From a virus, in the IMG/VR virus record IMGVR_UViG_3300034374_012521, positions 54,057 to 118,056 of that record: a stretch of 64,000 nucleotides of DNA; one strand, 5' to 3'. The position numbers and the translations under genes were made by a program. The notes under the pieces were generated by a model. That model saw only the letters and a list, made by a program, of their open reading frames with translations, had not been told where the DNA came from and ran no database searches. The first letter of the stretch is position 1; every line of letters starts with the position of its first letter. Positions 1 through 64,000 of this stretch are shown here, piece by piece.

Positions 1-349
1 AGAATGACTCTGGAGAAGCACTTTTATTTTCTATTACATTTTTACCTTCGAACTCAACAGTAGGTAAAATATATGCTATTAGGGTTGGTAAAACCTTTTT
101 TGAAATTCGATTGAAAGCCGCGTTAAAAATCGCACGGTCAGATTTTTTTTCGATATTTCCTGAAGAAATCTCTTTAATGTTTTCAAGCCATGCATCAACT
201 AAAGAAATAGCAATATCATACGGTTTGATGGATTCACCATTAATCTCAATCTCCTTATCTAAGGGTAAGCCAGATCCGGACCAATTAACATTTAATGCTT
301 CGTCAAGGGAAAGAAAGTACCTTTTAGAAAAGCTATGTATGTTTTCCAT
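1..349 (-). CDS. Hypothetical protein, 3'-truncated by the window edge; N-terminal capsid-targeting-like peptide
   Basis: Not in the ORF track. Read by hand from ATG at 349: MENIHSFSKRYFLSLDEALNVNWSGSGLPLDKEIEING..., open to the window start; GATATATA motif at 367-374 upstream. Confidence 0.7.
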   Translation of the reverse strand, partial: MENIHSFSKRYFLSLDEALNVNWSGSGLPLDKEIEINGESIKPYDIAISLVDAWLENIKEISSGNIEKKSDRAIFNAAFNRISKKVLPTLIAYILPTVEFEGKNVIENKSASPESF

Positions 350-365
350 TAGGAAGATTTTTAGC

Positions 366-1742
366 TTATATATCTTCCTCGTCCTCCTCTTCTAGATCAA
401 AAATCTCAATCTCGGGGTCAATAGAAATGCTCTTAGGTACTATTGATTTAGGAATAAGTGATGCAGATTTGTTTTTCTTTAAGGCATCAGTAACCTTTTT
501 AACAATCTGTTTCTGCTTTGTGATTGCTTTTTTAGTTTCTTGGATACGCTTTTTGATGTCCTTAATCATATTTTCGGTTTCCTTAATATGATCAGATGAA
601 AGCTTCACTATCTGTATTTGAGAAAGTCTGGATGATATCCATTTAGCAAATTTATTGAGAAATTCTACAATCTCCTTATTTTGCCTTTTCTTTTGACTCA
701 TGAAGATAAGGAACTTAAGTTTTGCCTCGAGAAATTCCAGATCAAGCTTAAGGTCTACCTCATCCTTCATTAACCTCTTAAGTCGAACATTTTCTAAATG
801 GACCTTAAAAGAATCTAGATATGACTTTACAGAATCGAACTGAGCTACAGAGCCATCTTTAATGAACACAACATTTTCCCTGACAACTATTTGGGTCTGT
901 TTCTTAATGACATCCACTGCATCTTTAAATTCCTTTGGAGAAACCTTTTTTAGTGATATGCCAATGTCACACTTACTTTGCGAGTTGTTTTGCATATAGT
1001 ATTCATACCCATATGCTTCGAGTTTAGTCAGAAGTTTTTTCATGAAAGACTCGTACCTCATAATTGGAGGAAGATCGAATATCCTGATCGTCTTTTTCCT
1101 TTCATTTATTTCAAATCCACTCTCTATGATCCAGGAATCATCGGAATCTAGTTTATAGATTTTACCAGAAAAGTCTTTAAAATATGGTTTAAGAAGTTTG
1201 TTTTTCCCCTCCAAATATTCTACAATATCCTCAACCTTACGTGGCAAGATGTTGCTTCGATATCCTACAGCAATCCCTACTATGTGAGTTAAGAGACCAA
1301 TTGGTATTTCCAAATGAAGCCAATCGTGACCACCTTCCTCATTTTTTTCATTAAGGTCTTTGTGCTTTTCTACAATATCCTTAATGTTCCTATTAATCTT
1401 AACTGCAGTGTATCTCGGGGCAGAAGGGTTAGGGTTAACAGGGGAACCGAAGAATCCATCACCCTCTAAAATTTCAAAGGAACAACCAAAGGGTCTAGCT
1501 AATTTGGAAATTGCACCAGCTAAAGAAGAATCTCCGTGATGGTATAGACCAGTACGGATAACTTCCCCAACAAGCCCAATTGTCTTATTAAAAGAATTTG
1601 GACTGTTTTCAATAATGATCCTTTGTACTGGAGTTAAGGAATCATAAAAGTTAGGAATTCCTCTTGATTGTAAGACATAAAGGGCATAATCCCTATATTT
1701 CTCATTTATCTGTTCTGTAATAGTTAATGTATTCGCCACCAA
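366..1742 (-). CDS. DNA topoisomerase II medium subunit (T4 gp52 / GyrA-ParC-like)
   Basis: YALYVLQSRGIP-x3-DSLTPVQR, YHHGDSS, SAPRYT (catalytic Tyr). Confidence 0.92.
   Translation of the reverse strand: MVANTLTITEQINEKYRDYALYVLQSRGIPNFYDSLTPVQRIIIENSPNSFNKTIGLVGEVIRTGLYHHGDSSLAGAISKLARPFGCSFEILEGDGFFGSPVNPNPSAPRYTAVKINRNIKDIVEKHKDLNEKNEEGGHDWLHLEIPIGLLTHIVGIAVGYRSNILPRKVEDIVEYLEGKNKLLKPYFKDFSGKIYKLDSDDSWIIESGFEINERKKTIRIFDLPPIMRYESFMKKLLTKLEAYGYEYYMQNNSQSKCDIGISLKKVSPKEFKDAVDVIKKQTQIVVRENVVFIKDGSVAQFDSVKSYLDSFKVHLENVRLKRLMKDEVDLKLDLEFLEAKLKFLIFMSQKKRQNKEIVEFLNKFAKWISSRLSQIQIVKLSSDHIKETENMIKDIKKRIQETKKAITKQKQIVKKVTDALKKNKSASLIPKSIVPKSISIDPEIEIFDLEEEDEEDI
367..374 (-). promoter_or_regulatory. 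Putative late-type promoter GATATATA
   Basis: Recurrent octamer upstream of many genes; here formed by the last codons GAT ATA TAA of the topoisomerase gene. Confidence 0.55.
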
Positions 1743-1794
1743 TAATTGATTTACGGTAGTTCTATAATACTGAGGAAAGTTTGTTTCTAATTAT

Positions 1795-2874
1795 TTAAAC
1801 ATCATCTAGCTGGACAACGGCTAACTTAATAGATCTTTGCCCCTCGCTTTTAAGCTTATCTATTACCTCCTTGAGATCCCCAGAATTAGCAAAAACGATA
1901 CAGCCAGCAGAATATGTGTTTACATTCCGTGAGGTTCCTCTTGAACTAGCTCTGTGTATATTGATGCCGAATTTCCCGGTTTCTGTGTTACCAGGGGAAA
2001 AAGTTTTAAAGTCAATTTCTCCAGGCCCATTGACAGGTTCGTAGCGGTCAACAGTAATGTTACCGTTCTGTACAAAAGCTGGATATCCGTTGTGCTTTCC
2101 TATTTTGTAATCATAGACACCAGGTTGTACAATTGCTAACCCCTTAGGGTTAATAATATCTTTTTTGCCGTGTGTCATATACCAGTTCCTAAACTGTTGG
2201 ACCATAAACATTGGCCCGGGTACAGTGGTTGCCTTGAAAGCCCACACTTTATTATCCGACTCTGGAGACATTAGTACCAAAGCGTCAATAAAGTGGTTGT
2301 GAGATCTTTTCTTTTGGCTCAACTTATTCCTTAGGGCAACTAGTGTATATTTGTCCTTGTCGATCTTATTCCATTCTCCAGAAGATTCTAAAAATCCCTT
2401 GACCTTATTCCAAGTTAAACTATTAATTCCTCTATAGGTGTATGGAGAACTTGGCGGAAGTAAGGAAGCATTTGGTTCTATTGCTTCAAATGAGTTATCA
2501 TTACTTCTAGCAATCTCTACGTTTCTTTCAACTCTTTCCCTTTCGGATCTGTTACCCCTGATATAAGATGCTATTTCATCAGATGTTTGTGGGGAATCTG
2601 AAACATTACCAGTCTCTATGTCAGTATTAGCTAATAGCCAATCCTCTAGCCCCCGTCCAACTTTAGTTGCCATTAAGAGGTCTAATCCGCTTATCTTACC
2701 TTTACCAAAAATTGTTCTCTTCTTTTGAGTTCCACCAGAATTTGTGGATTTGGAGGAAGATGAGGTTGGGGAATAAGCCTGATTAGTAGCTTGTTGTATA
2801 AACTCCCCAGCAGTTGAAGCTTCAGCCTCGTCTAATTTTTTCCTGAATTCACCAAAAGACTTTATCCTTCCCAT
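1795..2874 (-). CDS. Putative virion protein with C-terminal L,D-transpeptidase (YkuD)-like H-x14-SxGC domain
   Basis: FGINIHRASSRGTSRNVNTYSAGCIVF; N-terminal MGRIKSFGEFRKKLDEA peptide. Confidence 0.55.
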   Translation of the reverse strand: MGRIKSFGEFRKKLDEAEASTAGEFIQQATNQAYSPTSSSSKSTNSGGTQKKRTIFGKGKISGLDLLMATKVGRGLEDWLLANTDIETGNVSDSPQTSDEIASYIRGNRSERERVERNVEIARSNDNSFEAIEPNASLLPPSSPYTYRGINSLTWNKVKGFLESSGEWNKIDKDKYTLVALRNKLSQKKRSHNHFIDALVLMSPESDNKVWAFKATTVPGPMFMVQQFRNWYMTHGKKDIINPKGLAIVQPGVYDYKIGKHNGYPAFVQNGNITVDRYEPVNGPGEIDFKTFSPGNTETGKFGINIHRASSRGTSRNVNTYSAGCIVFANSGDLKEVIDKLKSEGQRSIKLAVVQLDDV

Positions 2875-2884
2875 AGATTGGAAA

Positions 2885-2901
2885 TATTTATCTTATATAT
2901 C
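2885..2901 (-). promoter_or_regulatory. Tandem GATATATA (2894-2901) and GATAAATA (2885-2892) late-type promoter motifs
   Basis: Intergenic, directly upstream of the ATG at 2874. Confidence 0.55.
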
Positions 2902-2911
2902 CTATGGAGTG

Positions 2912-3256
2912 TTATTCTTTACCGCTGAAAGAATAAAAGAATACAACCAGACTATTCAATAGCACACTAACCCCGCTTGAAAGAAATCCATATGCAATGG
3001 TAGTAAGAGGATAGGATATCCAAAAATTGTGGGGCTGGGACGAAAGGTCACCCAGAGGATTATAAATAATTTCGCCGGTTGCTAAAATCCCCAGAATTAT
3101 GCCAACCCAGAAACCACTACACTGCATACAGGAAAAAAGCTTATGTAATGTAGGAGCTTTAATAAGAAGGTAGACTCTTAATCGGTCAAAAATAGTTCCA
3201 TTTACTAGGATGGAGGTGATTGACCAGGCAATTAGTATAAAATATAAATCTTTCAT
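2912..3256 (-). CDS. Small membrane protein (DUF1360-like)
   Basis: Three hydrophobic segments; IFDRLR...LFSCMQCSGFWVG motif. Confidence 0.6.
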   Translation of the reverse strand: MKDLYFILIAWSITSILVNGTIFDRLRVYLLIKAPTLHKLFSCMQCSGFWVGIILGILATGEIIYNPLGDLSSQPHNFWISYPLTTIAYGFLSSGVSVLLNSLVVFFYSFSGKE

Positions 3257-4275
3257 TAGAAATGATCCTTGTAGTTTTCTATAAATTCTTGCTGATTGGG
3301 GGATAAATTTTTAGGTACTTTTATACCAATCTTAACCAATATATCTCCTCGGTAAGTCGAGTTAAATTCAGGAACCCCCTTACCAGCTAATCTAAAAATC
3401 TTTCCGGGTGGTGTTCCAGGTGGAATTGTAATTTTATATTCTCCTCCGGAAACTAGATTAGGAATATGGACCTCCTTACCAAGGCATGCTTCTGGGAAAG
3501 AAAGATCTACATCACATATCAAATTATACCCATCTCTTCTGAAAAATTCGTGTTTTTTGTCATAGACATTAACAACAAGATCACCAGGGTCTGATGGGGA
3601 TTTAGCATGATCTCCTTTTTGAGGAACTCTAAATGTTATACCAGTAACAGATCCCTTTGGAATCTGAATTTCAATCTGGTCTGGCTTTCTAACAACCCCT
3701 GCTCCTCCACAGGTTTTACACATTGACTTTGGAATCTTTCCTGTGCCTTCACATGCATAACAGGTTTCATCCATTGCCATTTGGCCAAAATTGGTATTTA
3801 CTATTCGTCTTTTAACACCCATTCCAGCACAGACATGGCAGGTATCAAGTTCCGAGTTATGTGCACCAGTTCCTTTACAATCAGAACATTGCATCTTCCT
3901 GTAAAGGTTAGCGTTCTTCTTAGTCCCATTGAGAACCTCTTCTAAGGTAATTTCAACTTTTGCGTTGATGTTGTTACCTTTTTTGATAACATCACCCTCA
4001 TAGAAATTACTACCTCTAAAACCCCCGAAATCACCACCAAAGGGATTTCTACCAAAACCTCCAAAGGGATTTGGATTATCATATTTAGATTTCTTTTCGG
4101 GATTACTGAGTGTATCGTAAGCCTCAGCTATTTCTTTGAACTTTTTCTCAGATTCCGGATCACCACCTGATTTATCTGGGTGATATTTCAGGGCTAATTT
4201 TCGATAAGCCTTCTTTATCTCCTCAGGAGTAGAATTCCTATTTACTCCAAGTATATTGTAATAATCTGGCTTCAT
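3256..4275 (-). CDS. dnaJ: Chaperone DnaJ
   Basis: J domain with HPD, G/F-rich region, four CxxCxGxG repeats, C-terminal domain. Confidence 0.96.
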
Positions 4276-4284
4276 GTATTATCC

Positions 4285-4632
4285 TTAGAAAGAGGATTTA
4301 AGCCATTCTCGAATTACCATTTCTTTCCCTCTGTCTAATGGGGGAATATCAAACCATTTTTTCTTTAGTTGCTTCCTCAGCGAAACTATCTCACCACAAA
4401 TTTCGTAGTCTTCTTCTGATTCCCAATATGAAATCATCCTGCTACAAAAATCATCTATCTTTTCCTCGTCATCGAAAATATAAACGAAATCCTCTGGTTG
4501 TAATCTCAAAGCATTTAGAAACAAGTCCTGTACTGCTCTTTCCACATGGCACTTCAAGATAGCATATTGTGGATGATCGTCAAACGAAGATCCCCAATCA
4601 AAAAAGTGATAGCTTCCAGGTCCTATATTCAT
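4285..4632 (-). CDS. Hypothetical protein
   Basis: 115 aa ORF in operon context; EDYEICGEI resembles a UVR-type motif. Confidence 0.7.
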   Translation of the reverse strand: MNIGPGSYHFFDWGSSFDDHPQYAILKCHVERAVQDLFLNALRLQPEDFVYIFDDEEKIDDFCSRMISYWESEEDYEICGEIVSLRKQLKKKWFDIPPLDRGKEMVIREWLKSSF

Positions 4633-4639
4633 TGGTTTG

Positions 4640-4891
4640 TTATGAGTCTAAAAATCTATATATCTCTATATAAACCTTTTGGTCGACTAAATCGCTAAAA
4701 TTAACTTTAAGTTTATCCAAAACGAGATCTACCTTATCCTTACCAAAGTTTGAATATAATACATCCCTTTTTATTTGCATTTCCATTTCATCGTCCCTTT
4801 TATATCTTACGGGAGAATCTTTTAGGTTAAGAATCGTTTTTTCAAATTCTTCAAATTTTTTTAGATCTTCTTTTGTTAACTCTTCAGGCAT
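4640..4891 (-). CDS. Hypothetical protein
   Basis: 83 aa ORF overlapping the upstream gene stop. Confidence 0.65.
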   Translation of the reverse strand: MPEELTKEDLKKFEEFEKTILNLKDSPVRYKRDDEMEMQIKRDVLYSNFGKDKVDLVLDKLKVNFSDLVDQKVYIEIYRFLDS

Positions 4892-5823
4892 AGGATTTGT
4901 TCGATATTATTGTGGTAATCTAAAAGGGCTTTATCTTTCTGTTTTACCTCCAATTCTATATCAAATTCAAATCCATATGTTTCGATCTTTTCGTGTATCC
5001 AGTCTGAGTGTGCTAGTTCCTTAGCAGAGGCATCTTCAAACAGTGCTCTGGATTCTGAAAAGTGAGCTAAAGGGGTTATTCCATCTGGCCATGTATCTAT
5101 ACAAACCTTAAGTGATTGCTTTTCAGAAAGTCCTTGTGGTGGATTACAACGATTATGCAGGTAATCGAATGTTATTGGGATACCTATCTGATCATGTACC
5201 ATATTTTTCAAATCGACTGAGGTGTACTGGGAAGTCTTGTCATCAACCTCAACAACCAGTCTTGACTTGACAGATTCAGGGAGCAGATTAAAGTTCTCAC
5301 AGAATCTTTTTGCAGCTTCCGGTTTCGTGGGTTGTGTTGTATTAACATGTATGTTAATCGGATAATAGTGGTTCCTAGGTAAACCCATCAGATCCATAAT
5401 TTCGCCGTGCTGCCTAAGCTCCTTAATTGCGTTTTCAACAACGTCATTTCTCAGCGAAGCTAAAACAGAATATGGTGAAGGATGGAAGGTGATTCTTTGT
5501 CCGGTTGATAAAGCTACTTCTCCTGCTTCTTTAAGGGAAGCTTTTATATCACTTATATGTGGCAGATCATCAAGCTCATATTCTGAACACCAAGGAAACA
5601 TGTCGGAACTCATCCTATACATAAGGATTTCATTTTCATGATTCCATTCAAGAATTCTCTTAAGATCCTTCACGTTTTGCAAAGAAAGTTCAGAAGCATA
5701 CTCGATGCCCTTTGTTAAAAAGGTCTTTTTGGTCATAGACCTATTTGTTGTAATTCTATCCTTCTTTTTGACTCCATCGTTTAGAGAAAGATTGATACAA
5801 CAATATCCGAATTTCCTTTGCAT
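4876..5823 (-). CDS. uvsE: UV damage endonuclease (UvsE/UvdE)
   Basis: GYCCIN, YRMSSDMFPW, RITFHP, INIH, RLVVE, FDYLH, HFSE, AHSD, ELEVKQKD. Start moved from 5925 to ATG 5823 (MQRKFGYCC) to avoid overlap with the topoisomerase gene. Confidence 0.92.
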   Translation of the reverse strand: MQRKFGYCCINLSLNDGVKKKDRITTNRSMTKKTFLTKGIEYASELSLQNVKDLKRILEWNHENEILMYRMSSDMFPWCSEYELDDLPHISDIKASLKEAGEVALSTGQRITFHPSPYSVLASLRNDVVENAIKELRQHGEIMDLMGLPRNHYYPINIHVNTTQPTKPEAAKRFCENFNLLPESVKSRLVVEVDDKTSQYTSVDLKNMVHDQIGIPITFDYLHNRCNPPQGLSEKQSLKVCIDTWPDGITPLAHFSESRALFEDASAKELAHSDWIHEKIETYGFEFDIELEVKQKDKALLDYHNNIEQILCLKS

Positions 5824-5863
5824 AGGGTAATTATAATGCTTTATCCGTTTGATAAAAAATGAA

Positions 5864-7642
5864 TCAGGAAAAATTTGATAACCAAACCTTTCTAGCATCA
5901 GAAGATTTACCAAAAGCCATCTCAAGCATAGAATTGGATTTCCGGTCCTTTACAATCTTTGTAATTTTTTTATTCTTCATTACATAGTCCCAATCATCGA
6001 GGGAAAGAGAGCCTAACCCCTTTAAATATCGAACATTTGAAATTCTTTTACCCTGGCTCTTTGTTTTGAATTCATCCAGTGAATAGTAATAGGTTTTGCT
6101 CCTATCACCAACTGAAACCAGAGGGGTTTCTAAAAAGCTTAATCTTTTATTTTCCACAATCCATGGGAACCATTTGAAGAAAAGATTAATTAAAAGGGAA
6201 GTAATGTGAGCACCGTCAGGATCTTGGTCGGTAGCAATAACTATATTATCATAGGGACAAGACAGATCCGGTCTTTCGGGCTCCAAGTTTAGTATTTGCA
6301 TCAACTCCAGGATCTCTTTGTTGTCAGCAAGATCAGATAAGCTCCTTGCATTTTTTATTTTACCCTTGAGAGCATAAACACCATCTCTATTTGGATTTCT
6401 TTTTTGCAAAATCGATCCCATTGCACTTAACCCTTCAACTATAAAAAGGTTCTCTGCATTTCTTGAGGTTGGTGGAAAATATTTGTTGGAAAATTTTACC
6501 CTAGTATTCTTTTTCTCTTTCCGTATTCTTTTAAGACTTGCATCTCTTTTTCTTGCCTCAACCTCTTTCCTAATTTTCTTAAAAAGGGGTGTGCTGTAAA
6601 ATTTCTTCAGCGAAGAGGAAAAAGTGTTTACAATTATGTTCTCTATATCTTCTCTCCTGGTGACAAATTTGGTCTTATTCTGATCACCGAATTTTACCAA
6701 AGCTGGGGGTAAGTTAATTATTAGACAAAAGTCATAAAAGTGGTGCGCAAGGGAATCGTCTAAAGCATTATTAATTTGATCTGCTATTATCTTCTGGTGA
6801 ATTCCAGTACATATAGCAGAGTTTACGAATGAAAAAGATCCGGAGTTAGGTGTTTTTTCCCAAATTAGAAGCTCTCCTATTTTTGTTTTATATGAAAGCT
6901 GCTTAAATACTGACGTGTCAACCGGAATTGTCTTTCCATCCCAGATGAAATTCAATTTAATATCCTTCGTATTTGATTCAGTCTCAAGTACCCTTTTCTT
7001 TAACAATAGTTGGGAGAGAAGGACATCCTTGTTCCATTTACACTTATCAAAAATATTGGGAAGGGGTGTGAAGCTTACTGTTGTTCCCAATTTATTTCTT
7101 CCTTTCTTTAAGATTTTGGGTTTTTGTGCCTTAAAGTTTTTCCACTCCTGATAATAGTATTCCTTTGCATTAGTGGTCTCAATGGAAAAAAAGCTGGACA
7201 TAGCATTCACAAGGCTTACCCCCATCCCGTTTGTCCCAATTAGGGTTTCAGAGACGTTTTCGTTATCAAAATTTGATCCCGCTCTTAACATCGAAACCGC
7301 AGTTGCAATATTTGTTAAGCCACTTTTTTTATTAATTGAGGATCCATTTGTAAATCCCTCACCAGTGTCTGTAATTTTAATTGTGTTGGTTTTGGAATCC
7401 ACCTCAATTGTAATAGATCCCATGTTCTTTTTCATTCTTTTAGCTTCATCAACACAATTGGAAAAAACCTCATCAAACAGCTTATACATTCCAACTGAAA
7501 GAGAATATCCCACTGAATCTATCCTATCACTTTTGACCGCGGGGACTACCTCCTCACTTAACTTAACAGAGCCAACATAAATAGTAGGCCTTTTTAAAAT
7601 GTGTTCAAAATCGGTTAATACCTGTATATCTTTTGTAGCCAT
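5864..7642 (-). CDS. DNA topoisomerase II large subunit (T4 gp39+gp60 / GyrB-like, unsplit)
   Basis: EHILKRP-x-YVGS, GHKL N-box (EVFSNCVDE), GTNGMGVS, TOPRIM EGLSA, LKGKIKN, DQDPDGAHI, RYLKGLGS. Confidence 0.93.
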   Translation of the reverse strand: MATKDIQVLTDFEHILKRPTIYVGSVKLSEEVVPAVKSDRIDSVGYSLSVGMYKLFDEVFSNCVDEAKRMKKNMGSITIEVDSKTNTIKITDTGEGFTNGSSINKKSGLTNIATAVSMLRAGSNFDNENVSETLIGTNGMGVSLVNAMSSFFSIETTNAKEYYYQEWKNFKAQKPKILKKGRNKLGTTVSFTPLPNIFDKCKWNKDVLLSQLLLKKRVLETESNTKDIKLNFIWDGKTIPVDTSVFKQLSYKTKIGELLIWEKTPNSGSFSFVNSAICTGIHQKIIADQINNALDDSLAHHFYDFCLIINLPPALVKFGDQNKTKFVTRREDIENIIVNTFSSSLKKFYSTPLFKKIRKEVEARKRDASLKRIRKEKKNTRVKFSNKYFPPTSRNAENLFIVEGLSAMGSILQKRNPNRDGVYALKGKIKNARSLSDLADNKEILELMQILNLEPERPDLSCPYDNIVIATDQDPDGAHITSLLINLFFKWFPWIVENKRLSFLETPLVSVGDRSKTYYYSLDEFKTKSQGKRISNVRYLKGLGSLSLDDWDYVMKNKKITKIVKDRKSNSMLEMAFGKSSDARKVWLSNFS

Positions 7643-7691
7643 TAGCTATAATTGTTTGAGTTTATATGTCAAGCGCTTGATTTAATTTCAC

Positions 7692-7716
7692 AAAAAAAGC
7701 GGGAAGACCCGCTTTT
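7692..7716 (-). terminator. Intrinsic terminator
   Basis: Minus strand AAAAGCGGG-TCTT-CCCGC followed by a T7 tract, downstream of 7738..8268. Confidence 0.8.
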
Positions 7717-7737
7717 GTAAAAGTTTATTCATGATGA

Positions 7738-8268
7738 TTACTCACCTGCTGGCTCAAAATAGATCTCCTCAATCTTGATTGGTAAAATCTTCGCCTCGTA
7801 TCCCTTATCCTTAAGAGAAACTGGGATTCCTATAACATAATCCTTGCCCTCAATTGTTTCTACTCGATCAACAATGAATTCAGAATCAAAGAAAATTGTT
7901 CTTTTATCACCAAATCTGTTTAGATCAAAATCAAACTCTTCAGCATCTACATCTTTATCAATAGATTTTCCGATAGTAGATTTATATTGTCTTGCAAGTC
8001 TTTCCCTTTCTTGGTTAATTATATCCTTTACGTAGTCTGGTGCCCCTTTACCCTGTGTGGGTACTTCTGCAATTGCTGTGATAGATTCAATCTGACCAGC
8101 CTCTTTTTGAGCCAAAAGGTCTCTTAATGTAGGGATTACCTCAGAATATTTAAGCTCCATTTCAGGCCTAACGTTTACGTTTTTTCTGAACTTGGACTCG
8201 TCATAAACAGGAGTTACTCCTTCGTAAATAGAATTAGCAAAATCCTCATATAGTTTTAAATTGTTCAT
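7738..8268 (-). CDS. Hypothetical protein with capsid-targeting-like N-terminus
   Basis: MNNLKLYEDFANSIYEG; GATATATA at 8288-8295; own terminator. Confidence 0.75.
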   Translation of the reverse strand: MNNLKLYEDFANSIYEGVTPVYDESKFRKNVNVRPEMELKYSEVIPTLRDLLAQKEAGQIESITAIAEVPTQGKGAPDYVKDIINQERERLARQYKSTIGKSIDKDVDAEEFDFDLNRFGDKRTIFFDSEFIVDRVETIEGKDYVIGIPVSLKDKGYEAKILPIKIEEIYFEPAGE

Positions 8269-8286
8269 CTCGAAAAATTTGTTTTT

Positions 8287-8568
8287 TTATATATCTTCAA
8301 GGGTTGGGTGTTTAGTAATCTTTACCTTTAATGTACCACTGCCCTTAATTATTCTATGCCAGGTACCAGCTTTAATAGATATTTCACCATTACATTTAAT
8401 TGGAAGCTGGTTATCAAACTGAAACATCCAATCATTGGGTTCAAAAAATTGTATAGTTCTGTCCTCCCAATCCTGATGCCACTTTAATTCAACCGGATCT
8501 ATCCCAGAGTCAAAGCATCGGATATACTCTGTGCTTGAAATCTTTTCCTCTGAAAATGGCCTTACCAA
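8287..8568 (-). CDS. Small cupin-like protein
   Basis: ELKWHQDWEDR ... ISIKAGTWHRIIKG, two-motif cupin pattern. Confidence 0.6.
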   Translation of the reverse strand: MVRPFSEEKISSTEYIRCFDSGIDPVELKWHQDWEDRTIQFFEPNDWMFQFDNQLPIKCNGEISIKAGTWHRIIKGSGTLKVKITKHPTLEDI

Positions 8569-9119
8569 GGGTTAGAAGATTTAAGTCCCAAAAGTTTGTG
8601 ATATCTATGAACATTACAAGACCAATATCTCGGTTTCCATTTTGGCCCAGGTTCAGTACAGCGGTGTCTTGCTCTAAATGACTTTGAAGCTTTTTTATCA
8701 TCGTTTTTTATCCTTTGGCCAGGTTGTCCAAATCTTACCTTTACAACTCTTCCCTCACCGTTTTTTGTGTAAACTGCAAATTTTCGAGTTTCCCCTGGAG
8801 TTCTAAAAGGCTTATTTAACTTTACCTTTCTTCCTTGGTACTCTTCCTCATTGATCTCAAATGGAACATCAAGAATAACCTCTTGACCCCTATAATTAGC
8901 TTTCTCACCAGCATCTGTGCTGATGAGGAAAACATCATCAAGTCCAAGATCAATCTCTTCGTTCAACCAAAGTATCCTAGATTCGTTTATTAGATCCAGC
9001 CAAGAATCTGATTCAATCCGGTAAACGCTTTCCATTAAGGAAAGGCCTTCGTCTAAATGGTACTTAAGAGACTCGCTTATATTGTGGGATGTGTATGATG
9101 TAAAGCTCCTTAATTTCAT
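8562..9119 (-). CDS. Conserved phage protein (DUF6321-like C-terminus) with capsid-targeting-like N-terminus
   Basis: KLNKPFRTPG..KFAVY...VRFG...SFRARHRC...YWSC; MKLRSFTSYTSHNISES; GATATATA at 9124-9131. Confidence 0.65.
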   Translation of the reverse strand: MKLRSFTSYTSHNISESLKYHLDEGLSLMESVYRIESDSWLDLINESRILWLNEEIDLGLDDVFLISTDAGEKANYRGQEVILDVPFEINEEEYQGRKVKLNKPFRTPGETRKFAVYTKNGEGRVVKVRFGQPGQRIKNDDKKASKSFRARHRCTEPGPKWKPRYWSCNVHRYHKLLGLKSSNPW

Positions 9120-9165
9120 ACTTTATATATCGATTAGGTATCGAATAAGGTAGAAATTATAGGGT

Positions 9166-10452
9166 TTATTGAGCAACCGCCTCCTTAGAATTCATCACCT
9201 CAGCTTTCTTTGCAGCTGCTTGTCTATAATGGTCTAAGTTTTTAAGCATCCTTTCTTTCTCGTTAGGAGGCAAATGATTGAAGAAATCCATACGAACTAC
9301 AGCATCCATCTTTTCGAAGGCCAATTCAGGATTACCTGTATGGAAAGCCGCTAGGGCATACTCATCTAAAAGTCTCCATTGCCAAACCTCAGGCTCAACA
9401 AAAAGAATATCTGAGGTCCCAGGGTTTTTTACAGCCATATTTCCATAGGTAAATGAAAGTACCCACCTACCTCTTTCCCTTAGCTTTCTCATGCAATGGA
9501 AAACTGCTTCAAGTCTTTCCGGTCTATATTCCCAAGCTCTAGAGTAAGCTTGGATTACCTCATCTGGATGTCTTCCTAATTGTTCCTTGATTTTACCAAT
9601 CATATACATTGAGTAGTATACTTCTTCCTCCCATCCACCAGCTTCGATTCTTCTCTCATAAGCTTCGATAGCTTTGACCTTTTGGTTAGAATCTCTATAG
9701 CTTTGGGCAAGATAGAACATATACCGTGTGTTTGCAGGCTCATCTTCTAATGCTTTCTCTAGAATTTCTGCATCTTTAGCATATTTCTCCTCAAGTGTAT
9801 TTGCTCTCTTTAGTGGACTAATGTCAGCATTAACGAAACATTTATCTGCAGGTATTTGGTACTGGACTAGAGGTTCCTTTCCAGGTAAATCTAAATACTC
9901 GTGTAGTACACCTTTGTATACCCAATCCTGATCGGACCTGACTATTTGTGCCCTATGGTACTGGAGGTTATTTAGCTTATATAGTATTTGGAAACAATCA
10001 ACTTTTTCTTTTGGCAAATTGCTAAATGGATTAACGCTAGGATTTGCTACCTGGAATGTATCATCAGCATCAATAATCCACCTGTAATCACATTTTCCTT
10101 TTGCAAGCTCAAGACTTTCTGTACGATTGACCTCAAAGTTTACCCATGGTCTTTCGTGGACTTCCCCATCGATACCAAGGTCTTTCATGGTAGAATTAAT
10201 TTCTTCGATAGTATTATCAGAAGAACCTGTATCAACTATAACGTAGTATGAAATGTAAGGAGCAACCTGTGTAAGACATCTTCTAATTGTATCCCCTTCA
10301 TCCTTTACAATCATAACAAGACAGAGAGATATATCCTGCTTAGTTAAATCTAGAGACATCTGTGCAGCATCTTGACTGCTTAGGGTATTGATTTTTTGTG
10401 GTTTTTTAGAAGAAGTGTTTTTAACCTTTTTCTTTTTGCTCTTTGAAGCCAT
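9166..10452 (-). CDS. Family 2 glycosyltransferase with C-terminal TPR repeats
   Basis: LCLVMIVKDE, VDTGSSDNT, IDADD (DxD), YKGVLHEY; TPR-like RYMFYLAQSYRD and EAVFH segments. Confidence 0.85.
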   Translation of the reverse strand: MASKSKKKKVKNTSSKKPQKINTLSSQDAAQMSLDLTKQDISLCLVMIVKDEGDTIRRCLTQVAPYISYYVIVDTGSSDNTIEEINSTMKDLGIDGEVHERPWVNFEVNRTESLELAKGKCDYRWIIDADDTFQVANPSVNPFSNLPKEKVDCFQILYKLNNLQYHRAQIVRSDQDWVYKGVLHEYLDLPGKEPLVQYQIPADKCFVNADISPLKRANTLEEKYAKDAEILEKALEDEPANTRYMFYLAQSYRDSNQKVKAIEAYERRIEAGGWEEEVYYSMYMIGKIKEQLGRHPDEVIQAYSRAWEYRPERLEAVFHCMRKLRERGRWVLSFTYGNMAVKNPGTSDILFVEPEVWQWRLLDEYALAAFHTGNPELAFEKMDAVVRMDFFNHLPPNEKERMLKNLDHYRQAAAKKAEVMNSKEAVAQ

Positions 10453-10475
10453 AGAAACTAAATAATTGTCGTTTC

Positions 10476-10505
10476 TATTTATACCCCAAATGTTAGAAAA
10501 ATTTC
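10476..10505 (-). promoter_or_regulatory. Putative promoter GAAAT-N17-TATAAATA
   Basis: Upstream of the GT2 gene; 10488-10505 is 17/18 identical to 19465-19482. Confidence 0.45.
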
Positions 10506-10508
10506 ACC

Positions 10509-11210
10509 TTATCCCCGGGCCAATGAGGTAATTCTTTCTAATATTAGTTCGTCATTTAGAGTCAAAGAAAAGTCTCCGACAGCTTTAAGGTTCTTTTCCT
10601 TTTTTCTAGCAACCAAATCAAGGGTAACAAATCCAGTTTGGTCATCGGGATATTCTATTGCTTTCTTTTTTTCATCTTCGCAAACAGGATCAAAAGCCAT
10701 TCTGCTCATTCCCTTCCCGTTCCAATAAACAAGGGTTAAGTTATCCAATTTACCATCAAGAATCTTAACAACCTGATTTTCCCTTAGACATTCAATTCTT
10801 ATTGTTGATCCACCTCTTTTAAATTTAGTAGAAGGAGTTACCAAAAAATAACCTCTCCCATAAACAAGTCCAGGTACAGTATTATTTTTTGAAGAAAGCA
10901 AAGGTAGAGAGCCTTGGAATCTGTGTCTTTTAAATCTAATTCCAAGTTCCATAAAAAGCTTTTCTATAATGGGAATTAAATCCTCTACATCGGTCTGTGG
11001 TGCATCCAAAATTAGATGTGGGTGCTTACCTCCAATAACTTTGGGCTCTTTAACTTCTATATCAGCAAAATACCTTAGATAATTCAATACTACATCAAGT
11101 ATGGTTTCAAGTTGTTCAATCTCCGATAGATTGACTTTCTTCTTGTACTCTAGCTCAGATTCAACCTTGGCTAAGAAATCATCTACCAATTTCTCGTGAT
11201 GCTTACTCAT
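10509..11210 (-). CDS. Hypothetical protein
   Basis: 233 aa ORF in a co-oriented gene run. Confidence 0.7.
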   Translation of the reverse strand: MSKHHEKLVDDFLAKVESELEYKKKVNLSEIEQLETILDVVLNYLRYFADIEVKEPKVIGGKHPHLILDAPQTDVEDLIPIIEKLFMELGIRFKRHRFQGSLPLLSSKNNTVPGLVYGRGYFLVTPSTKFKRGGSTIRIECLRENQVVKILDGKLDNLTLVYWNGKGMSRMAFDPVCEDEKKKAIEYPDDQTGFVTLDLVARKKEKNLKAVGDFSLTLNDELILERITSLARG

Positions 11211-11214
11211 TTTA

Positions 11215-11631
11215 CTATTTTATTCTTTTCCAGGAGAAATCTGTATCTAGCCTAAAGTGCCCAAAGTAGTGGAACTTGTTATTCCACTCTTCAGGAGAAA
11301 TTAGGCTTGCAAAAGTTTCTCCCTTTGAATTTTCATATAGATATATCTCTGATCCAATATGTGCCTCAAAAGACATATTTGAATTCCATACTAGCTCATT
11401 ATCCTCAAATTCCTGTAGAAGCTCAGAAATCTGATCCTTGATCTCCCCTGCTCTTTTGCCAAATTTATGGTTTGAGTGAACTGCAGCACGCTGTTTAAAA
11501 AGTGCTAAACCAGAAACATCTATCTTGGGGGATGATACTGATGTTGCATATGGCTTTAAAAAAGCATCATACTTTTCAGTATCTTCGTTGTATACAATGC
11601 TATCAGGAAGTTTTTTCTTTCCCTTCTTCAT
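11215..11631 (-). CDS. DUF2452-like protein (Bacteroidota-type)
   Basis: PDSIVYNEDTEKYDAFLKPYATSVSSPKI ... IYLYE...FASLISPEEW ... FRLDTDFSW. Confidence 0.7.
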   Translation of the reverse strand: MKKGKKKLPDSIVYNEDTEKYDAFLKPYATSVSSPKIDVSGLALFKQRAAVHSNHKFGKRAGEIKDQISELLQEFEDNELVWNSNMSFEAHIGSEIYLYENSKGETFASLISPEEWNNKFHYFGHFRLDTDFSWKRIK

Positions 11632-12262
11632 TCTCAGATTTATAAGGAATTCCTATTTTGTCCAGCAACTGTTTATAAACTCTTTCAATTTTTTTAGATG
11701 CATCGACTTTTACAAGTTTCCTACTCTTTTTGTATTTTTTAACCAGAGGAAGTGTTTTTTCTTTGTATTCATTAAATCTTTTGGATATAATCTCTGGATC
11801 CTTATCATCGGCCCTATTTTCCTTTTCAGCCCTTTTCATAATCCTTTGTTTTGCCTTGTCCTCATCAAGTTCCAAATAGATCACGTGGCTAAGACCAACT
11901 CCTAACTTTCCTAGGAGTGAATCTAGCAATTTTATTTGCTTTATATTCCGTGGGAATCCATCAATTATAACACCTCTTTCCAGATCAGCTTTGCCTAATG
12001 CTTTCCTAAGCATTCTTACCATTACCCTATCTGGAATAAACTCTCCCCTTTCAACTGTTTTCTTAAGCTCCTTATCCTTGGAGTTCCTAATTAATTCACC
12101 AGTAGAAATATGAGTGAAATCGTTTCTATCAACAAGCTTCTTTGAAATAGTCCCCTTTCCAGATCCCGGAGGTCCCAGAATAACAAGGATCTCTCCTTGT
12201 TTATCTGGGATTTCTCTTTCGTTTATAGAGATGAAATTTTCAAAGCTACGTACCTTATCCAT
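11603..12262 (-). CDS. adk: Adenylate kinase (short LID) with N-terminal capsid-targeting-like extension
   Basis: GPPGSGKGT P-loop, HISTGELIR, IDGFPR, RADD; extra MDKVRSFENFISINE before the kinase core. Confidence 0.92.
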   Translation of the reverse strand: MDKVRSFENFISINEREIPDKQGEILVILGPPGSGKGTISKKLVDRNDFTHISTGELIRNSKDKELKKTVERGEFIPDRVMVRMLRKALGKADLERGVIIDGFPRNIKQIKLLDSLLGKLGVGLSHVIYLELDEDKAKQRIMKRAEKENRADDKDPEIISKRFNEYKEKTLPLVKKYKKSRKLVKVDASKKIERVYKQLLDKIGIPYKSENEEGKEKTS

Positions 12263-12278
12263 TATAAAATTTAATTAT

Positions 12279-14750
12279 TTATGAACCACAGGATAAACAA
12301 TCATCCGGGTTGTCCAAGCTACATGTGAGATCGTTCATAGTTTGCTCAGCTAGAGCTTTTAGATCTTCGTTTGCAGCTGTACTCTTCTGCTCAACCATAG
12401 CTGGTTTGGCTGCAGGAGTTTCTTCTACTTTTTTATACTTACTCGTATCAATACCAAGTCCAGAAAGTGCATCTACTGCAGATTTTGTTCTTAGGTAATA
12501 CATACCGGTTTTAAGACCCAATTTCCAAGAATGGAAGTGAGCTGCAGTAAGTTTAGCAGCATTTACTCCTTCTATAAATAGATTTAATGATTGGGATTGA
12601 CAAATGAACTTACCACGATCAGCAGACATTTCAATTAAGTCTTTTTGCTTAATCTCCCAAACTGTTTTATAAATTTCTTTTATGTCGTCTGGAATATTGG
12701 GAATGTTTTGAACCGATCCCTTGTGGATGATAATCAGATTCTTCATATCTTCGTTCCAAAGACCCAAAGAGATTAAATCAGTAACAAGGTGCTTGTTAAT
12801 AATCACATATTCCCCACTTAGTGTTCTTCTTGTATAAATATTAGACGTAAATGGTTCAAAGGCTTCGTTATTACCCATAATTTGGGCTGTTGAAGCTGTT
12901 GGCATAGGAGCAAGTAGCAATGAGTTTCTTACACCATTCTTCATCACATCCTTTCTTAGCTTTTTCCAATCCCATCTTCCAGAAAGATCTTCGTCATTTA
13001 CCTGCCAAAGATTAAATTGGAATTTACCCTCGCTCAATGGTGATCCCTCAAAAGTTTCATAAGCTCCAAATTTCTTAGCAAGATCTTTAGAAGCTGTCAT
13101 TGCTGCGAAGTAAATTGTCTCAAACAATTCAGAGTTAATCTTTCTAGCTTCATCAGACGTAAATGGTATACCCATTGTTGCATAAAGATCAGCTAAGCCC
13201 TGAATTCCAATACCAATTGGGCGGTGTCTCATATTTGATCTTTTAGTCTCTGCCGTAGGATAGAAGTTTACGTCAATTACCCTGTTGAGATTGACAGCAG
13301 TTTGATATGAAACCTCGTATAGGTAATCGTGGTCAACCTCACACTTTCCTCTAGTTATTTTTGATGTTCTTGCATCTGTCGACTTTAAGAACTTATTAAC
13401 TGGTATGGAGGCCAGGTTACAAACTGCTTGTTCGTCCTTATCTGTGTATTCGATAATCTCACAACATAAGTTAGAAGATTTGATGGTCCCTAAATTCTGC
13501 TGATTTGACTTTCTGTTAGCGGAATCTTTGTAAAGAATATAGGGTGTTCCAGTTTCAATCTGGGATTCTATAATCTTTCCCCAAAGTTCCCTAGCTTTAA
13601 TAGTTTTCTTTGCCTTTCCAGCCTCTTCAGCTGCTATGTACATTTCATTAAATTCCTGACCATAAACTTCATGAAGTCCTGGTACCTCGGAAGGAGAAAA
13701 TAAAGACCACGTTTCATCTTTTTCTACCCTTTCCATAAATAAGTCAGAAACCCAGAGAGCAAGGAACAAATCTCTAGCTCTTCTCTCTTCTTTTCCTGTG
13801 TTCTTTCTTAGATCCAAAAAGTCCTCAACGTCAGCGTGCCATGGCTCTAGGTAAATAGCGAAAGATCCTTTCCTTTTACCACCACCTTGATCAACGTATC
13901 TAGCAGTTTCATTGAATACTTTAAGCATAGGTACAATACCATTGGATTTACCGTTTGTACCCCTGATATAAGAGCCAGTTGATCTTACGTTGTGGATAGC
14001 AAGCCCAATACCACCAGCATTCTGAGAAATCATTGCAACATCAGAAAGAGTCTTGTAGATTCCAGGAATCGAATCTTCCTGCATAGTTAAAAGAAAACAG
14101 GAAGATAGCTGTGGTTTTTTAGTACCAGAGTTAAATAGGGTTGGGGTTGCATGTGTCATCATATGAGTTGAGAGAAGCTCGTATGTTTTCAATGCATTTT
14201 TGATATCGTCTCCCCAAATACCTACCGCAACACGCATGTACATATGCTGAGGGGTTTCTGCTGGAATACCGTGCATTTTAAGGAGATAACTTTTTTCAAG
14301 AGTTTTGAACCCAAAATATTCAAAGTTGAAATCCCTATCGTGGATAATTGCAGAATCAAACTTTTTCTTATTCTTCATTATCACCTCGTAGGTTTCATCA
14401 CCAATAAGACCAGCAGGCTTATTCGTCTCTGGATCGATATAAGAATGTAAATCCTCAATCGTTTCAGAAAATTTCTTCTTTGTAGACTTATGCAATCTTG
14501 AAATAGCAATTCTTGCTGCTAGAATAGAATGGTCTGGGTGACTAGGGATGAGTGAAGCTGCAGTTTCAGCAGCTAGATTATCCAACTCTCCAGTCGAAAT
14601 TCCATCATATATTCCAGCGATTACTTTTTGTGAAATGCCCATCCAATCAACAAAGTCGTTGTTAAGGCCATAAGTCATCTTTTTTACGCGGTTAGAAATC
14701 TTATCAAATCTAACCGCTTCTTTGGATCCGTCTCTCTTAGTTACGTACAT
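12279..14750 (-). CDS. nrdA: Ribonucleotide reductase class Ia alpha subunit
   Basis: N-terminal ATP cone (VTKRDG), THATPTLFN, QLSSCFL, SSNLCCEI, APMPTAST, GMYYLR, C-terminal CLSCGS. Confidence 0.97.
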   Translation of the reverse strand: MYVTKRDGSKEAVRFDKISNRVKKMTYGLNNDFVDWMGISQKVIAGIYDGISTGELDNLAAETAASLIPSHPDHSILAARIAISRLHKSTKKKFSETIEDLHSYIDPETNKPAGLIGDETYEVIMKNKKKFDSAIIHDRDFNFEYFGFKTLEKSYLLKMHGIPAETPQHMYMRVAVGIWGDDIKNALKTYELLSTHMMTHATPTLFNSGTKKPQLSSCFLLTMQEDSIPGIYKTLSDVAMISQNAGGIGLAIHNVRSTGSYIRGTNGKSNGIVPMLKVFNETARYVDQGGGKRKGSFAIYLEPWHADVEDFLDLRKNTGKEERRARDLFLALWVSDLFMERVEKDETWSLFSPSEVPGLHEVYGQEFNEMYIAAEEAGKAKKTIKARELWGKIIESQIETGTPYILYKDSANRKSNQQNLGTIKSSNLCCEIIEYTDKDEQAVCNLASIPVNKFLKSTDARTSKITRGKCEVDHDYLYEVSYQTAVNLNRVIDVNFYPTAETKRSNMRHRPIGIGIQGLADLYATMGIPFTSDEARKINSELFETIYFAAMTASKDLAKKFGAYETFEGSPLSEGKFQFNLWQVNDEDLSGRWDWKKLRKDVMKNGVRNSLLLAPMPTASTAQIMGNNEAFEPFTSNIYTRRTLSGEYVIINKHLVTDLISLGLWNEDMKNLIIIHKGSVQNIPNIPDDIKEIYKTVWEIKQKDLIEMSADRGKFICQSQSLNLFIEGVNAAKLTAAHFHSWKLGLKTGMYYLRTKSAVDALSGLGIDTSKYKKVEETPAAKPAMVEQKSTAANEDLKALAEQTMNDLTCSLDNPDDCLSCGS

Positions 14751-14768
14751 GCTTGGTTTATATTTTTT

Positions 14769-15752
14769 TTAGAAGTCTACGTCCATATCGAACGCATTTT
14801 CGGAGGAATTTTTCACTCCAGCTTTTTGGTATTCACCAACTCTCTTTTCAAAGAAGTTAGTCTTACCCTGCAAAGAAATATTTGCCATGAAATCAAATGG
14901 GTTTTCTGTATTGAAAACTTTTGAACATCCAAGATCTACAAGTAATCTATCAGCAACAAACTCTAAGTATTGTTTCATAAGATCTTGATTCATACCAATT
15001 AGCTTAACAGGCAAAGATTCTGTAATAAATTCTTTCTCGATTTCAAGTGCGCTAAGGATAATTTCCTTGATTCTCTCCTCAGGTACTTTATTAGATAAGT
15101 ATTTGTTGTGTAGGAGTACTGCAAAATCACAGTGCATACCTTCGTCTCTCGAAATAAGCTCGTTTGAGAAGCTTAAACCTGGCATTAGCCCACGCTTTTT
15201 AAGCCAGAAGATCGAGCAGAAAGAACCAGAGAAGAATATACCTTCAACTGCTGCGAAAGCAACAAGTCTTTCTTGGAAATGGTCTGATTCAACCCACTTT
15301 AAAGCCCATTCGGCTTTTTTCTTAACTGCTGGTATTGTTTCAATTGCATTGAACAACATTTTCTTCTCAGCAGGATCAGAAATGTAAGTATCTATCAGGA
15401 GGGAATAAGTCTCAGAGTGGATGTTTTCCATCATAATCTGAAAACCGTAAAAGAATTTTGCCTCTGAATATTGAACCTCCCTAACGAAGTTCTCCGCTAA
15501 ATTCTCGTTTACGATACCATCCGATGCAGCAAAGAATGCCAAAACATGCTTGATAAAGTGCCTTTCGTTATCATTCAATTTGTTTCTCCAATCGTCAATA
15601 TCTGCCGAAAGGTCAATTTCTTCTGCTGTCCAGATACAAGCTTCCTGGTTCTTATACATCTCCCAAATTTCCTGGTGTTGGATAGGGAAAATAACAAATC
15701 TATTAGGATTTTCTTGTAAAATCGGTTCCGGTAGCGAATAGTCCTCCTTCAT
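14769..15752 (-). CDS. nrdB: Ribonucleotide reductase class Ia beta subunit
   Basis: [49 protein letters not shown]. Confidence 0.97.
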
Positions 15753-15777
15753 AATTTAACACTTTGTTTTTTTTAAT

Positions 15778-16245
15778 TTAGTAATTGTTTGCCTGTCTTC
15801 GACGGTTTTCCTCGTTCTTGCTCATGTACATGTTGTACATTTCTTGAGCACTCATTCCAATAGAGGCTGCGTAGTTCATAAAAAAATGGAGCATGTCTAC
15901 GATCTCGAATTTACATTCGATTTTATCAGATTCTGATAAATCCGAAAATCTTTTTTCAGAGTAAGAAGAGTAAGCACTTTTCCATTTTTTCCAGATTGCA
16001 TTCCCATTACCATCTTTGATACCACCAAGGGCATCCGTTGCCTCGTGTATCTCGTCGATTAGAGCGTGATTGTTCATATGCCAAAACTCCATAAGTTCTC
16101 TCAAAGTCATCTCTTTGAAGTTATAGCCATAAACGTTCTCCTGGGTTTCTGCCTGAAGATTTAAAATGTCACCTAGAGTATCTTTAGATTCGGGATAAAG
16201 ATTTTTGATCTGTAGGTCTGCACATTGATTATCTGTATTTGCCAT
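15778..16245 (-). CDS. Dimeric all-alpha dUTPase/dCTPase (T4 gp56-like)
   Basis: ALIDEIHE, WKKWK, KFEIVDMLHF, YMSKNEENRRRQANNY match the gp56-type pattern. Confidence 0.85.
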   Translation of the reverse strand: MANTDNQCADLQIKNLYPESKDTLGDILNLQAETQENVYGYNFKEMTLRELMEFWHMNNHALIDEIHEATDALGGIKDGNGNAIWKKWKSAYSSYSEKRFSDLSESDKIECKFEIVDMLHFFMNYAASIGMSAQEMYNMYMSKNEENRRRQANNY

Positions 16246-16297
16246 ATTTGTCTTTTTGCAATAGTTTTTTAAAATCCCTTCCCGTCTCTAGGTTTTT

Positions 16298-16305
16298 TAT
16301 ATATC
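16298..16305 (-). promoter_or_regulatory. Putative late-type promoter GATATATA
   Basis: Intergenic, upstream of the dUTPase-nrdB-nrdA run. Confidence 0.5.
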
Positions 16306-16342
16306 AAGTGGGTCCCTAAAGTGCGGTGATTTTAGGAAAATT

Positions 16343-17755
16343 CTATGTTAATTTTTTTAATTGTTTCTCCAATCCGTCAATTTCTATCTGTAACTCAAGC
16401 ATTCTCTTTTTTGTTGCCTTTCTTTTCGAGTATAAGTCCTTAATTATGGTCTTTAAAATCGGGTTTTCGTCATCCCCACCGAAAAGGGCAGTGGAGGATG
16501 TTTTTACCCATCCCTCCTTGGCTTCAGATATATCTTTCCCGAGCTTACCTTTATAAACCTCAGGAGAAATTCCCCACTGCACAATTGTATTTGGATACAG
16601 GGAAGCAAAGTCATAACAAGCAACCCATTCATGTAGTCCCTTGATAGGCTCTTTCACATATCCACCAATAAACTTGACATGACTTTCTTCTTTCCTTTCA
16701 TTCACAAAGACCTGATTCCTCTCCAAGAACTTTTTGAGCATCATAACCTCCGTCGCCCAAACGGGGGAAAGAGCCCTGCTTATTTCAACGCGGTTCAGAT
16801 TAGCTATTTTGAAGTAGGTTAAAAGGGTTTTTAACTTTACATCTATATAGTGAACCAGCGCACAGTCAATTACGTTGTAGAGAATAAATTTAGGGAAGTC
16901 AGACTGGTAGAGGTCCCTTAGGGATCCATCATATACTATCTTCTTTAATCCTGTAGCCTTCTCAGCAACATAATCTAATCTATTGCTCTCCTTGATCTTA
17001 ATTGTCCGATCCCATTTTTTATAGATCTCAAGATAATCGACCATTAGCAAATGCATAGGAAGATTGTTCTTTCCAATAAGCCAGTTAGCTGGCGAAATTA
17101 CCTTTGGATCGATACCAAGTCTCTTAGCTCTATTCACCAAATATGGCCAGTCATACCCAAACCAGTTCCACCCAGTTATCAATGGCATTTTAGGAGCCAG
17201 CTTCTTAAAGAAGGTATAAAGCATATCGTACTCGGATTCGAACTGATGATATTTAAAAGACCATTCATCACCCATTGGCTCAAGATACTCGTTGGTCTTT
17301 TTGTAAATGTCCGCTTGCTCCTCAGCTGAAAGTGGATCAAGTCCTAGAATTATTGATTTACATCTATCTGTTGCAATACCAATTGAAAGTACCTTATTCT
17401 TAGCATTTGCGGTATCCAAAGAATCTCCCATCTCGTCGGTCATTTCAACCTCAATATCCACAAAGTACTTTTTTGGGATCTGAAAATCCCAAAGAGACTT
17501 AGTTAAATCTGGGTCTGCCTCTTCTAGGATTTGAACCATCCTATATTTGTCATACTTCTGTGTTTTTACCTTCCTTACAGACATTCCATCCCAGGACTCC
17601 CAATCAGCTTCTCTTCTCCTATCATTGGGTGAGCATTTTTCCCATATAAACCTCTCATCCTCCGGAACTGGAACATCAACAAAAATTAAATCACCTTCCT
17701 CAGAGAAAGATGATACCTTTAAATAAGTTCCCTTGTTTTCAATATCTACTATCAT
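16343..17755 (-). CDS. Family B DNA polymerase, N-terminal subunit of a split enzyme (gp43A-like)
   Basis: ExoI DIEVE, ExoII GWNWFGYDWPY, ExoIII YNVID, GGYVKEP, motif A YDFASLYP; ends in the fingers helix; motifs B and C absent. Confidence 0.88.
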   Translation of the reverse strand: MIVDIENKGTYLKVSSFSEEGDLIFVDVPVPEDERFIWEKCSPNDRRREADWESWDGMSVRKVKTQKYDKYRMVQILEEADPDLTKSLWDFQIPKKYFVDIEVEMTDEMGDSLDTANAKNKVLSIGIATDRCKSIILGLDPLSAEEQADIYKKTNEYLEPMGDEWSFKYHQFESEYDMLYTFFKKLAPKMPLITGWNWFGYDWPYLVNRAKRLGIDPKVISPANWLIGKNNLPMHLLMVDYLEIYKKWDRTIKIKESNRLDYVAEKATGLKKIVYDGSLRDLYQSDFPKFILYNVIDCALVHYIDVKLKTLLTYFKIANLNRVEISRALSPVWATEVMMLKKFLERNQVFVNERKEESHVKFIGGYVKEPIKGLHEWVACYDFASLYPNTIVQWGISPEVYKGKLGKDISEAKEGWVKTSSTALFGGDDENPILKTIIKDLYSKRKATKKRMLELQIEIDGLEKQLKKLT

Positions 17756-17797
17756 GGAATAAAATTTGAGAGTATAACTTTGACGTAAATCGCAAAA

Positions 17798-17805
17798 GAT
17801 ATATA
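17798..17805 (+). promoter_or_regulatory. Putative late-type promoter GATATATA (plus strand)
   Basis: 10 nt upstream of the plus-strand ATG at 17816; orientation follows the gene. Confidence 0.55.
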
Positions 17806-17815
17806 CAACATACTT

Positions 17816-18142
17816 ATGGATAGCAGGATCAAAAGTTTCGAGAATTTCCTTAATGAATATTACATTTCAGCAGCCCCTGGAAGCGTGGTTGTTCCGGGTG
17901 AATGGTACAAGGATAACGTTAACTCAAGAAACTACAGACCTGCATATACACAAACACCGCAGGTTGTTGATTCAATGTTCCAAAGTACCGACCTATACAA
18001 CTACCTAGATACTTTAGCCGAGGAGGAAGAATTTACCAACATGGTGAAGAAAGGAGAGGCACCTAAGGACGTGATCAAGTATTTGAAAAAGAGGATACAC
18101 GAGGAACTTTCACCAAACGCTCGTACTTCCGAAGAAAAATAA
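17816..18142 (+). CDS. Hypothetical protein with capsid-targeting-like N-terminus
   Basis: MDSRIKSFENFLNEYY. Confidence 0.75.
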   Translation: MDSRIKSFENFLNEYYISAAPGSVVVPGEWYKDNVNSRNYRPAYTQTPQVVDSMFQSTDLYNYLDTLAEEEEFTNMVKKGEAPKDVIKYLKKRIHEELSPNARTSEEK

Positions 18143-18153
18143 GTACCAAAGAT

Positions 18154-18846
18154 TTGGAGCACATTGATTATCCACTTGCAGAAAGTGCCTATTACCAACA
18201 ACCACATCCAAAAGATGCTATATTCTTGAGGGATTCAACTGGACATTATAGACCAGATTGGCTAATCGATTATTGGGGAAGAGATCGTAAAAATTCTACC
18301 AATAGGATAAGATCATCCAGCGCATTTGTAATTGGTGGATTATCACCGGATGGTAAGGATAAAAAATATGACGGAACAATTTACAGGGCTTTTGATGAGT
18401 CTATGTGGTCGCATCACTTATTCATAAAAGCCAAAAACAACACATTCCTAAATCAGAAAAGCATAGGAATTGACATATGTAATTATGGACCTTTGACAAA
18501 AACCGAAAATGGAGGATTCTACACATCTAGCCATGTTAAAATAAACAAAAGCCAGGTTACAGAGTTAGAGTCCACGTTTAGAGGATCTAAGTATTTTCAC
18601 AGTTATACAAAAGCACAAATACAATCTTTAAAGTCACTTCTTGAGGAATTGAGTGAAAAATATGAAATCAACCTTAAGAGGGGATTACAGAAGGAAATAT
18701 CTAAATTTGGCATTTACGGAGGATTCGAACTTTCAGAAGAAGCTTTGATGGGGGGTCAAGGTCTTTGGTCTCACAGTAATGTTAGAATTGATAGATTGAG
18801 CTGTCCACCACACCCGGATCTAGTTAAGGTTATTCAATCCTTCTAA
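18154..18846 (+). CDS. N-acetylmuramoyl-L-alanine amidase (Amidase_2)-like protein, catalytic residues apparently degenerate
   Basis: SAFVIGG...DGTIY...WSHHL...LNQKSIGIDICNYG...YTKAQIQSL...WSHSNVR; TTG start. Confidence 0.7.
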   Translation: MEHIDYPLAESAYYQQPHPKDAIFLRDSTGHYRPDWLIDYWGRDRKNSTNRIRSSSAFVIGGLSPDGKDKKYDGTIYRAFDESMWSHHLFIKAKNNTFLNQKSIGIDICNYGPLTKTENGGFYTSSHVKINKSQVTELESTFRGSKYFHSYTKAQIQSLKSLLEELSEKYEINLKRGLQKEISKFGIYGGFELSEEALMGGQGLWSHSNVRIDRLSCPPHPDLVKVIQSF

Positions 18847-19209
18847 ATACATTCTTAGCTTTTTGTCATTAGGAACAAAATCTGTTTTGTTGTTTACAAA
18901 AATTTCCCAGGATTCTTTTGCATATTTACCAACACCTGGCAACTCCTCAACTTCAACAAATCCATCCATCCATTTTTGACTCATGGATATTATCCTTTTG
19001 GCTTTTATATTTCCAAAACCAGTTCCTTTAATAATTGGATAAATCTCATCCGTAGACAGGTTTGAGCACCTTTCCGGGGACTGTATCAGATTAAATAGAG
19101 GGTCTAATACTTTTCTTACCTGCTGATTAGTGGTTTGGTTTAACAGTATACAGATCACAGTCATCTTCCAAGGATTGTCTAAGTAATCTTCCTGTATAAG
19201 CCTTTCCAC
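18820..19209 (-). CDS. HhH-GPD DNA glycosylase, MBD4 glycosylase-domain-like
   Basis: LIQE...PWKMTVICILLNQT, HhH ELPGVGKYA, PNDKKL. Confidence 0.8.
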   Translation of the reverse strand: MERLIQEDYLDNPWKMTVICILLNQTTNQQVRKVLDPLFNLIQSPERCSNLSTDEIYPIIKGTGFGNIKAKRIISMSQKWMDGFVEVEELPGVGKYAKESWEIFVNNKTDFVPNDKKLRMYLEGLNNLN

Positions 19210-19421
19210 TACCGATTTCTTAACTTCTTGAGGTGCTCGTTTATTCTTTTGTCAAATTTAGAAGCAGTCTCGGGATAATCTAAACCCATAATCGAAGAAA
19301 GCTTATCTATAATCGACCTTCTGTCCAGGATGACATCATAATCTGGATTTCTCTCCTTTTGAATAATTTCCTGCGCAATCTCTTTTGCAAATCTTTCAAA
19401 TATTTCTTTCTCCCTTGACAT
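19209..19421 (-). CDS. Hypothetical protein
   Basis: Likely start is ATG 19421 (MSREKEIF) because 19425-19455 is a terminator hairpin. Confidence 0.6.
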   Translation of the reverse strand: MSREKEIFERFAKEIAQEIIQKERNPDYDVILDRRSIIDKLSSIMGLDYPETASKFDKRINEHLKKLRNR

Positions 19422-19424
19422 AAT

Positions 19425-19455
19425 AAAAAAGCTCAATCTTTAATAATCGAGCTTT
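19425..19455 (-). terminator. Intrinsic terminator after Hsp20
   Basis: AAAGCTCGAT-N8-ATTGAGCTTT with the T tract extending the 3' arm. Confidence 0.65.
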
Positions 19456-19486
19456 ATTATTTCTAAATGTAAGAAAAATTTCGGAA

Positions 19487-19843
19487 TTAAGCGATTTTAA
19501 TTTTCTTAGGCATGGATTCTTTCTTCTTACCTATAGAAACTTTTAAAACCCCATCCTCAATTTTTGCTTTAACTGAATCAGTATCAGCTTCATTGGGTAA
19601 CTTGAACTTCTTTGTAAAATCGTCCGTCCAATACGATTCGTTATCCTCACCAGTGATAACTAAGAAAATTCCCTCGACATCAACCGAAATATCATTTTTA
19701 GAGAATCCAGAAACGGGTATTTCTAAAACATACTCGCTATCTTTTTCATCAACAAAGTAATTGCGGCTTTGGATAACCGGATTGGTGTTGTTAAAAATCT
19801 TTTCCATCATCTCCAAAGGGCTGTAGATAGTTGTTCTGTTCAT
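19487..19843 (-). CDS. Small heat-shock protein (Hsp20/alpha-crystallin)
   Basis: YVLEIPVSGFSKNDISV ... FTKKFKLP ... AKIEDGVLKVSI ... PKKIKI; likely start ATG 19843 (MNRTTIYSP). Confidence 0.9.
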   Translation of the reverse strand: MNRTTIYSPLEMMEKIFNNTNPVIQSRNYFVDEKDSEYVLEIPVSGFSKNDISVDVEGIFLVITGEDNESYWTDDFTKKFKLPNEADTDSVKAKIEDGVLKVSIGKKKESMPKKIKIA

Positions 19844-19868
19844 AGTTTGTTTTTTTACTATTAATAGT

Positions 19869-19884
19869 TCAAATCCTATTCCAA
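19869..19884 (-). promoter_or_regulatory. Possible sigma54-like -24/-12 promoter upstream of Hsp20
   Basis: TTGGAATAGGATTTGA has GG-N10-GA spacing versus consensus TGGCAC-N5-TTGC. Confidence 0.35.
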
Positions 19885-19900
19885 TACTAAAAAACAAAGA

Positions 19901-19925
19901 AAAAGGTGCCTTTTTGGCACCTTTT
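19901..19925. promoter_or_regulatory. Perfect 10-bp inverted repeat (terminator or operator)
   Basis: AAAAGGTGCC-TTTTT-GGCACCTTTT between 19950..20441 and Hsp20. Confidence 0.55.
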
Positions 19926-19949
19926 AGCAATCTTGTATGACTTTTCGTC

Positions 19950-20441
19950 TTATTTCTGCAAAGACTTCATCATCTCTTTGAAATCATCAAAGCTTTTAAT
20001 AACACGATCTTTCTTTTTCTTCTTTTTGCCAGCCCCTTTTGCTGCTGGGGTTCCTACTGTAAGAGAAGGGAACTTATCCCCAGATCCAACTGCTCCGTTG
20101 TAGAAATCTGCATTGGTACCACCAGATGATGGAGCTTCAACATTTCCCATTCCCTGTGTAGTACCTAGAGTAGCGAATGCTCCACCGCCGTCTCCAGCTG
20201 GTGCAGGTGCTCCACCGTCCATTTCTTTGAGTTCGTAGCCTTCACAACCACAACTTTTCATTTCTTCGTCCATTTGCCATTTTTCAACACAATAGTCGTT
20301 TTCGTCCAACCATTCCTTGATTTTAAGTTCCATAGCATCTGGAGTTTCCTGGTCTTCCATTACCGGAACATCTTCACAGCACAAACAAACTAGTGTTCGA
20401 CCATTTGTAGAATTTCCAGTTGGATAATACATTGAATCCAT
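19950..20441 (-). CDS. Hypothetical protein (Gly/Ala-rich, basic C-terminus)
   Basis: Ends KKKKKKDRVIKSFDDFKEMMK, a C-terminal copy of the targeting-like motif. Confidence 0.7.
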   Translation of the reverse strand: MDSMYYPTGNSTNGRTLVCLCCEDVPVMEDQETPDAMELKIKEWLDENDYCVEKWQMDEEMKSCGCEGYELKEMDGGAPAPAGDGGGAFATLGTTQGMGNVEAPSSGGTNADFYNGAVGSGDKFPSLTVGTPAAKGAGKKKKKKDRVIKSFDDFKEMMKSLQK

Positions 20442-20443
20442 TT

Positions 20444-20671
20444 TTAATCTAATATTTTTTGAACATTCTTGGCAAATATTCTAAGAGAATTACCCTGCTC
20501 GTCCTTTACTGTGTAACCAACGATGTCTTTATAAGCATCATAGATTGGAGAAATTACGAGTAATTTATTTCCGTTGGTGTCAAGAATAAACTTACCAGAC
20601 AAATCATCATGCTGCTTAGTAGTTTGAGTTGTTGTAGCATTCCTTGATCCCTTATTACATCCACATCCCAT
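20444..20671 (-). CDS. Hypothetical protein
   Basis: MGCGCNK start; GATAAATA at 20696-20703. Confidence 0.65.
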   Translation of the reverse strand: MGCGCNKGSRNATTTQTTKQHDDLSGKFILDTNGNKLLVISPIYDAYKDIVGYTVKDEQGNSLRIFAKNVQKILD

Positions 20672-20698
20672 TTTATGTTCTTTAAGTTGTTTCTATAT

Positions 20699-21109
20699 TT
20701 ATCTGTAGTCCTTCCTTAATTCCTTTCTCCGTAGATAATTAAAGAGGTATCTTAATGCCTTTTTATATTCCTTACCGTTTCTGAAAGGTGATGGATAAGT
20801 CCTAATAGTATTTCCTTGTCCCTCTGGGGTTTCATTTGATTTGATTGGGTTATAGCGACGAACTACACCTGTTGGGTGTATAGTGTAAAATACCTCACCA
20901 TATCCCCTTACCTCAGGCTGATTCTTTCTTTTGAATTTGAGTGTATTGTTGAGCTCTTGTTGGTCTGAGGTCTCATCAGAAAAGCCAAGCTCTAAGATAT
21001 CCCTATATGCATCAGATTTTCTTATCTTGTCTAGGTCTATGCTTCTCCTTTCATCCTCAAGATATTCAGATTTAGGATCATACTTTTCAAATTCAAAAAG
21101 ATTAATCAT
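20699..21109 (-). CDS. Hypothetical protein
   Basis: MINLFEFEKY N-terminus; coupled to the upstream gene. Confidence 0.7.
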   Translation of the reverse strand: MINLFEFEKYDPKSEYLEDERRSIDLDKIRKSDAYRDILELGFSDETSDQQELNNTLKFKRKNQPEVRGYGEVFYTIHPTGVVRRYNPIKSNETPEGQGNTIRTYPSPFRNGKEYKKALRYLFNYLRRKELRKDYR

Positions 21110-21543
21110 TACTTCTTTATATCCTTTATCCAGTCTCTATAATCCTTAAGATTCTCGAGATTTCTCTTACCTGCTTTACTCTTTTTAGCATCAGGATTTA
21201 AGTAAGGGATGATAGGTTTTATTCCGTCCCCAAAATTCATCTTAGGAGAGAATGAAGGCATATCTTTAGAATCAATGACCCCGAGGGAAGCACCCTCTTC
21301 ATTAACAGGTTGTCCGTCCTTGACGTTTTCCGGTAAATCCTTAGATTTTGTCTTTGCAAACTTTTTTAGCTCCTTGTCAGTCATAGGTGCAATGAATTTC
21401 CCATCTTTATCCTTATACCCAAAGGCAATCTTTTCAATCTCCTTTCGATATCTTGGGCTGATGTCCTTGAGCTTCAGCTCGTTTTGTCTTAGAGCCCAAG
21501 CTTGACCCATTATTGCCTGCTGTGCTTTACTTACTGATGGCAT
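21109..21543 (-). CDS. DUF3008-like protein
   Basis: MPSVSKAQQAIMG ... MTDKELKKFAKTKSKDLPE. Confidence 0.6.
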   Translation of the reverse strand: MPSVSKAQQAIMGQAWALRQNELKLKDISPRYRKEIEKIAFGYKDKDGKFIAPMTDKELKKFAKTKSKDLPENVKDGQPVNEEGASLGVIDSKDMPSFSPKMNFGDGIKPIIPYLNPDAKKSKAGKRNLENLKDYRDWIKDIKK

Positions 21544-21544
21544 C

Positions 21545-22081
21545 TCAAATCTTATATTTTTCGAAGGGAATAATAATTTTCAAACCCTCTTCTACTTTTT
21601 GCAGTTTAGTGTAGTAGTCAGGATCTTCTACCAAATGATCCTTAGCTATCTCTGAAGCTAGATTCTCATCATCGGTATGTTCCATTTCTACCTTAATCCC
21701 CATCTGAAGTTGTTTTTCTAAGTGCGATAGCATCTTTTCTATAGCATCCCGATCAACATGGTCCATAGAGTCATCATATGTGTGAAGGATAGCGATGTCC
21801 CTCAGGTTCTTATCTGAGGAAACACCACCTTCAATTTTTTCGTCAGAATCCTCCTGCAAATAAAGACCCTTCATCTTTTTCTTTATCTCTGCAGGGCTCA
21901 TTGGCTTGGCGTTTAATTCCCAATTAGCTGCGGGGTTAATGATCTTCTTCTTTCCCTTCTTCCAATCGGGAAACGTCCAAAGCCATCTATTGTAACCCTT
22001 CCCAACTATCTCAAACCCCTTGTCTCCTGGTTGGATAGCAATGGGCGATTGAGGGGGAATATAACTACCTGTATTTGCCAT
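21545..22081 (-). CDS. Protein with DUF5661-like domain
   Basis: QLQMGIKVEMEHT...EIAKDHLVEDPDYYTKL. Confidence 0.65.
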   Translation of the reverse strand: MANTGSYIPPQSPIAIQPGDKGFEIVGKGYNRWLWTFPDWKKGKKKIINPAANWELNAKPMSPAEIKKKMKGLYLQEDSDEKIEGGVSSDKNLRDIAILHTYDDSMDHVDRDAIEKMLSHLEKQLQMGIKVEMEHTDDENLASEIAKDHLVEDPDYYTKLQKVEEGLKIIIPFEKYKI

Positions 22082-22287
22082 TATTCTATAACTGCTTCGA
22101 TTTTGGATTTTGAAATTTGTGTGGTTTCAAAAAATCCTGTTGTTCCATCAAGGAACTCTGCTACCTTTGTTTCAACCTCTAGCACAGACTCAGCTGCGAT
22201 AAGAAATTCTGATTTGTGAATTACTGGATCACCATTTCTTTTGGTTTCAGTTGATTCAAAGCTAACTTTTGCTACGTAATATCCCAT
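22081..22287 (-). CDS. DUF4494-like protein (Bacteroidota-type)
   Basis: YYVAKVSFE...KSEFLIAAESVLEVETKV...ISKSKIEAV; GATATATA at 22307-22314. Confidence 0.6.
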   Translation of the reverse strand: MGYYVAKVSFESTETKRNGDPVIHKSEFLIAAESVLEVETKVAEFLDGTTGFFETTQISKSKIEAVIE

Positions 22288-22348
22288 ATGTATAAAATTT
22301 ACATCTTATATATCATAAAGGTAGTTTTATTCCATTTCAGTGTACACA

Positions 22349-22373
22349 GAAAAGGCAGCCGAATAGGCTGCCT
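22349..22373 (-). terminator. Intrinsic terminator after the Hc1-like gene
   Basis: AGGCAGCC-TATTC-GGCTGCCT followed by TTT on the minus strand. Confidence 0.75.
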
Positions 22374-22396
22374 AATATCTGTTTGTAATTGGTTTC

Positions 22397-22573
22397 TTAA
22401 GAGTTGTTTTTCATCTCTTGAACGTCCAACCTTACTTGTTGAGCAAGCTTCTTAACTTCTTGCATGGCTTGGCGAACTCTTGTTCCAGCTGCCTTATTGC
22501 CTTTTTCAACAAACTTTGCTACGTCAGCTTCTGCAGCTTCCATAACTTCTTTGATTCGATCGAAATTTTCCAT
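22397..22573 (-). CDS. Histone H1-like (Hc1-family, Bacteroidota-type) small protein, 58 aa
   Basis: Not in the ORF track. Translated by hand: MENFDRIKEVMEAAEADVAKFVEKGNKAAGTRVRQAMQEVKKLAQQVRLDVQEMKNNS; GNKAAGTRxR signature; TATAAATA at 22592-22599 and own terminator. Confidence 0.8.
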   Translation of the reverse strand: MENFDRIKEVMEAAEADVAKFVEKGNKAAGTRVRQAMQEVKKLAQQVRLDVQEMKNNS

Positions 22574-22630
22574 AATTGTTTAAATTTTCCTTATTTATAG
22601 AATTGTTAAAAGTAAATGTTTCGATTTAGG

Positions 22631-23170
22631 TTATCTACTGATTATGAACGTTCCCTTGTGGGATCCTTCTTGCATAGACCATTCTGGCCCTAAGAAAGAA
22701 AGCAAAACGGATTTTACCATCTCTTCATAGTTTTCAATATCCATATTATCCTGCATTTCGTCAAATATACGAATTACTTTTGGATTTTTCTCAAGATAAT
22801 TTAGTAAAGCTTTGGATACCTGCTCCAAGAATCTGCTTAAATCGTTATCTTTAAGAGTGAACTTAGCATCGTTCAGGTCAGGAATCTCTGATTTCTTAAT
22901 AGCAATGTCCTCTATGATTTCAGGGGCAATCTCATTTACATTGAGAATTGCATAGGAATTTTTAGGTCCCTCCATTGTCTCATACTGTGAATATTTACCA
23001 ACTACCAGCATAAATCCTTTTTGGGATCCATTCTCAAGTTCTAATTGAAAAAGGTAGTTATAAATATCACCATCCTTCACTAGCAAAAAAGGGAAGGTTC
23101 CAAACCCATCTCCTTCGTTGACAGAGCTAGATTTTAGGAAGTCTGAGAAATTCTGTATTCTTTTTTCCAC
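22631..23170 (-). CDS. Hypothetical protein with capsid-targeting-like N-terminus
   Basis: MEKRIQNFSDFLKSSSVNEG; GATATATA at 23190-23197. Confidence 0.75.
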   Translation of the reverse strand: MEKRIQNFSDFLKSSSVNEGDGFGTFPFLLVKDGDIYNYLFQLELENGSQKGFMLVVGKYSQYETMEGPKNSYAILNVNEIAPEIIEDIAIKKSEIPDLNDAKFTLKDNDLSRFLEQVSKALLNYLEKNPKVIRIFDEMQDNMDIENYEEMVKSVLLSFLGPEWSMQEGSHKGTFIISR

Positions 23171-23195
23171 TGGTTTATTTATATTTTTTTATATA

Positions 23196-25109
23196 TCATC
23201 CCCTGACGCTTGTAATAAGGTCGTTGTAAAGATTAGATACCTCTTTTGGAACCATCTTTTTGAACTTAGAAAAGTCTTGGTCCTTCATAGCTTGTCTAAC
23301 CTCAGTACCGCTCGTTACCCTTGGTGTTTCTACAATACCAAGGTCATCACTTATTTTGTCCTTAATATCAGACATCTTAACATAGTCTATCTGCTTAGTG
23401 TAGTCATCAATTCGGTCGGGGCCTGCACCAATTAACTTGGGATCATATCCCATGTCTACTAGTCTTGCAATAGCAGACCCAAGAAGACCTCTTGTAGCAA
23501 GGACATATCCTTCAATCTCCTCGTTATTAGCAACTATTGCATCCATATATCTTTTGATTGCCTCCTCATCAAATGGGGATTTTCCAGACTTGTTGTGTCC
23601 AGGATAAACCACAACAACAAAAGATGGGAGATCGTTTTTCTCCATGAGATCCTTCGCCATCTTAAGATGTCCCTGGTGGAAAGGCTGGAATCTACCCATT
23701 ATGACATTAACTGGTTTTCTTTCCTCCGTATCTTTCTCCTTGAGCATTTCTACCTCAGCCGGGATCTCCTCGTTATCAATGGTTTCTAACTTGCTGATAA
23801 ATTCCTGATATGAGAAAAAAGGGTCTTCGCTGGAATCCGTATCGTCCTCTTCTTGCAGATATTCTACTGAAGGTAGGTTTTCCTTTCTAAATTCTCCAAA
23901 GCTAATAAATTTAGATTCGTTTACTTTCTTCTCTGGTTTTTTGATGTAGTCCTTAATATCTTTAATCAAAATATTCATCTGATCCTTCATACCAGAAGTT
24001 ATGATACCACCTGCTCTAGTTTTTATCTTCCTAAAGGAATTAAGAATGAGTTTAAATAAAGACTCAAATGAGTCATCCTTCTCAACATATTTAAGAACTC
24101 TTCTGTCTTTAATCTTTTCCTTATTCAGTCTGAATTCATCCCTCTTTAAGTAATCAGGCTCCTCAAAATCAGTACCCTTATACTTCTCCTCATATTCATC
24201 CAGGAATTTAACAAATACGTCTCCCATAAAGGAAATGTATCTCTCGTCTTCAGACTCACCTTCAACTTCAAATTCAGAAAGATCTTTTTCCAAAATGAAA
24301 TTCATCACATCAAGCAATGTGATTCCAAGAAAATCCGAAGGCTTTTTACTCTTTTTGTCAGCAAACTTTTGCTTAGCTATTTCAGTGAATATAGGATCCA
24401 CCATTTTGGCTAATACAGTATCACTATCTCCATCGAGCTCTCCAAATCTAAAAACTATACCCTCGACATCCTTATCTAGGTCGTCGTTAAGAGCAGTTTT
24501 AGTTAAATCCGGGTTTAGGGTCTTAATAACAAACCTAACAAAAGATTGTGTTTTGAACCTTTCAACAAGATCTTTGAACGGCGTGTTCAAAAAATCCATA
24601 AGCTCAGATTTCTGATCTTCGTCCAACACCCCCTGGAAAACGATTGGTGGTCTTTCAACTCCAATCAGATCTGCCCAATTATCCAATTCTTCCTTATCCT
24701 GGATAGTACTTTCTATCTTACCGCCAGTACCCATTTTATGGATATAAGAGAGAATTAGATTATTCTTTGGTAATCTATCATACGAGATCTCTACAGGTTT
24801 GGTGTTTGAAAAATACTCAAGACCAAATCTCCATCCCCTAGGTATTTTTTCCAATATGTTTGGTGGGAGTGATTCAATATACTGGATTGGCTTCTCATAA
24901 TACTTCATGAGTGTTCTGTCCACAAGAGTTATAGGATTTCTTTGATCCCTCCTATAAAACCTAAAATTACCAGATTCTTTATCTCTCTCAAAAGAGAAAG
25001 CTGATCCGTCCATCTTTTCATTGATCGTTACGTAACGATTAAAAAGCTGGTTGACAAAATCAGATCCCTTCTTATTATAAATGTCATATAAGTGATTTAT
25101 TCCCGCCAT
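23196..25109 (-). CDS. Fusion protein: N-terminal ATP-dependent ligase-like nucleotidyltransferase domain plus C-terminal HxGH cytidyltransferase/NMNAT-like domain
   Basis: INEKMDGS (KxDG motif I), FGLEY, EGIVF, AKMVD; then GRFQPFHQGH ... TSGTEVR. Confidence 0.75.
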   Translation of the reverse strand: MAGINHLYDIYNKKGSDFVNQLFNRYVTINEKMDGSAFSFERDKESGNFRFYRRDQRNPITLVDRTLMKYYEKPIQYIESLPPNILEKIPRGWRFGLEYFSNTKPVEISYDRLPKNNLILSYIHKMGTGGKIESTIQDKEELDNWADLIGVERPPIVFQGVLDEDQKSELMDFLNTPFKDLVERFKTQSFVRFVIKTLNPDLTKTALNDDLDKDVEGIVFRFGELDGDSDTVLAKMVDPIFTEIAKQKFADKKSKKPSDFLGITLLDVMNFILEKDLSEFEVEGESEDERYISFMGDVFVKFLDEYEEKYKGTDFEEPDYLKRDEFRLNKEKIKDRRVLKYVEKDDSFESLFKLILNSFRKIKTRAGGIITSGMKDQMNILIKDIKDYIKKPEKKVNESKFISFGEFRKENLPSVEYLQEEDDTDSSEDPFFSYQEFISKLETIDNEEIPAEVEMLKEKDTEERKPVNVIMGRFQPFHQGHLKMAKDLMEKNDLPSFVVVVYPGHNKSGKSPFDEEAIKRYMDAIVANNEEIEGYVLATRGLLGSAIARLVDMGYDPKLIGAGPDRIDDYTKQIDYVKMSDIKDKISDDLGIVETPRVTSGTEVRQAMKDQDFSKFKKMVPKEVSNLYNDLITSVRG

Positions 25110-25113
25110 CCTC

Positions 25114-25566
25114 TTAGTTCAATAGAATTTTTACGTTCCCCATGTCATCTGTGTTCTTAATAAGTACAGGCCCAAGTTGAATATCAACTCCAACAGTTAC
25201 TTTTTGGTCCACTATAAGTTTTGCTAAACCTCTTATGATCGTTTCTATAAGAATTTTCGATCTTTCTTGTAATTCCATCTGATGTATTATAGCCAACTCT
25301 TCCAATAAAGATTCAACCTCGGGGGCTTCGTTTCGATTCTCCAATAGATGAAAAACCTCTTTCTCAATTTCATAGTACTTTTGACCCTCCAGAAATACAT
25401 TAGCACTTCCATCTTCCTCCCTCTCAATTACACCATTTAGACCAAGTACAGTGGAAAAAGAAATAAGTCCATCTTCTTCCCTAGCTACAAGTGATGGCGA
25501 ATCCTTTTCCAGAAAAACCTCAAGTGCTCCGTAGATTAAATCATTATGTCTTTGAGTAAATTCCAT
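25114..25566 (-). CDS. Hypothetical protein
   Basis: 150 aa acidic ORF coupled to its neighbours. Confidence 0.7.
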   Translation of the reverse strand: MEFTQRHNDLIYGALEVFLEKDSPSLVAREEDGLISFSTVLGLNGVIEREEDGSANVFLEGQKYYEIEKEVFHLLENRNEAPEVESLLEELAIIHQMELQERSKILIETIIRGLAKLIVDQKVTVGVDIQLGPVLIKNTDDMGNVKILLN

Positions 25567-26477
25567 TATTTGATCTCTGTGGGGATTTCAAATCCTCCGT
25601 TTATTAAGTACCTTTCTAGATCATCCCGGATCTCATCCTTCTTGTCTGCATGAACAAAGTTTGGTGAAGAAACTATTTTCCAAGCATCCTCAAAAGATTT
25701 AAGATCTTCCTTCCTAATTCCGCTACCAAACATCATCTCAACAAACTCATCTGGATCCCTAGTTACCAAAGTACTTTCACCTTTAACTGTTTTAGGGCTT
25801 TTGAGTCTTTTTGTAGCTCCTTTGAAGGACTTTCTATTTTTGAAAATACCGTCACTCAATCTTAGGGCATAAGAATAGAAATCTTCAAGTTCGCCATTCT
25901 CGTCCTTAGATATCACTTCCTTCAAAGCAGAAAGGATCGCTTGGAAAAGCCAGTTTCTGTGAGCTGATTTGTATTTACTTTCGTTCTTTCTGTAATCTGG
26001 GGAATAGAAAATAAACTTAGCCCAGTCCATATCAGAAATTGGAATTAGATCCAATTGAACTATACCATTTTCAGCATCACCCTCTATAGGCCAGCCAATT
26101 GAAAGAACGTTGATTCCCCTCATTAATTTCATATCGGGTACAAACCCAAGTTTGTTATGTAGTGTCTCTGAAAGGTTCTTATATAAAGCTCCAAGAACAT
26201 CATCCTCGGAAACACCTAATCTTTTCGAAAGAAACTTTTTATCTATCCCGAGGTCAATATCTCCAGATGTGTCGTTTTGATCTTTCTTCTTACCGATGCT
26301 ACCAATGATAAGGTATTCCTTGTCTACCTCACCACCACCAAGCAAAGGGAAAAGGATTTCTTTGATAGACTCCATAGTTTTTGGAACCTCACTCTCCTTT
26401 ATCCTTCTGGATTCTTTTATCGCCGCTCCGCCTTCAAATAACGAAACGTAATCCCCAAATTTTAGCACGTTTCTCAT
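25566..26477 (-). CDS. Pol-beta superfamily nucleotidyltransferase with capsid-targeting-like N-terminus
   Basis: IIGSIGKK...SGDIDLG ... VQLDLI; MRNVLKFGDYVSLFEGG. Confidence 0.7.
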   Translation of the reverse strand: MRNVLKFGDYVSLFEGGAAIKESRRIKESEVPKTMESIKEILFPLLGGGEVDKEYLIIGSIGKKKDQNDTSGDIDLGIDKKFLSKRLGVSEDDVLGALYKNLSETLHNKLGFVPDMKLMRGINVLSIGWPIEGDAENGIVQLDLIPISDMDWAKFIFYSPDYRKNESKYKSAHRNWLFQAILSALKEVISKDENGELEDFYSYALRLSDGIFKNRKSFKGATKRLKSPKTVKGESTLVTRDPDEFVEMMFGSGIRKEDLKSFEDAWKIVSSPNFVHADKKDEIRDDLERYLINGGFEIPTEIK

Positions 26478-26974
26478 TTTTCTAAATCAAAATAGTCTGT
26501 GGCAGAAAAGACGTAATCCTTGTAAAGCTGTTGATCTCTTCCTTGTGGGTTGTTTATATCAAAGTCTTTACCAAAAGTCGACTTACCCTTTCGGATAGCA
26601 TCCCTATAGAAAGTCTCATATTCACCCCTTTTGTTTTTTCCAGAGGCTTTAATTGAATCTCCCCATCTGGATAACACCTGGTCTTTGTTTTTACTTAGAT
26701 CCTCAACATCCATGCTTGCTGCCTTACCAGAATCAAATAGATCAGCAATTCCCTGACCCAATTTTTGCAGTCCCTCTACAGCACCTCTTACAAGTCTCTG
26801 TAAAGCCCCGCCTTCATCATAAGTCATTTGATAGATTTTCTCAGCGCCGGTTTCTGCCTCTATGCTTCTCCTTTTCTGCTTAATCCACTCAGTAGCAGAA
26901 TATGGTTCTCTTCTTTCAACATTCTCGTTGAGAAAACTTTGAAAATCTTTTATGTTATCCATTATCTTCCTCAT
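26474..26974 (-). CDS. Hypothetical protein with capsid-targeting-like N-terminus
   Basis: (MRKI)MDNIKDFQSFLNENVE; GATATATA at 26981-26988. Confidence 0.75.
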   Translation of the reverse strand: MRKIMDNIKDFQSFLNENVERREPYSATEWIKQKRRSIEAETGAEKIYQMTYDEGGALQRLVRGAVEGLQKLGQGIADLFDSGKAASMDVEDLSKNKDQVLSRWGDSIKASGKNKRGEYETFYRDAIRKGKSTFGKDFDINNPQGRDQQLYKDYVFSATDYFDLEK

Positions 26975-26998
26975 TTATCCTATATATCGGACAAATGA

Positions 26999-28522
26999 TT
27001 AGAGATTAACATTAAAGATCTTGTACTTGAACTTTTCGTTCTTGTAGATCTCGATCCTTGCTTCGCTGTGTTTGAGGAGGTAATTCTTATATCTTGGGGA
27101 AGAAAAATCGTCAACAAAGTCAATCACATTAACCTTGTCCTTTCCATCCATTTTTCTCATTCCCCTACCAAGACTCTGCTTAATCAGGACCTCGCTCTTA
27201 TAAGATTCAACTAAGAAAATGTTGTGAAGGTTGTTGATTGAGATACCGGTAGAGAAAGTACCGTATGTTGCAACCAGGATTTTATTCTCGCCATTGGCCA
27301 TCCTAGATTTATATTCCTCCCTGAGGGATTCGTCGGTATCACCATCAACATAAAAGACCTCTTTATCGTTGGTTATCTCTCTGAGCATATTCCAGATTTG
27401 CTTACCGTATTCGTCTTTTACGGATTGGAATAGCACTAAGGAATTCTTAGATGTTTTAGATATGAATTCAACGACATAGTTAAGCCTCTTCTCACTTTCT
27501 ATTACAAGCTTTCTTTCAAGGTTATAAAGTTCATTGCCCTCAAGATTTTGTGAATTAGCTTTTAAATCTGCTAGCTTTCCCTTAATCTCATCATCCAGCC
27601 AATTCATCCGTACTACCTTGATGTGAACTGGTGTTGCATGTTTATTTTTGAAAAGGAAATCTGGGGAAATTTCAACGACAACAGGGCCCAAGAATTGCTG
27701 TATGGTTAAATGGTCAGCTGATCCCCTTTTAGTAAGAGTCCCAGTTAAACCAAATCTCCACTTACTGTGCATACATTTAGCAACAATCTTCTTAATCGAC
27801 ATTGAGTTGGTGTGATGAGCCTCGTCAACAAAAACTGCATCAATCTCCTCAAAGAAATCTTCGTCTTTCTTAACCAATGATTGGAAAGTACCTATAATAA
27901 GGTCACACCCATCTCTAAGTTTACTACCCCCTCCGATTTGTTGAATTCTTACCCCCAGTTCACCAATACCATAGTCTATAAAGTCATCATTTCCTTGGAA
28001 GACTAGGTTAGTGTTTGGTACAATCATTAAGAACTTTCTAATAAGTCCCCTCTGCTTAAGAAAAGCAAAAATCATGAAAGATATAAGGGTCTTACCAGAA
28101 GATGTAGCAATCTCAGATACCGAATATCTGTATTTTACAATTTTCCATGCAGCTTCAACCTGATAATCACGCGGGGTAATTTCTTTGTCGTCAAAAAATC
28201 CATCCACCCATTCCTGGAATTCCTCCAGAGTTAAGTCACTGAGTATTATCTTATCAAGGCCCTCAATGTCAATTTCTATATTAAACTCTTTTCCTATTTC
28301 TAGGACCTCCCTCCAGAGACCAATAGGAACCTTCCAAAAGGCACCTTTCTTTTCTATAAAGCAAATATTACCGTCCCAGATCTTCTTCTTAACCAATGGG
28401 TGAAAATACCAGTTGTGTATTTTCTTGGTTAGAGAGATCTCAATTTGCCTTTTTTCTATCTCATCATTAGATTGAGCAAGTATTAGCCATTGTTGATCTT
28501 CGGATACATTAAACTTAATCAT
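26999..28522 (-). CDS. uvsW: SF2 DNA helicase UvsW-like
   Basis: PRDYQ, ATSSGKT, VDEAH, GLTGT, TFSTGISI, QSLGRGMR. Confidence 0.92.
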   Translation of the reverse strand: MIKFNVSEDQQWLILAQSNDEIEKRQIEISLTKKIHNWYFHPLVKKKIWDGNICFIEKKGAFWKVPIGLWREVLEIGKEFNIEIDIEGLDKIILSDLTLEEFQEWVDGFFDDKEITPRDYQVEAAWKIVKYRYSVSEIATSSGKTLISFMIFAFLKQRGLIRKFLMIVPNTNLVFQGNDDFIDYGIGELGVRIQQIGGGSKLRDGCDLIIGTFQSLVKKDEDFFEEIDAVFVDEAHHTNSMSIKKIVAKCMHSKWRFGLTGTLTKRGSADHLTIQQFLGPVVVEISPDFLFKNKHATPVHIKVVRMNWLDDEIKGKLADLKANSQNLEGNELYNLERKLVIESEKRLNYVVEFISKTSKNSLVLFQSVKDEYGKQIWNMLREITNDKEVFYVDGDTDESLREEYKSRMANGENKILVATYGTFSTGISINNLHNIFLVESYKSEVLIKQSLGRGMRKMDGKDKVNVIDFVDDFSSPRYKNYLLKHSEARIEIYKNEKFKYKIFNVNL

Positions 28523-28531
28523 CCACCTATT

Positions 28532-28978
28532 TTATTTTATCGTGCTCGCCCTCAAATATTCTTCAAGCGCAATCCTAGATTTTATACCATAGAGCATATG
28601 ATCAACAGTCTGAATTGTTTGGTCGATGAATTTGCGGTGTCCCTCAACTAGCTGTATTTTTTCCACAACGTCTGCAACATCTCCCTCTATAAGTAATTTG
28701 GTCTCGTTTGATCCGTATCTCACATCACTGTTTACAGTATAATCTCTTAGTTTTGAAGCCCTCAACTTTCTTTCCTTTGTAGCAAGTTTGCTGACAATCT
28801 GAGCTAGTTTGTAGCTATATTCTAACAGTATTTGTCTATTAGAAAAAAGCTCTACCTGTGCTTCAGCAACGGTCCTAATGCTTTTTAAGCTCAGTGATAT
28901 TACTTGGATTTTTTCTTTCCATTCAGCTCTTTCACTTTCAAAAAGCTTACCGTAATCAGTTTTTTGTTGCTCTGACAT
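28532..28978 (-). CDS. Recombination mediator UvsY-like
   Basis: 148 aa helical protein next to uvsW; ETKLLIEGD...FIDQTIQTV...YGIKSRI resembles the UvsY C-terminus. Confidence 0.6.
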   Translation of the reverse strand: MSEQQKTDYGKLFESERAEWKEKIQVISLSLKSIRTVAEAQVELFSNRQILLEYSYKLAQIVSKLATKERKLRASKLRDYTVNSDVRYGSNETKLLIEGDVADVVEKIQLVEGHRKFIDQTIQTVDHMLYGIKSRIALEEYLRASTIK

Positions 28979-28979
28979 A

Positions 28980-29228
28980 TTAGAATAATTCGTTGCCTTT
29001 GTTTTTAGTCTTTTTACCTAGCTTTATTTCCTTTACCGAGGATTTCTTAAGTCTTGGGGTTCCTATATCAATATTAGAGGCTTCTACCTTAATATCTTCC
29101 TCATTAAATCTATCAAGAAAAGATACTGGAAATTTTACGTCTCCCTCTTCTGAATTTAAGCTCTCCTCCCATTCATGGGTTTGGTCTATAGTTGGCATCT
29201 CAAGCATATATGAAATCGGATAAATCAA
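28980..29228 (-). CDS. Hypothetical protein
   Basis: Short ORF between primase and UvsY-like; true start may be 29207 or 29198. Confidence 0.55.
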   Translation of the reverse strand: MIYPISYMLEMPTIDQTHEWEESLNSEEGDVKFPVSFLDRFNEEDIKVEASNIDIGTPRLKKSSVKEIKLGKKTKNKGNELF

Positions 29229-30261
29229 GTATTTCCTCCGTAAAGTAGTTATCCAATCTCCTTATTTTTATTCTCTTCGCTCGAAGAAAATTTACAAGGT
29301 CATTTAAGTCCCATTTCTTATTTATCGGAAGTTCGTGATCCACCAAAAACTTCTTCCAATTGAACACCCTTTTACCTGCAGATAGAAGTTCAGAATGTTT
29401 TTGTCTTCCTGCATTATCCCAGTCATACCAGTATTGTACATTTTCAACATCAAACGGAAATTTGTTTTCTATAGAACAAAGTGCAACCGAATTTTTCCAG
29501 AGCCATGAATCCATTGGACCCTCGAAGATTGTGATGGTTCGGTCAAAAGAAATCCGCCCCACATTAAAAACAAATGATACTGGATCTATCTTTTTTGCCT
29601 CTTCTATCAAATTTTGATCGTCCGTCTTAAGAAGCTTTTCCCATATTCCACTTAGTTTATATGTGTAATATTTGGAACCATATGTGGAATCCATATTTCT
29701 AAATTGCAAACCCAATATCTCATTATCCTTAGATAGATTGAAGAGATATAGTTTACCAGTTTCAGGATCCCAGGCAAACTTGTCATCGGATTGCTGGTTT
29801 CTACGTATCAAATAGTTTTCCATCTTAGAGCCCTTAACCTCCTGGAGTCCCATTTCTTGCATGAATCTTTCCCTTGGAATAACTACGGATTTGAAATCAG
29901 TATCGAAAAACAAAGAAATATCTACGTCGCCATAAGTGGTTTGTCTCTTTTCCTTACCCTTCTTGATCAGGTCAATTATATCCCTTTTTTCATCTCCATC
30001 AAGTTTTGATACAACCTGAAAATCACGAAACATAGAGAAAGCATCCTTGTAAATCCCACAACCACCATTATAGCATTTATAGGTGAGGGTATCAACGTAG
30101 AAATTTCCCCTCTTCTTTCTTGGATTTGAAGAATCCCCACAATATGGACAAGAAATATTTAATCTATTACCAGCCTCATATATCTTTTGTTTGCCAGCAT
30201 TTCCAGCAAACTCTTTTCTTAAAATGTCATCTAAAAGTTCCCTAATTCTACCCAAATCCAT
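29200..30261 (-). CDS. DNA primase (T4 gp61-like)
   Basis: Zn-binding CPYCGDS...YKCYNGGC; TOPRIM IFEGPMDS and YDWDNAG; KWDLND. Confidence 0.88.
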   Translation of the reverse strand: MDLGRIRELLDDILRKEFAGNAGKQKIYEAGNRLNISCPYCGDSSNPRKKRGNFYVDTLTYKCYNGGCGIYKDAFSMFRDFQVVSKLDGDEKRDIIDLIKKGKEKRQTTYGDVDISLFFDTDFKSVVIPRERFMQEMGLQEVKGSKMENYLIRRNQQSDDKFAWDPETGKLYLFNLSKDNEILGLQFRNMDSTYGSKYYTYKLSGIWEKLLKTDDQNLIEEAKKIDPVSFVFNVGRISFDRTITIFEGPMDSWLWKNSVALCSIENKFPFDVENVQYWYDWDNAGRQKHSELLSAGKRVFNWKKFLVDHELPINKKWDLNDLVNFLRAKRIKIRRLDNYFTEEILDLSDFIYA

Positions 30262-30281
30262 ATTAATCCTAGTTTACAGTT

Positions 30282-30321
30282 AAAAAAGAAAGGGGGCAGC
30301 AATTCTCATTGCCAAGCCCCC
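30282..30321 (-). terminator. Terminator-like hairpin after SSB
   Basis: GGGGGC/GCCCCC outer stem plus GCAAT/ATTGC inner stem, followed by a T-rich tract on the minus strand. Confidence 0.6.
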
Positions 30322-30334
30322 ATTCAAGATAGAT

Positions 30335-31288
30335 TTAGAGATCTGCGTATAGGTCGTCTAGGGACGATGAAGTTTCTGGTGCTGAAGGTTGGCTGATGCC
30401 CTTATCCTCTTTTGCAGGTTCGGATCCTACCTTTGTTGAAGAAGCTTCATTATAGAAATCGTTCGTTGAACTAGAAGATGAAGTTGTAGTAGAAGATTGG
30501 TTTACACCTCCTAAAACCTCATTAACTAATCTTCCGTCAGGAACTGAATTCTTAATAACATTCATCACACGGTCGGTAGTATTTTGATCCCAATCCTTGT
30601 ATTCAAATTGTGTGAGGTTATCAGGACCTGTTTTAAGGTATTCCATGATTGCATTCATGTCATCCTGATTCTTAGCCATCTTCTTGCCGTTGATCTCGAT
30701 AGCGGTTCTATCACCAACGAATGAGCAAAGATCGTAGTTGTTCCACTCACCAACTTTTCTTGTATGTACTGAGAAAAGTTTACCTTCAAAAAGATCGTAA
30801 GGGTTGCAAGAATCTCCATATTCAGGCTTGAGCTGTGCTTCGAGCATATCGTTTAGCTTACGTCCAAATTTGAAGATCATAATTTTTCCCTCAAGCTCAG
30901 GATTGTGTTTATCCTGTACGATTTGAATGAGTGAGTAGTAGTCTTCCTTTCTAGAAAAACTTCTTGATAATTCTTGGTCTGCTGCTGAATGTGAATTTTT
31001 CAGCTTCCAGAACATGTCCTTAAGTACTGATTTTTTTCCTACCGTTGACGGACAGTCAACTGGAAATCCATCACCTGTTGTTGGATCGTTTAGATAAACG
31101 TAGTACTTGTGGATTTTTGATTTCGTCGGATCGACGTGGTTAGGAAGAAAACGGATCAGCGATTTGTAAACTCCATCCTTTCCGTTTTCCGGATATGGTT
31201 TGTAAAATTCTGTTCCTTCTGAATTCTCCTTTTTTGCTTTCGTTACGAATGCTTCCGCATCCAAATTGAAAATGTCTAAATTACTCAT
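30335..31288 (-). CDS. Single-stranded DNA-binding protein (T4 gp32-like)
   Basis: SLIRFLP, DCPSTVGK, DKHNPELEGKIMIFKFG, NPYDLFEG, NYDLCSF, acidic tail LDDLYADL. Confidence 0.9.
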   Translation of the reverse strand: MSNLDIFNLDAEAFVTKAKKENSEGTEFYKPYPENGKDGVYKSLIRFLPNHVDPTKSKIHKYYVYLNDPTTGDGFPVDCPSTVGKKSVLKDMFWKLKNSHSAADQELSRSFSRKEDYYSLIQIVQDKHNPELEGKIMIFKFGRKLNDMLEAQLKPEYGDSCNPYDLFEGKLFSVHTRKVGEWNNYDLCSFVGDRTAIEINGKKMAKNQDDMNAIMEYLKTGPDNLTQFEYKDWDQNTTDRVMNVIKNSVPDGRLVNEVLGGVNQSSTTTSSSSSTNDFYNEASSTKVGSEPAKEDKGISQPSAPETSSSLDDLYADL

Positions 31289-31329
31289 GATTTTCTCTTA
31301 ATTATTTTTTAAAATCCTTTATTTAATCT

Positions 31330-32112
31330 CTAAGTGTCCCAAATGTTTCCCCTAGACATTATATATCCAAAACTTTTTTCATCTATTTCGTTTTCTGATA
31401 CTTCGGTCTCCCAAACATTCTTACCTCGGAGTGAAACTTTGACAAACGGCCTAGATAAACCAAATTCAGAACTTTCTATGTGATATCTTAGTAAAGTTTC
31501 AGGGTGGAAGTAAATATCGGATAGAATATACTCCTCCAGATAGTCGAACATTTTGCAGTAATGCTCCATTGCATCTCTACCTCCCCAAGCCAATATATCA
31601 TTTACCCCACCTTTCCAATCAAACCCAGGAGGAACATTGATCTTATCCAAGTCCTGTCCTAAATTCAATTCATTGTGAATCTTAATATCCATTCTTCCCT
31701 TGATGACGCAATCGTACTTTTGACCTACCTGGATTTCATATTCTTCCATCAAGGAGTAAGCTTGTCTAATTTTATACCACATCAAAAAAACAGACACTGG
31801 ATTGATCTCACCAGTCTGTGGACCAAACCCCTCATAAGACCAAGCCCTGTCAATAAACTTTCTAATCGCATCAGAACCAAAATCGTCGGTCTTCAAGTGC
31901 TTGGGTGAATACATCTTTATAAGATCGTCAATGGTTAAGGAGTCCACTAGATCTTTAGTTTCAGCATGTAGAGATTGGTTGATTTCACCCGAGGGATTCC
32001 AAGTTGATATGAAAACATCAGTATCATACTTATCTAAAATTTCTGACTTGATAAACGGGAAGGAATCCTGAGCTTCCCTTATTTGACCAGGAAGTAGCAA
32101 GGCAACCCTCAT
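31330..32112 (-). CDS. Putative glycosyltransferase-like protein
   Basis: MRVALLLPGQIRE...DVFISTW...MWYKI...YDCVIKGRMDI...NDILAWG...HPETLL; family typical of polysaccharide loci. Confidence 0.6.
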   Translation of the reverse strand: MRVALLLPGQIREAQDSFPFIKSEILDKYDTDVFISTWNPSGEINQSLHAETKDLVDSLTIDDLIKMYSPKHLKTDDFGSDAIRKFIDRAWSYEGFGPQTGEINPVSVFLMWYKIRQAYSLMEEYEIQVGQKYDCVIKGRMDIKIHNELNLGQDLDKINVPPGFDWKGGVNDILAWGGRDAMEHYCKMFDYLEEYILSDIYFHPETLLRYHIESSEFGLSRPFVKVSLRGKNVWETEVSENEIDEKSFGYIMSRGNIWDT

Positions 32113-32543
32113 GAATAATTCACAATATAATCAGAACATACACCACAACAACTATCAACTTTCTCCTCGTACATCTCAGGTAAAACCGCAATGCTTTTGC
32201 TAATTGGTTGCATCCCAGGAAAAGCCCAAATGAAAGATTTAGAGGTAAGGGTTACCTTGTCGTTTTCGTGCCAAAAAACATTGAGATCTCCATATTCCTT
32301 CAGATAAACCATAGCTGATATGTTTTTACAATGTATCCATAACTTATCCCCTCTTTCTAAAAGCCAAGCAAGATGTATTTTGGTTTCTGGAGAATCGTGT
32401 CCCAAATAGATTGATGCTCCGGAGATCCAAACGTCGATCTCCACATCATACCCCAGATCAAGAGCTTCCTGTATATAGTCAATCGTATTTTCTCTATCCG
32501 GATTTGGACCTTTTAAATTACCTCTATGTGATATTAGCTTCAT
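32109..32543 (-). CDS. Minimal glycerophosphodiester phosphodiesterase (GDPD/PLC-like) protein
   Basis: ISHRGN...ENT...GYDVEIDVW...LGHD...WIHCKN...GVCSDY. Confidence 0.75.
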   Translation of the reverse strand: MKLISHRGNLKGPNPDRENTIDYIQEALDLGYDVEIDVWISGASIYLGHDSPETKIHLAWLLERGDKLWIHCKNISAMVYLKEYGDLNVFWHENDKVTLTSKSFIWAFPGMQPISKSIAVLPEMYEEKVDSCCGVCSDYIVNYS

Positions 32544-32544
32544 A

Positions 32545-33780
32545 TCAGAATATTCGATAGTCTAGATCTTCCGAGAAACATTTATTACCCCACTTTTCTA
32601 TTGCTGCTTTATATTCAGGCTCATCATGATCTCCATCGATAGACTGTCTCATTGCCAAGGCACCAGCTCTAGTTCCCTGTGGGTGTCCATGCATAGCACC
32701 GCCAACGTTTGCCATCCAATCGAAGCTTCCTATTGTTGTATTAATATACTCAACAAGCCCTGGATGCATACCACAGCTTAAAGCAGGAACAATGTTATAA
32801 TTCCAAAGGGTTTGTAAGGTATCTTTTATTTCCTGCTCATCTTGGCTCATATAACCGCCGATCATTCCTGCATGGATCGAATCGACTCCAGACCACCCAG
32901 CGATCTTGCACAAAACCGGCCAGTAAATGTGGTTTGGCGCCCTACGGTCAGTAAAGAATTTATCTCCGCTCTTTTGGAAATGTATCCAGAGATTTGGATT
33001 TTGCTTTCTAATAGCACGATAAATTCCCAGGCCGCTCCACACGTTTATGTGTATTCCGTTCCCACCGTTATCTGCTACAAATTTTGCCCTTTCTAAGGCA
33101 TATGGACTATCACCATTTATGCAAAAGCAATAAATTACGTCGGGCGCATTCTCTTTTAACCAAGATGAAATCAAAGGTACTCTTTCTTCAAGAGGGCAGT
33201 GGGAAGGGTTAGCAAGTAATTCATCCTCTTTGATGAAATTCACACCACCATAAACCATTTCCTTCACAGCTTCGAGAAGAACAGAGGGAGACATACCAAC
33301 CTTAGGTTTAACTATTCCACCTAAGAAAGGTCTTTGTTTTATACCATTAAATTTCCTCCATCCATCAATACCATAGGCCGGATTTAAAGAAAATGATCTC
33401 TCAGCATCCTCAGGCAAAGAAATGTCCAAGACATGACATTGTCTTACTTCCTCTATGTCAACCTGACCACCAGCTATATGACAAAGTATTTGAGAGATCC
33501 CATCTTCTTCCAAATTAAGATTTGCTAGAGGAAAAGCTATCTCGATCTCGCCCTCTTTTAGCTGGGTAAGATCTTCTTCGTTTGCAAGAATAAAGCAACT
33601 GTGATTTTCAAACATCTCATCGGTTTCCCACTCGCTCCTATTATTCGGGTTACCTATACTTTGACCTATAGCCAAATTCCAGGAAGCTTCCCTCAAAGAA
33701 GTTTTAGCTTCCAAAAAGTATTTGACTATAAAATACTGGGATGTATCAAAATCCGCCTTATTTTTAAAAATGCTTATCAT
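32545..33780 (-). CDS. RuBisCO-like protein (form IV RLP)
   Basis: GGIVKPKVG, FIKEDE (carbamylation motif variant), GVDSIHAG, PALSCGMHPG, GGAMHGHPQG. Confidence 0.9.
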   Translation of the reverse strand: MISIFKNKADFDTSQYFIVKYFLEAKTSLREASWNLAIGQSIGNPNNRSEWETDEMFENHSCFILANEEDLTQLKEGEIEIAFPLANLNLEEDGISQILCHIAGGQVDIEEVRQCHVLDISLPEDAERSFSLNPAYGIDGWRKFNGIKQRPFLGGIVKPKVGMSPSVLLEAVKEMVYGGVNFIKEDELLANPSHCPLEERVPLISSWLKENAPDVIYCFCINGDSPYALERAKFVADNGGNGIHINVWSGLGIYRAIRKQNPNLWIHFQKSGDKFFTDRRAPNHIYWPVLCKIAGWSGVDSIHAGMIGGYMSQDEQEIKDTLQTLWNYNIVPALSCGMHPGLVEYINTTIGSFDWMANVGGAMHGHPQGTRAGALAMRQSIDGDHDEPEYKAAIEKWGNKCFSEDLDYRIF

Positions 33781-34100
33781 TCAATTACAAATTTATCACC
33801 AGGAACCGAGGGGGTCTTAACTATAAAAACTTCACAGTCTTCCAAAAATACGGGGTCAGCAATTTCATCTTTCCTTAGAATAAACACATCCCCCGAATTT
33901 AATTCCCGTCCTTGTATAATCATTTTACCCGATCTGAGGAAGTTTATTTCATCCGCTTCCTTATGGTAATGTTTTGGCCACTCTTCGCCCTTGAAGTGCT
34001 TTTTATAACAAATCTCAAAATCACTAGTTTGGTAAGCTACTGGGGAGAAATCTCCAGCATACCAACCTCCCTTCATATCTTCAATTCTATAAACTTCCAT
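33777..34100 (-). CDS. Cupin-domain protein
   Basis: GWYAGDFSP, KHYHKEADEINF, LNSGDVFIL, VKTPSVPGDK. Confidence 0.8.
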   Translation of the reverse strand: MEVYRIEDMKGGWYAGDFSPVAYQTSDFEICYKKHFKGEEWPKHYHKEADEINFLRSGKMIIQGRELNSGDVFILRKDEIADPVFLEDCEVFIVKTPSVPGDKFVIE

Positions 34101-34103
34101 AAA

Positions 34104-34835
34104 CTAAACCAACTTTAAAAATTTATCCAGGTCCTCTGGGGTACCTATCGGAAAGTGAAGGTTATAGAAGAAGGGCAATATTTTCTTTCCACTTTTTATC
34201 ATGTAATTGTAGGTAGGTGCAACATAGAACTCATTATTGTACCGATCGTTTGCTGCTATCATTTGTTCCGCACTTTCCACAAAGTATTTACCATGCTTCC
34301 AAAAATGTAACCCGTTAGTAGCAATGTTGGAAATCACAATTTTTTCCTTCACATCACAGACCTCTCCGTTTGGATCTAACTTAACATAGCTGTTCTTTTT
34401 AGAAGAGGAAAGAAAACATCCCAACAATCCATCACACCCCGTAGTTCTTGCAAAATCTAAAATGAAGTCCAGATTGAAATCCAGAATAATCTGATCACAG
34501 TTAACAACAATGAGAGGCAGATCGTTATTGATCGACTGACTTGCAAAGAGAACCGTTGAAGCTGGTCCTTGTGTTAATGTTGGGGTTGAGAAAATCTCAT
34601 ACGATATTCCCATGTCTGATATATGGGAGTCAAATTCTGTAGGAGAAATATATTCCTCGTTTATCACAAATACAAAGTGTGCATCTTGATGATTTAGGTT
34701 TTTAATCACTGACCTAATCATCGTTTCTCCGCTGACGTCTATAAATGGTTTTATCTGTAGGTATCCAGCGTCGCTGAATCTCCTTCCAGCACCTCCGAGA
34801 GGAATAAGAATGTTAACCTTCTTTGATTGAGTCAT
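34104..34835 (-). CDS. Sugar-phosphate nucleotidyltransferase (GT-A fold NTP transferase)
   Basis: ILIPLGGAGRRF...KPFIDV, TQGPAST, VNCDQ, VKEK, NEFYVAPTYN, IGTPEDL. Confidence 0.85.
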   Translation of the reverse strand: MTQSKKVNILIPLGGAGRRFSDAGYLQIKPFIDVSGETMIRSVIKNLNHQDAHFVFVINEEYISPTEFDSHISDMGISYEIFSTPTLTQGPASTVLFASQSINNDLPLIVVNCDQIILDFNLDFILDFARTTGCDGLLGCFLSSSKKNSYVKLDPNGEVCDVKEKIVISNIATNGLHFWKHGKYFVESAEQMIAANDRYNNEFYVAPTYNYMIKSGKKILPFFYNLHFPIGTPEDLDKFLKLV

Positions 34836-35484
34836 ATAAAAATAAACATATCCAGGTCGAATCTATAATATCATCCAATGGCTTGTTTACATTACCGGAG
34901 GGAGTTATCCATTCGTCCTTATTTTCTTCTAAAATACTAGTGAAAGACCCTAAATTAGTTTCTGGAAATTTGTGATCAATAAGAGAATTATAAAGTTCGT
35001 GTTTTTTTGCATTTCCCTTAAAAGCGAACTTCTTGATAGAGGTGGGTGAATAAACATAGAAATTATCGCTACCTGTATGATCAACTATTTTCTTACGGAG
35101 TAGAGCTGTGGCCATAGAGATATCAATCAAAGCATTACCATTAGAGGCAAAACTTAGTCCTTCCATAGCTACAACAATATCATCACCTGCACAGATATTT
35201 TCTACTTCAGACCAAAATTCATCAACGAGCTCCTGAAAATAATCTATCTTTATCCTTTCCCTTTCCGAGTAGTCTTCTGGCATTTTATCCTTTGACATAA
35301 ACATAAGAACATAGTCTTCCGTTTTGTCTTCAGATAAAACATAGTAAGGTTTTTTAGCATTTTTCTTAAGTGATTCTGCAGTCCGGTCACTTCTTGTTAA
35401 AGACCCCCAAGTGAATTGATTATCCCTTAGAATACAGAATGCGGGTGAATTAAGGGAAAAGTCTATCCCAACTAATGTTTTCAA
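34813..35484 (-). CDS. RuvC-like Holliday junction resolvase
   Basis: VGIDFSLNSP, VAMEGLSF, PTSIKKFA-x-GNAKK, DDIIDS; TTG start; GATATATA at 35510-35517. Confidence 0.8.
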   Translation of the reverse strand: MKTLVGIDFSLNSPAFCILRDNQFTWGSLTRSDRTAESLKKNAKKPYYVLSEDKTEDYVLMFMSKDKMPEDYSERERIKIDYFQELVDEFWSEVENICAGDDIVVAMEGLSFASNGNALIDISMATALLRKKIVDHTGSDNFYVYSPTSIKKFAFKGNAKKHELYNSLIDHKFPETNLGSFTSILEENKDEWITPSGNVNKPLDDIIDSTWICLFLYDSIKEG

Positions 35485-35522
35485 AATGTATGTGTTTTAG
35501 AATACAAGTTATATATCAACAC

Positions 35523-35549
35523 AAAAAAGCTCCCCGTTTCCAGGGAGCT
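35523..35549 (-). terminator. Intrinsic terminator
   Basis: AGCTCCC-N8-GGGAGCT followed by a T tract on the minus strand. Confidence 0.75.
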
Positions 35550-35567
35550 GAAACTCTTATGAGTCGG

Positions 35568-35588
35568 TCCTTGGATACTATCCAAGGA
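35568..35588. repeat. Perfect 21-bp palindrome
   Basis: TCCTTGGATA-C-TATCCAAGGA. Confidence 0.85.
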
Positions 35589-35596
35589 GAAGTGGG

Positions 35597-35842
35597 TTAC
35601 ATATTAGGCTTTACAACCTCGCCTTTCTTTCCAGTATAGTTGTAATCATTAATGAGCTTGTCATAACACTTTTTCATCTGATCGTCAGTCAAGCAATCAA
35701 CAATATCATTTAGCACCCTCTGATCGTTGCCGGATGCAGCTACTAAAAGATCTTTCATATGTTGCTTTAGGTCATCCTCGCCGTACATTGGCTGACCATA
35801 TTTCATTTCATTAATTTTGGTTAAATCTGAGAACTTCTTCAT
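35597..35842 (-). CDS. Small hypothetical protein with capsid-targeting-like N-terminus
   Basis: MKKFSDLTKINEMKY; GATATATA at 35864-35871. Confidence 0.7.
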   Translation of the reverse strand: MKKFSDLTKINEMKYGQPMYGEDDLKQHMKDLLVAASGNDQRVLNDIVDCLTDDQMKKCYDKLINDYNYTGKKGEVVKPNM

Positions 35843-35871
35843 ACCTTAGTATTTTTTGTATTTTATATATC

Positions 35872-36432
35872 TTACCTTTCCCTTCCAATTTCAAGATCAA
35901 GACCCAAATAGTTGCATTTGAAGCCCACATTGAAAGTGTAAACAGATGGTGTGTTTTGTGTGTAGTTCAAGTTTAGTTCGGAGAAAGAGGTTAACGTCAC
36001 CTCTTTAAACATAACGGTCGTAAGTATATTTCCCTCGTTGTCCAAGGTCCTTAGTGGCAGATTCTGAATATAGATTCCAGGGTTTTTGAAATCCAGGTAA
36101 TCCAAAACAGTTTCTAACATAATAAAATAGTTTACAAATCCCTCCGCTATTCTGAAAGATATCTGGAATTCCCTATTAAACAAATCCTGGACTGGGGTTG
36201 CACTTTGATAGTTTACCCTTTTACCAAGTTGTCTTACCTGTTCCGACAAGTCCATACTCATAGACGGGAACGTTACACTTTGTATTGTACTATTCATGTA
36301 AGAAGTTAAAGTGTCGTAGGGTGTTGGCTGCTTCTTTAAATAATCAATATACTTTTGATGAACCTCCTCTGGGAAAAAACCCTTAGGGAACACAAAATAA
36401 AAACTATTTGCTCTTGCGTTTAATATAGCCAT
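35872..36432 (-). CDS. Tail completion / tube-fold protein (T4 gp3-like)
   Basis: IQSVTFPS ... FQISFRIAEGFVNYFIM ... LRTLDNEG...VMFKEVTLTSFSEL...FNVGFKCN. Confidence 0.6.
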   Translation of the reverse strand: MAILNARANSFYFVFPKGFFPEEVHQKYIDYLKKQPTPYDTLTSYMNSTIQSVTFPSMSMDLSEQVRQLGKRVNYQSATPVQDLFNREFQISFRIAEGFVNYFIMLETVLDYLDFKNPGIYIQNLPLRTLDNEGNILTTVMFKEVTLTSFSELNLNYTQNTPSVYTFNVGFKCNYLGLDLEIGRER

Positions 36433-36963
36433 CTATGCAATTTTTTTAAAGGGGACAGTATATTCTCTCTCGTTGAACTTATTCACTGCAGAACTAACAT
36501 CATAATCCCTAAAGTGGTAAAGATCCTCATCCAACGGAGTAACTATCCCGCTCATAGTATATACTCTTCCTTTGCCATTCTCCTCAATATCTTCAACATC
36601 AAGATATGTAATTATCTTTTCCTGACCCAGAAGTTCTTTACCTAGGGCTAGGGTTTTGTTTTTCCAGGAAATATCAATAAGGAGATCGTACTTTTTACCA
36701 ATCTCAAATCCACTTATTAATCCTTTTTTAAGGTTCTTTAAATCAGTTACCCCACCAGATAAGATAATATCAACATCGAGGGTATCATATCTTTTCCCGC
36801 TTGTCCCAAAAATATTCTCACAAAACGCACCAGCTAAATACACATCATACTTTAAATCCCTGTTATGGTCAACATAGTCTTTCAGCCATAACCTGAACAG
36901 TTCCCAAGTGGGGTTTTTAAAGGGTTGATTAGAAAATTGATTTCCTCTCCTATGAAGATACAT
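36433..36963 (-). CDS. Minimal nucleotidyltransferase-like protein
   Basis: VYLAGAF ... TLDVDIIL ... LLIDI, a Pol-beta-type acidic triad. Confidence 0.5.
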   Translation of the reverse strand: MYLHRRGNQFSNQPFKNPTWELFRLWLKDYVDHNRDLKYDVYLAGAFCENIFGTSGKRYDTLDVDIILSGGVTDLKNLKKGLISGFEIGKKYDLLIDISWKNKTLALGKELLGQEKIITYLDVEDIEENGKGRVYTMSGIVTPLDEDLYHFRDYDVSSAVNKFNEREYTVPFKKIA

Positions 36964-36974
36964 TTATGACTTAC

Positions 36975-39446
36975 TTAAGATGGATCAGTTGGAAATTGAG
37001 GTCCACTGTTTGGACTACCATTGTCGCTTCCCGTTTGATTCTTATTTGATCCTTTTTGGGATCCACTTCCCCCGTTTGTTCTTCCAGAAGAAGTGTTACC
37101 ATAATTAAGGAGAAGGCTTAGATCCGCTCTGCTAAATATACCAGTTACTGCTTGTTCAAAAACTTCTTTACTAATTCCACCATAAAGCTTATACCCAGTT
37201 CCAGAAGGGTCTAAGAAATATGAAAGTATATCTGGTGTGCTCCATCCTAGTTCCATTTTTCCTTGGACGTCTGATGCAATAGCATTTCGTAGCTGAGCAG
37301 GGCTTAGGTTACTTAAATTGCTATTACTGGTTCCTGAAGTTCCCTGGGAAGATGTATTTGCCTGAGAATTAACGGATATAGATCCAAACTTTTGCCAAGA
37401 AGATTTACCTGTTATTTCCCTTTGTATTGAGGTTGAGGCTGGTGTATTAGCTGATGTTGCAGAGATGCTACTTAATCCAGTATCTGCAACTACAGTTGTC
37501 TGTGGTGCGGTTTCGTCTTCGCTTATCCAATTACCCCAATAAAGAACAGAAGATGACTTAGAAGAGATTCTAGCGGTATCCATCTTTACTGACGTATTTT
37601 GCTCTGATGCCTTAATACTTTCAGCCCTTAGCTCCGTTATCGAATCATTCAAAGAAACCGACCTTGCTGCTAACTTAGCTGATACATTACTGAGCCTAGA
37701 TACCTTGCTATTTGTATTGCCTGTATTTGCTTCAACCCTAGGTCTATTTGAGATGTAGAATTTCTTGTTGGTGAACTGTAATATCTGAGTTGCTAATGTT
37801 TCATCTATTTTGAAAGCAAGTTCACCCTTAGCTGGTTTAGCAATATTATTATCAACTATTGATGGAGCACTAACCTTTTTGTTTTGGTTATTTATAAATA
37901 CCATAGAATATTCACCAGAAGAAGAGAGATCTATATTTTTTGTAGTTCCATCATTAGCCTTCTGGAAAAAAGTAAACTTATAATAATTATCAAATGGGGA
38001 AATGGTAATATAAGCTTGACCAACACCATAAGAAATTGCTGCTGTTGCAGTTGTATCGTTTGACGTATCTTCCCTTAGAGTAGTTCCATTTACAACCAAA
38101 TTGGTAAGTGAGGTATTCACCAAAGTCCTATCTACAAAAACATTAGAATATTTAGTTATTTGCTTTGGTGTATTCCTATTACCAGAGATTGAAATATTTG
38201 CTCCCCCAGCAACCTTATTGTAAATCTTTTGCTGTTGTGGCAAAACTTGAAGTTGCAATGGTTGGATTTCAGCACCATATCTACTAACATCAGTTGAAGT
38301 ATATGTTGCAACCCTTATTAACCTTGATTGGTCCTTATTGTTTACCAGAGTCATTGTATATCTCAAAGTAAAGGAAGAAGCAACCTGTGGATATCTAACA
38401 ATTGGTCTTAAAAGATTGGGTACGTCATAGGCAGTTGTCTGTATATTGCTGAAGTTTGATGTATTCAATAAAGCACCGCCAACTTGCTCCAATGTTTCTA
38501 TTGTGTGGTTAAGGTAGTAACTATTTCCAATTGAGTTTTGGAAAAGTATAAAATCCTCAGGGAAGCCTCCATTGTCAGTTGCAAAATATTCGAAATAATC
38601 ACCCTGGTCAGATGGAGCAATATAAGCACCAATATTTTTAAAAGGATCTGTTGACTCTAAGGATAAAGAGGCTAAAAGATCGGTTCCGTAAGTATCATAA
38701 CCGTTTGTGGTAGTAGTGCTTAAAATCTCATAAGCCTTTATCCTTATAGGAGCAGCAGTTTGATATCCTTTACCACTCTTGCTGGTAAGACCGGCTAAAG
38801 TATTAGGCTTATTCGGAGAAGTAGCTGCACCATACTTGTTGTTCATATCAACAAGACTTGGTATCTTAACCTCGTAATACTTATCAAAAATATTAGATCC
38901 TATAGTAAGTGGATTAGGACTCAAAGTATATGTTTGAGAGGAACCCTTGGATAACTTTATTTGCGAGAAAGTAACATATGATCCATCCACATCTAAATAT
39001 TGTATTTGCAATACCAGACCATCAACATTATCAAGATTGTATCCTGCTAATATGTGATATCTAACTGAGTCATATACAACTTGAATATTAGAGGTAAATG
39101 TTATTTCTAAATTTGCAGTGTTGGTTAGATTCGAATTAAAGTCATTGTAAGGGACTATTAAGCTCGGATCTAAAGTTACGAATGTGTTTTGATTAGTCTG
39201 TACAACACTATTGTTTCTAGTGTTTTGTGTTACTGACTGATCTTGGTCCAAATTCATTATTTGGATGTCATCAGATGGCTGTCCATTATCATCCTCAAGA
39301 ACACCATTTACCAATTTGTTGAACCCGACAGCAGGAGATCCAGTGTTGACAAAATATGTTTCTGGATTAGGCTGATCAGCATACCGATATTCCATAACCA
39401 AATATGGGGTTAGTTGAACAAATTTTGATGTAGTTGAAAATGCCAT
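36975..39446 (-). CDS. Large virion structural protein (putative)
   Basis: 823 aa, S/T/N-rich, within the structural module. Confidence 0.6.
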   Translation of the reverse strand: MAFSTTSKFVQLTPYLVMEYRYADQPNPETYFVNTGSPAVGFNKLVNGVLEDDNGQPSDDIQIMNLDQDQSVTQNTRNNSVVQTNQNTFVTLDPSLIVPYNDFNSNLTNTANLEITFTSNIQVVYDSVRYHILAGYNLDNVDGLVLQIQYLDVDGSYVTFSQIKLSKGSSQTYTLSPNPLTIGSNIFDKYYEVKIPSLVDMNNKYGAATSPNKPNTLAGLTSKSGKGYQTAAPIRIKAYEILSTTTTNGYDTYGTDLLASLSLESTDPFKNIGAYIAPSDQGDYFEYFATDNGGFPEDFILFQNSIGNSYYLNHTIETLEQVGGALLNTSNFSNIQTTAYDVPNLLRPIVRYPQVASSFTLRYTMTLVNNKDQSRLIRVATYTSTDVSRYGAEIQPLQLQVLPQQQKIYNKVAGGANISISGNRNTPKQITKYSNVFVDRTLVNTSLTNLVVNGTTLREDTSNDTTATAAISYGVGQAYITISPFDNYYKFTFFQKANDGTTKNIDLSSSGEYSMVFINNQNKKVSAPSIVDNNIAKPAKGELAFKIDETLATQILQFTNKKFYISNRPRVEANTGNTNSKVSRLSNVSAKLAARSVSLNDSITELRAESIKASEQNTSVKMDTARISSKSSSVLYWGNWISEDETAPQTTVVADTGLSSISATSANTPASTSIQREITGKSSWQKFGSISVNSQANTSSQGTSGTSNSNLSNLSPAQLRNAIASDVQGKMELGWSTPDILSYFLDPSGTGYKLYGGISKEVFEQAVTGIFSRADLSLLLNYGNTSSGRTNGGSGSQKGSNKNQTGSDNGSPNSGPQFPTDPS

Positions 39447-39457
39447 TTTATCTTTCT

Positions 39458-40273
39458 TTATTTACCAAATTGCAAGAATTTTGGAGAGTAGTGTAAGCCT
39501 ATACCAATAACAGGACCTGCTTGGTAACCGTTAGTCGTGAAAACCATACCATATCCTACATTAACACCAATACCGAAGGGCTTTCTGGCCCCTCTTAGAG
39601 CTTTTCGAGTTCCCGGATCATCTACCATATCTAAAGCATTTATATCATTAAAAGATATTCCTGGAAATGTAGTAGATGCTCTAACAAAAAGTCTACCGGT
39701 TTTCGGATCCCTATATAAACCTGTCACAAGATCTATCCTTTGCTCAATAGAAAGGTTAGCATAACCAGGTACAATTAAGATCCTTTCATCACCGTTGAAA
39801 ATGGTGTCCTTTGTTGTGTAAGGTAATATTCCATTAACAGCCAATCTGTTATTACCAGGAAGGTCTGGGTCATACGAGAATTTAAGCAAATTTGTGCTAT
39901 CACCAATTTCACTTTGAACTGGGACTAGAATAGTGGTATCCCTGTAAACAATACGTGTCTCTATAACTACACCAGGTTTTCTATTCCTAGCAAGCTCTAG
40001 TTGCTTAATTAATTCTTCTTGGTCCTTAGAGAGTTCGTTGTACTTAAGTTGAAAAGAAGCCTTTTCTGCTAATGCATTACCTAGTTTGGAGGAAATTTTT
40101 CGAACAGTATCTTGTTCAGCCAGAAGATTGTTCATGTTCCTTTCAGCCTCCCTTTTAGCATCCTGAGCTACGTTACACTGCCTTAGAAGCATAAAAGATA
40201 AAACGACTATAGCAACTACAGGGAAATATCTGTTGTTTAATAGGGCCAATATTTTACCTATTGCTGGTGTCAT
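39458..40273 (-). CDS. Membrane-anchored coiled-coil protein, possibly spanin-like
   Basis: N-terminal TM helix ending LLRQC, coiled coil, C-terminal amphipathic beta hairpin FGIGVNVGYG...GPVIGIGLHY. Confidence 0.5.
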   Translation of the reverse strand: MTPAIGKILALLNNRYFPVVAIVVLSFMLLRQCNVAQDAKREAERNMNNLLAEQDTVRKISSKLGNALAEKASFQLKYNELSKDQEELIKQLELARNRKPGVVIETRIVYRDTTILVPVQSEIGDSTNLLKFSYDPDLPGNNRLAVNGILPYTTKDTIFNGDERILIVPGYANLSIEQRIDLVTGLYRDPKTGRLFVRASTTFPGISFNDINALDMVDDPGTRKALRGARKPFGIGVNVGYGMVFTTNGYQAGPVIGIGLHYSPKFLQFGK

Positions 40274-40506
40274 TGCATATAAATTAGTTTAAATGGATCG
40301 AGTGTTCCCTCCCCATATTTTTCTTTCAGGTTGCCAATAAATTTGGATTCCTGGTCTCTTAATTCCTCTAATTCCCTAATTAGTGTACCTGCCTTTGTAT
40401 TTAAAATATCCATCTCGGACTGTACAGATTCAATCTCTGCCCTAACCGAAGAAAATCTATCCTTCAGAAGACTGGCTTTTTCTTTCTCTTTTCTTGTTAA
40501 TTCCAT
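40270..40506 (-). CDS. Small coiled-coil protein
   Basis: Heptad pattern, LKEKYGEGTLDP; GATAAATA at 40515-40522. Confidence 0.65.
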   Translation of the reverse strand: MELTRKEKEKASLLKDRFSSVRAEIESVQSEMDILNTKAGTLIRELEELRDQESKFIGNLKEKYGEGTLDPFKLIYMQ

Positions 40507-40560
40507 CTTAGTTATATTTATCCGACATCTTTATTAGTTAAAAACATTAAGGACCCAACC

Positions 40561-42147
40561 CTATAACCCTAGGAAGCCGCCGCCGGGGCCGGGGCCAACA
40601 TCAGTAGCCGCCGCAACTGTATATGTAATCTGGCCACATTTATAATTGTCATCAGAAAATGCTTCGTAATGAAATTTCTCAGTGACGCTCGAGGGGAAGA
40701 ATGTAATTCTAATATGCTGGCATCCTGCTTCTCCAGCAGCGTTATCGTCTATATAAACTCTGGTTGTAGAACCAAATCCAGAATCAGGAAGAACCCTTAT
40801 TCCGCCAAAGGAATATGCAGAGCTATTTATAAAGAAGTCAAACGTTCTGCTCTGTCCGGCATTTACTAGGCCGCTAGCCCAAGAAAAGTTACTACCTAAG
40901 GACAGCATTATTCGATTAGTCTTTCCATTAGCAGTTGGAATGGATGCTATTAAAAGAGGAGGAATAATAACACACACATCATTTGTAGGGTTACCACAAT
41001 TTACGTAAGAGTCCGTCCCATCGGACAAGAAGCTTTGAGAAGTAGTGGTAATTCCTTTGACCTTTTTAAGTCCTGTTGCTCCGACAGAGCCAAATACAAA
41101 TTTATTTGTTCTTTCAGATTTAATTAAATCCTGGTCCGTAGTGTTTAATATCTGCAGAAGCTCATCGGAGGTTTCAGAGGATGCAGTAACATTTATTCCA
41201 GATCCAGATCCAGAGATACTTACCAACGGAATATATGGGGTAACTGGAGCTGCAATATATCCAGTCCCCCCAGGATTTGAAAGGGTAGCAGAAAATGACG
41301 AAGATGACAAATTAACCAGCGACGAGGAAAGGCTTAAAACACCAGGGGTTGAAAGAGAATAAGCACCACTTGTTCCAGTTGCCGCAGTAAAGTTAACAAA
41401 GCTTTGTGACGAACCCACCACGTTTTGGTTGGAAGTTGACAGAGTCATATTACCTCCAGTAGCAGAATAGTTGGAGGAAATTCCACTTTGCATCCTTATT
41501 TCGTTAGGAAATGTCCATCGATGATTGTAAGAACCTCCAGTTGCTGCCCATTTCATCGAAACTATCTTTCCTGGCGATTGGGTTAAAAACGTTTTTGCAA
41601 AGCCCAAAACTGGAAAGTCAGCAGTTTGTGATGTATCAGTTGAAACCAAAACTTTAGCAAAGTTTGGATTCATTGAAGATGTTGCTCCAGTAGAATCTGA
41701 CAGCACCAAAGTTTTATCTCCCTGGCTACCATTAATGTAAATGGCATTACTCGAGGTTGAATTACCAGGTCCAGATATTCCAGTAATTGTAGAAAATACA
41801 CCGGAAGAAAGAAGTGTTTGTCCACTATTGACCCAAGCTCCTGAAGTATAAATGTAAACCTGTTGGCCTCCAGTAACCCCTATATTAATCCAGATATCTC
41901 CATTCTGAGATACAGAATCACTTGGCTCGGTAGAGGAGAAAAACCAATCAGCAGCTCTTTCGCCAGTTGCACCTGCTTCACCATCTCTCCCAGCTTGACC
42001 TCTAATACCAGTAGTACCAACATAGCCAACAGGACCCTTTTCACCGACACCATTGAAAAATACCTGATAAAAATTGTGATTTATCTTATTGATGATGGTA
42101 TCCTTGTCATCTCCAGGTAATATGTATTTTGTATTAAAATCTGCCAT
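40561..42147 (-). CDS. Tail fibre-like protein with short collagen domain
   Basis: GD...KINHNF N-terminal motif; 10 G-X-Y triplets (aa 35-64); paralogue of 42156..43688. Confidence 0.75.
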   Translation of the reverse strand: MADFNTKYILPGDDKDTIINKINHNFYQVFFNGVGEKGPVGYVGTTGIRGQAGRDGEAGATGERAADWFFSSTEPSDSVSQNGDIWINIGVTGGQQVYIYTSGAWVNSGQTLLSSGVFSTITGISGPGNSTSSNAIYINGSQGDKTLVLSDSTGATSSMNPNFAKVLVSTDTSQTADFPVLGFAKTFLTQSPGKIVSMKWAATGGSYNHRWTFPNEIRMQSGISSNYSATGGNMTLSTSNQNVVGSSQSFVNFTAATGTSGAYSLSTPGVLSLSSSLVNLSSSSFSATLSNPGGTGYIAAPVTPYIPLVSISGSGSGINVTASSETSDELLQILNTTDQDLIKSERTNKFVFGSVGATGLKKVKGITTTSQSFLSDGTDSYVNCGNPTNDVCVIIPPLLIASIPTANGKTNRIMLSLGSNFSWASGLVNAGQSRTFDFFINSSAYSFGGIRVLPDSGFGSTTRVYIDDNAAGEAGCQHIRITFFPSSVTEKFHYEAFSDDNYKCGQITYTVAAATDVGPGPGGGFLGL

Positions 42148-42155
42148 CTCCTATA

Positions 42156-43688
42156 TTAGAATAAAACTCCACATTCTCCAGCACATGTAGACCAATAACA
42201 TTTATAAGTTGAACCGACATTCATATGAGTAACCTCTACCCGGCTAGCAGAGGTTGAGAACTCAGTAAACGAACTTGGAGGACTACCGGCAAAATATGTT
42301 ATACCATTGAAAAGCTTTCCACTGGCAGCATAATAAACCAAGGTAATAGACTCGTTATTTGAAAGCCACTCTCCCCAATTGGTTGGGTTGTTATTAACAT
42401 TATCTACGTATATTACACGCTTGTTAGATGTCGTCCAATTAGCATACATATTATTCCCAGGACCAAAATCATATATTGTAACAAATGAGCTGTGAGTACC
42501 AGAAACCGGTCCATAACACCAAAGATCACAATCAACTCCCAAGGGGGATAAAGTGGACGTTAAACTACGACCAGTTCCAGTCGGACCATCATCTGATGGT
42601 GTGCTGCTAGCAGTATTATTAGTAGCATTAACTTGTCTTTGGAATGTTACTTTACCATCATTTCTAACACTAAATCTTTCAGTATTAGCACTTAATAGCC
42701 TTAGAAGATAGTACGAAGAAGAAGAGGAAGTAGACTGAATTTTTAGAGTGTCCCCAGAACCACTACTAAGAAGACTAAGGAGTGGGGATTGGGATGTCAC
42801 GCCGCTTATGGTCATAGGAACATTAAGAGCCAACAATGACGATGTTAAATTAAATTTCTGAGAAGAAAAAGTCATTAAGGATGTTCCAGAAGAGAATGAC
42901 ATTGCACCAGTTGAGGTGAAAGTCATTTGAGAACCCGATGTGATATTTAATCCACCATTACCAGAGATGTTAAGGGTAGAAGAAGTCGACTGCAAAAGCA
43001 TACTTCCTCCAGAGGTTACTGTAAAATCATCTTGTGGTACAGAGAAAAGAAGGTCATAATTACTACCAGAAGGGTCTAACCACCTAAATTGCGGGTGCCT
43101 ATTATAATCAGCTGGAGTACCAATTCCACCAACGTTAGTTTTGGAGAATTCCAAAATTGGATAATCGTTGCTTCCGTTGGATGAAATCAGAAACTTAGCA
43201 TAAGTTGGGTTTATAGTTGAAGTTGCAGCTGCAGAATCGCTAATTACCAGTGTATTAAGTTCTGGGAAAGGACTGCTTATAACTATTGCATCCTTTCCAC
43301 CAGTTGGACCAGAAATACCGGATACAACCTCAAATACCTCAGAAGCTTTTAGGTTTTGTCCAGTATCGATCCATCCGGAATCGGTATATTCATAAATAGA
43401 GTTATTAGAAAGTGTTTGAACCCAATAATCTCCAACTCTAATGGGATCACTTGGACCCCCAATAGGTTCTGCTCCTTGAACAAACCATTTAGTTCCTCTT
43501 ATCCCTTCTTGCCCAGGGTCTCCCTTGGGTCCAGCCGGACCAATAGGACCTTGCTTTCCCTGGTCACCTTGCTGTCCCTGAGGTCCACCACCAGCCGCCA
43601 CTACCGAGTCAAAGTTTGAGTTTACCTTTTCCCTAATAGACTCCTGTGTATCACCAGCATTTAAAGCTTTTATGTTCAGATTCGGCAT
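42156..43688 (-). CDS. Tail fibre-like protein with short collagen domain
   Basis: GD...KVNSNF motif; 11 G-X-Y triplets (aa 35-67). Confidence 0.75.
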   Translation of the reverse strand: MPNLNIKALNAGDTQESIREKVNSNFDSVVAAGGGPQGQQGDQGKQGPIGPAGPKGDPGQEGIRGTKWFVQGAEPIGGPSDPIRVGDYWVQTLSNNSIYEYTDSGWIDTGQNLKASEVFEVVSGISGPTGGKDAIVISSPFPELNTLVISDSAAATSTINPTYAKFLISSNGSNDYPILEFSKTNVGGIGTPADYNRHPQFRWLDPSGSNYDLLFSVPQDDFTVTSGGSMLLQSTSSTLNISGNGGLNITSGSQMTFTSTGAMSFSSGTSLMTFSSQKFNLTSSLLALNVPMTISGVTSQSPLLSLLSSGSGDTLKIQSTSSSSSYYLLRLLSANTERFSVRNDGKVTFQRQVNATNNTASSTPSDDGPTGTGRSLTSTLSPLGVDCDLWCYGPVSGTHSSFVTIYDFGPGNNMYANWTTSNKRVIYVDNVNNNPTNWGEWLSNNESITLVYYAASGKLFNGITYFAGSPPSSFTEFSTSASRVEVTHMNVGSTYKCYWSTCAGECGVLF

Positions 43689-43733
43689 TTTTTTCTTTTA
43701 TCTTTGTTTATATATTACAATATCTCTAATCCC

Positions 43734-46700
43734 CTATATTTTTTCAATCTGGAAAGTGAAGGTTGTTGAATAGTTTTTACCACTTTCTAATGGAAGCTCA
43801 AAAGAATAAGAAAGGGCATTTCTTTTTGTAAGCTTATAGTTAGGCTCCGAGTAATATGAATATCTAATTCTATCAGGGCTAGTTAAGTCACCTCTTAACA
43901 ATAATTCAGTAGAGGTTAGGTCTGTTCCTGTCTTTTTGACAAATAGGTCAAAAGTTATACCTTGATAAATAGGAACTATATTTTTATCTATATAAGTTTT
44001 GATGTCATCGTTGATACTCTCTGGGTCTCCAACACCAAATTCACTTATAATATTGTCTACAAACACCTTACTAATCCCAGCATTTAGCAAATATCTTCTA
44101 AGGATTCTGTCTAATCTAATAGATCCATAAAGGGTATTAGTTCTAGTATCTTTTTGCCAGAAAACTTCCACATCTGGATAAATCCCCTCGTCAAAAACTT
44201 GAAGGTCGACGTTTGAAAATACTGTCCCTAGCTGACCAATTCCAGTATTAGATGTTTGTGGGGTTATATTTTGGATTTCACTTAAAGCCTGCTTTGCCTC
44301 AAGGTTAATCTTTTGCACATCAGTTTCACCAGTGGTTCTATTAACCTCCAATGTTATAAAGGTATAAGTAGTAATGGTATAAGGGGTTTGCATCATTTTA
44401 GAACCAAGGAATGATTTATTCTCCCTCATAGATCTGGTTCCAGCAACCGGGGAATTTTGTGTAGCAGAAGTGTAAAGATTAAAATACCCAGGATCCCATG
44501 TTGACAAAAATATAGAAAAGTTCTTCTTTGCAACTGGTGTTTCACCAACAAGAGGATATACTGGACCAAGCGGAAGATTTGCTGATTTTTCAAGTATATT
44601 CTTGCCAAGAGAAACCTTACTATAATTTAGATTCTTTACAGTACCGAAATCTATTTTTTCGGGGGCAAATGTACAGTTTCGGTAACTCAAGTCAGCAGAA
44701 GAATAACCAGAAATAGTATCAGTTTTATCATTCTTATACCTAATAACCTTATTAAAAAGTGGTTCGTATTTACCAGCATATCTTAAAATGTCAGCAGCAT
44801 AATTAGGACCAGCATTTATTTGGTACCCGGTAGGCTGGTTCTGTCCCAAAGTTTGTGGGCCAGAGTAATCAGCAACAGGGTAGGTTCCAGTTGATCTATG
44901 AAGAGCTGTTGGCTGCTGCATATAGATCTGGAAATAATCGCTTCGTACCTCAGTTGTCTGCGTATCCGCATTCCATGAATATGTACGGTATTTAATATAA
45001 GGGCTTTCGTTATTTACACGATCTGAGATCTGGGAAAGCGAAATTCTTCTAATTAGAAAATCAAAGTATTTTTCGCCACCCTCTTCCTGGAAAACCGGAT
45101 AATCAGCATAAGCACTTCTAGGTCCTACTGGAATAGTAACCGGGGATCCGAATGCGAAAGGAATATCAAAAGTGTAATTAGTTCCAACCGGACCGAATGA
45201 TGCTAAATTCTTAGATCTACCAACCGGCCAAGGATATGTTGAGTTAATCGAAGGAACCCTAAAACTTCCCTTTCCTGTTGGAGATAAAGATCCGGTACCA
45301 CCTACAGGATAGATTGTATTGATCTCCTCTCTCAGGTCAGTGTCATAATCTGGATTTGGTATTGTGTAAATAAAACCAGGATTTGTAAACTGAGTAACAG
45401 AACTTTCAGATGTGATAGAAAGATCCAAGGCGGAACTTAGCTTTATATCATCTATCTCATATAAAGGAATTCCAGTTGCTCCTGTAGTACCTGTTACACC
45501 AACACCAGAATCCTTCTTTTTGTCGCTCAAGCTATAAAGCAATAGATAATCAACTGAAGGATTTCCTCCGGTTCCTCCAGTATAGCCAAGGGGTAAAGCA
45601 CGATAGTCTTTTACTACTATCTGACAAACAAATAAGACAGACTTTTGTTGGGTATTCTCAACAATCTCATAACTTACAGGAGACTGGATAGTGTTACCCG
45701 TTTCTGGAACCACCCTTAACACGGAAGCAAATTTATAGTCTTCAAACCCCCTAAAATTGGGTACATATTTTTCAAGATCCGTTTTCGGATTAGTAACTGT
45801 GCTTCTTCTTCTCAAAGAAATCTTTGCCCCCCTAAATACAGTATCATAAAATCCAGTAGATCTATTGTACGTAAACGGGGTAAATAATTCTTTAGTAGTA
45901 TTACTAGCTATATTATAAGGACTTGAATAATCAGCAGGTTCTACAGTGAAGAATGAAGAAAAATATAAACTGTCATCCGGGTCTGCACTTCTTACCTTTG
46001 ATAAATCAATCTTTGCTGGAAGATAGCTATTTTGACTTTCTATCTTATCACTAGGATATCCGTCTGGAACACCTTCCAATAGCATCCACTCATGAGTTAA
46101 ATACATTGGATCTGGAGTTTCCTTCTCGAAGCTAGGAGAAAAATTGGTTGGGCTGAAAGCTGCAGAAGCATTCAATCTGTAGCCGTGGCCTCTTGAATCG
46201 GTTCCGCCAAAGTATCCCCACTTATTAATAAAAGGAACTATCTTAGATCGGTTAGCCCTGGAAGTGGTATAGTTTTCTTCCAGGTAATCATATTCAGTTT
46301 CAAGCTTACCGTAATTGAAAATAAACCCCTTAGTGTTTGATTGTGTTACAGCCTGTGTTTCACTAATAGATTGAATTCCGAAGAAACCATCGAAAGAATC
46401 TAAATTCTTTTCAAAATTTATTAGCTTTGAATTATAAGAAGCTGAAGGATCTTTCCATTGTATTTGTGTAAAAATAGCTGGAACAACTATCGATTCAACA
46501 CCAGTGTTTGTAAACCCGCTATCTATAAAGAAATCTACAGTGGACCCTACGAAAGCCCTTCCCGCAGGCAGGGTTCTTTCATTCACAGTACCAACATCCA
46601 CTACAACTTCACCAGACTTAACCAGGTATTTTACACCATCCTTAATTTGTCCTTTGATTTCAGGTATAAGCTGAAAATATCTATGGAACTCTGGAGTAGG

Positions 46701-49262
46701 TGTTTCACCATAAGAGGAAGACCAAAAATCAAAGTCAAAGTCTTTAATATCAAAGAAGGAGAATACCCCAGTTTTGATCTTTGGCATTTCAAATAAGTTG
46801 AAAGATTGGCTTGTTCCCAAATCAATTACCGCCTTCCGATCCCTCAGATTTGCAATTAATAACTCATTATATCCCTTAAAACCATCAACCCTTCCATTAG
46901 AATCTAATACAGGATCTTCAACATATTTGGTTACGCTTTCAATCATAGAAGCTCCACCTGTTATACCGCTTCCCGATGTTACCTGAATATAATTTCCAGC
47001 CACCACTTTATTAATTTCCTTAATATCAAAAGCCACCCTACAAAGGGGGTAATCAGTTCCCCCACTAAATGAGATAGGCCCATTCAAAGAAGAGGCATCA
47101 GTTCCAGCTATCTTAACAAATCCACTCTGGGAAAAGGTTGAGTATAATTGCCAGTTAGATGAATCTAACGAAGGATCTGTATTTTGAGATCCGGGTATTG
47201 CAGAAGGAATATTATTCTTCGCTTGGTAGTATATGTTAGAACTTAGAACAACATCACCGGTTGAATATGAACTTGTGTTATTCCAAACTCCAATATACAA
47301 GGACTTAAAAGTTGTATAGTCATCATAAGCTACAACCCTATATTCTTTATTGACCTTAGACCCGAAAGCTTTTGTTCTAATAACTGAAGTTGAAGAACTA
47401 GGAGCAGAATCCCATACAACGTCACTTATAGACGATACACACTCACAAAAAGCAGCAGCGATTTCTTCTGTCGTTCCATCAGTGGCGTTAAAGAAATGTT
47501 CTGTCCCTATATTATAAGAAGATCCAGATTTCCACCCCACAAGGGTTCCACCAAATTCTCCAGTCTTAATCAGATCATATCTTCCAGCAGGCTCAGATTT
47601 AGATCCATTTGGCCAGAAAATCTTAAAAACGGCTTCATTTCCGGAAGATTCATTTCCAGTAAATTCTATACCAATATTGGGTCTCCCCTTAGTTCCAGGT
47701 AAAATCCCTTTTATAGAACCTATCTTATCCCCGTACCCAGTGAAGTTTTGTAGATTTACTGATGTGTTACTAACCACCAATGATCCGGTTGTTAGATTGG
47801 GGTTTCCAGTTACACCAAAAGTGCTTCCGTCGTAAGGACCATATTTAGCATATTGTGGAGTATTGTCAATCCAAGTTTTATTAGACGTGTTATAGTTTTC
47901 AAACCTTTTTAAGGAATAGAACCTATCAGATTTGTCGGTAATATAATATAGTTTCTGCGGGTCGTTTACATTTGTATCATAAGATCCTGGTATCCATCCA
48001 GAAGATCCCTCATAATAAAGTCTGACCCCACCTGTGCTACTCTGAAAATTCGGTCTATTGTCTTCATAATGACCGATATTGTTTCTTGAAGGCTTAGGTA
48101 AATTTAGATTGCCGTTGGAGTTCTTAAAATCGTAAAAGTAATCTCCATTTAAGAAAAACTCACCAAGGTCATTTTTCGAAACATAAAATCCAAAATACCT
48201 ATTTATAGTGTATAAATCAGAGTCCGAATCGTTAAACAAGAATTCCATATTCAACACATTAGGACATATCACACCATTTCTTTGGAATCCGTCAGTTACA
48301 TAGTTTTCGAAATCTGATTGTATAGAAGATTGTGGGTTTATCAGATAATCATAAAGTAGCTCTCCCCTTTCTGTAAAAACACCGTCTTTTATACTAACAC
48401 CATTATAATAGGTGTAGGTGTTCTGCTGAAAAGAAAAATCTATTGGAGATTGCTTGTAACCCTTATTATTTACAATGCTTCTTATATAGTCACCAATCTT
48501 AGTTCCAGCCCTCAAATCAAAAGTAGCAACAACACTAGCGTTTGGTAATATTTTTGAGTTGAAGAAAGATTCAACATCATCGACATTTGATTGAAATTTT
48601 AGCTCATTCATCTCAACAACTTTACCAGATCCTGAAACCACTGAATATGAGCTGTACAAGTCTACACCCTCGAAAATTTCATTTGCCTTATATACAATTT
48701 CCTGCCCAGCATTATCCTTTCCGTATGTAATGGAAAAGGTCTCAGAAGAATCTGGGTCCTGAATTAGCTTATAGCTTACCGAGGTTTGAATGTTAGTTAC
48801 ATTGGTAGTATATGGATAGCTTACTGGATTTGGTAACTTAAAAACAACGAAAAACTCAGGTAATTCATTGCGTAGCCAAAGGGGTTGGAAATATCTAAAA
48901 TTCTCAGTGTAGTTTTTGTCAATTAATGTGGAAGCACCACTACCATAAAAGAAGTCGTACTGGAATTCAAAATCCTCTTGAGCTTTTGAACTCCCGTCTG
49001 TGAATTCTCCTACCTGGAAAATAAGATCATTTGCAACAGATCCCTTATCGAAAAAATTGTATAAATCAGTAGCGTAAGAATCCTTTCCTGTTACCTGGAA
49101 CTTTTTAAATTTCTCTGTGCTAAGTGTTGGATTTGCATTAAAGGAGTTTAACCAAACACCGCCAGAGGAATCTAATGACACCTTCACATTGCCGGTAAGT
49201 TTGGGGTTTGTCCTTAATAGTCCAAATGATGAATTATAATCAAATAATTTTGGTGATGCCAT
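43734..49262 (-). CDS. Very large virion structural protein (baseplate/tail, putative)
   Basis: 1842 aa; internal carbohydrate-binding-like segment WNNTSSYSTGDVV...YYQAK...WQL. Confidence 0.65.
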   Translation of the reverse strand: MASPKLFDYNSSFGLLRTNPKLTGNVKVSLDSSGGVWLNSFNANPTLSTEKFKKFQVTGKDSYATDLYNFFDKGSVANDLIFQVGEFTDGSSKAQEDFEFQYDFFYGSGASTLIDKNYTENFRYFQPLWLRNELPEFFVVFKLPNPVSYPYTTNVTNIQTSVSYKLIQDPDSSETFSITYGKDNAGQEIVYKANEIFEGVDLYSSYSVVSGSGKVVEMNELKFQSNVDDVESFFNSKILPNASVVATFDLRAGTKIGDYIRSIVNNKGYKQSPIDFSFQQNTYTYYNGVSIKDGVFTERGELLYDYLINPQSSIQSDFENYVTDGFQRNGVICPNVLNMEFLFNDSDSDLYTINRYFGFYVSKNDLGEFFLNGDYFYDFKNSNGNLNLPKPSRNNIGHYEDNRPNFQSSTGGVRLYYEGSSGWIPGSYDTNVNDPQKLYYITDKSDRFYSLKRFENYNTSNKTWIDNTPQYAKYGPYDGSTFGVTGNPNLTTGSLVVSNTSVNLQNFTGYGDKIGSIKGILPGTKGRPNIGIEFTGNESSGNEAVFKIFWPNGSKSEPAGRYDLIKTGEFGGTLVGWKSGSSYNIGTEHFFNATDGTTEEIAAAFCECVSSISDVVWDSAPSSSTSVIRTKAFGSKVNKEYRVVAYDDYTTFKSLYIGVWNNTSSYSTGDVVLSSNIYYQAKNNIPSAIPGSQNTDPSLDSSNWQLYSTFSQSGFVKIAGTDASSLNGPISFSGGTDYPLCRVAFDIKEINKVVAGNYIQVTSGSGITGGASMIESVTKYVEDPVLDSNGRVDGFKGYNELLIANLRDRKAVIDLGTSQSFNLFEMPKIKTGVFSFFDIKDFDFDFWSSSYGETPTPEFHRYFQLIPEIKGQIKDGVKYLVKSGEVVVDVGTVNERTLPAGRAFVGSTVDFFIDSGFTNTGVESIVVPAIFTQIQWKDPSASYNSKLINFEKNLDSFDGFFGIQSISETQAVTQSNTKGFIFNYGKLETEYDYLEENYTTSRANRSKIVPFINKWGYFGGTDSRGHGYRLNASAAFSPTNFSPSFEKETPDPMYLTHEWMLLEGVPDGYPSDKIESQNSYLPAKIDLSKVRSADPDDSLYFSSFFTVEPADYSSPYNIASNTTKELFTPFTYNRSTGFYDTVFRGAKISLRRRSTVTNPKTDLEKYVPNFRGFEDYKFASVLRVVPETGNTIQSPVSYEIVENTQQKSVLFVCQIVVKDYRALPLGYTGGTGGNPSVDYLLLYSLSDKKKDSGVGVTGTTGATGIPLYEIDDIKLSSALDLSITSESSVTQFTNPGFIYTIPNPDYDTDLREEINTIYPVGGTGSLSPTGKGSFRVPSINSTYPWPVGRSKNLASFGPVGTNYTFDIPFAFGSPVTIPVGPRSAYADYPVFQEEGGEKYFDFLIRRISLSQISDRVNNESPYIKYRTYSWNADTQTTEVRSDYFQIYMQQPTALHRSTGTYPVADYSGPQTLGQNQPTGYQINAGPNYAADILRYAGKYEPLFNKVIRYKNDKTDTISGYSSADLSYRNCTFAPEKIDFGTVKNLNYSKVSLGKNILEKSANLPLGPVYPLVGETPVAKKNFSIFLSTWDPGYFNLYTSATQNSPVAGTRSMRENKSFLGSKMMQTPYTITTYTFITLEVNRTTGETDVQKINLEAKQALSEIQNITPQTSNTGIGQLGTVFSNVDLQVFDEGIYPDVEVFWQKDTRTNTLYGSIRLDRILRRYLLNAGISKVFVDNIISEFGVGDPESINDDIKTYIDKNIVPIYQGITFDLFVKKTGTDLTSTELLLRGDLTSPDRIRYSYYSEPNYKLTKRNALSYSFELPLESGKNYSTTFTFQIEKI

Positions 49263-49289
49263 TTAAAATGTTGTTCCTTTATTAAACCC

Positions 49290-52200
49290 TTAGCCTACAT
49301 TTCTAGTTGTTGAAGAGAAATTTGGTGCTGAGAGGGTATCATTTTTATATTTTCCAGTAACCTGCACGTCAAAAGAGAACGGACTTTGGTTTCTAACCTG
49401 TATATCTATTCCTATCTTTTTACTATAGGTTATATTTGTTGGGTTTCCATCAGCTCTAAATCCTCCGATATAACCCAACTTATCATTTGCTCTAAACTGG
49501 AATATTAAAGGAACATTTATAGAATTGGAATCTCCATTCTTAACAAACTTAGAAGCCAATTGAGTTGATCCTTCAACTTGAATAGTTGAAGCTGTTGGTG
49601 GACCTAAGAATAGATAGGCTCCACAAGTATATCTTCCAACCAGATACTCATCATTAGCGGTGAATCCAAGTTTATTTGGATACATTTCATCTTCTCTAGA
49701 AGCAGTAGCTCCCTGTACAAAATCAGTAGACACCTGTTGATATCCCAACTGCTTATAATTGTCCAAAAGTGTAGTATCTGTGTAGAAATAATCTGAATGT
49801 CTGAAGTATGGGTAAACTACAAGACCACCGGAGAAATTAGGTTTCACCAAATTAGTGAACGAAAGACCTGTGGTAAGATCTGGGTGATCCTTGTGTATAC
49901 AGAATTCGCTTAATGTACCATTTCCAATACCAGTATAACTACCAGTTGCCCCAGTAATCACACCACTCCAAATATTAGCATCAGTACCAGAGGCTGTAGG
50001 AACTGAATTATCAGTTGGATCAAAAGGAAGTAATTGACTACCATTTCTAGGTAAACCGCTCACATCGCCAGTATAGAGATAAGAGCCAGCAAAAGTAGAA
50101 GGTGCTATATAGAGTTCATTGTCAAACCCAACCGACTTCCACCTAGGATAAACAAATTGACTATTTGAGTTACCAGAAGCATACGGTGGCGCCTGTCTAA
50201 ACTCTTTAAAAGAATCGTTATTTGCACCTCCAGTGGATCCTACAGGAACTATATCCGATGTGGTAAGGGACGTAATAGAAATTGGCACCGCGCCATATCT
50301 TAAATTAGATGCATATCCTTCGGGTAATGCATAGGAGGAGCTTGTTCCGGCAAGTGTTGTTAAACCACCAGGTAATATAGAAGAAAGCTCCAAGAGACCA
50401 GCGGAAGTGTTGCTTATCTTAATCTCATAAACAGTAGAAGCTATTTTACCTGCATCGCTTGTAGATGCATTTTGGTATATCTGGTTAAAGTAACCAGCAT
50501 TTAGGTTTACAGTTGAACCATTAGTCACCAGTTGTGTGTTTGTATCATCAACAATATAAACTTCTAAAGTACCAGTAGCATTTTCTACAGTTGCTCTTAA
50601 AGAGTTCAATTGATCCTGAAGTTCACTTAGCTTTTGGAAAAGGTCCAAAGGATTACCAGCAGAATCATAGTAGCCACTAAGAATTGAATTTGTTCCCAAA
50701 TAGTAAGTCTTATCACCAGTAACTACCTGTTGATTCAAGAGTCCGTCTATACCCTTAGCTGTTAAATCTTGTTGAATTGCAAGAACAGCCTCGTCTTTTA
50801 AGTTTGTGCTAACACTCTCAGCTGTACTTTGGGTTGAAAGATCGTCAGGGAAAGCTACAACAACAGGATCTGAAAAATCCGATGTTACCGGGTTATCTGG
50901 CCACCCTGCTTCTGAAACCGCTTTAATGCGGATTTCAACTCTTTCTCCTTTTGTAATTGGTATATCAAGTTGATTGATATTAGTAGCATCTGCATTCTCA
51001 GTATCTTCAGGGGCCCAAACATACGTCCCTGTATTAGCATCATATATCTTCTTTCTTACCTCTGATTTTATCTCAGTCCAGTTTGAAAAGGCCCCGGTTT
51101 TTTCTTGACCGTTATCATCAAGGTAACCTATCTGCTGTACCGCAGGAGAAGCTCCAGCCTCTGAAAGGTACCTATACTGTATAATGAACTGAATGACACT
51201 CTGATCTCCAGTAACCGTGCTACTTTTTGGCAAAGGAATGGGCCAAAAACCCCTCACTCTATATTTAGGTTCTACTTTGAACTGGGTATTTGTTTCTGAA
51301 ATAGTAGTGATATCACTTACGACGGAAGCAAGGAGTTGTTGTTTTTGTACTCTTTGCTGGGTCAAAGAATTAAGTGAAGCTATAATCGAACTTGATGCCT
51401 GAGCATTTCCTGTATTAGAAGAAGAAACAGAAGCAATTGAAGAGTTGTTAGCTAAAACACTTGTGGAAGAAACCGAATTTAAATCGGTTCTAGCTTTTGA
51501 TATAGATCCATCTAACTGTTGTATTTCTGATTGCAAAGTTGATTTTAAAGCTACCTTGTCATTCAGAGTTTGGACATCAGTTCCTTCGGTAAGCTGGGTA
51601 TTAACCTGAACCACCCTAAAATTAGTAGCAGAAACTGAAGGAGCATCTGGAACCAACCCATTTATGGCATTTATCTTCTTCTCTTTAGCCATTCCAAGGA
51701 ATATCTGACCAAGATCTGCTACTGAATTAAGATAGAACTGCTCCAGTGTTTGCACACCAGAGTCAGTGTTAATGGTTAATTCATTGCTGAAAATAATAAT
51801 TCCGTTTGACCAAGTGGATCCAATGATATTGAAGTTATCATCTATCTGCTTAAAAAATATTCCCTGCCTTTCGTCAAAACCAACATTAACCTCTATAAGT
51901 CTTGCACTTAATTGGGTTGATTGTAAGGTTAATTGATTATCACCAATTTGTACCGGTTGATACCCAGAATCTCTTTTAAGCTGAACAGATGTCTCCTCTA
52001 TATTAACCGCGGTAATAAGATATCTAGTTCCATCATTAGTTAATAGGGTATCACCAACGGATAATGTCCTCCCGTTGGTAACGTTAGAAGTCGTATCAGT
52101 ATAATTAACTGTATTTAATTTATAGTTCCTTCTAGTTTCCTGGACTTGATTTCCATTTGCATCGGTTATCGTTACTACGTCATCATAAAAGGAAAGAACA

Positions 52201-52844
52201 CCGAAAGATCCTTTATTCCTAATTGACCTCAGTGGTAAGTCAATATTGTCTTCATCAACAAAATAGTCTATACCAGCATCATCCAGCTCATTAATAAAAT
52301 CTTGCTCAGATAGGTCATTCCTTCCATTTAGGTTATTATCAAAATAAGCCTTCTTTTCATCAGTATTAGTATTTGCTATAATTCTTTTAACCCTAACACG
52401 ATCAGCATCATCAGCAACCTGACCGGTTACGTCAATAGAGATGTATAGAAGCGGGCTTAAAAAGCTTTCAAAGAACCAATTATCCCTTGCAGAAAATGTG
52501 CTTGGCACCTGAAGATTGGCAAGAGGTGCAGGATCCTTTATAGGTTGAGACTTATAAACTTGACTATACGTACCATCAGGATTTCTAACGGTAGCAAAGT
52601 TGTCCCCCAGTCCAGCAAGAGACTGGATGTTAGAATCGAGCCTTTCTATTTCACTTCTAAGATAACCATAGGCTGGAATACTAGCGACAGATGGCAAACC
52701 ATTTTCATCTAGTAGCTCGATCTGTACATTATCGTTAGTAGAAGTTGCTACCTCATTGAGGCCGTTAATAATCTCCAATGAATTTTTTTGCAGTCTTAAA
52801 AACTGAGCTACTAGAGAACTTATTGAATTTTGTGTTGATGCCAT
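49290..52844 (-). CDS. Large virion structural protein (putative)
   Basis: 1184 aa with coiled-coil segments; structural module. Confidence 0.65.
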   Translation of the reverse strand: MASTQNSISSLVAQFLRLQKNSLEIINGLNEVATSTNDNVQIELLDENGLPSVASIPAYGYLRSEIERLDSNIQSLAGLGDNFATVRNPDGTYSQVYKSQPIKDPAPLANLQVPSTFSARDNWFFESFLSPLLYISIDVTGQVADDADRVRVKRIIANTNTDEKKAYFDNNLNGRNDLSEQDFINELDDAGIDYFVDEDNIDLPLRSIRNKGSFGVLSFYDDVVTITDANGNQVQETRRNYKLNTVNYTDTTSNVTNGRTLSVGDTLLTNDGTRYLITAVNIEETSVQLKRDSGYQPVQIGDNQLTLQSTQLSARLIEVNVGFDERQGIFFKQIDDNFNIIGSTWSNGIIIFSNELTINTDSGVQTLEQFYLNSVADLGQIFLGMAKEKKINAINGLVPDAPSVSATNFRVVQVNTQLTEGTDVQTLNDKVALKSTLQSEIQQLDGSISKARTDLNSVSSTSVLANNSSIASVSSSNTGNAQASSSIIASLNSLTQQRVQKQQLLASVVSDITTISETNTQFKVEPKYRVRGFWPIPLPKSSTVTGDQSVIQFIIQYRYLSEAGASPAVQQIGYLDDNGQEKTGAFSNWTEIKSEVRKKIYDANTGTYVWAPEDTENADATNINQLDIPITKGERVEIRIKAVSEAGWPDNPVTSDFSDPVVVAFPDDLSTQSTAESVSTNLKDEAVLAIQQDLTAKGIDGLLNQQVVTGDKTYYLGTNSILSGYYDSAGNPLDLFQKLSELQDQLNSLRATVENATGTLEVYIVDDTNTQLVTNGSTVNLNAGYFNQIYQNASTSDAGKIASTVYEIKISNTSAGLLELSSILPGGLTTLAGTSSSYALPEGYASNLRYGAVPISITSLTTSDIVPVGSTGGANNDSFKEFRQAPPYASGNSNSQFVYPRWKSVGFDNELYIAPSTFAGSYLYTGDVSGLPRNGSQLLPFDPTDNSVPTASGTDANIWSGVITGATGSYTGIGNGTLSEFCIHKDHPDLTTGLSFTNLVKPNFSGGLVVYPYFRHSDYFYTDTTLLDNYKQLGYQQVSTDFVQGATASREDEMYPNKLGFTANDEYLVGRYTCGAYLFLGPPTASTIQVEGSTQLASKFVKNGDSNSINVPLIFQFRANDKLGYIGGFRADGNPTNITYSKKIGIDIQVRNQSPFSFDVQVTGKYKNDTLSAPNFSSTTRNVG

Positions 52845-52860
52845 TTTACTTTATAAAATT

Positions 52861-55071
52861 TTACCCATTATTTGTTAAGCTTTTACCCACTATATCTGCC
52901 TGGAATACTAAGTTTTCATCGTCAATACAAACGATCTCTATAACTGGCATATAATCATAAGAGGATATGTCAGAATCAACCAGGGAAATAATAAGATTTG
53001 AATATGCAACCCCTGAAGGATTGTTGATCGGATATCTACCAACTGCGTTAGTAAGGAAATTGATTGTGAAATCGTTTGGAATTATCTGATCACCGAAGCT
53101 AAATTTAAGAGCCTGTCCTTTCTTCCATGATGTAATAGAATCATCAACCCTAATAGACAAATCAGAAGTCAGAGTAATTGGGGTACCATTGTTAATGTGT
53201 TTATAATAATTACCAAAACTTCTAAGATCAACCCTATTTAAGGCATTGTTCTGTAGAGTTATGGTTCCGTTACCCTGCCCAAGGTTAAATTCCTGATTAT
53301 TATTTTCAATAGTAACCTGATTAGGTATGGACCTATTAACAAGGACACCAGATCCTTGCTTAATCGTATCAAGATTATATGAGATTTCCACAGAGGTCTC
53401 ATTATTAATAATGGCCCTAATTAACTCATAATTCTGAGTGATTAGACCCATGACAGATTGAGTATTGTTAAACAATGCTTGGTTAGCAGCATAAGAACTT
53501 TCAAGGCTTGTTATTCTTCTATCAAGAGAAGTTGAAGTATCCTGTGTGAGTAACAAATTCTCCATAGCGGAAACCCTCTCTTCCAAATCTATATAGCTTG
53601 CTGCGTTGTTGTTGAGTGTACTTGAAGCATCCTGTAAAACATTTACAGCATCCATAAACATAGTTAGCGAGAATGGGGAATAGTCATTTATCGCTTGCTC
53701 AACACCAGTTTGATCTATATCAACATCAAATTTGATGTTTAGTTTTAATCCATAAGAATTACCATTAAGCTTGGTAACTATATTTGGCTTATACTTTTGG
53801 AATCTAGGAATGCTATAAATTCCAGACCCTGTAGTTTGCACGTCATCTAGAAATAATACCCCGTAGAGGTTTGTAGCAGAATTAGTTGGATTAGCCGGGT
53901 CATAAACATCATAGTAAATTAACACCGCATTAAACTCAAAATCCTCCGAAATGGAAGTAGAGTTAAATTCTTCTAGAGTTGAAATTGATGCATCATCTAT
54001 GATTTGTTTGTAGGAATCTGGGTCAAAATCAATACCAACTGAATCCAGCCTCGTTCTAACGTATTTCTGGAATCCAACACCTGCGGTTGCTCCAGATACG
54101 GATTTAGAAATAATCTGTGCGGTTGGATCTACAAACGAGGAATCTGTAAAATATGTATTTGCAGTATCCCTTGGAGTATACCAATTACCACTTCCTGTAG
54201 TTCCATTGGTGGTATCCTCAAATGTAGCGGAAGGAGATCCTAAAACATCATCATCAAAAATTGCTAAATTGGTTAGACCACTTGGATTCAACTCATCATA
54301 AGATCTACCAGTCAAATATTCCTTGTCTAGTGGATCTGCAGGATTATTAGTCCATTGGTAATCTGGGTAGTAGTTTTCATCCACCACATTCTTAAAAAGA
54401 ACGGTTGGTGTATTACCATCTTTAGTTGGAACATGGACATATACTTCAGAATAGGTATTATTGTTATTCTTAACCGAATTTACAATATCCAAGTTACCAA
54501 TATATTGAACTACTCTATTGTATGTAGAACCTGCTAAGCCATAAGAACCTGTTCCACCCGAAGGATCACCCTCCACATATCTTTTCTGAGTAGATGGCAA
54601 TCCGTTGATAGTCATAACAGTATTTTGATCAAGAGTAGAAACTACCTGATCGGAAGATGCTGGTTGATATCTAATGGCTCCAACTTCCTTCAACCACTTG
54701 AAGAAAACCCTCTCAGAAATGTTTTGCTTTAAATCTGGGTTGTAAACATCAGAGCTTAAAACCGTCGTTTCAAAGTTCAAACAATAGCTTTGGAAACTTT
54801 GTGAGAAATCAGTATTGGCATTACCAGTAATAATGTTTCCAGCGCTTGTGGCATAATCTAAAAACGCACTGTCAGGTGCGTTTAGTTTAATGCTGTTACC
54901 AAGGGGATCTCCAGAATTGATATCAGGAATATTCAGAAGTGCAAATTTGGAAAACTTGAACTTGTCTACTGAATTATTAAACGTAAAGGACAGATCTTCA
55001 GCGGCAGAAGAGAATGCGTAAAAAGTTCCACCCTGTACTTGAAGAGGCCTTATAAATGGGGTTTTTGCCAT
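52861..55071 (-). CDS. Virion structural protein (putative)
   Basis: 736 aa with a central coiled coil; structural module. Confidence 0.65.
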   Translation of the reverse strand: MAKTPFIRPLQVQGGTFYAFSSAAEDLSFTFNNSVDKFKFSKFALLNIPDINSGDPLGNSIKLNAPDSAFLDYATSAGNIITGNANTDFSQSFQSYCLNFETTVLSSDVYNPDLKQNISERVFFKWLKEVGAIRYQPASSDQVVSTLDQNTVMTINGLPSTQKRYVEGDPSGGTGSYGLAGSTYNRVVQYIGNLDIVNSVKNNNNTYSEVYVHVPTKDGNTPTVLFKNVVDENYYPDYQWTNNPADPLDKEYLTGRSYDELNPSGLTNLAIFDDDVLGSPSATFEDTTNGTTGSGNWYTPRDTANTYFTDSSFVDPTAQIISKSVSGATAGVGFQKYVRTRLDSVGIDFDPDSYKQIIDDASISTLEEFNSTSISEDFEFNAVLIYYDVYDPANPTNSATNLYGVLFLDDVQTTGSGIYSIPRFQKYKPNIVTKLNGNSYGLKLNIKFDVDIDQTGVEQAINDYSPFSLTMFMDAVNVLQDASSTLNNNAASYIDLEERVSAMENLLLTQDTSTSLDRRITSLESSYAANQALFNNTQSVMGLITQNYELIRAIINNETSVEISYNLDTIKQGSGVLVNRSIPNQVTIENNNQEFNLGQGNGTITLQNNALNRVDLRSFGNYYKHINNGTPITLTSDLSIRVDDSITSWKKGQALKFSFGDQIIPNDFTINFLTNAVGRYPINNPSGVAYSNLIISLVDSDISSYDYMPVIEIVCIDDENLVFQADIVGKSLTNNG

Positions 55072-55088
55072 TTATCTAATTTTTTTTG

Positions 55089-55979
55089 TTATGACCAAGA
55101 CATATTTGAAGATCCCAGTACTACCCAAGATCCTTCCTGACTACCGCTATCCTTTCCTATCCTCGGCTCCCATTGAAGCTGAATAGAAGATTGGTAAGGT
55201 CTGTTTGCGTCAACTGTAATCCCAGTTGATGGGAATTCTCCATATCCGCTTGCAGTATTAAATCCAGTGTAGTTTGATCCTTGAACTCCAGTTTTAATTG
55301 AACCAGCAGAGGTCTCAGTATTTATAATTGTAATTCTTAGACCAGCAGGAAGGTTAGCTGCTGTAGTTCCTGCAGTTCCAACGCTCATATAGAAGCCAGA
55401 AGAACACTGAGCATATATTACATCCTCTTGAGCAGTGATAACGTAAGGACTTGCAGATGAAGTTCCACGTCCACCACCACCTCCGGTTGCGGATGAAGGG
55501 AAAACGGTTCCTGAAGTTGCACCACTAGCACCAATAGTATTTTGACAAGCAAAATTACCAACAGGACCAAGGGTCATTGTATTATTTAGGGTCGTAGCTC
55601 CGCTAAGTGTTGTCGAACCAGAGAATGTTGAAGTGCCGCTCTGTGTTAAAGTACTTCCAGATCCAAAGCTTATTGTCCCGCTACCAGTTAAATTTGTGGT
55701 TGAGACCGAAGAAAATGAACCAGCTCCAGAAGAATTAATCTGAGCTAGTGCAGTACCTCCGCTTGGAATAACAATAGAATCGAATTTTCCAGTTTTAGCA
55801 GAGATTCTTCCTGTCGATGCACCGGTTAAATTGATAATACCATTTACCGTATCTAGACCGAAAACCGTGTTGTAATTATTAACCCAATTTTCTAGTGTAA
55901 GAAAGTTTGAGTTTATAGTAGTTCTCGATGCAGAAATCGAATCAGAGCCAAGAATGGAAGTAGTGTTTACTGTAGCCAT
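55089..55979 (-). CDS. Fibre/baseplate-like protein
   Basis: SD...TINSNF N-terminal motif shared with the collagen fibres; G/S/T-rich; GATATATA at 56014-56021. Confidence 0.65.
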   Translation of the reverse strand: MATVNTTSILGSDSISASRTTINSNFLTLENWVNNYNTVFGLDTVNGIINLTGASTGRISAKTGKFDSIVIPSGGTALAQINSSGAGSFSSVSTTNLTGSGTISFGSGSTLTQSGTSTFSGSTTLSGATTLNNTMTLGPVGNFACQNTIGASGATSGTVFPSSATGGGGGRGTSSASPYVITAQEDVIYAQCSSGFYMSVGTAGTTAANLPAGLRITIINTETSAGSIKTGVQGSNYTGFNTASGYGEFPSTGITVDANRPYQSSIQLQWEPRIGKDSGSQEGSWVVLGSSNMSWS

Positions 55980-56044
55980 TTGTTGTAATTATTTTGATTT
56001 CTTAAGTTTTGAATATATATCACATTAACTTTTAAATAGTAAAA

Positions 56045-56701
56045 ATGCCAGACTCATCGAAACGTAACCCCAAGGGAGATACGAAGTTTAACATTACTCT
56101 TTCAGAAGAACAAAAATCGGCAAAATCTGAAATCAGGAAACACCCATTCAATTTTATTACTGGAAAAGCAGGAAGTGGTAAGACACTTTTAGCAGTCCAA
56201 ATAGCACTAGATTGCTATTTCAAAAGAGAATGTGAAAAAATAGTAATCACTAGACCAACGGTTTCTAACGAGGATAACGGATTTTTACCAGGATCTCTAG
56301 AGGAAAAAATGGAACCTTGGCTTGTTCCAATTAGATCGAACATGAGAAAGGTTTACAACAAAGCAGACCATTTGGAAAGAATGGAAAAAGATGAGATTAT
56401 CGAATTGGTTTCTCTTAGTCATTTCAGAGGGAGAACGTTTGATAGATCTGTTGTTATTGTAGATGAATTTCAAAATTTAACCAAGCAACAACTAGGTATG
56501 GTACTAGGTAGACTTGGCAAGCATTCAAGAATGATTCTTTGTGGTGATGGACAGCAGATAGATTTGAAATTTGCTAATGATTCGGCTATCCATGAAGTAC
56601 CAAAACTCAAGGATTCAAAATTTGTCTATTCAATAGCTTTGAAAGATAACCACAGACACGAGTCTATAGATGAAGTTCTAAGGCTACTTTATACATTCTA
56701 A
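56045..56701 (+). CDS. phoH: PhoH-family ATPase
   Basis: GKAGSGKT, ITRP, GFLPGSLEEKMEPW, FRGRTF, VDEFQN, LGRLG, GDGQQID. Confidence 0.93.
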   Translation: MPDSSKRNPKGDTKFNITLSEEQKSAKSEIRKHPFNFITGKAGSGKTLLAVQIALDCYFKRECEKIVITRPTVSNEDNGFLPGSLEEKMEPWLVPIRSNMRKVYNKADHLERMEKDEIIELVSLSHFRGRTFDRSVVIVDEFQNLTKQQLGMVLGRLGKHSRMILCGDGQQIDLKFANDSAIHEVPKLKDSKFVYSIALKDNHRHESIDEVLRLLYTF

Positions 56702-59700
56702 TTAAAACTGATCGAACGTTGCATCTGGATTATCTTTAATGATTAATCCAGAACCAAAAGGGACAAGGTTTTGAAGCATTATTCTTTTTTGCTCCTCACT
56801 TAAATCTTTAGATAACTCCTTGTACTCAGCCCCACTTATATAAGATGGCTGTTTCCTATATCCATAGTCTGAAGAATTTACAAACTCTGGGTTAGGATCA
56901 TCAGCTGCAGGTATAGTCTGATCTACAACCTTAACAAAAGCAGGTTTTGATATCTGATAAACATTACCGTTACAGTCTTCCACAATATTTTGAATTGAGT
57001 AATATCCGGACACGGAGAATGTGTAAATAAAGAATGGAACATCCTTTACATCAAGCAAAGTTTCACCCGTAGTAGCGTTGGTTAATTTCCACCTATTTGT
57101 GTTTTTACCAAAAATTTTGCTATCGTAATTACTTAGGAAAACTGTTGATAAAAGGGGAACGAAAAGATCCGAATCAGAGTTGTGAACATCTACCCAAGTC
57201 CAAGCTCCAGAACCAGCCCTTGAAATAATATTACCGACATCTTTACCGACACCAGGCTTATAGCTTTCTAACAAAGAGACAAATCCGCCAGTTGCTGAAC
57301 TATAGGGTAGATTTGCTGGTCCAGTTACACCAGCACTAGAGCCAGCAAGGAACACATCTAAATTTGGATTTACATGTATTTTAAGCTGGGATTGGTCCCC
57401 AGTATTTCCCTGTCCAAAAGTAGAAGCAATATCTACATAGGTTCCCGTTACGTTTCTTTTTATAATGGTGTGGCCCCCACCGGTTAGACCAGAGGTTCTT
57501 TGATAATACAAAGCCATATATTGGTCTCCACCAGGCATAGAATCGCTTTGATCGCTAATGAATGATGAGTATGGAATTCCGTACGTTTCTGGTAGAACCT
57601 CATAGGAGGAAAGCTGCTTGTAATTGCCACCAGGTCTAACCGAAAGCGTAAGTACATTCACCCCACCAGAAGTGCCAGTAGCATCTAACTTAGTACTTTT
57701 TGTTATTGGGTAAAGAGCGGGAGTATCTGTATAGAGAGAGTTTATATAGTAACTATCATCTGATCTATATCCAGAAATAGTTTTATACCAAGTTTCATAT
57801 TGAGCTGCTGTCCCTCCAGAATTTTTTATGAAAGCACCAGTTAGTGAGGCGTGGTTAAAATCATTTAAAATGAAATATGGATACGAAAAACCTGGATTCG
57901 GATGTGATACAGTAAGATTACCGACTATGACATCTCTAGTTGAAGTTCCAGTAAGCAGATAGGTCAGAGAATTTTCTAGTGAAGTTATCCCATCAACACT
58001 AGAAGTACTAGAACCGGTAAGCCCAATTTTGAACCCATCTCGCATTGAAAGATTCGAGTTCATATCAATTAAGGAGCCACTTCTGTCATAAGTACTAGAA
58101 TTCTTAGAAGAAAAAATAAACTCAGGCGAACTTGGTAAATCACTAAGATCAAACCATCCATCCTTTAAAACAGATATTCCACCAGAATAATTAGAAATCA
58201 CCCTAACAGAATTCTCAGTAACAGATAGATCCAGATTTTCAATAGATGTAGGCGGGGAGTATGCTGGATCAATTACACCCGTTGGATCGTAGCTGCCGCT
58301 AGCTCCTGGGAAATACCTAAAGTTCTTAAGAGAAAATTGATTTAATGCAGAATAATCAGTCGTGAAGTCCATATCACCATAGCTAACTTTGCTACCAAGA
58401 TCAATTTCAACTTCAGCCATAAAGATAGCCTCAGTATCGCCAAGAATAGAGGTCTCCGGTAAATAAATCCCGCTGGTTGCACCGGTTGCACCGTTAAGTA
58501 TCCAAGGATAAGCATAAGATGCAGTTAAACCAGGAGAGGATATATTAGAGAATCCTACAGGACCTCCAGTAGGACCGGTTACACCTGTTACAGTCATATC
58601 AGATGCACCCGGATATTTACTAGAATAAATAAACTCGCCAGCTTCAAGGTATTTACGGAATGTACCTAAAACATAAATGGAGGAATTATCTGTAGATGGT
58701 AATGCCTTATAAACTCTTGTCGAGAACCCCCTGAAAGGAACTACTGTCTTAACTTGTCCGCCATCACTATAAAGTGCAACAAAACCAAGATCTCCAGTGC
58801 CACCAGCAGAATCTGTTGGGTTTGGATTAGATAAAGTGTAATTTGGAGTAAGGTTGTTCTTCTCACCAAAGTTTATAGACGATTCACTTGAATATCCAGT
58901 CAATACATTATAATCACGGTACTTACTAGCAGAGGTTACTGTAAAAGTAGTTGTGTCTGTGAGCCAGTCAGAATCTGCTATAAGTTTAGAAAGCTCTTCA
59001 TCACTGTAAGGGATTATTTCACCATTATTCCAATAGGGCTGTTCCCCTGCTTTACCGCTTGCAATGTCTTTGAAATTGGTTTCCAAAAACAAGTTTCTTG
59101 GATCTAAACCAGGATGGAGGTTTTTTAGGTATTCGTTATCGTATCCTCTCCAGGTAGGGTATTTCCAAGTGTACTTGTCAGCTTTCGGAAGTCTAGCAGT
59201 ATCAGTAGTTCCGCCCTCTGTGGTGTGTGTATAATAAACAAAATTCCATCCTGTGGTTCCTGTATACTTAGATGTTCCATATACGTGAGGCAAAGTGTAA
59301 TCAAAGAGGCAAATATTATTACCAGCAACAATCCAAAGATCCTCCTCGTAAACCTTCCTTGTTCCAGCTAGAGATTTTTCTTCGACCTTCATTAATTCAA
59401 TCACCCTATTATCGGGCAGATTTGTATTGGAAGAAGTTAAATGGGTGAAGGAATCCCCATTAAAATGATAGAATCCATTTGAAGTAGAAGGCTGATCAAA
59501 AGGATTACCTATCCTAAAGAAGACGTGTCCATTCTTCCTTGCTACTACCTTAGTTACACCTACTCCGGATCCAACATTCCAGTTATAAAATTTCTTACCA
59601 TCCCAATATGTTATACCATTCTCGGTACCAGCCCAATAGTTGCCATCCTCATCAAATGAAACATCATATACAATATCACCACCAATGCCAGAGGTAATGG

Positions 59701-60364
59701 AATTGTATTTAGAAAGCTGCTTAATTGCAAGCTCACCATTATCCAAAGTTATAGGATCAAGATTTCCCTGTGGAATAGTTTGGAGTCCGTCATTTGTGCT
59801 TAGATAGTACTCAAATGTATTACCACCTTCACCCTTAGCTGTTATCTCGTATATGTGAGGCCATGTATATCCTGGACTTACCTCGCTCCATTGTTCAGCA
59901 ACTTTATCATACCTCCAAAGATATCCCCCGGTCACCCCGGTGTTTCCAGTTCCGCCAGTTCCAGCACCACCATTCAGTGGTGAGATAAAAGCAAGAACTT
60001 CCTCCGTGTAGGGACTTGCGTAAATAGTAGGTACTTCCCAATTAGGAGACTGCGAAGAATAATTTCCAAATTGACTTAAAGACCAACTTTCCCCAGTAGC
60101 AGCCTGACTTCCAACAGCCTTAAAAACTAATTCCTGAGATAAAGAAGCAGTTACCGCACACCCAACCCATTTGCTGTTTTCATTATCAATAGAGATTGAC
60201 CTAGTATCCAAGAAGTATGGATCATTGCTAGGAACCACCGAATTTTGGTAATTATAGTATGACCAATTTTCGCCATCGTATTTGGTAAGATCTCTTCCCA
60301 CAGCCCAAACGTCCCCAAAGGAATCAAGAGCTGCAGTGTTTATATAGAAAAAAGTTGTTGGCAT
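56702..60364 (-). CDS. Large virion protein with beta-propeller (two-component-regulator propeller-like) repeats
   Basis: Repeats such as YNYQNSVVPSN...SISIDNENSKWVG, YNSITSGIGGDIVYDVSFDEDGNYWAGT, LTSSNTNLPDNRV; PKD-like C-terminus; GATAAATA at 60372-60379. Confidence 0.65.
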   Translation of the reverse strand: MPTTFFYINTAALDSFGDVWAVGRDLTKYDGENWSYYNYQNSVVPSNDPYFLDTRSISIDNENSKWVGCAVTASLSQELVFKAVGSQAATGESWSLSQFGNYSSQSPNWEVPTIYASPYTEEVLAFISPLNGGAGTGGTGNTGVTGGYLWRYDKVAEQWSEVSPGYTWPHIYEITAKGEGGNTFEYYLSTNDGLQTIPQGNLDPITLDNGELAIKQLSKYNSITSGIGGDIVYDVSFDEDGNYWAGTENGITYWDGKKFYNWNVGSGVGVTKVVARKNGHVFFRIGNPFDQPSTSNGFYHFNGDSFTHLTSSNTNLPDNRVIELMKVEEKSLAGTRKVYEEDLWIVAGNNICLFDYTLPHVYGTSKYTGTTGWNFVYYTHTTEGGTTDTARLPKADKYTWKYPTWRGYDNEYLKNLHPGLDPRNLFLETNFKDIASGKAGEQPYWNNGEIIPYSDEELSKLIADSDWLTDTTTFTVTSASKYRDYNVLTGYSSESSINFGEKNNLTPNYTLSNPNPTDSAGGTGDLGFVALYSDGGQVKTVVPFRGFSTRVYKALPSTDNSSIYVLGTFRKYLEAGEFIYSSKYPGASDMTVTGVTGPTGGPVGFSNISSPGLTASYAYPWILNGATGATSGIYLPETSILGDTEAIFMAEVEIDLGSKVSYGDMDFTTDYSALNQFSLKNFRYFPGASGSYDPTGVIDPAYSPPTSIENLDLSVTENSVRVISNYSGGISVLKDGWFDLSDLPSSPEFIFSSKNSSTYDRSGSLIDMNSNLSMRDGFKIGLTGSSTSSVDGITSLENSLTYLLTGTSTRDVIVGNLTVSHPNPGFSYPYFILNDFNHASLTGAFIKNSGGTAAQYETWYKTISGYRSDDSYYINSLYTDTPALYPITKSTKLDATGTSGGVNVLTLSVRPGGNYKQLSSYEVLPETYGIPYSSFISDQSDSMPGGDQYMALYYQRTSGLTGGGHTIIKRNVTGTYVDIASTFGQGNTGDQSQLKIHVNPNLDVFLAGSSAGVTGPANLPYSSATGGFVSLLESYKPGVGKDVGNIISRAGSGAWTWVDVHNSDSDLFVPLLSTVFLSNYDSKIFGKNTNRWKLTNATTGETLLDVKDVPFFIYTFSVSGYYSIQNIVEDCNGNVYQISKPAFVKVVDQTIPAADDPNPEFVNSSDYGYRKQPSYISGAEYKELSKDLSEEQKRIMLQNLVPFGSGLIIKDNPDATFDQF

Positions 60365-60385
60365 TGCTTTCTATTTATCAAAATT

Positions 60386-62011
60386 TTAGAATATGGTATT
60401 TCCGTACACTATTCGCTTACCCTGCTCAAAGTAATCGTTTGTAGGTAAGATTAAATCAGGTGGCATACCAGAGCAAGAAAGAACATTTGAGCTACCAGTA
60501 TAATAATAAGCAAATGGAGCTAAGTTCAAAGAAAGTGATGCATTTAGTGTAGCAGAGTTATCTTTTATTTGCACAGTTTCGATACTCTCAATTTTAACCT
60601 CCATTTTTAAACCATAATAATTAGCTGGGGTTCCAAGTGAATTAATATTATAATTTTGAACTGCAGTAAATTCAATAGAACCAGTACCGCCTGGTATTGA
60701 TGATGAAGCAATGGCAGCATTCAACTGTGTAGCAACCCCATCATTTCCTCCAGCATCTTGCATTACATAATATTCAAAATTAAGTGACCCAGGCTCATTT
60801 CCCTGGCCAGAATTAGCATTAACAGTACACGTGGCATTGAAAGAGCCGTTAACAGTTATGTAAATCTCGTAAGCATTACCACTATACCCAAGATTCGTGA
60901 AATATTGTGGTGAATAAACCACGGGATTAAACCCAGAACTTTGGCTAGTAATCGGAAATCTTGGAGACCAATAATCACTCTGTGCTGAATTTAACTGCGG
61001 ATAAACATTATTTAAGATATCTGCAATTAGTGACAGAGAATAATTTCCGTTGGTAACCAGATCCGTGATATTTCCGGATTGACCATCGTCTGCAAAGTAA
61101 AGCTGTTTTGGCCTTCCGAGGTTAGGTAGGGTAGGGTATATGTAGCGCCCAGTTATTATTTCTATATCACCACTCGCATAAAAATAGTCCTCCACAATAA
61201 TATAACCATTAACACGCGAAACCCCTGTGGTTACAAAAAGTGGGTTGCCACTAAGACCTGTACATGCTATGTAAGCATCCTCTTGAGTAGAGTGAAATCC
61301 AGTAACAAATTGACCACTCGCGGCGGAAGAAAAGTCAATCTCAAAAACATAGGAATTAGTAGGATATCCAAAGACACCTGTTTGTCTTCCGGTACTTGTG
61401 ATAACCCCCTCCTGTGAATAAGGTTGGGCTGGACCAATCCTGTTTATATAATTGGTTTCTTGTACCCCGGTTTTAGTAACTGTTATTGAAGAAGAACTAG
61501 TATCAGTGGCAAAAGAACTTGTGGCATCAAGTCTCGTAGAAACAAGCACAGTTGATCCCGGAGCAGCTGCTATATTAGCTCCAGGGACGAGTTTCCAATC
61601 ATCGTATTCTAGAGTAGGGTTAGTACTTGTTGAATAGTTAGATCCTCCTATAACCCATTGATAAGAGGTAGGTGCTTCTGGTACCCCAGTGGAAGTATTG
61701 GTAAATTGTGCTTCCTGTGACATCAGAACTGGGTTTGGTGCAACACTAAAGGATGAAGTTACCGAAGCTGTCAATACTTCTATACCGTTGGTGGAGGTAA
61801 ATGAATTTGTAACATTATTAAAATCAGTTACCGTTAGTGTAGCAGTGTACTGTCCTGGAGTATTATACCTAACCTGTGCAGTTGCTCCTGTTGCTGAAGC
61901 AATGTCACCTCCATTGAAAGTCCATCTCCTATTATATGGAGGCAAACCGCCATATGTAGTGTCTGTAAAAATGACTGATTGCGTTTCGTATATTTGAATT
62001 GTTGAAGACAT
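60386..62011 (-). CDS. PKD-domain virion protein
   Basis: Two PKD-like repeats: FTDTT...WTFNGG...YNTPGQYTATLTV and FTNTSTG...SYQW...STNP. Confidence 0.7.
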   Translation of the reverse strand: MSSTIQIYETQSVIFTDTTYGGLPPYNRRWTFNGGDIASATGATAQVRYNTPGQYTATLTVTDFNNVTNSFTSTNGIEVLTASVTSSFSVAPNPVLMSQEAQFTNTSTGVPEAPTSYQWVIGGSNYSTSTNPTLEYDDWKLVPGANIAAAPGSTVLVSTRLDATSSFATDTSSSSITVTKTGVQETNYINRIGPAQPYSQEGVITSTGRQTGVFGYPTNSYVFEIDFSSAASGQFVTGFHSTQEDAYIACTGLSGNPLFVTTGVSRVNGYIIVEDYFYASGDIEIITGRYIYPTLPNLGRPKQLYFADDGQSGNITDLVTNGNYSLSLIADILNNVYPQLNSAQSDYWSPRFPITSQSSGFNPVVYSPQYFTNLGYSGNAYEIYITVNGSFNATCTVNANSGQGNEPGSLNFEYYVMQDAGGNDGVATQLNAAIASSSIPGGTGSIEFTAVQNYNINSLGTPANYYGLKMEVKIESIETVQIKDNSATLNASLSLNLAPFAYYYTGSSNVLSCSGMPPDLILPTNDYFEQGKRIVYGNTIF

Positions 62012-62023
62012 ATCGGTAATTTT

Positions 62024-64000
62024 TTATGGTCCTGTTGCTACTACAAAAGCTACAACTAGAGGTGGTGGTGCTCCAGGGACCGAAGCCGGAACTGCACCAG
62101 TTCCACCCGTTGCTGCAAACGGGAATAAAGATACAGAAGAAGGCCCTGCAGTGGTTAATGTTGCAGTTGCGGTTTCTGGAATAACCCTGTAATAAAAGTT
62201 TGTAATATTTGGATCCGAAGAAGCGTTCAATTGGCTAGCAGCAGATCCCAAGGTCAAATAAGCAGAAGCACCTGTTCCACCACCAGTAGGTCCAAAAGTA
62301 ACACCAACGGGGAATGGGAAAGGTTCGCTACCTGTACTTATTTTAACGTTATCACCAACTTTAGCACTATGTATTTCATATCCCCCGAGCCATCCTGTCT
62401 CAAACTCTAAATCGTCCCAGGAATGAGCATAGGCATTGTCCCAGGATGCTTGAGTAAAGGTTTGCCATTTGAGATTTTTAGTTCCAAAATATTTAAGATT
62501 TTCTACCGGGTTTGATCCAGAAGAAGCATCCCAATCAACATAACTAAATCCTCCAGTTACACCACCAGAAAGTTGGGAATCTATAGATGTTAAAGTTAGT
62601 GACCCAGTTAGAGATACGGTGAGATTGTCACCGTTACCTATATTTCCACTCTCAGTACCAGCTACGATATTAATCGTTACTGGACTTTCTGTTGGATCAA
62701 AAGTTTGTGCAAAGTAATCTGGTTGGGTTTCTACCTTGTTTATCTCCTGTATAATGGAGTTAGCGGTAGACTGTAAATTCGAGCCAGAAGCTGTAGCACC
62801 AATAACACGTCCATTAACAGACACACTAATTGATCCACCTCCGGTTACTTTCTGACTCGGATAAGAACTCGACAAAACATAATACCCAGTTCCACCCACA
62901 ATAGAAGACGGACCTGATGTTGCCCCTACACCAGGCTGGCTACCTAGTATGTAAGGTATTTGGAATGAATATCCAGTTGCTCCGGGAGGTATAGAAATTT
63001 TCCAAGACTTGTTTAAATCATCAATGCTTCCAGTTATAAAAACATCTGAACCATCAGTAAAATTGTGTGGCTGTGTTGTGAATACATTTGCAAAGCTATA
63101 TTGGCTACCTGATATTAAGATAGAGTATACCTTAGAGATGTCTAATATGTTTTGGGAAATCTTAATATCTCCAGAAGCCCCAACTGGAGGTAGATTTTTG
63201 CCGACTTTGAAAATTTGCCCGTCTATAGCATTGTTTCCATAGATTGCAAAGTCAAGAAGCTGCTCTGGAATTTCTTTCTTAACTTCATTCTCAGTTTTAC
63301 CCTCAGCTGGATATTCCCAGATGGAATCATAACTATCCCAATCTCTGATTGTTAGATCCCATGAATATCTTTCATTTTCTCTATATCGAGTCCATCCATC
63401 TATTAATACAGTTCTAGGAGAAACAGTGACCGAGGACTTAACAATTTTTCTATTCTTAAAGTTAAAAGCATCGTATAAGTAACAGGTTACATCATATTCG
63501 CCTGTATAAGGAAGGAAATGTGCTAGTCTATAAAAATCTATAGCATATCCCCTATGCGAGAAATTGTAACCTGTACCAGTCTGGGTTTCAGATTTATTAA
63601 TTACCCATTCAATTTCATTGTAGGCAGAAAAATCTATGGTTCTCCAAGTTAAAGCACTATTTTGACTCTGAAAAGATGGAAGATTCAAAGAATCCCACGA
63701 CATTCCCATTTCATCCCAATCCCAGGTATCAGGAAGTAATTCAAGGATCACCGGCATCCCAACAGGAACACCACATTCAGAGTTATCTAGATTCACATTA
63801 GTATTTATCCTTATATTATTAGGTACCAGAATTGGGGTGCTTGTGGGTGTGGGGGTAGGGGTTGGGGAAACAGTAGGGGTAGGGGTTGGTGTTGGTGAAA
63901 CAGTAGGTGTTGGGGTTGCTGTAGCAGGTACAGGGGTTGGTGTACTCGTAGCAGTAGGTGCTGGAGTAGGTGTTGGGGTTGCTGTAGCAGGTACAGGGGT
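62024..64000 (-). CDS. Large virion structural protein, 5'-truncated, with Pro/Thr-rich linker
   Basis: The frame stays open upstream of GTG 63796 to the window end (TPVPATATPTPT...TPILVPNNIRINTNVNLDN), so the ORF-track start is internal. Confidence 0.75.
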   Translation of the reverse strand, partial: TPVPATATPTPTPAPTATSTPTPVPATATPTPTVSPTPTPTPTVSPTPTPTPTSTPILVPNNIRINTNVNLDNSECGVPVGMPVILELLPDTWDWDEMGMSWDSLNLPSFQSQNSALTWRTIDFSAYNEIEWVINKSETQTGTGYNFSHRGYAIDFYRLAHFLPYTGEYDVTCYLYDAFNFKNRKIVKSSVTVSPRTVLIDGWTRYRENERYSWDLTIRDWDSYDSIWEYPAEGKTENEVKKEIPEQLLDFAIYGNNAIDGQIFKVGKNLPPVGASGDIKISQNILDISKVYSILISGSQYSFANVFTTQPHNFTDGSDVFITGSIDDLNKSWKISIPPGATGYSFQIPYILGSQPGVGATSGPSSIVGGTGYYVLSSSYPSQKVTGGGSISVSVNGRVIGATASGSNLQSTANSIIQEINKVETQPDYFAQTFDPTESPVTINIVAGTESGNIGNGDNLTVSLTGSLTLTSIDSQLSGGVTGGFSYVDWDASSGSNPVENLKYFGTKNLKWQTFTQASWDNAYAHSWDDLEFETGWLGGYEIHSAKVGDNVKISTGSEPFPFPVGVTFGPTGGGTGASAYLTLGSAASQLNASSDPNITNFYYRVIPETATATLTTAGPSSVSLFPFAATGGTGAVPASVPGAPPPLVVAFVVATGP
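63834..64000 (-). repeat. Low-complexity (Thr-Pro)n coding repeat including a 36-bp direct repeat
   Basis: AGTAGGTGTTGGGGTTGCTGTAGCAGGTACAGGGGT at 63902-63937 and 63965-64000. Confidence 0.85.

What the first reader, a model, noticed from the sequence alone, without database searches (positions are those of the whole stretch)
31330..34835. Phage-encoded five-gene cassette around a RuBisCO-like protein: candidate undescribed nucleotide-sugar pathway
Seen: five co-oriented genes with overlapping or 1-3 nt junctions sit between the RuvC-like resolvase and gp32, in the order NTP transferase, cupin, RLP, minimal GDPD-like, putative glycosyltransferase. Established: characterised form IV RLPs act on phosphorylated enolisable substrates in methionine salvage (enolase/isomerase) or in branched-sugar (apiose-type) catabolism. 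GT-A NTP transferases activate sugar or polyol phosphates, and cupins often epimerise or isomerise sugars. Inference: no methionine-salvage genes are adjacent, and the partners are activating and transferring enzymes. The RLP may therefore work biosynthetically, making an unusual (branched or rearranged) sugar phosphate that is NDP-activated and transferred to virion proteins, DNA or the host surface.
Basis: partly seen in the sequence, partly recalled or inferred. Interest (0 to 1): 0.9.

Follow-up and report, generated by a model that had tools for sequence, protein, structure and literature searches.

The report
Phage RuBisCO-like sugar-activation gene cassette
A large freshwater phage carries a RuBisCO relative that cannot fix CO2, packed with a sugar-activating enzyme, a small metal cupin, a miniature phosphodiesterase and a transferase; the same set recurs in many phages, SAR11 and tiny bacteria and archaea, pointing to an untested sugar-building job for the RuBisCO fold.

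Summary
Five tightly joined minus-strand genes lie at 31330-34835 between a RuvC-like resolvase and gp32, in the order NTP-transferase, cupin, RuBisCO-like protein (RLP), miniature GDPD and a GT-A-fold DUF7796 protein.

The cassette is a conserved module, not a chance neighbourhood. An NTP-transferase lies within 3 kb of the RLP in 77 of 80 viral and 36 of 41 cellular loci. The cellular loci include SAR11, Patescibacteria, DPANN, Verrucomicrobia and Nonomuraea. Only 14 of 80 viral loci share this window's flanks. RLP-NTP, NTP-cupin and GDPD-DUF7796 fusions exist.

The RLP belongs to a separate, well-supported clade, outside the MtnW-like, OiaX-like and form-III-like groups. It keeps the enolising core (K175, K177, K201, D203, E204) and a polar distal site. 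It has lost H294, K334, N123 and T65.

Neighbours elsewhere are methyltransferases, epimerases, aminotransferases and glycosyltransferases. Best reading (about 0.6): a pathway to an unusual nucleotide-activated sugar for glycan decoration. Substrate, product and target are unknown.

The phage RLP clade is already in print (Jaffe et al. 2019) with function unknown. My searches found no paper on the module. This scan has already noted the same cassette in at least 80 other genomes.

The parts
34104..34835 (-). Sugar-phosphate nucleotidylyltransferase (GT-A NTP_transferase), 243 aa
   Evidence: PF00483 E 2.6e-10. phrog_3980 E 1.6e-56. A profile of 31 relatives hits PDB 4evw (V. cholerae NDP-sugar pyrophosphorylase, function not assigned) at E 1.3e-34, then GDP-mannose pyrophosphorylases, RmlA and HddC-type chains at 1e-11 to 1e-8. 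It lies within 3 kb of the RLP in 77 of 80 viral and 36 of 41 cellular loci.
33777..34100 (-). Small single-domain metal cupin, 107 aa
   Evidence: phrog_24762 E 8.9e-30. H44, H46 and E51 are invariant in 21 relatives. Cupin_7 hits 15 of 21 members and Cupin_2 hits 7 of 21. The profile hits small cupins including a 113-aa 'mannose-6-phosphate isomerase' (7zvm, E 1.2e-4). It is fused behind the NTP-transferase as 343-371-aa proteins in about 10 loci.
32545..33780 (-). RuBisCO-like protein (non-carboxylating), 411 aa
   Evidence: PF00016 E 4e-33. All NCBIfam equivalogs are far below cut-off. It sits in a clade of 54 rows with support 100. Residue signature. 2334 homologues at E<=0.001. 121 confirmed IMG/VR stretches.
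32109..32543 (-). Miniature GDPD/PLC-like phosphodiesterase barrel, 144 aa
   Evidence: H6, R7, G8, E18, N19, E35, D37, G48 and H49 are invariant in 36 relatives. The profile hits GDPDs 7e0v and 3i10 at about 1e-4. AF2 pLDDT 97.8. The 22 best VIA matches are GDPD/PLD-type phosphodiesterases or chains carrying such a domain, Z 10.4-7.7. A full-length PF03009 GDPD stands near the RLP in 8 cellular loci.
31330..32112 (-). DUF7796 protein with GT-A fold (probable glycosyl- or phosphoglycosyl-transferase), 260 aa
   Evidence: phrog_13607 E 1.9e-21. 13 of 28 relatives hit PF25072. AF2 pLDDT 87. Foldseek top hits are glycogenin and GT6, E 2e-6, TM about 0.45. VIA gives Mnn9 at Z 11.5, rmsd 3.1, 180 residues aligned, and many other GT-A transferases. 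Fused to the mini-GDPD in L060.
34813..35484 (-). RuvC-like resolvase (upstream flank; overlaps the first cassette gene by 23 nt)
   Evidence: phrog_159 E 3.9e-14. This flank is shared by only 14 of 80 viral loci.
30335..31288 (-). gp32-type single-strand DNA-binding protein (downstream flank)
   Evidence: PF08804 E 1.8e-12 and phrog_224 E 2.2e-33.
35528..35549 (-). Terminator-like hairpin upstream of the RuvC-like gene; possible 5' limit of the transcription unit
   Evidence: Consensus scan: 9-pair stem with 6 G-C pairs and a T-run. No such site was found on the minus strand inside the cassette. Sites in the region are not above the shuffle expectation.

Best explanation
The five genes are one copy of a widespread, mobile biosynthetic module. 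It makes an unusual nucleotide-activated sugar (or sugar-like phosphate) and attaches it to a glycan.

Inferred division of labour:
- The RLP uses its retained Mg2+/carbamate core (K201, D203, E204, with K175 and K177) to enolise a keto-sugar phosphate. This would isomerise or epimerise it.
- The substrate's far end is probably anionic too, because the distal site stays polar (K or R at 295, H327, S379).
- The metal cupin acts as a second isomerase or epimerase.
- The NTP-transferase couples the resulting sugar phosphate to a nucleotide.
- The GT-A-fold DUF7796 protein transfers it.
- The miniature GDPD cuts or remodels a phosphodiester on the precursor or on the product.

Shown here: family and fold assignments, conserved catalytic residues, linkage, fusions and glycan-gene context. 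Inferred: the order of steps, the reaction of each enzyme, the substrate, the product and the acceptor.
For: Linkage. In 80 viral loci the NTP-transferase is within 3 kb of the RLP in 77, the cupin in 74, the mini-GDPD in 59 and DUF7796 in 30. In 41 cellular loci the figures are NTP 36, cupin 13 and mini-GDPD 22. A canonical GDPD is present in 8 cellular loci. Only 14 of 80 viral loci share the RuvC/gp32 flanks.

Redundancy. The 118 RLPs fall to 90 at 90% identity and to 37 at 70%.

Fusions. P0123 (667 aa, 54% identical) is RLP plus NTP_transferase. NTP-cupin proteins of 343-371 aa occur in about 10 loci, and a GDPD-DUF7796 fusion occurs in L060.

Context. Recurrent neighbours are:
- SDR epimerases (27 viral loci)
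- Methyltransf_24, FkbM and TylF methyltransferases
- DegT aminotransferase and UDP-GlcNAc 2-epimerase
- GT2 and UDP-sugar dehydrogenase
The Pelagibacter locus has a GT9 heptosyltransferase, a HAD-NTP fusion and a CMP-sugar-type cytidylyltransferase. The Nonomuraea locus has a GT2.

RLP-less versions. Cultured cyanophages carry RLP-less versions: NTP-transferase, DUF7796 and mini-GDPD in S-CAM9, with the cupin too in SynMITS9220M01. HAD phosphatase or kinase genes accompany them. So RLP and cupin look like an exchangeable substrate-supply part.

Residues. All 54 module-clade rows keep K175 and K177, and 53 of 54 keep K201, D203 and E204. Other positions: H294Q in 53, K334Y in 53, N123G in 54, T65N in 54, position 295 K in 45 and R in 8, H327 kept in 51, S379 kept in 53.

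RNA. Contigs from RNA libraries of three freshwater studies match parts of all five genes without a mismatch. They bridge the GDPD/RLP and cupin/NTP junctions. This is weak evidence, because DNA carry-over is not excluded.
Against: - No enzyme of this RLP clade, cupin family, mini-GDPD or DUF7796 has been assayed, and no product is known.
- In this window the cassette sits among DNA-replication and recombination genes, not in a glycan island.
- The 78.8-kb record holds only one other glycosyltransferase-like domain, about 21 kb away.
- The minimal five-gene set has no kinase, phosphomutase or phosphatase, so how a nucleotidylyltransferase substrate arises is open.
- A phosphodiesterase has no standard place in nucleotide-sugar synthesis.
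- DUF7796 is present in only 30 of 80 viral loci and 1 of 41 cellular loci within 3 kb.
- The GT-A match does not separate glycosyltransferases from nucleotidyltransferases by more than about 1.5 Z.
- The roles given to residues 295, 327 and 379 (distal phosphate site) are partly recalled. One search shows only that R295 and H327 are substrate-binding.
Confidence: 0.6

Rival explanations
1. The module makes a CDP-alcohol or polyol-phosphate type donor, in the style of teichoic acid or phosphocholine decoration. The NTP-transferase activates a non-anomeric phosphate made by RLP and cupin (a C4-C5 keto- or polyol-phosphate). DUF7796 and the mini-GDPD then form or trim a phosphodiester on the acceptor.
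For: - A phosphodiesterase-family enzyme is part of the core: 59 of 80 viral and 22 of 41 cellular loci, plus a canonical GDPD in 8 cellular loci.
- It is fused or overlapping with DUF7796.
- GT-A NTP-transferases that act on alcohol phosphates appear among the weaker profile hits: IspD, inositol-1-P cytidylyltransferase, LicC and PntC.
- DHBP synthase, which makes a C4 keto-phosphate from ribulose-5-P, occurs in 6 viral loci. In S-SKS1 the stretch matching the NTP-transferase is annotated as DHBP synthase.
- The DUF7796 model also resembles IspD-type enzymes at Z 9-10.
Against: - The strongest relatives of the NTP-transferase with an assigned substrate are sugar-1-phosphate enzymes: GDP-mannose pyrophosphorylases, RmlA and HddC at 1e-11 to 1e-8. 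IspD and LicC score 3e-5 to 5e-4.
- The best match, 4evw, has no assigned substrate.
- No CDP-alcohol phosphotransferase or LicD/TagF-type gene was seen among the clusters I annotated. Only about 40 proteins were scanned.
Confidence: 0.15
2. The RLP and cupin work as in the MTA-isoprenoid shunt of Rhodospirillum and Rhodopseudomonas. That pathway uses an RLP 1,3-isomerase followed by a cupin methylsulfurylase. The viral pair would act on a 5'-deoxy- or 5'-methylthio-pentose phosphate derived from SAM by-products, either to salvage it or to feed a 5-deoxy/5-thio sugar into nucleotide activation.
For: - An adjacent RLP-cupin pair is an experimentally shown pairing (PMC5893883, passages read).
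- The Nonomuraea island carries an AdoHcyase-like NAD-domain protein, a dNK-like kinase and a radical-SAM gene near the module.
- SAM-dependent methyltransferases, which generate SAM by-products, are frequent neighbours.
- APH-family kinases, the family I recall as that of MtnK, occur in 6 viral loci.
Against: - The module RLPs are a separate clade from the MtnW-like group.
- In the MtnW-like rows the distal site is non-polar: 295 P in 7 of 14, and 327 I, V or L in 12 of 14. The module clade keeps K or R at 295 and H327. That argues against a methylthio or methyl tail.
- No IF-2B/MtnA, PNP_UDP_1, Aldolase_II or ARD is present in the record.
- The viral cupin hits no NCBIfam model.
- No labelled DeepYkr reference sequence could be put in the tree, so that clade was not tested directly.
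Confidence: 0.08
3. In this phage lineage the cassette builds a sugar donor for DNA hypermodification (glycosylated bases), not for a surface or virion glycan.
For: - Here, and in 14 of 80 viral loci, the cassette lies between RuvC-like and gp32 genes, next to primase and helicase genes.
- A DUF1599 'nucleotide modification associated' domain protein occurs in 8 related viral loci.
- No other sugar-pathway genes stand nearby in this record.
Against: - The same module sits in cellular glycan loci of SAR11 and others.
- In most viral loci it is surrounded by glycan-type methyltransferases, glycosyltransferases and epimerases.
- No ThyA-type hydroxymethylase or ThyX is in the 78.8-kb record. The record is only about 28% complete, so absence is not shown.
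Confidence: 0.07
4. The RLP is an auxiliary carbon-metabolism gene: a real RuBisCO working in CO2 fixation or in the AMP/nucleotide-salvage pathway of form III enzymes.
For: The best NCBIfam and PDB matches are form III enzymes (rubisco_III 167.8 bits; 2cwx E 5.4e-37). The module also occurs in CPR and DPANN genomes, groups in which Jaffe et al. describe RuBisCO forms working in a nucleotide-consuming pathway (PMC6389311).
Against: - The score is a third of the equivalog cut-off (497).
- H294, K334, N123 and T65 are replaced in 53-54 of 54 clade members.
- No IF-2B-type ribose-1,5-bisphosphate isomerase is in the record.
- IF-2B-RuBisCO fusions found (P0157, P0159) are 32-33% identical to the window RLP and were left out of the tree by the length filter, so their clade was not tested.
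Confidence: 0.02

Closest known systems
'Form IV-like' RuBisCO-related proteins of phages and Beckwithbacteria (Jaffe, Castelle, Dupont and Banfield 2019, Mol Biol Evol, PMC6389311; abstract and passages read)
   Same: Same protein clade. It is phage-borne, some carriers are myoviruses, it is highly divergent from other RLPs, and it groups with Beckwithbacteria sequences. In my tree the Beckwithbacteria locus L099 falls inside the module clade.
   Different: In the passages I read, the paper leaves the function unclear and does not describe the NTP-transferase/cupin/GDPD/DUF7796 neighbourhood. Its supplementary figure S1 could not be seen and may show gene maps. The passages I read name no cellular carrier other than Beckwithbacteria; the SAR11, DPANN, Verrucomicrobia and actinomycete carriers come.
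MTA-isoprenoid shunt pair: DeepYkr RLP (5-methylthioribulose-1-P 1,3-isomerase) plus cupin methylsulfurylase of R. rubrum and R. palustris (PMC5893883, passages read)
   Same: An RLP and a small cupin encoded side by side and acting in consecutive steps on a keto-pentose phosphate.
   Different: The module RLP is in another clade and keeps a polar distal site. No MtnP or MtnA is present. The constant partner here is an NTP-transferase, which that shunt lacks.
Bifunctional type II phosphomannose isomerase / GDP-mannose pyrophosphorylase (AlgA/ManC type; recalled, not fetched)
   Same: An N-terminal GT-A NTP-transferase followed by a C-terminal metal cupin that isomerises a sugar phosphate. This is the same domain order as the NTP-cupin gene pair and the 343-371-aa fusions.
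   Different: No member of the viral cupin family hit a mannose-phosphate-isomerase Pfam family among the 15 families listed for 21 members. The AlgA/ManC pathway has no RLP and no phosphodiesterase.
RLP-less cassettes in sugar islands of cultured Kyanoviridae cyanophages (SynMITS9220M01, S-CAM9, DSL-LC03, B3, S-SM2, Bellamy)
   Same: Homologous NTP-transferase (28-41% identity), mini-GDPD (39-49%), DUF7796 (25-33%) and, in SynMITS9220M01 and Bellamy, the cupin (42%), in one gene row.
   Different: No RLP gene: tblastn of the RLP against 50,697 phage records found nothing. HAD phosphatase domains or genes, and a kinase, stand where the RLP would be.
Characterised RLP enzymes: DK-MTP-1-P enolase MtnW and 3-oxo-isoapionate-4-phosphate decarboxylase OiaX (NCBIfam models)
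   Same: The RuBisCO large-subunit fold with K175, K201, D203 and E204 kept, used for enolisation chemistry rather than carboxylation.
   Different: Scores are far below the equivalog cut-offs: 119.4 against 409, 89 against 513.6 and 124.6 against 700. They fall in different clades. They are catabolic or salvage enzymes without a nucleotidyltransferase partner.

Membership tests
Bona fide RuBisCO (forms I-III carboxylase) | Full set of catalytic residues (K175, K177, K201, D203, E204, H294, H327, K334, N123, E60, T65) | tested here: not met
   The alignment to P. horikoshii form III and the 54-row clade table give H294Q, K334Y, N123G, T65N and W66P. E60 aligns with G39. K175, K177, K201, D203, E204 and H327 are kept.
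Bona fide RuBisCO (forms I-III carboxylase) | Score above the NCBIfam equivalog cut-off | tested here: not met
   rubisco_III 167.8 bits against 497.45, and PRK13475 94.1 against 489.
RuBisCO large-subunit superfamily (RLP in the broad sense) | PF00016 catalytic domain above Pfam's gathering score | tested here: met
   115.4 bits against 30.1. The N-terminal domain PF02788 scores 19.7 against 20.7, just below.
Phage/Beckwithbacteria 'form IV-like' clade of Jaffe et al. 2019 | Groups with phage-borne and Beckwithbacteria sequences, apart from other RLPs | tested here: met
   A clade of 54 rows (support 100) holds the window RLP, the 14 other viral rows of A4 and 19 cellular rows, Beckwithbacteria L099 among them. 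FastTree only, and no labelled reference sequences from the paper.
MtnW/YkrW 2,3-diketo-5-methylthiopentyl-1-phosphate enolase | NCBIfam equivalog score, clade membership and methionine-salvage gene context | tested here: not met
   119.4 against 409 and 89 against 513.6. Outside the MtnW-like clade. No MtnA, MtnP, MtnB or MtnD families in the record.
DeepYkr 5-methylthioribulose-1-P 1,3-isomerase (R. rubrum type) | Clade membership with characterised DeepYkr sequences | tested here: inconclusive
   No labelled DeepYkr sequence could be fetched. The distal-site residues differ from the MtnW-like rows, but this was not compared directly.
OiaX 3-oxo-isoapionate-4-phosphate decarboxylase | NCBIfam equivalog score and clade | tested here: not met
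   124.6 against 700. The OiaX-like clade (P0222, 524 bits) is separate.
Sugar-phosphate nucleotidylyltransferase (PF00483) | Domain above the gathering score, with the N-terminal G-x-G-x-R...K nucleotide-binding signature | tested here: met
   40.8 bits against 21.2. G15 and K29 are invariant, and G17 and R19 nearly invariant, in 31 relatives.
Glycerophosphodiester phosphodiesterase (PF03009 GDPD) | Pfam domain above the gathering score | tested here: not met
   No GDPD hit for the window protein or for any of 36 relatives scanned singly.
Glycerophosphodiester phosphodiesterase (PF03009 GDPD) | GDPD barrel fold with the HRG / EN / ExD / HD catalytic motifs | tested here: met
   H6, R7, G8, E18, N19, E35, D37 and H49 are invariant. 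The profile hits solved GDPDs at E 7.5e-5. VIA Z 10.4, rmsd 3.3, 137 residues aligned over the whole GDPD chain. It is about 60% of normal length, so it is a stripped-down form.
GT-A glycosyltransferases | GT-A fold | tested here: met
   Foldseek E 1.8e-6 to glycogenin, TM about 0.45. VIA Z 11.5 to Mnn9, with 92 chains at Z >= 8.
GT-A glycosyltransferases | DxD metal/nucleotide-sugar motif and transferase activity | tested here: inconclusive
   The conserved residues are D32, Y133, D134, R140, D142 and D172. There is an RxD rather than a clear DxD. Nucleotidyltransferases of the same fold score within 1.5 Z.
Type II PMI-GMP (AlgA/ManC) architecture | NTP-transferase followed by a mannose-6-phosphate-isomerase cupin | tested here: inconclusive
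   The domain order is the same in the fusions. The cupin shows only generic cupin families (Cupin_7 15 of 21, Cupin_2 7 of 21) and a weak hit to a small 'mannose-6-phosphate isomerase' chain (7zvm, E 1.2e-4).

The most novel reading that the evidence does not exclude
This clade of RuBisCO-like proteins is the first anabolic branch of the RuBisCO superfamily. It would be an enolising isomerase or epimerase acting on a doubly anionic keto-sugar (for example a ketose bisphosphate). Together with a cupin and a dedicated nucleotidyltransferase, to which it is sometimes fused, it would create a so far unknown nucleotide-sugar. Phages, SAR11, CPR bacteria and DPANN archaea would use that sugar to decorate surface or virion glycans. 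A miniature GDPD would leave or edit a phosphodiester in the product.
Probability: 0.4. Interest if true: 0.85.

Novelty: new variant of a known kind. Interest (0 to 1): 0.7.

Why it matters
RuBisCO-like proteins are known only from salvage and catabolic pathways. The large phage clade reported in 2019 has had no proposed function. Its near-obligate linkage, and occasional fusion, to a nucleotidyltransferase, a cupin and a mini-phosphodiesterase inside glycan loci turns 'function unclear' into a defined, testable pathway hypothesis.

The module is common in aquatic phages: 2334 homologues in the protein search and 121 confirmed IMG/VR stretches. It also occurs in SAR11, one of the most abundant bacterial groups in the ocean. 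A new activated sugar would therefore bear on phage-host recognition and on strain-level surface variation in plankton. It would also add a new reaction type to the RuBisCO fold.

Cultured carriers make experiments possible. Nonomuraea rosea JCM 17326 carries the module, and cyanophages such as SynMITS9220M01 carry the RLP-less version.

Tried and rejected
- GenBank phages: blastn of the whole cassette and tblastn of the RLP found no match.
- Single-sequence PDB searches of the cupin, mini-GDPD and DUF7796 gave nothing significant. A DUF7796 profile also found no solved relative.
- NCBIfam gave no family for the cupin, mini-GDPD or DUF7796.
- The Atlas search of DUF7796 returned only viral DUF7796 or 'capsular polysaccharide biosynthesis' clusters.
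- Complex prediction on RLP plus NTP-transferase gave no verdict (score 0.00). This is no evidence either way.
- Tabita et al. 2007 (PMC2168653) is not held. My recollection that a 'IV-GOS' RLP clade might be this family is untested.
- Paper search was badly framed and gave plant receptor papers only.
- Papers searched for the module. None of the listed titles or abstract starts describes an RLP with a nucleotidyltransferase, cupin or GDPD. Supplements are closed.
- Rfam found no RNA family in the window. The promoter/terminator scan was not above shuffles.
- PGAP and UniRef names of the Pelagibacter and Nonomuraea proteins are generic.
- Prevalence in the family of the Pelagibacter genome G001 was 2 of 201 genomes searched at E <= 1e-40. 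This shows a patchy accessory gene. Many of those genomes are incomplete.
- RNA-library contigs leave parts of the cassette uncovered, and run X15 carries many differences, so it comes from a relative. Nothing is concluded from gaps or depth.
- Legionella carriers, mentioned by earlier notes of this scan, were not tested here.

Full report
OBSERVATION. One search lists five co-oriented minus-strand ORFs at exactly the reported coordinates:
- 34104-34835 (243 aa)
- 33777-34100 (107 aa)
- 32545-33780 (411 aa)
- 32109-32543 (144 aa)
- 31330-32112 (260 aa)

The junctions are a 3-nt gap, a 4-nt overlap, a 1-nt gap and a 4-nt overlap. The first gene overlaps a RuvC-like ORF by 23 nt (phrog_159, E 3.9e-14). 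The last lies 41 nt from a gp32-type gene (PF08804, E 1.8e-12). A terminator-like hairpin lies upstream of the RuvC-like gene, and none lies on the coding strand inside the cassette. That scan is not above shuffles.

The window is part of a 78.8-kb IMG/VR virus record that CheckV rates about 28% complete. Its helicase is closest to huge uncultured phages and to Prevotella Lak phages. A nearly identical phage contig is binned with a Saprospirales MAG (L087). Together these hint at a Bacteroidota host, but a binning artefact is equally possible. DNA runs holding half or more of the stretch's sampled words are mostly freshwater metagenomes (12 of 14 rows; one urban, one marine; none was laid).

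WHAT THE FIVE PROTEINS ARE.

(1) NTP-transferase. It hits PF00483. A profile of 31 relatives hits PDB 4evw, an unassigned Vibrio 'NDP-sugar pyrophosphorylase', at E 1.3e-34. It then hits GDP-mannose pyrophosphorylases, RmlA and HddC-type chains. IspD and LicC types come much lower.

(2) Cupin. It is a 107-aa single-domain cupin with an invariant HxHx4E metal motif. Only generic cupin families are detected. The nearest solved chains include a 113-aa 'mannose-6-phosphate isomerase'.

(3) RuBisCO-like protein. It hits PF00016 (E 4e-33), but every NCBIfam equivalog is far below cut-off.

(4) Mini-GDPD. It is a 144-aa protein without a Pfam hit. The HRG, EN, ExD and GHD motifs are invariant in 36 relatives. 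The family profile reaches solved GDPDs (E 7.5e-5). The very confident model (pLDDT 97.8) aligns over whole GDPD barrels (Z 10.4, rmsd 3.3, 137 residues). The 22 best matches are GDPD/PLD-type enzymes or chains carrying such a domain. Foldseek agrees weakly (best E 2.2e-3). It is a stripped-down GDPD barrel with its catalytic residues intact.

(5) DUF7796 protein. It has 260 aa, and 13 of 28 relatives hit PF25072. Its model (pLDDT 87) has a GT-A fold. Foldseek puts glycogenin and GT6 first (E 2e-6, TM about 0.45). VIA puts Mnn9, hyaluronan synthase and SpsA at Z 11.5-10.6, with GT-A-fold nucleotidyltransferases at Z 9-10.

A CONSERVED, MOBILE MODULE. The RLP has 2334 homologues at E <= 0.001 in the word-indexed search. 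It has 121 confirmed stretches in IMG/VR, of which 80 loci were kept.

By tblastn with the window's proteins, counts within 3 kb of the RLP are:

| Family | 80 viral loci | 41 cellular loci |
|---|---|---|
| NTP-transferase | 77 (70 on the same strand) | 36 |
| Cupin | 74 | 13 |
| Mini-GDPD | 59 | 22 |
| DUF7796 | 30 | 1 |

Only 14 of 80 viral loci share the RuvC and gp32 flanks. Four of the 80 come from contigs labelled as giant-virus MAGs.

A scan of one genome per prokaryotic species found 42 loci. One (L087) is the phage contig mentioned above. The other 41 include a complete Pelagibacter chromosome, Patescibacteria including Beckwithbacteria, Woese- and Nanoarchaeota, Verrucomicrobia, Elusimicrobia, Nonomuraea rosea and Azospirillum oleiclasticum. 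Eight cellular loci, including archaeal loci L114, L118 and L105, have a full-length PF03009 GDPD. Several cellular contigs are short, so these counts are lower bounds. The 118 RLP ORFs reduce to 90 at 90% identity and to 37 at 70%.

Fusions tie the parts together:
- P0123 (667 aa) is RLP plus NTP-transferase.
- NTP-cupin proteins of 343-371 aa occur in about 10 loci.
- L060 has a GDPD-DUF7796 fusion.

In the family of the Pelagibacter genome G001 the RLP was found in only 2 of 201 genomes searched. It is therefore a patchy accessory trait.

CONTEXT. Recurrent extra neighbours in viral loci are:
- SDR epimerases (27 loci)
- methyltransferases directly after the RLP (Methyltransf_24 type in 21 loci, FkbM type in 16, TylF type in 9)
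- DegT aminotransferases
- UDP-GlcNAc 2-epimerases
- GT2 enzymes
- a UDP-sugar dehydrogenase
- DHBP synthase (6 loci)
- an APH-family kinase (6 loci)

The Pelagibacter locus has a HAD-NTP-transferase fusion, a GT9 heptosyltransferase, a 2-hydroxyacid dehydrogenase and a CMP-sugar-type cytidylyltransferase. The Nonomuraea module is flanked by an integrase and a transposase. It is followed by a GT2, an AdoHcyase-like NAD-domain protein and a dNK-like kinase.

Cultured cyanomyoviruses carry RLP-less versions. SynMITS9220M01 has an NTP-transferase-phosphatase fusion, the cupin, DUF7796, the mini-GDPD and a kinase in a row. S-CAM9 has NTP-transferase, DUF7796, HAD and mini-GDPD. So NTP-transferase, mini-GDPD and DUF7796 form a wider module, and RLP plus cupin is one of several exchangeable substrate-supply parts.

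In this window the cassette stands alone among replication genes. The record has one other GT2-like domain about 21 kb away, and no GT1 or SDR epimerase.

THE RLP CLADE AND ITS ACTIVE SITE. The tree has 137 rows:
- 102 full-length representatives from the all-protein HMMER search
- 15 viral RLPs
- 20 cellular RLPs

It puts all module RLPs in one clade of 54 rows with support 100. This is FastTree only, with midpoint root and no labelled references. Outside groups were labelled by NCBIfam best hits of representatives. They are form-III-like (445 and 408 bits), MtnW-like (361 bits against 409) and OiaX-like (524 against 700). All are below cut-off, hence '-like'.

Residue counts for the 54 module rows:

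| Position | Module clade (54 rows) |
|---|---|
| K175, K177 | kept in 54 |
| K201, D203, E204 | kept in 53 |
| H327 | kept in 51 |
| S379 | kept in 53 |
| G381, G403 | kept in 53 |
| G404 | kept in 51 |
| 295 | K in 45, R in 8 |
| H294 | Q in 53 |
| K334 | Y in 53 |
| N123 | G in 54 |
| T65 | N in 54 |
| W66 | P in 54 |
| G380 | C in 53 |

E60 aligns with an invariant glycine. The MtnW-like rows instead have K177C (10 of 14), 295 P (7 of 14) and 327 I, V or L (12 of 14).

My inference is that the enzyme keeps the metal/carbamate enolisation machinery and cannot carboxylate. Unlike the methionine-salvage enzymes, it keeps a polar, cationic distal pocket. That suggests a substrate with a second anionic group. 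The roles of R295 and H327 as substrate-binding residues are stated in PMC8698309 (passages read). The assignment to the distal phosphate, and the hydrophobic pocket of MtnW, are recalled.

MECHANISM. I read the cassette as a donor-synthesis part (RLP, cupin, NTP-transferase) and a transfer or processing part (mini-GDPD, DUF7796). The NTP-then-cupin order mirrors bifunctional phosphomannose isomerase / GDP-mannose pyrophosphorylases (recalled). The RLP-cupin pairing mirrors the MTA-isoprenoid shunt (PMC5893883). In both precedents the cupin and RLP act on keto-sugar phosphates just before or near an activation step. The exact substrate, the product, the place of the phosphodiesterase and the acceptor are not shown by anything here.

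Rivals are:
- a CDP-alcohol or phosphodiester decoration
- an MTA/5'-deoxynucleoside-derived pathway
- DNA hypermodification
- true carbon metabolism

They are weighed in their own sections.

EXPRESSION. Contigs from metatranscriptome libraries of three freshwater studies (X16-X18) match the stretch with no differences. They touch all five genes. One bridges the GDPD/RLP junction (32482-32667) and one bridges the cupin/NTP junction (33990-34141). DNA carry-over in RNA libraries is not excluded, so this is weak support for transcription.

KNOWN OR NEW. Jaffe et al. 2019 reported about 80 non-redundant phage 'form IV-like' RLPs grouping with Beckwithbacteria, and left the function unclear. My four literature searches listed no paper describing the module. 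Supplements were closed.

Earlier notes of this same scan describe the same cassette in at least 80 other genomes with the same reading. I re-derived the linkage, fusion and clade results independently here.

I did not see three things in the short summaries of those notes. They are the residue contrast with the MtnW-like clade, the canonical GDPD replacing the mini-GDPD in some archaea, and the RLP-less cassettes in cultured cyanophages. They may nevertheless be in the full notes.

LIMITS. There is no biochemical evidence. The record is a fragment, so absences in it are not absences in the phage.

Noticed in passing
L061 and L085 (IMG/VR loci), compared with window 30335-35484: These two loci share the window's phage backbone and cassette order: RuvC 68-72%, NTP 69-71%, cupin 69-70% and gp32 78-79% identity. 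Their RLP is only 51-53% identical and belongs to the other RLP subclade. This looks like an RLP allele swap inside an otherwise syntenic cassette.
   Followed up: no
window 9166-10452 (-): A 428-aa ORF holds the only other glycosyltransferase-like domain of the record (PF00535, E 1.9e-10, at window about 9940-10320). It lies about 21 kb from the cassette.
   Followed up: no
L087 (contig binned with a Saprospirales MAG): It carries the same phage region with 63-97% protein identity, including RuvC-like, gp32 and primase. This is either a host hint (Bacteroidota) or a phage contig mis-binned into a MAG.
   Followed up: partly
P0178, P0224, P0157, P0159 (representatives): Other RuBisCO-family fusions turned up: TIR domain plus RLP (583 aa), RLP plus APH-family kinase (1265 aa), and IF-2B isomerase plus form-III-like RuBisCO (726 and 742 aa).
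   Followed up: no
L122 (Nonomuraea rosea JCM 17326), about 6800-16400: The RLP module lies on an island flanked by a phage-type integrase and a transposase. It sits together with a GT2, an AdoHcyase-like NAD-domain protein, a dNK-like kinase and a radical-SAM gene. This is a cultured organism in which the module could be tested.
   Followed up: partly
L037 3287-3919 and five other viral loci; cyanophage S-SKS1: DHBP synthase (RibB family, E 1.2e-73) occurs in the same islands, a few kb upstream of the RLP module. In S-SKS1 the stretch matching the NTP-transferase is annotated as DHBP synthase.
   Followed up: no
window 26999-28522 (-): A 507-aa helicase is closest to huge uncultured phages (LR756500, 44%) and to Prevotella Lak megaphages (about 35%). 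This fits a large genome, of which the 78.8-kb record is about 28%.
   Followed up: no
L123 (Azospirillum oleiclasticum), G003:C91:4507-5643: The RLP match there contains one in-frame TGA. My stop-to-stop ORF at L123 was anomalous: 745 aa with a very long branch. It may be a broken or misassembled copy.
   Followed up: no
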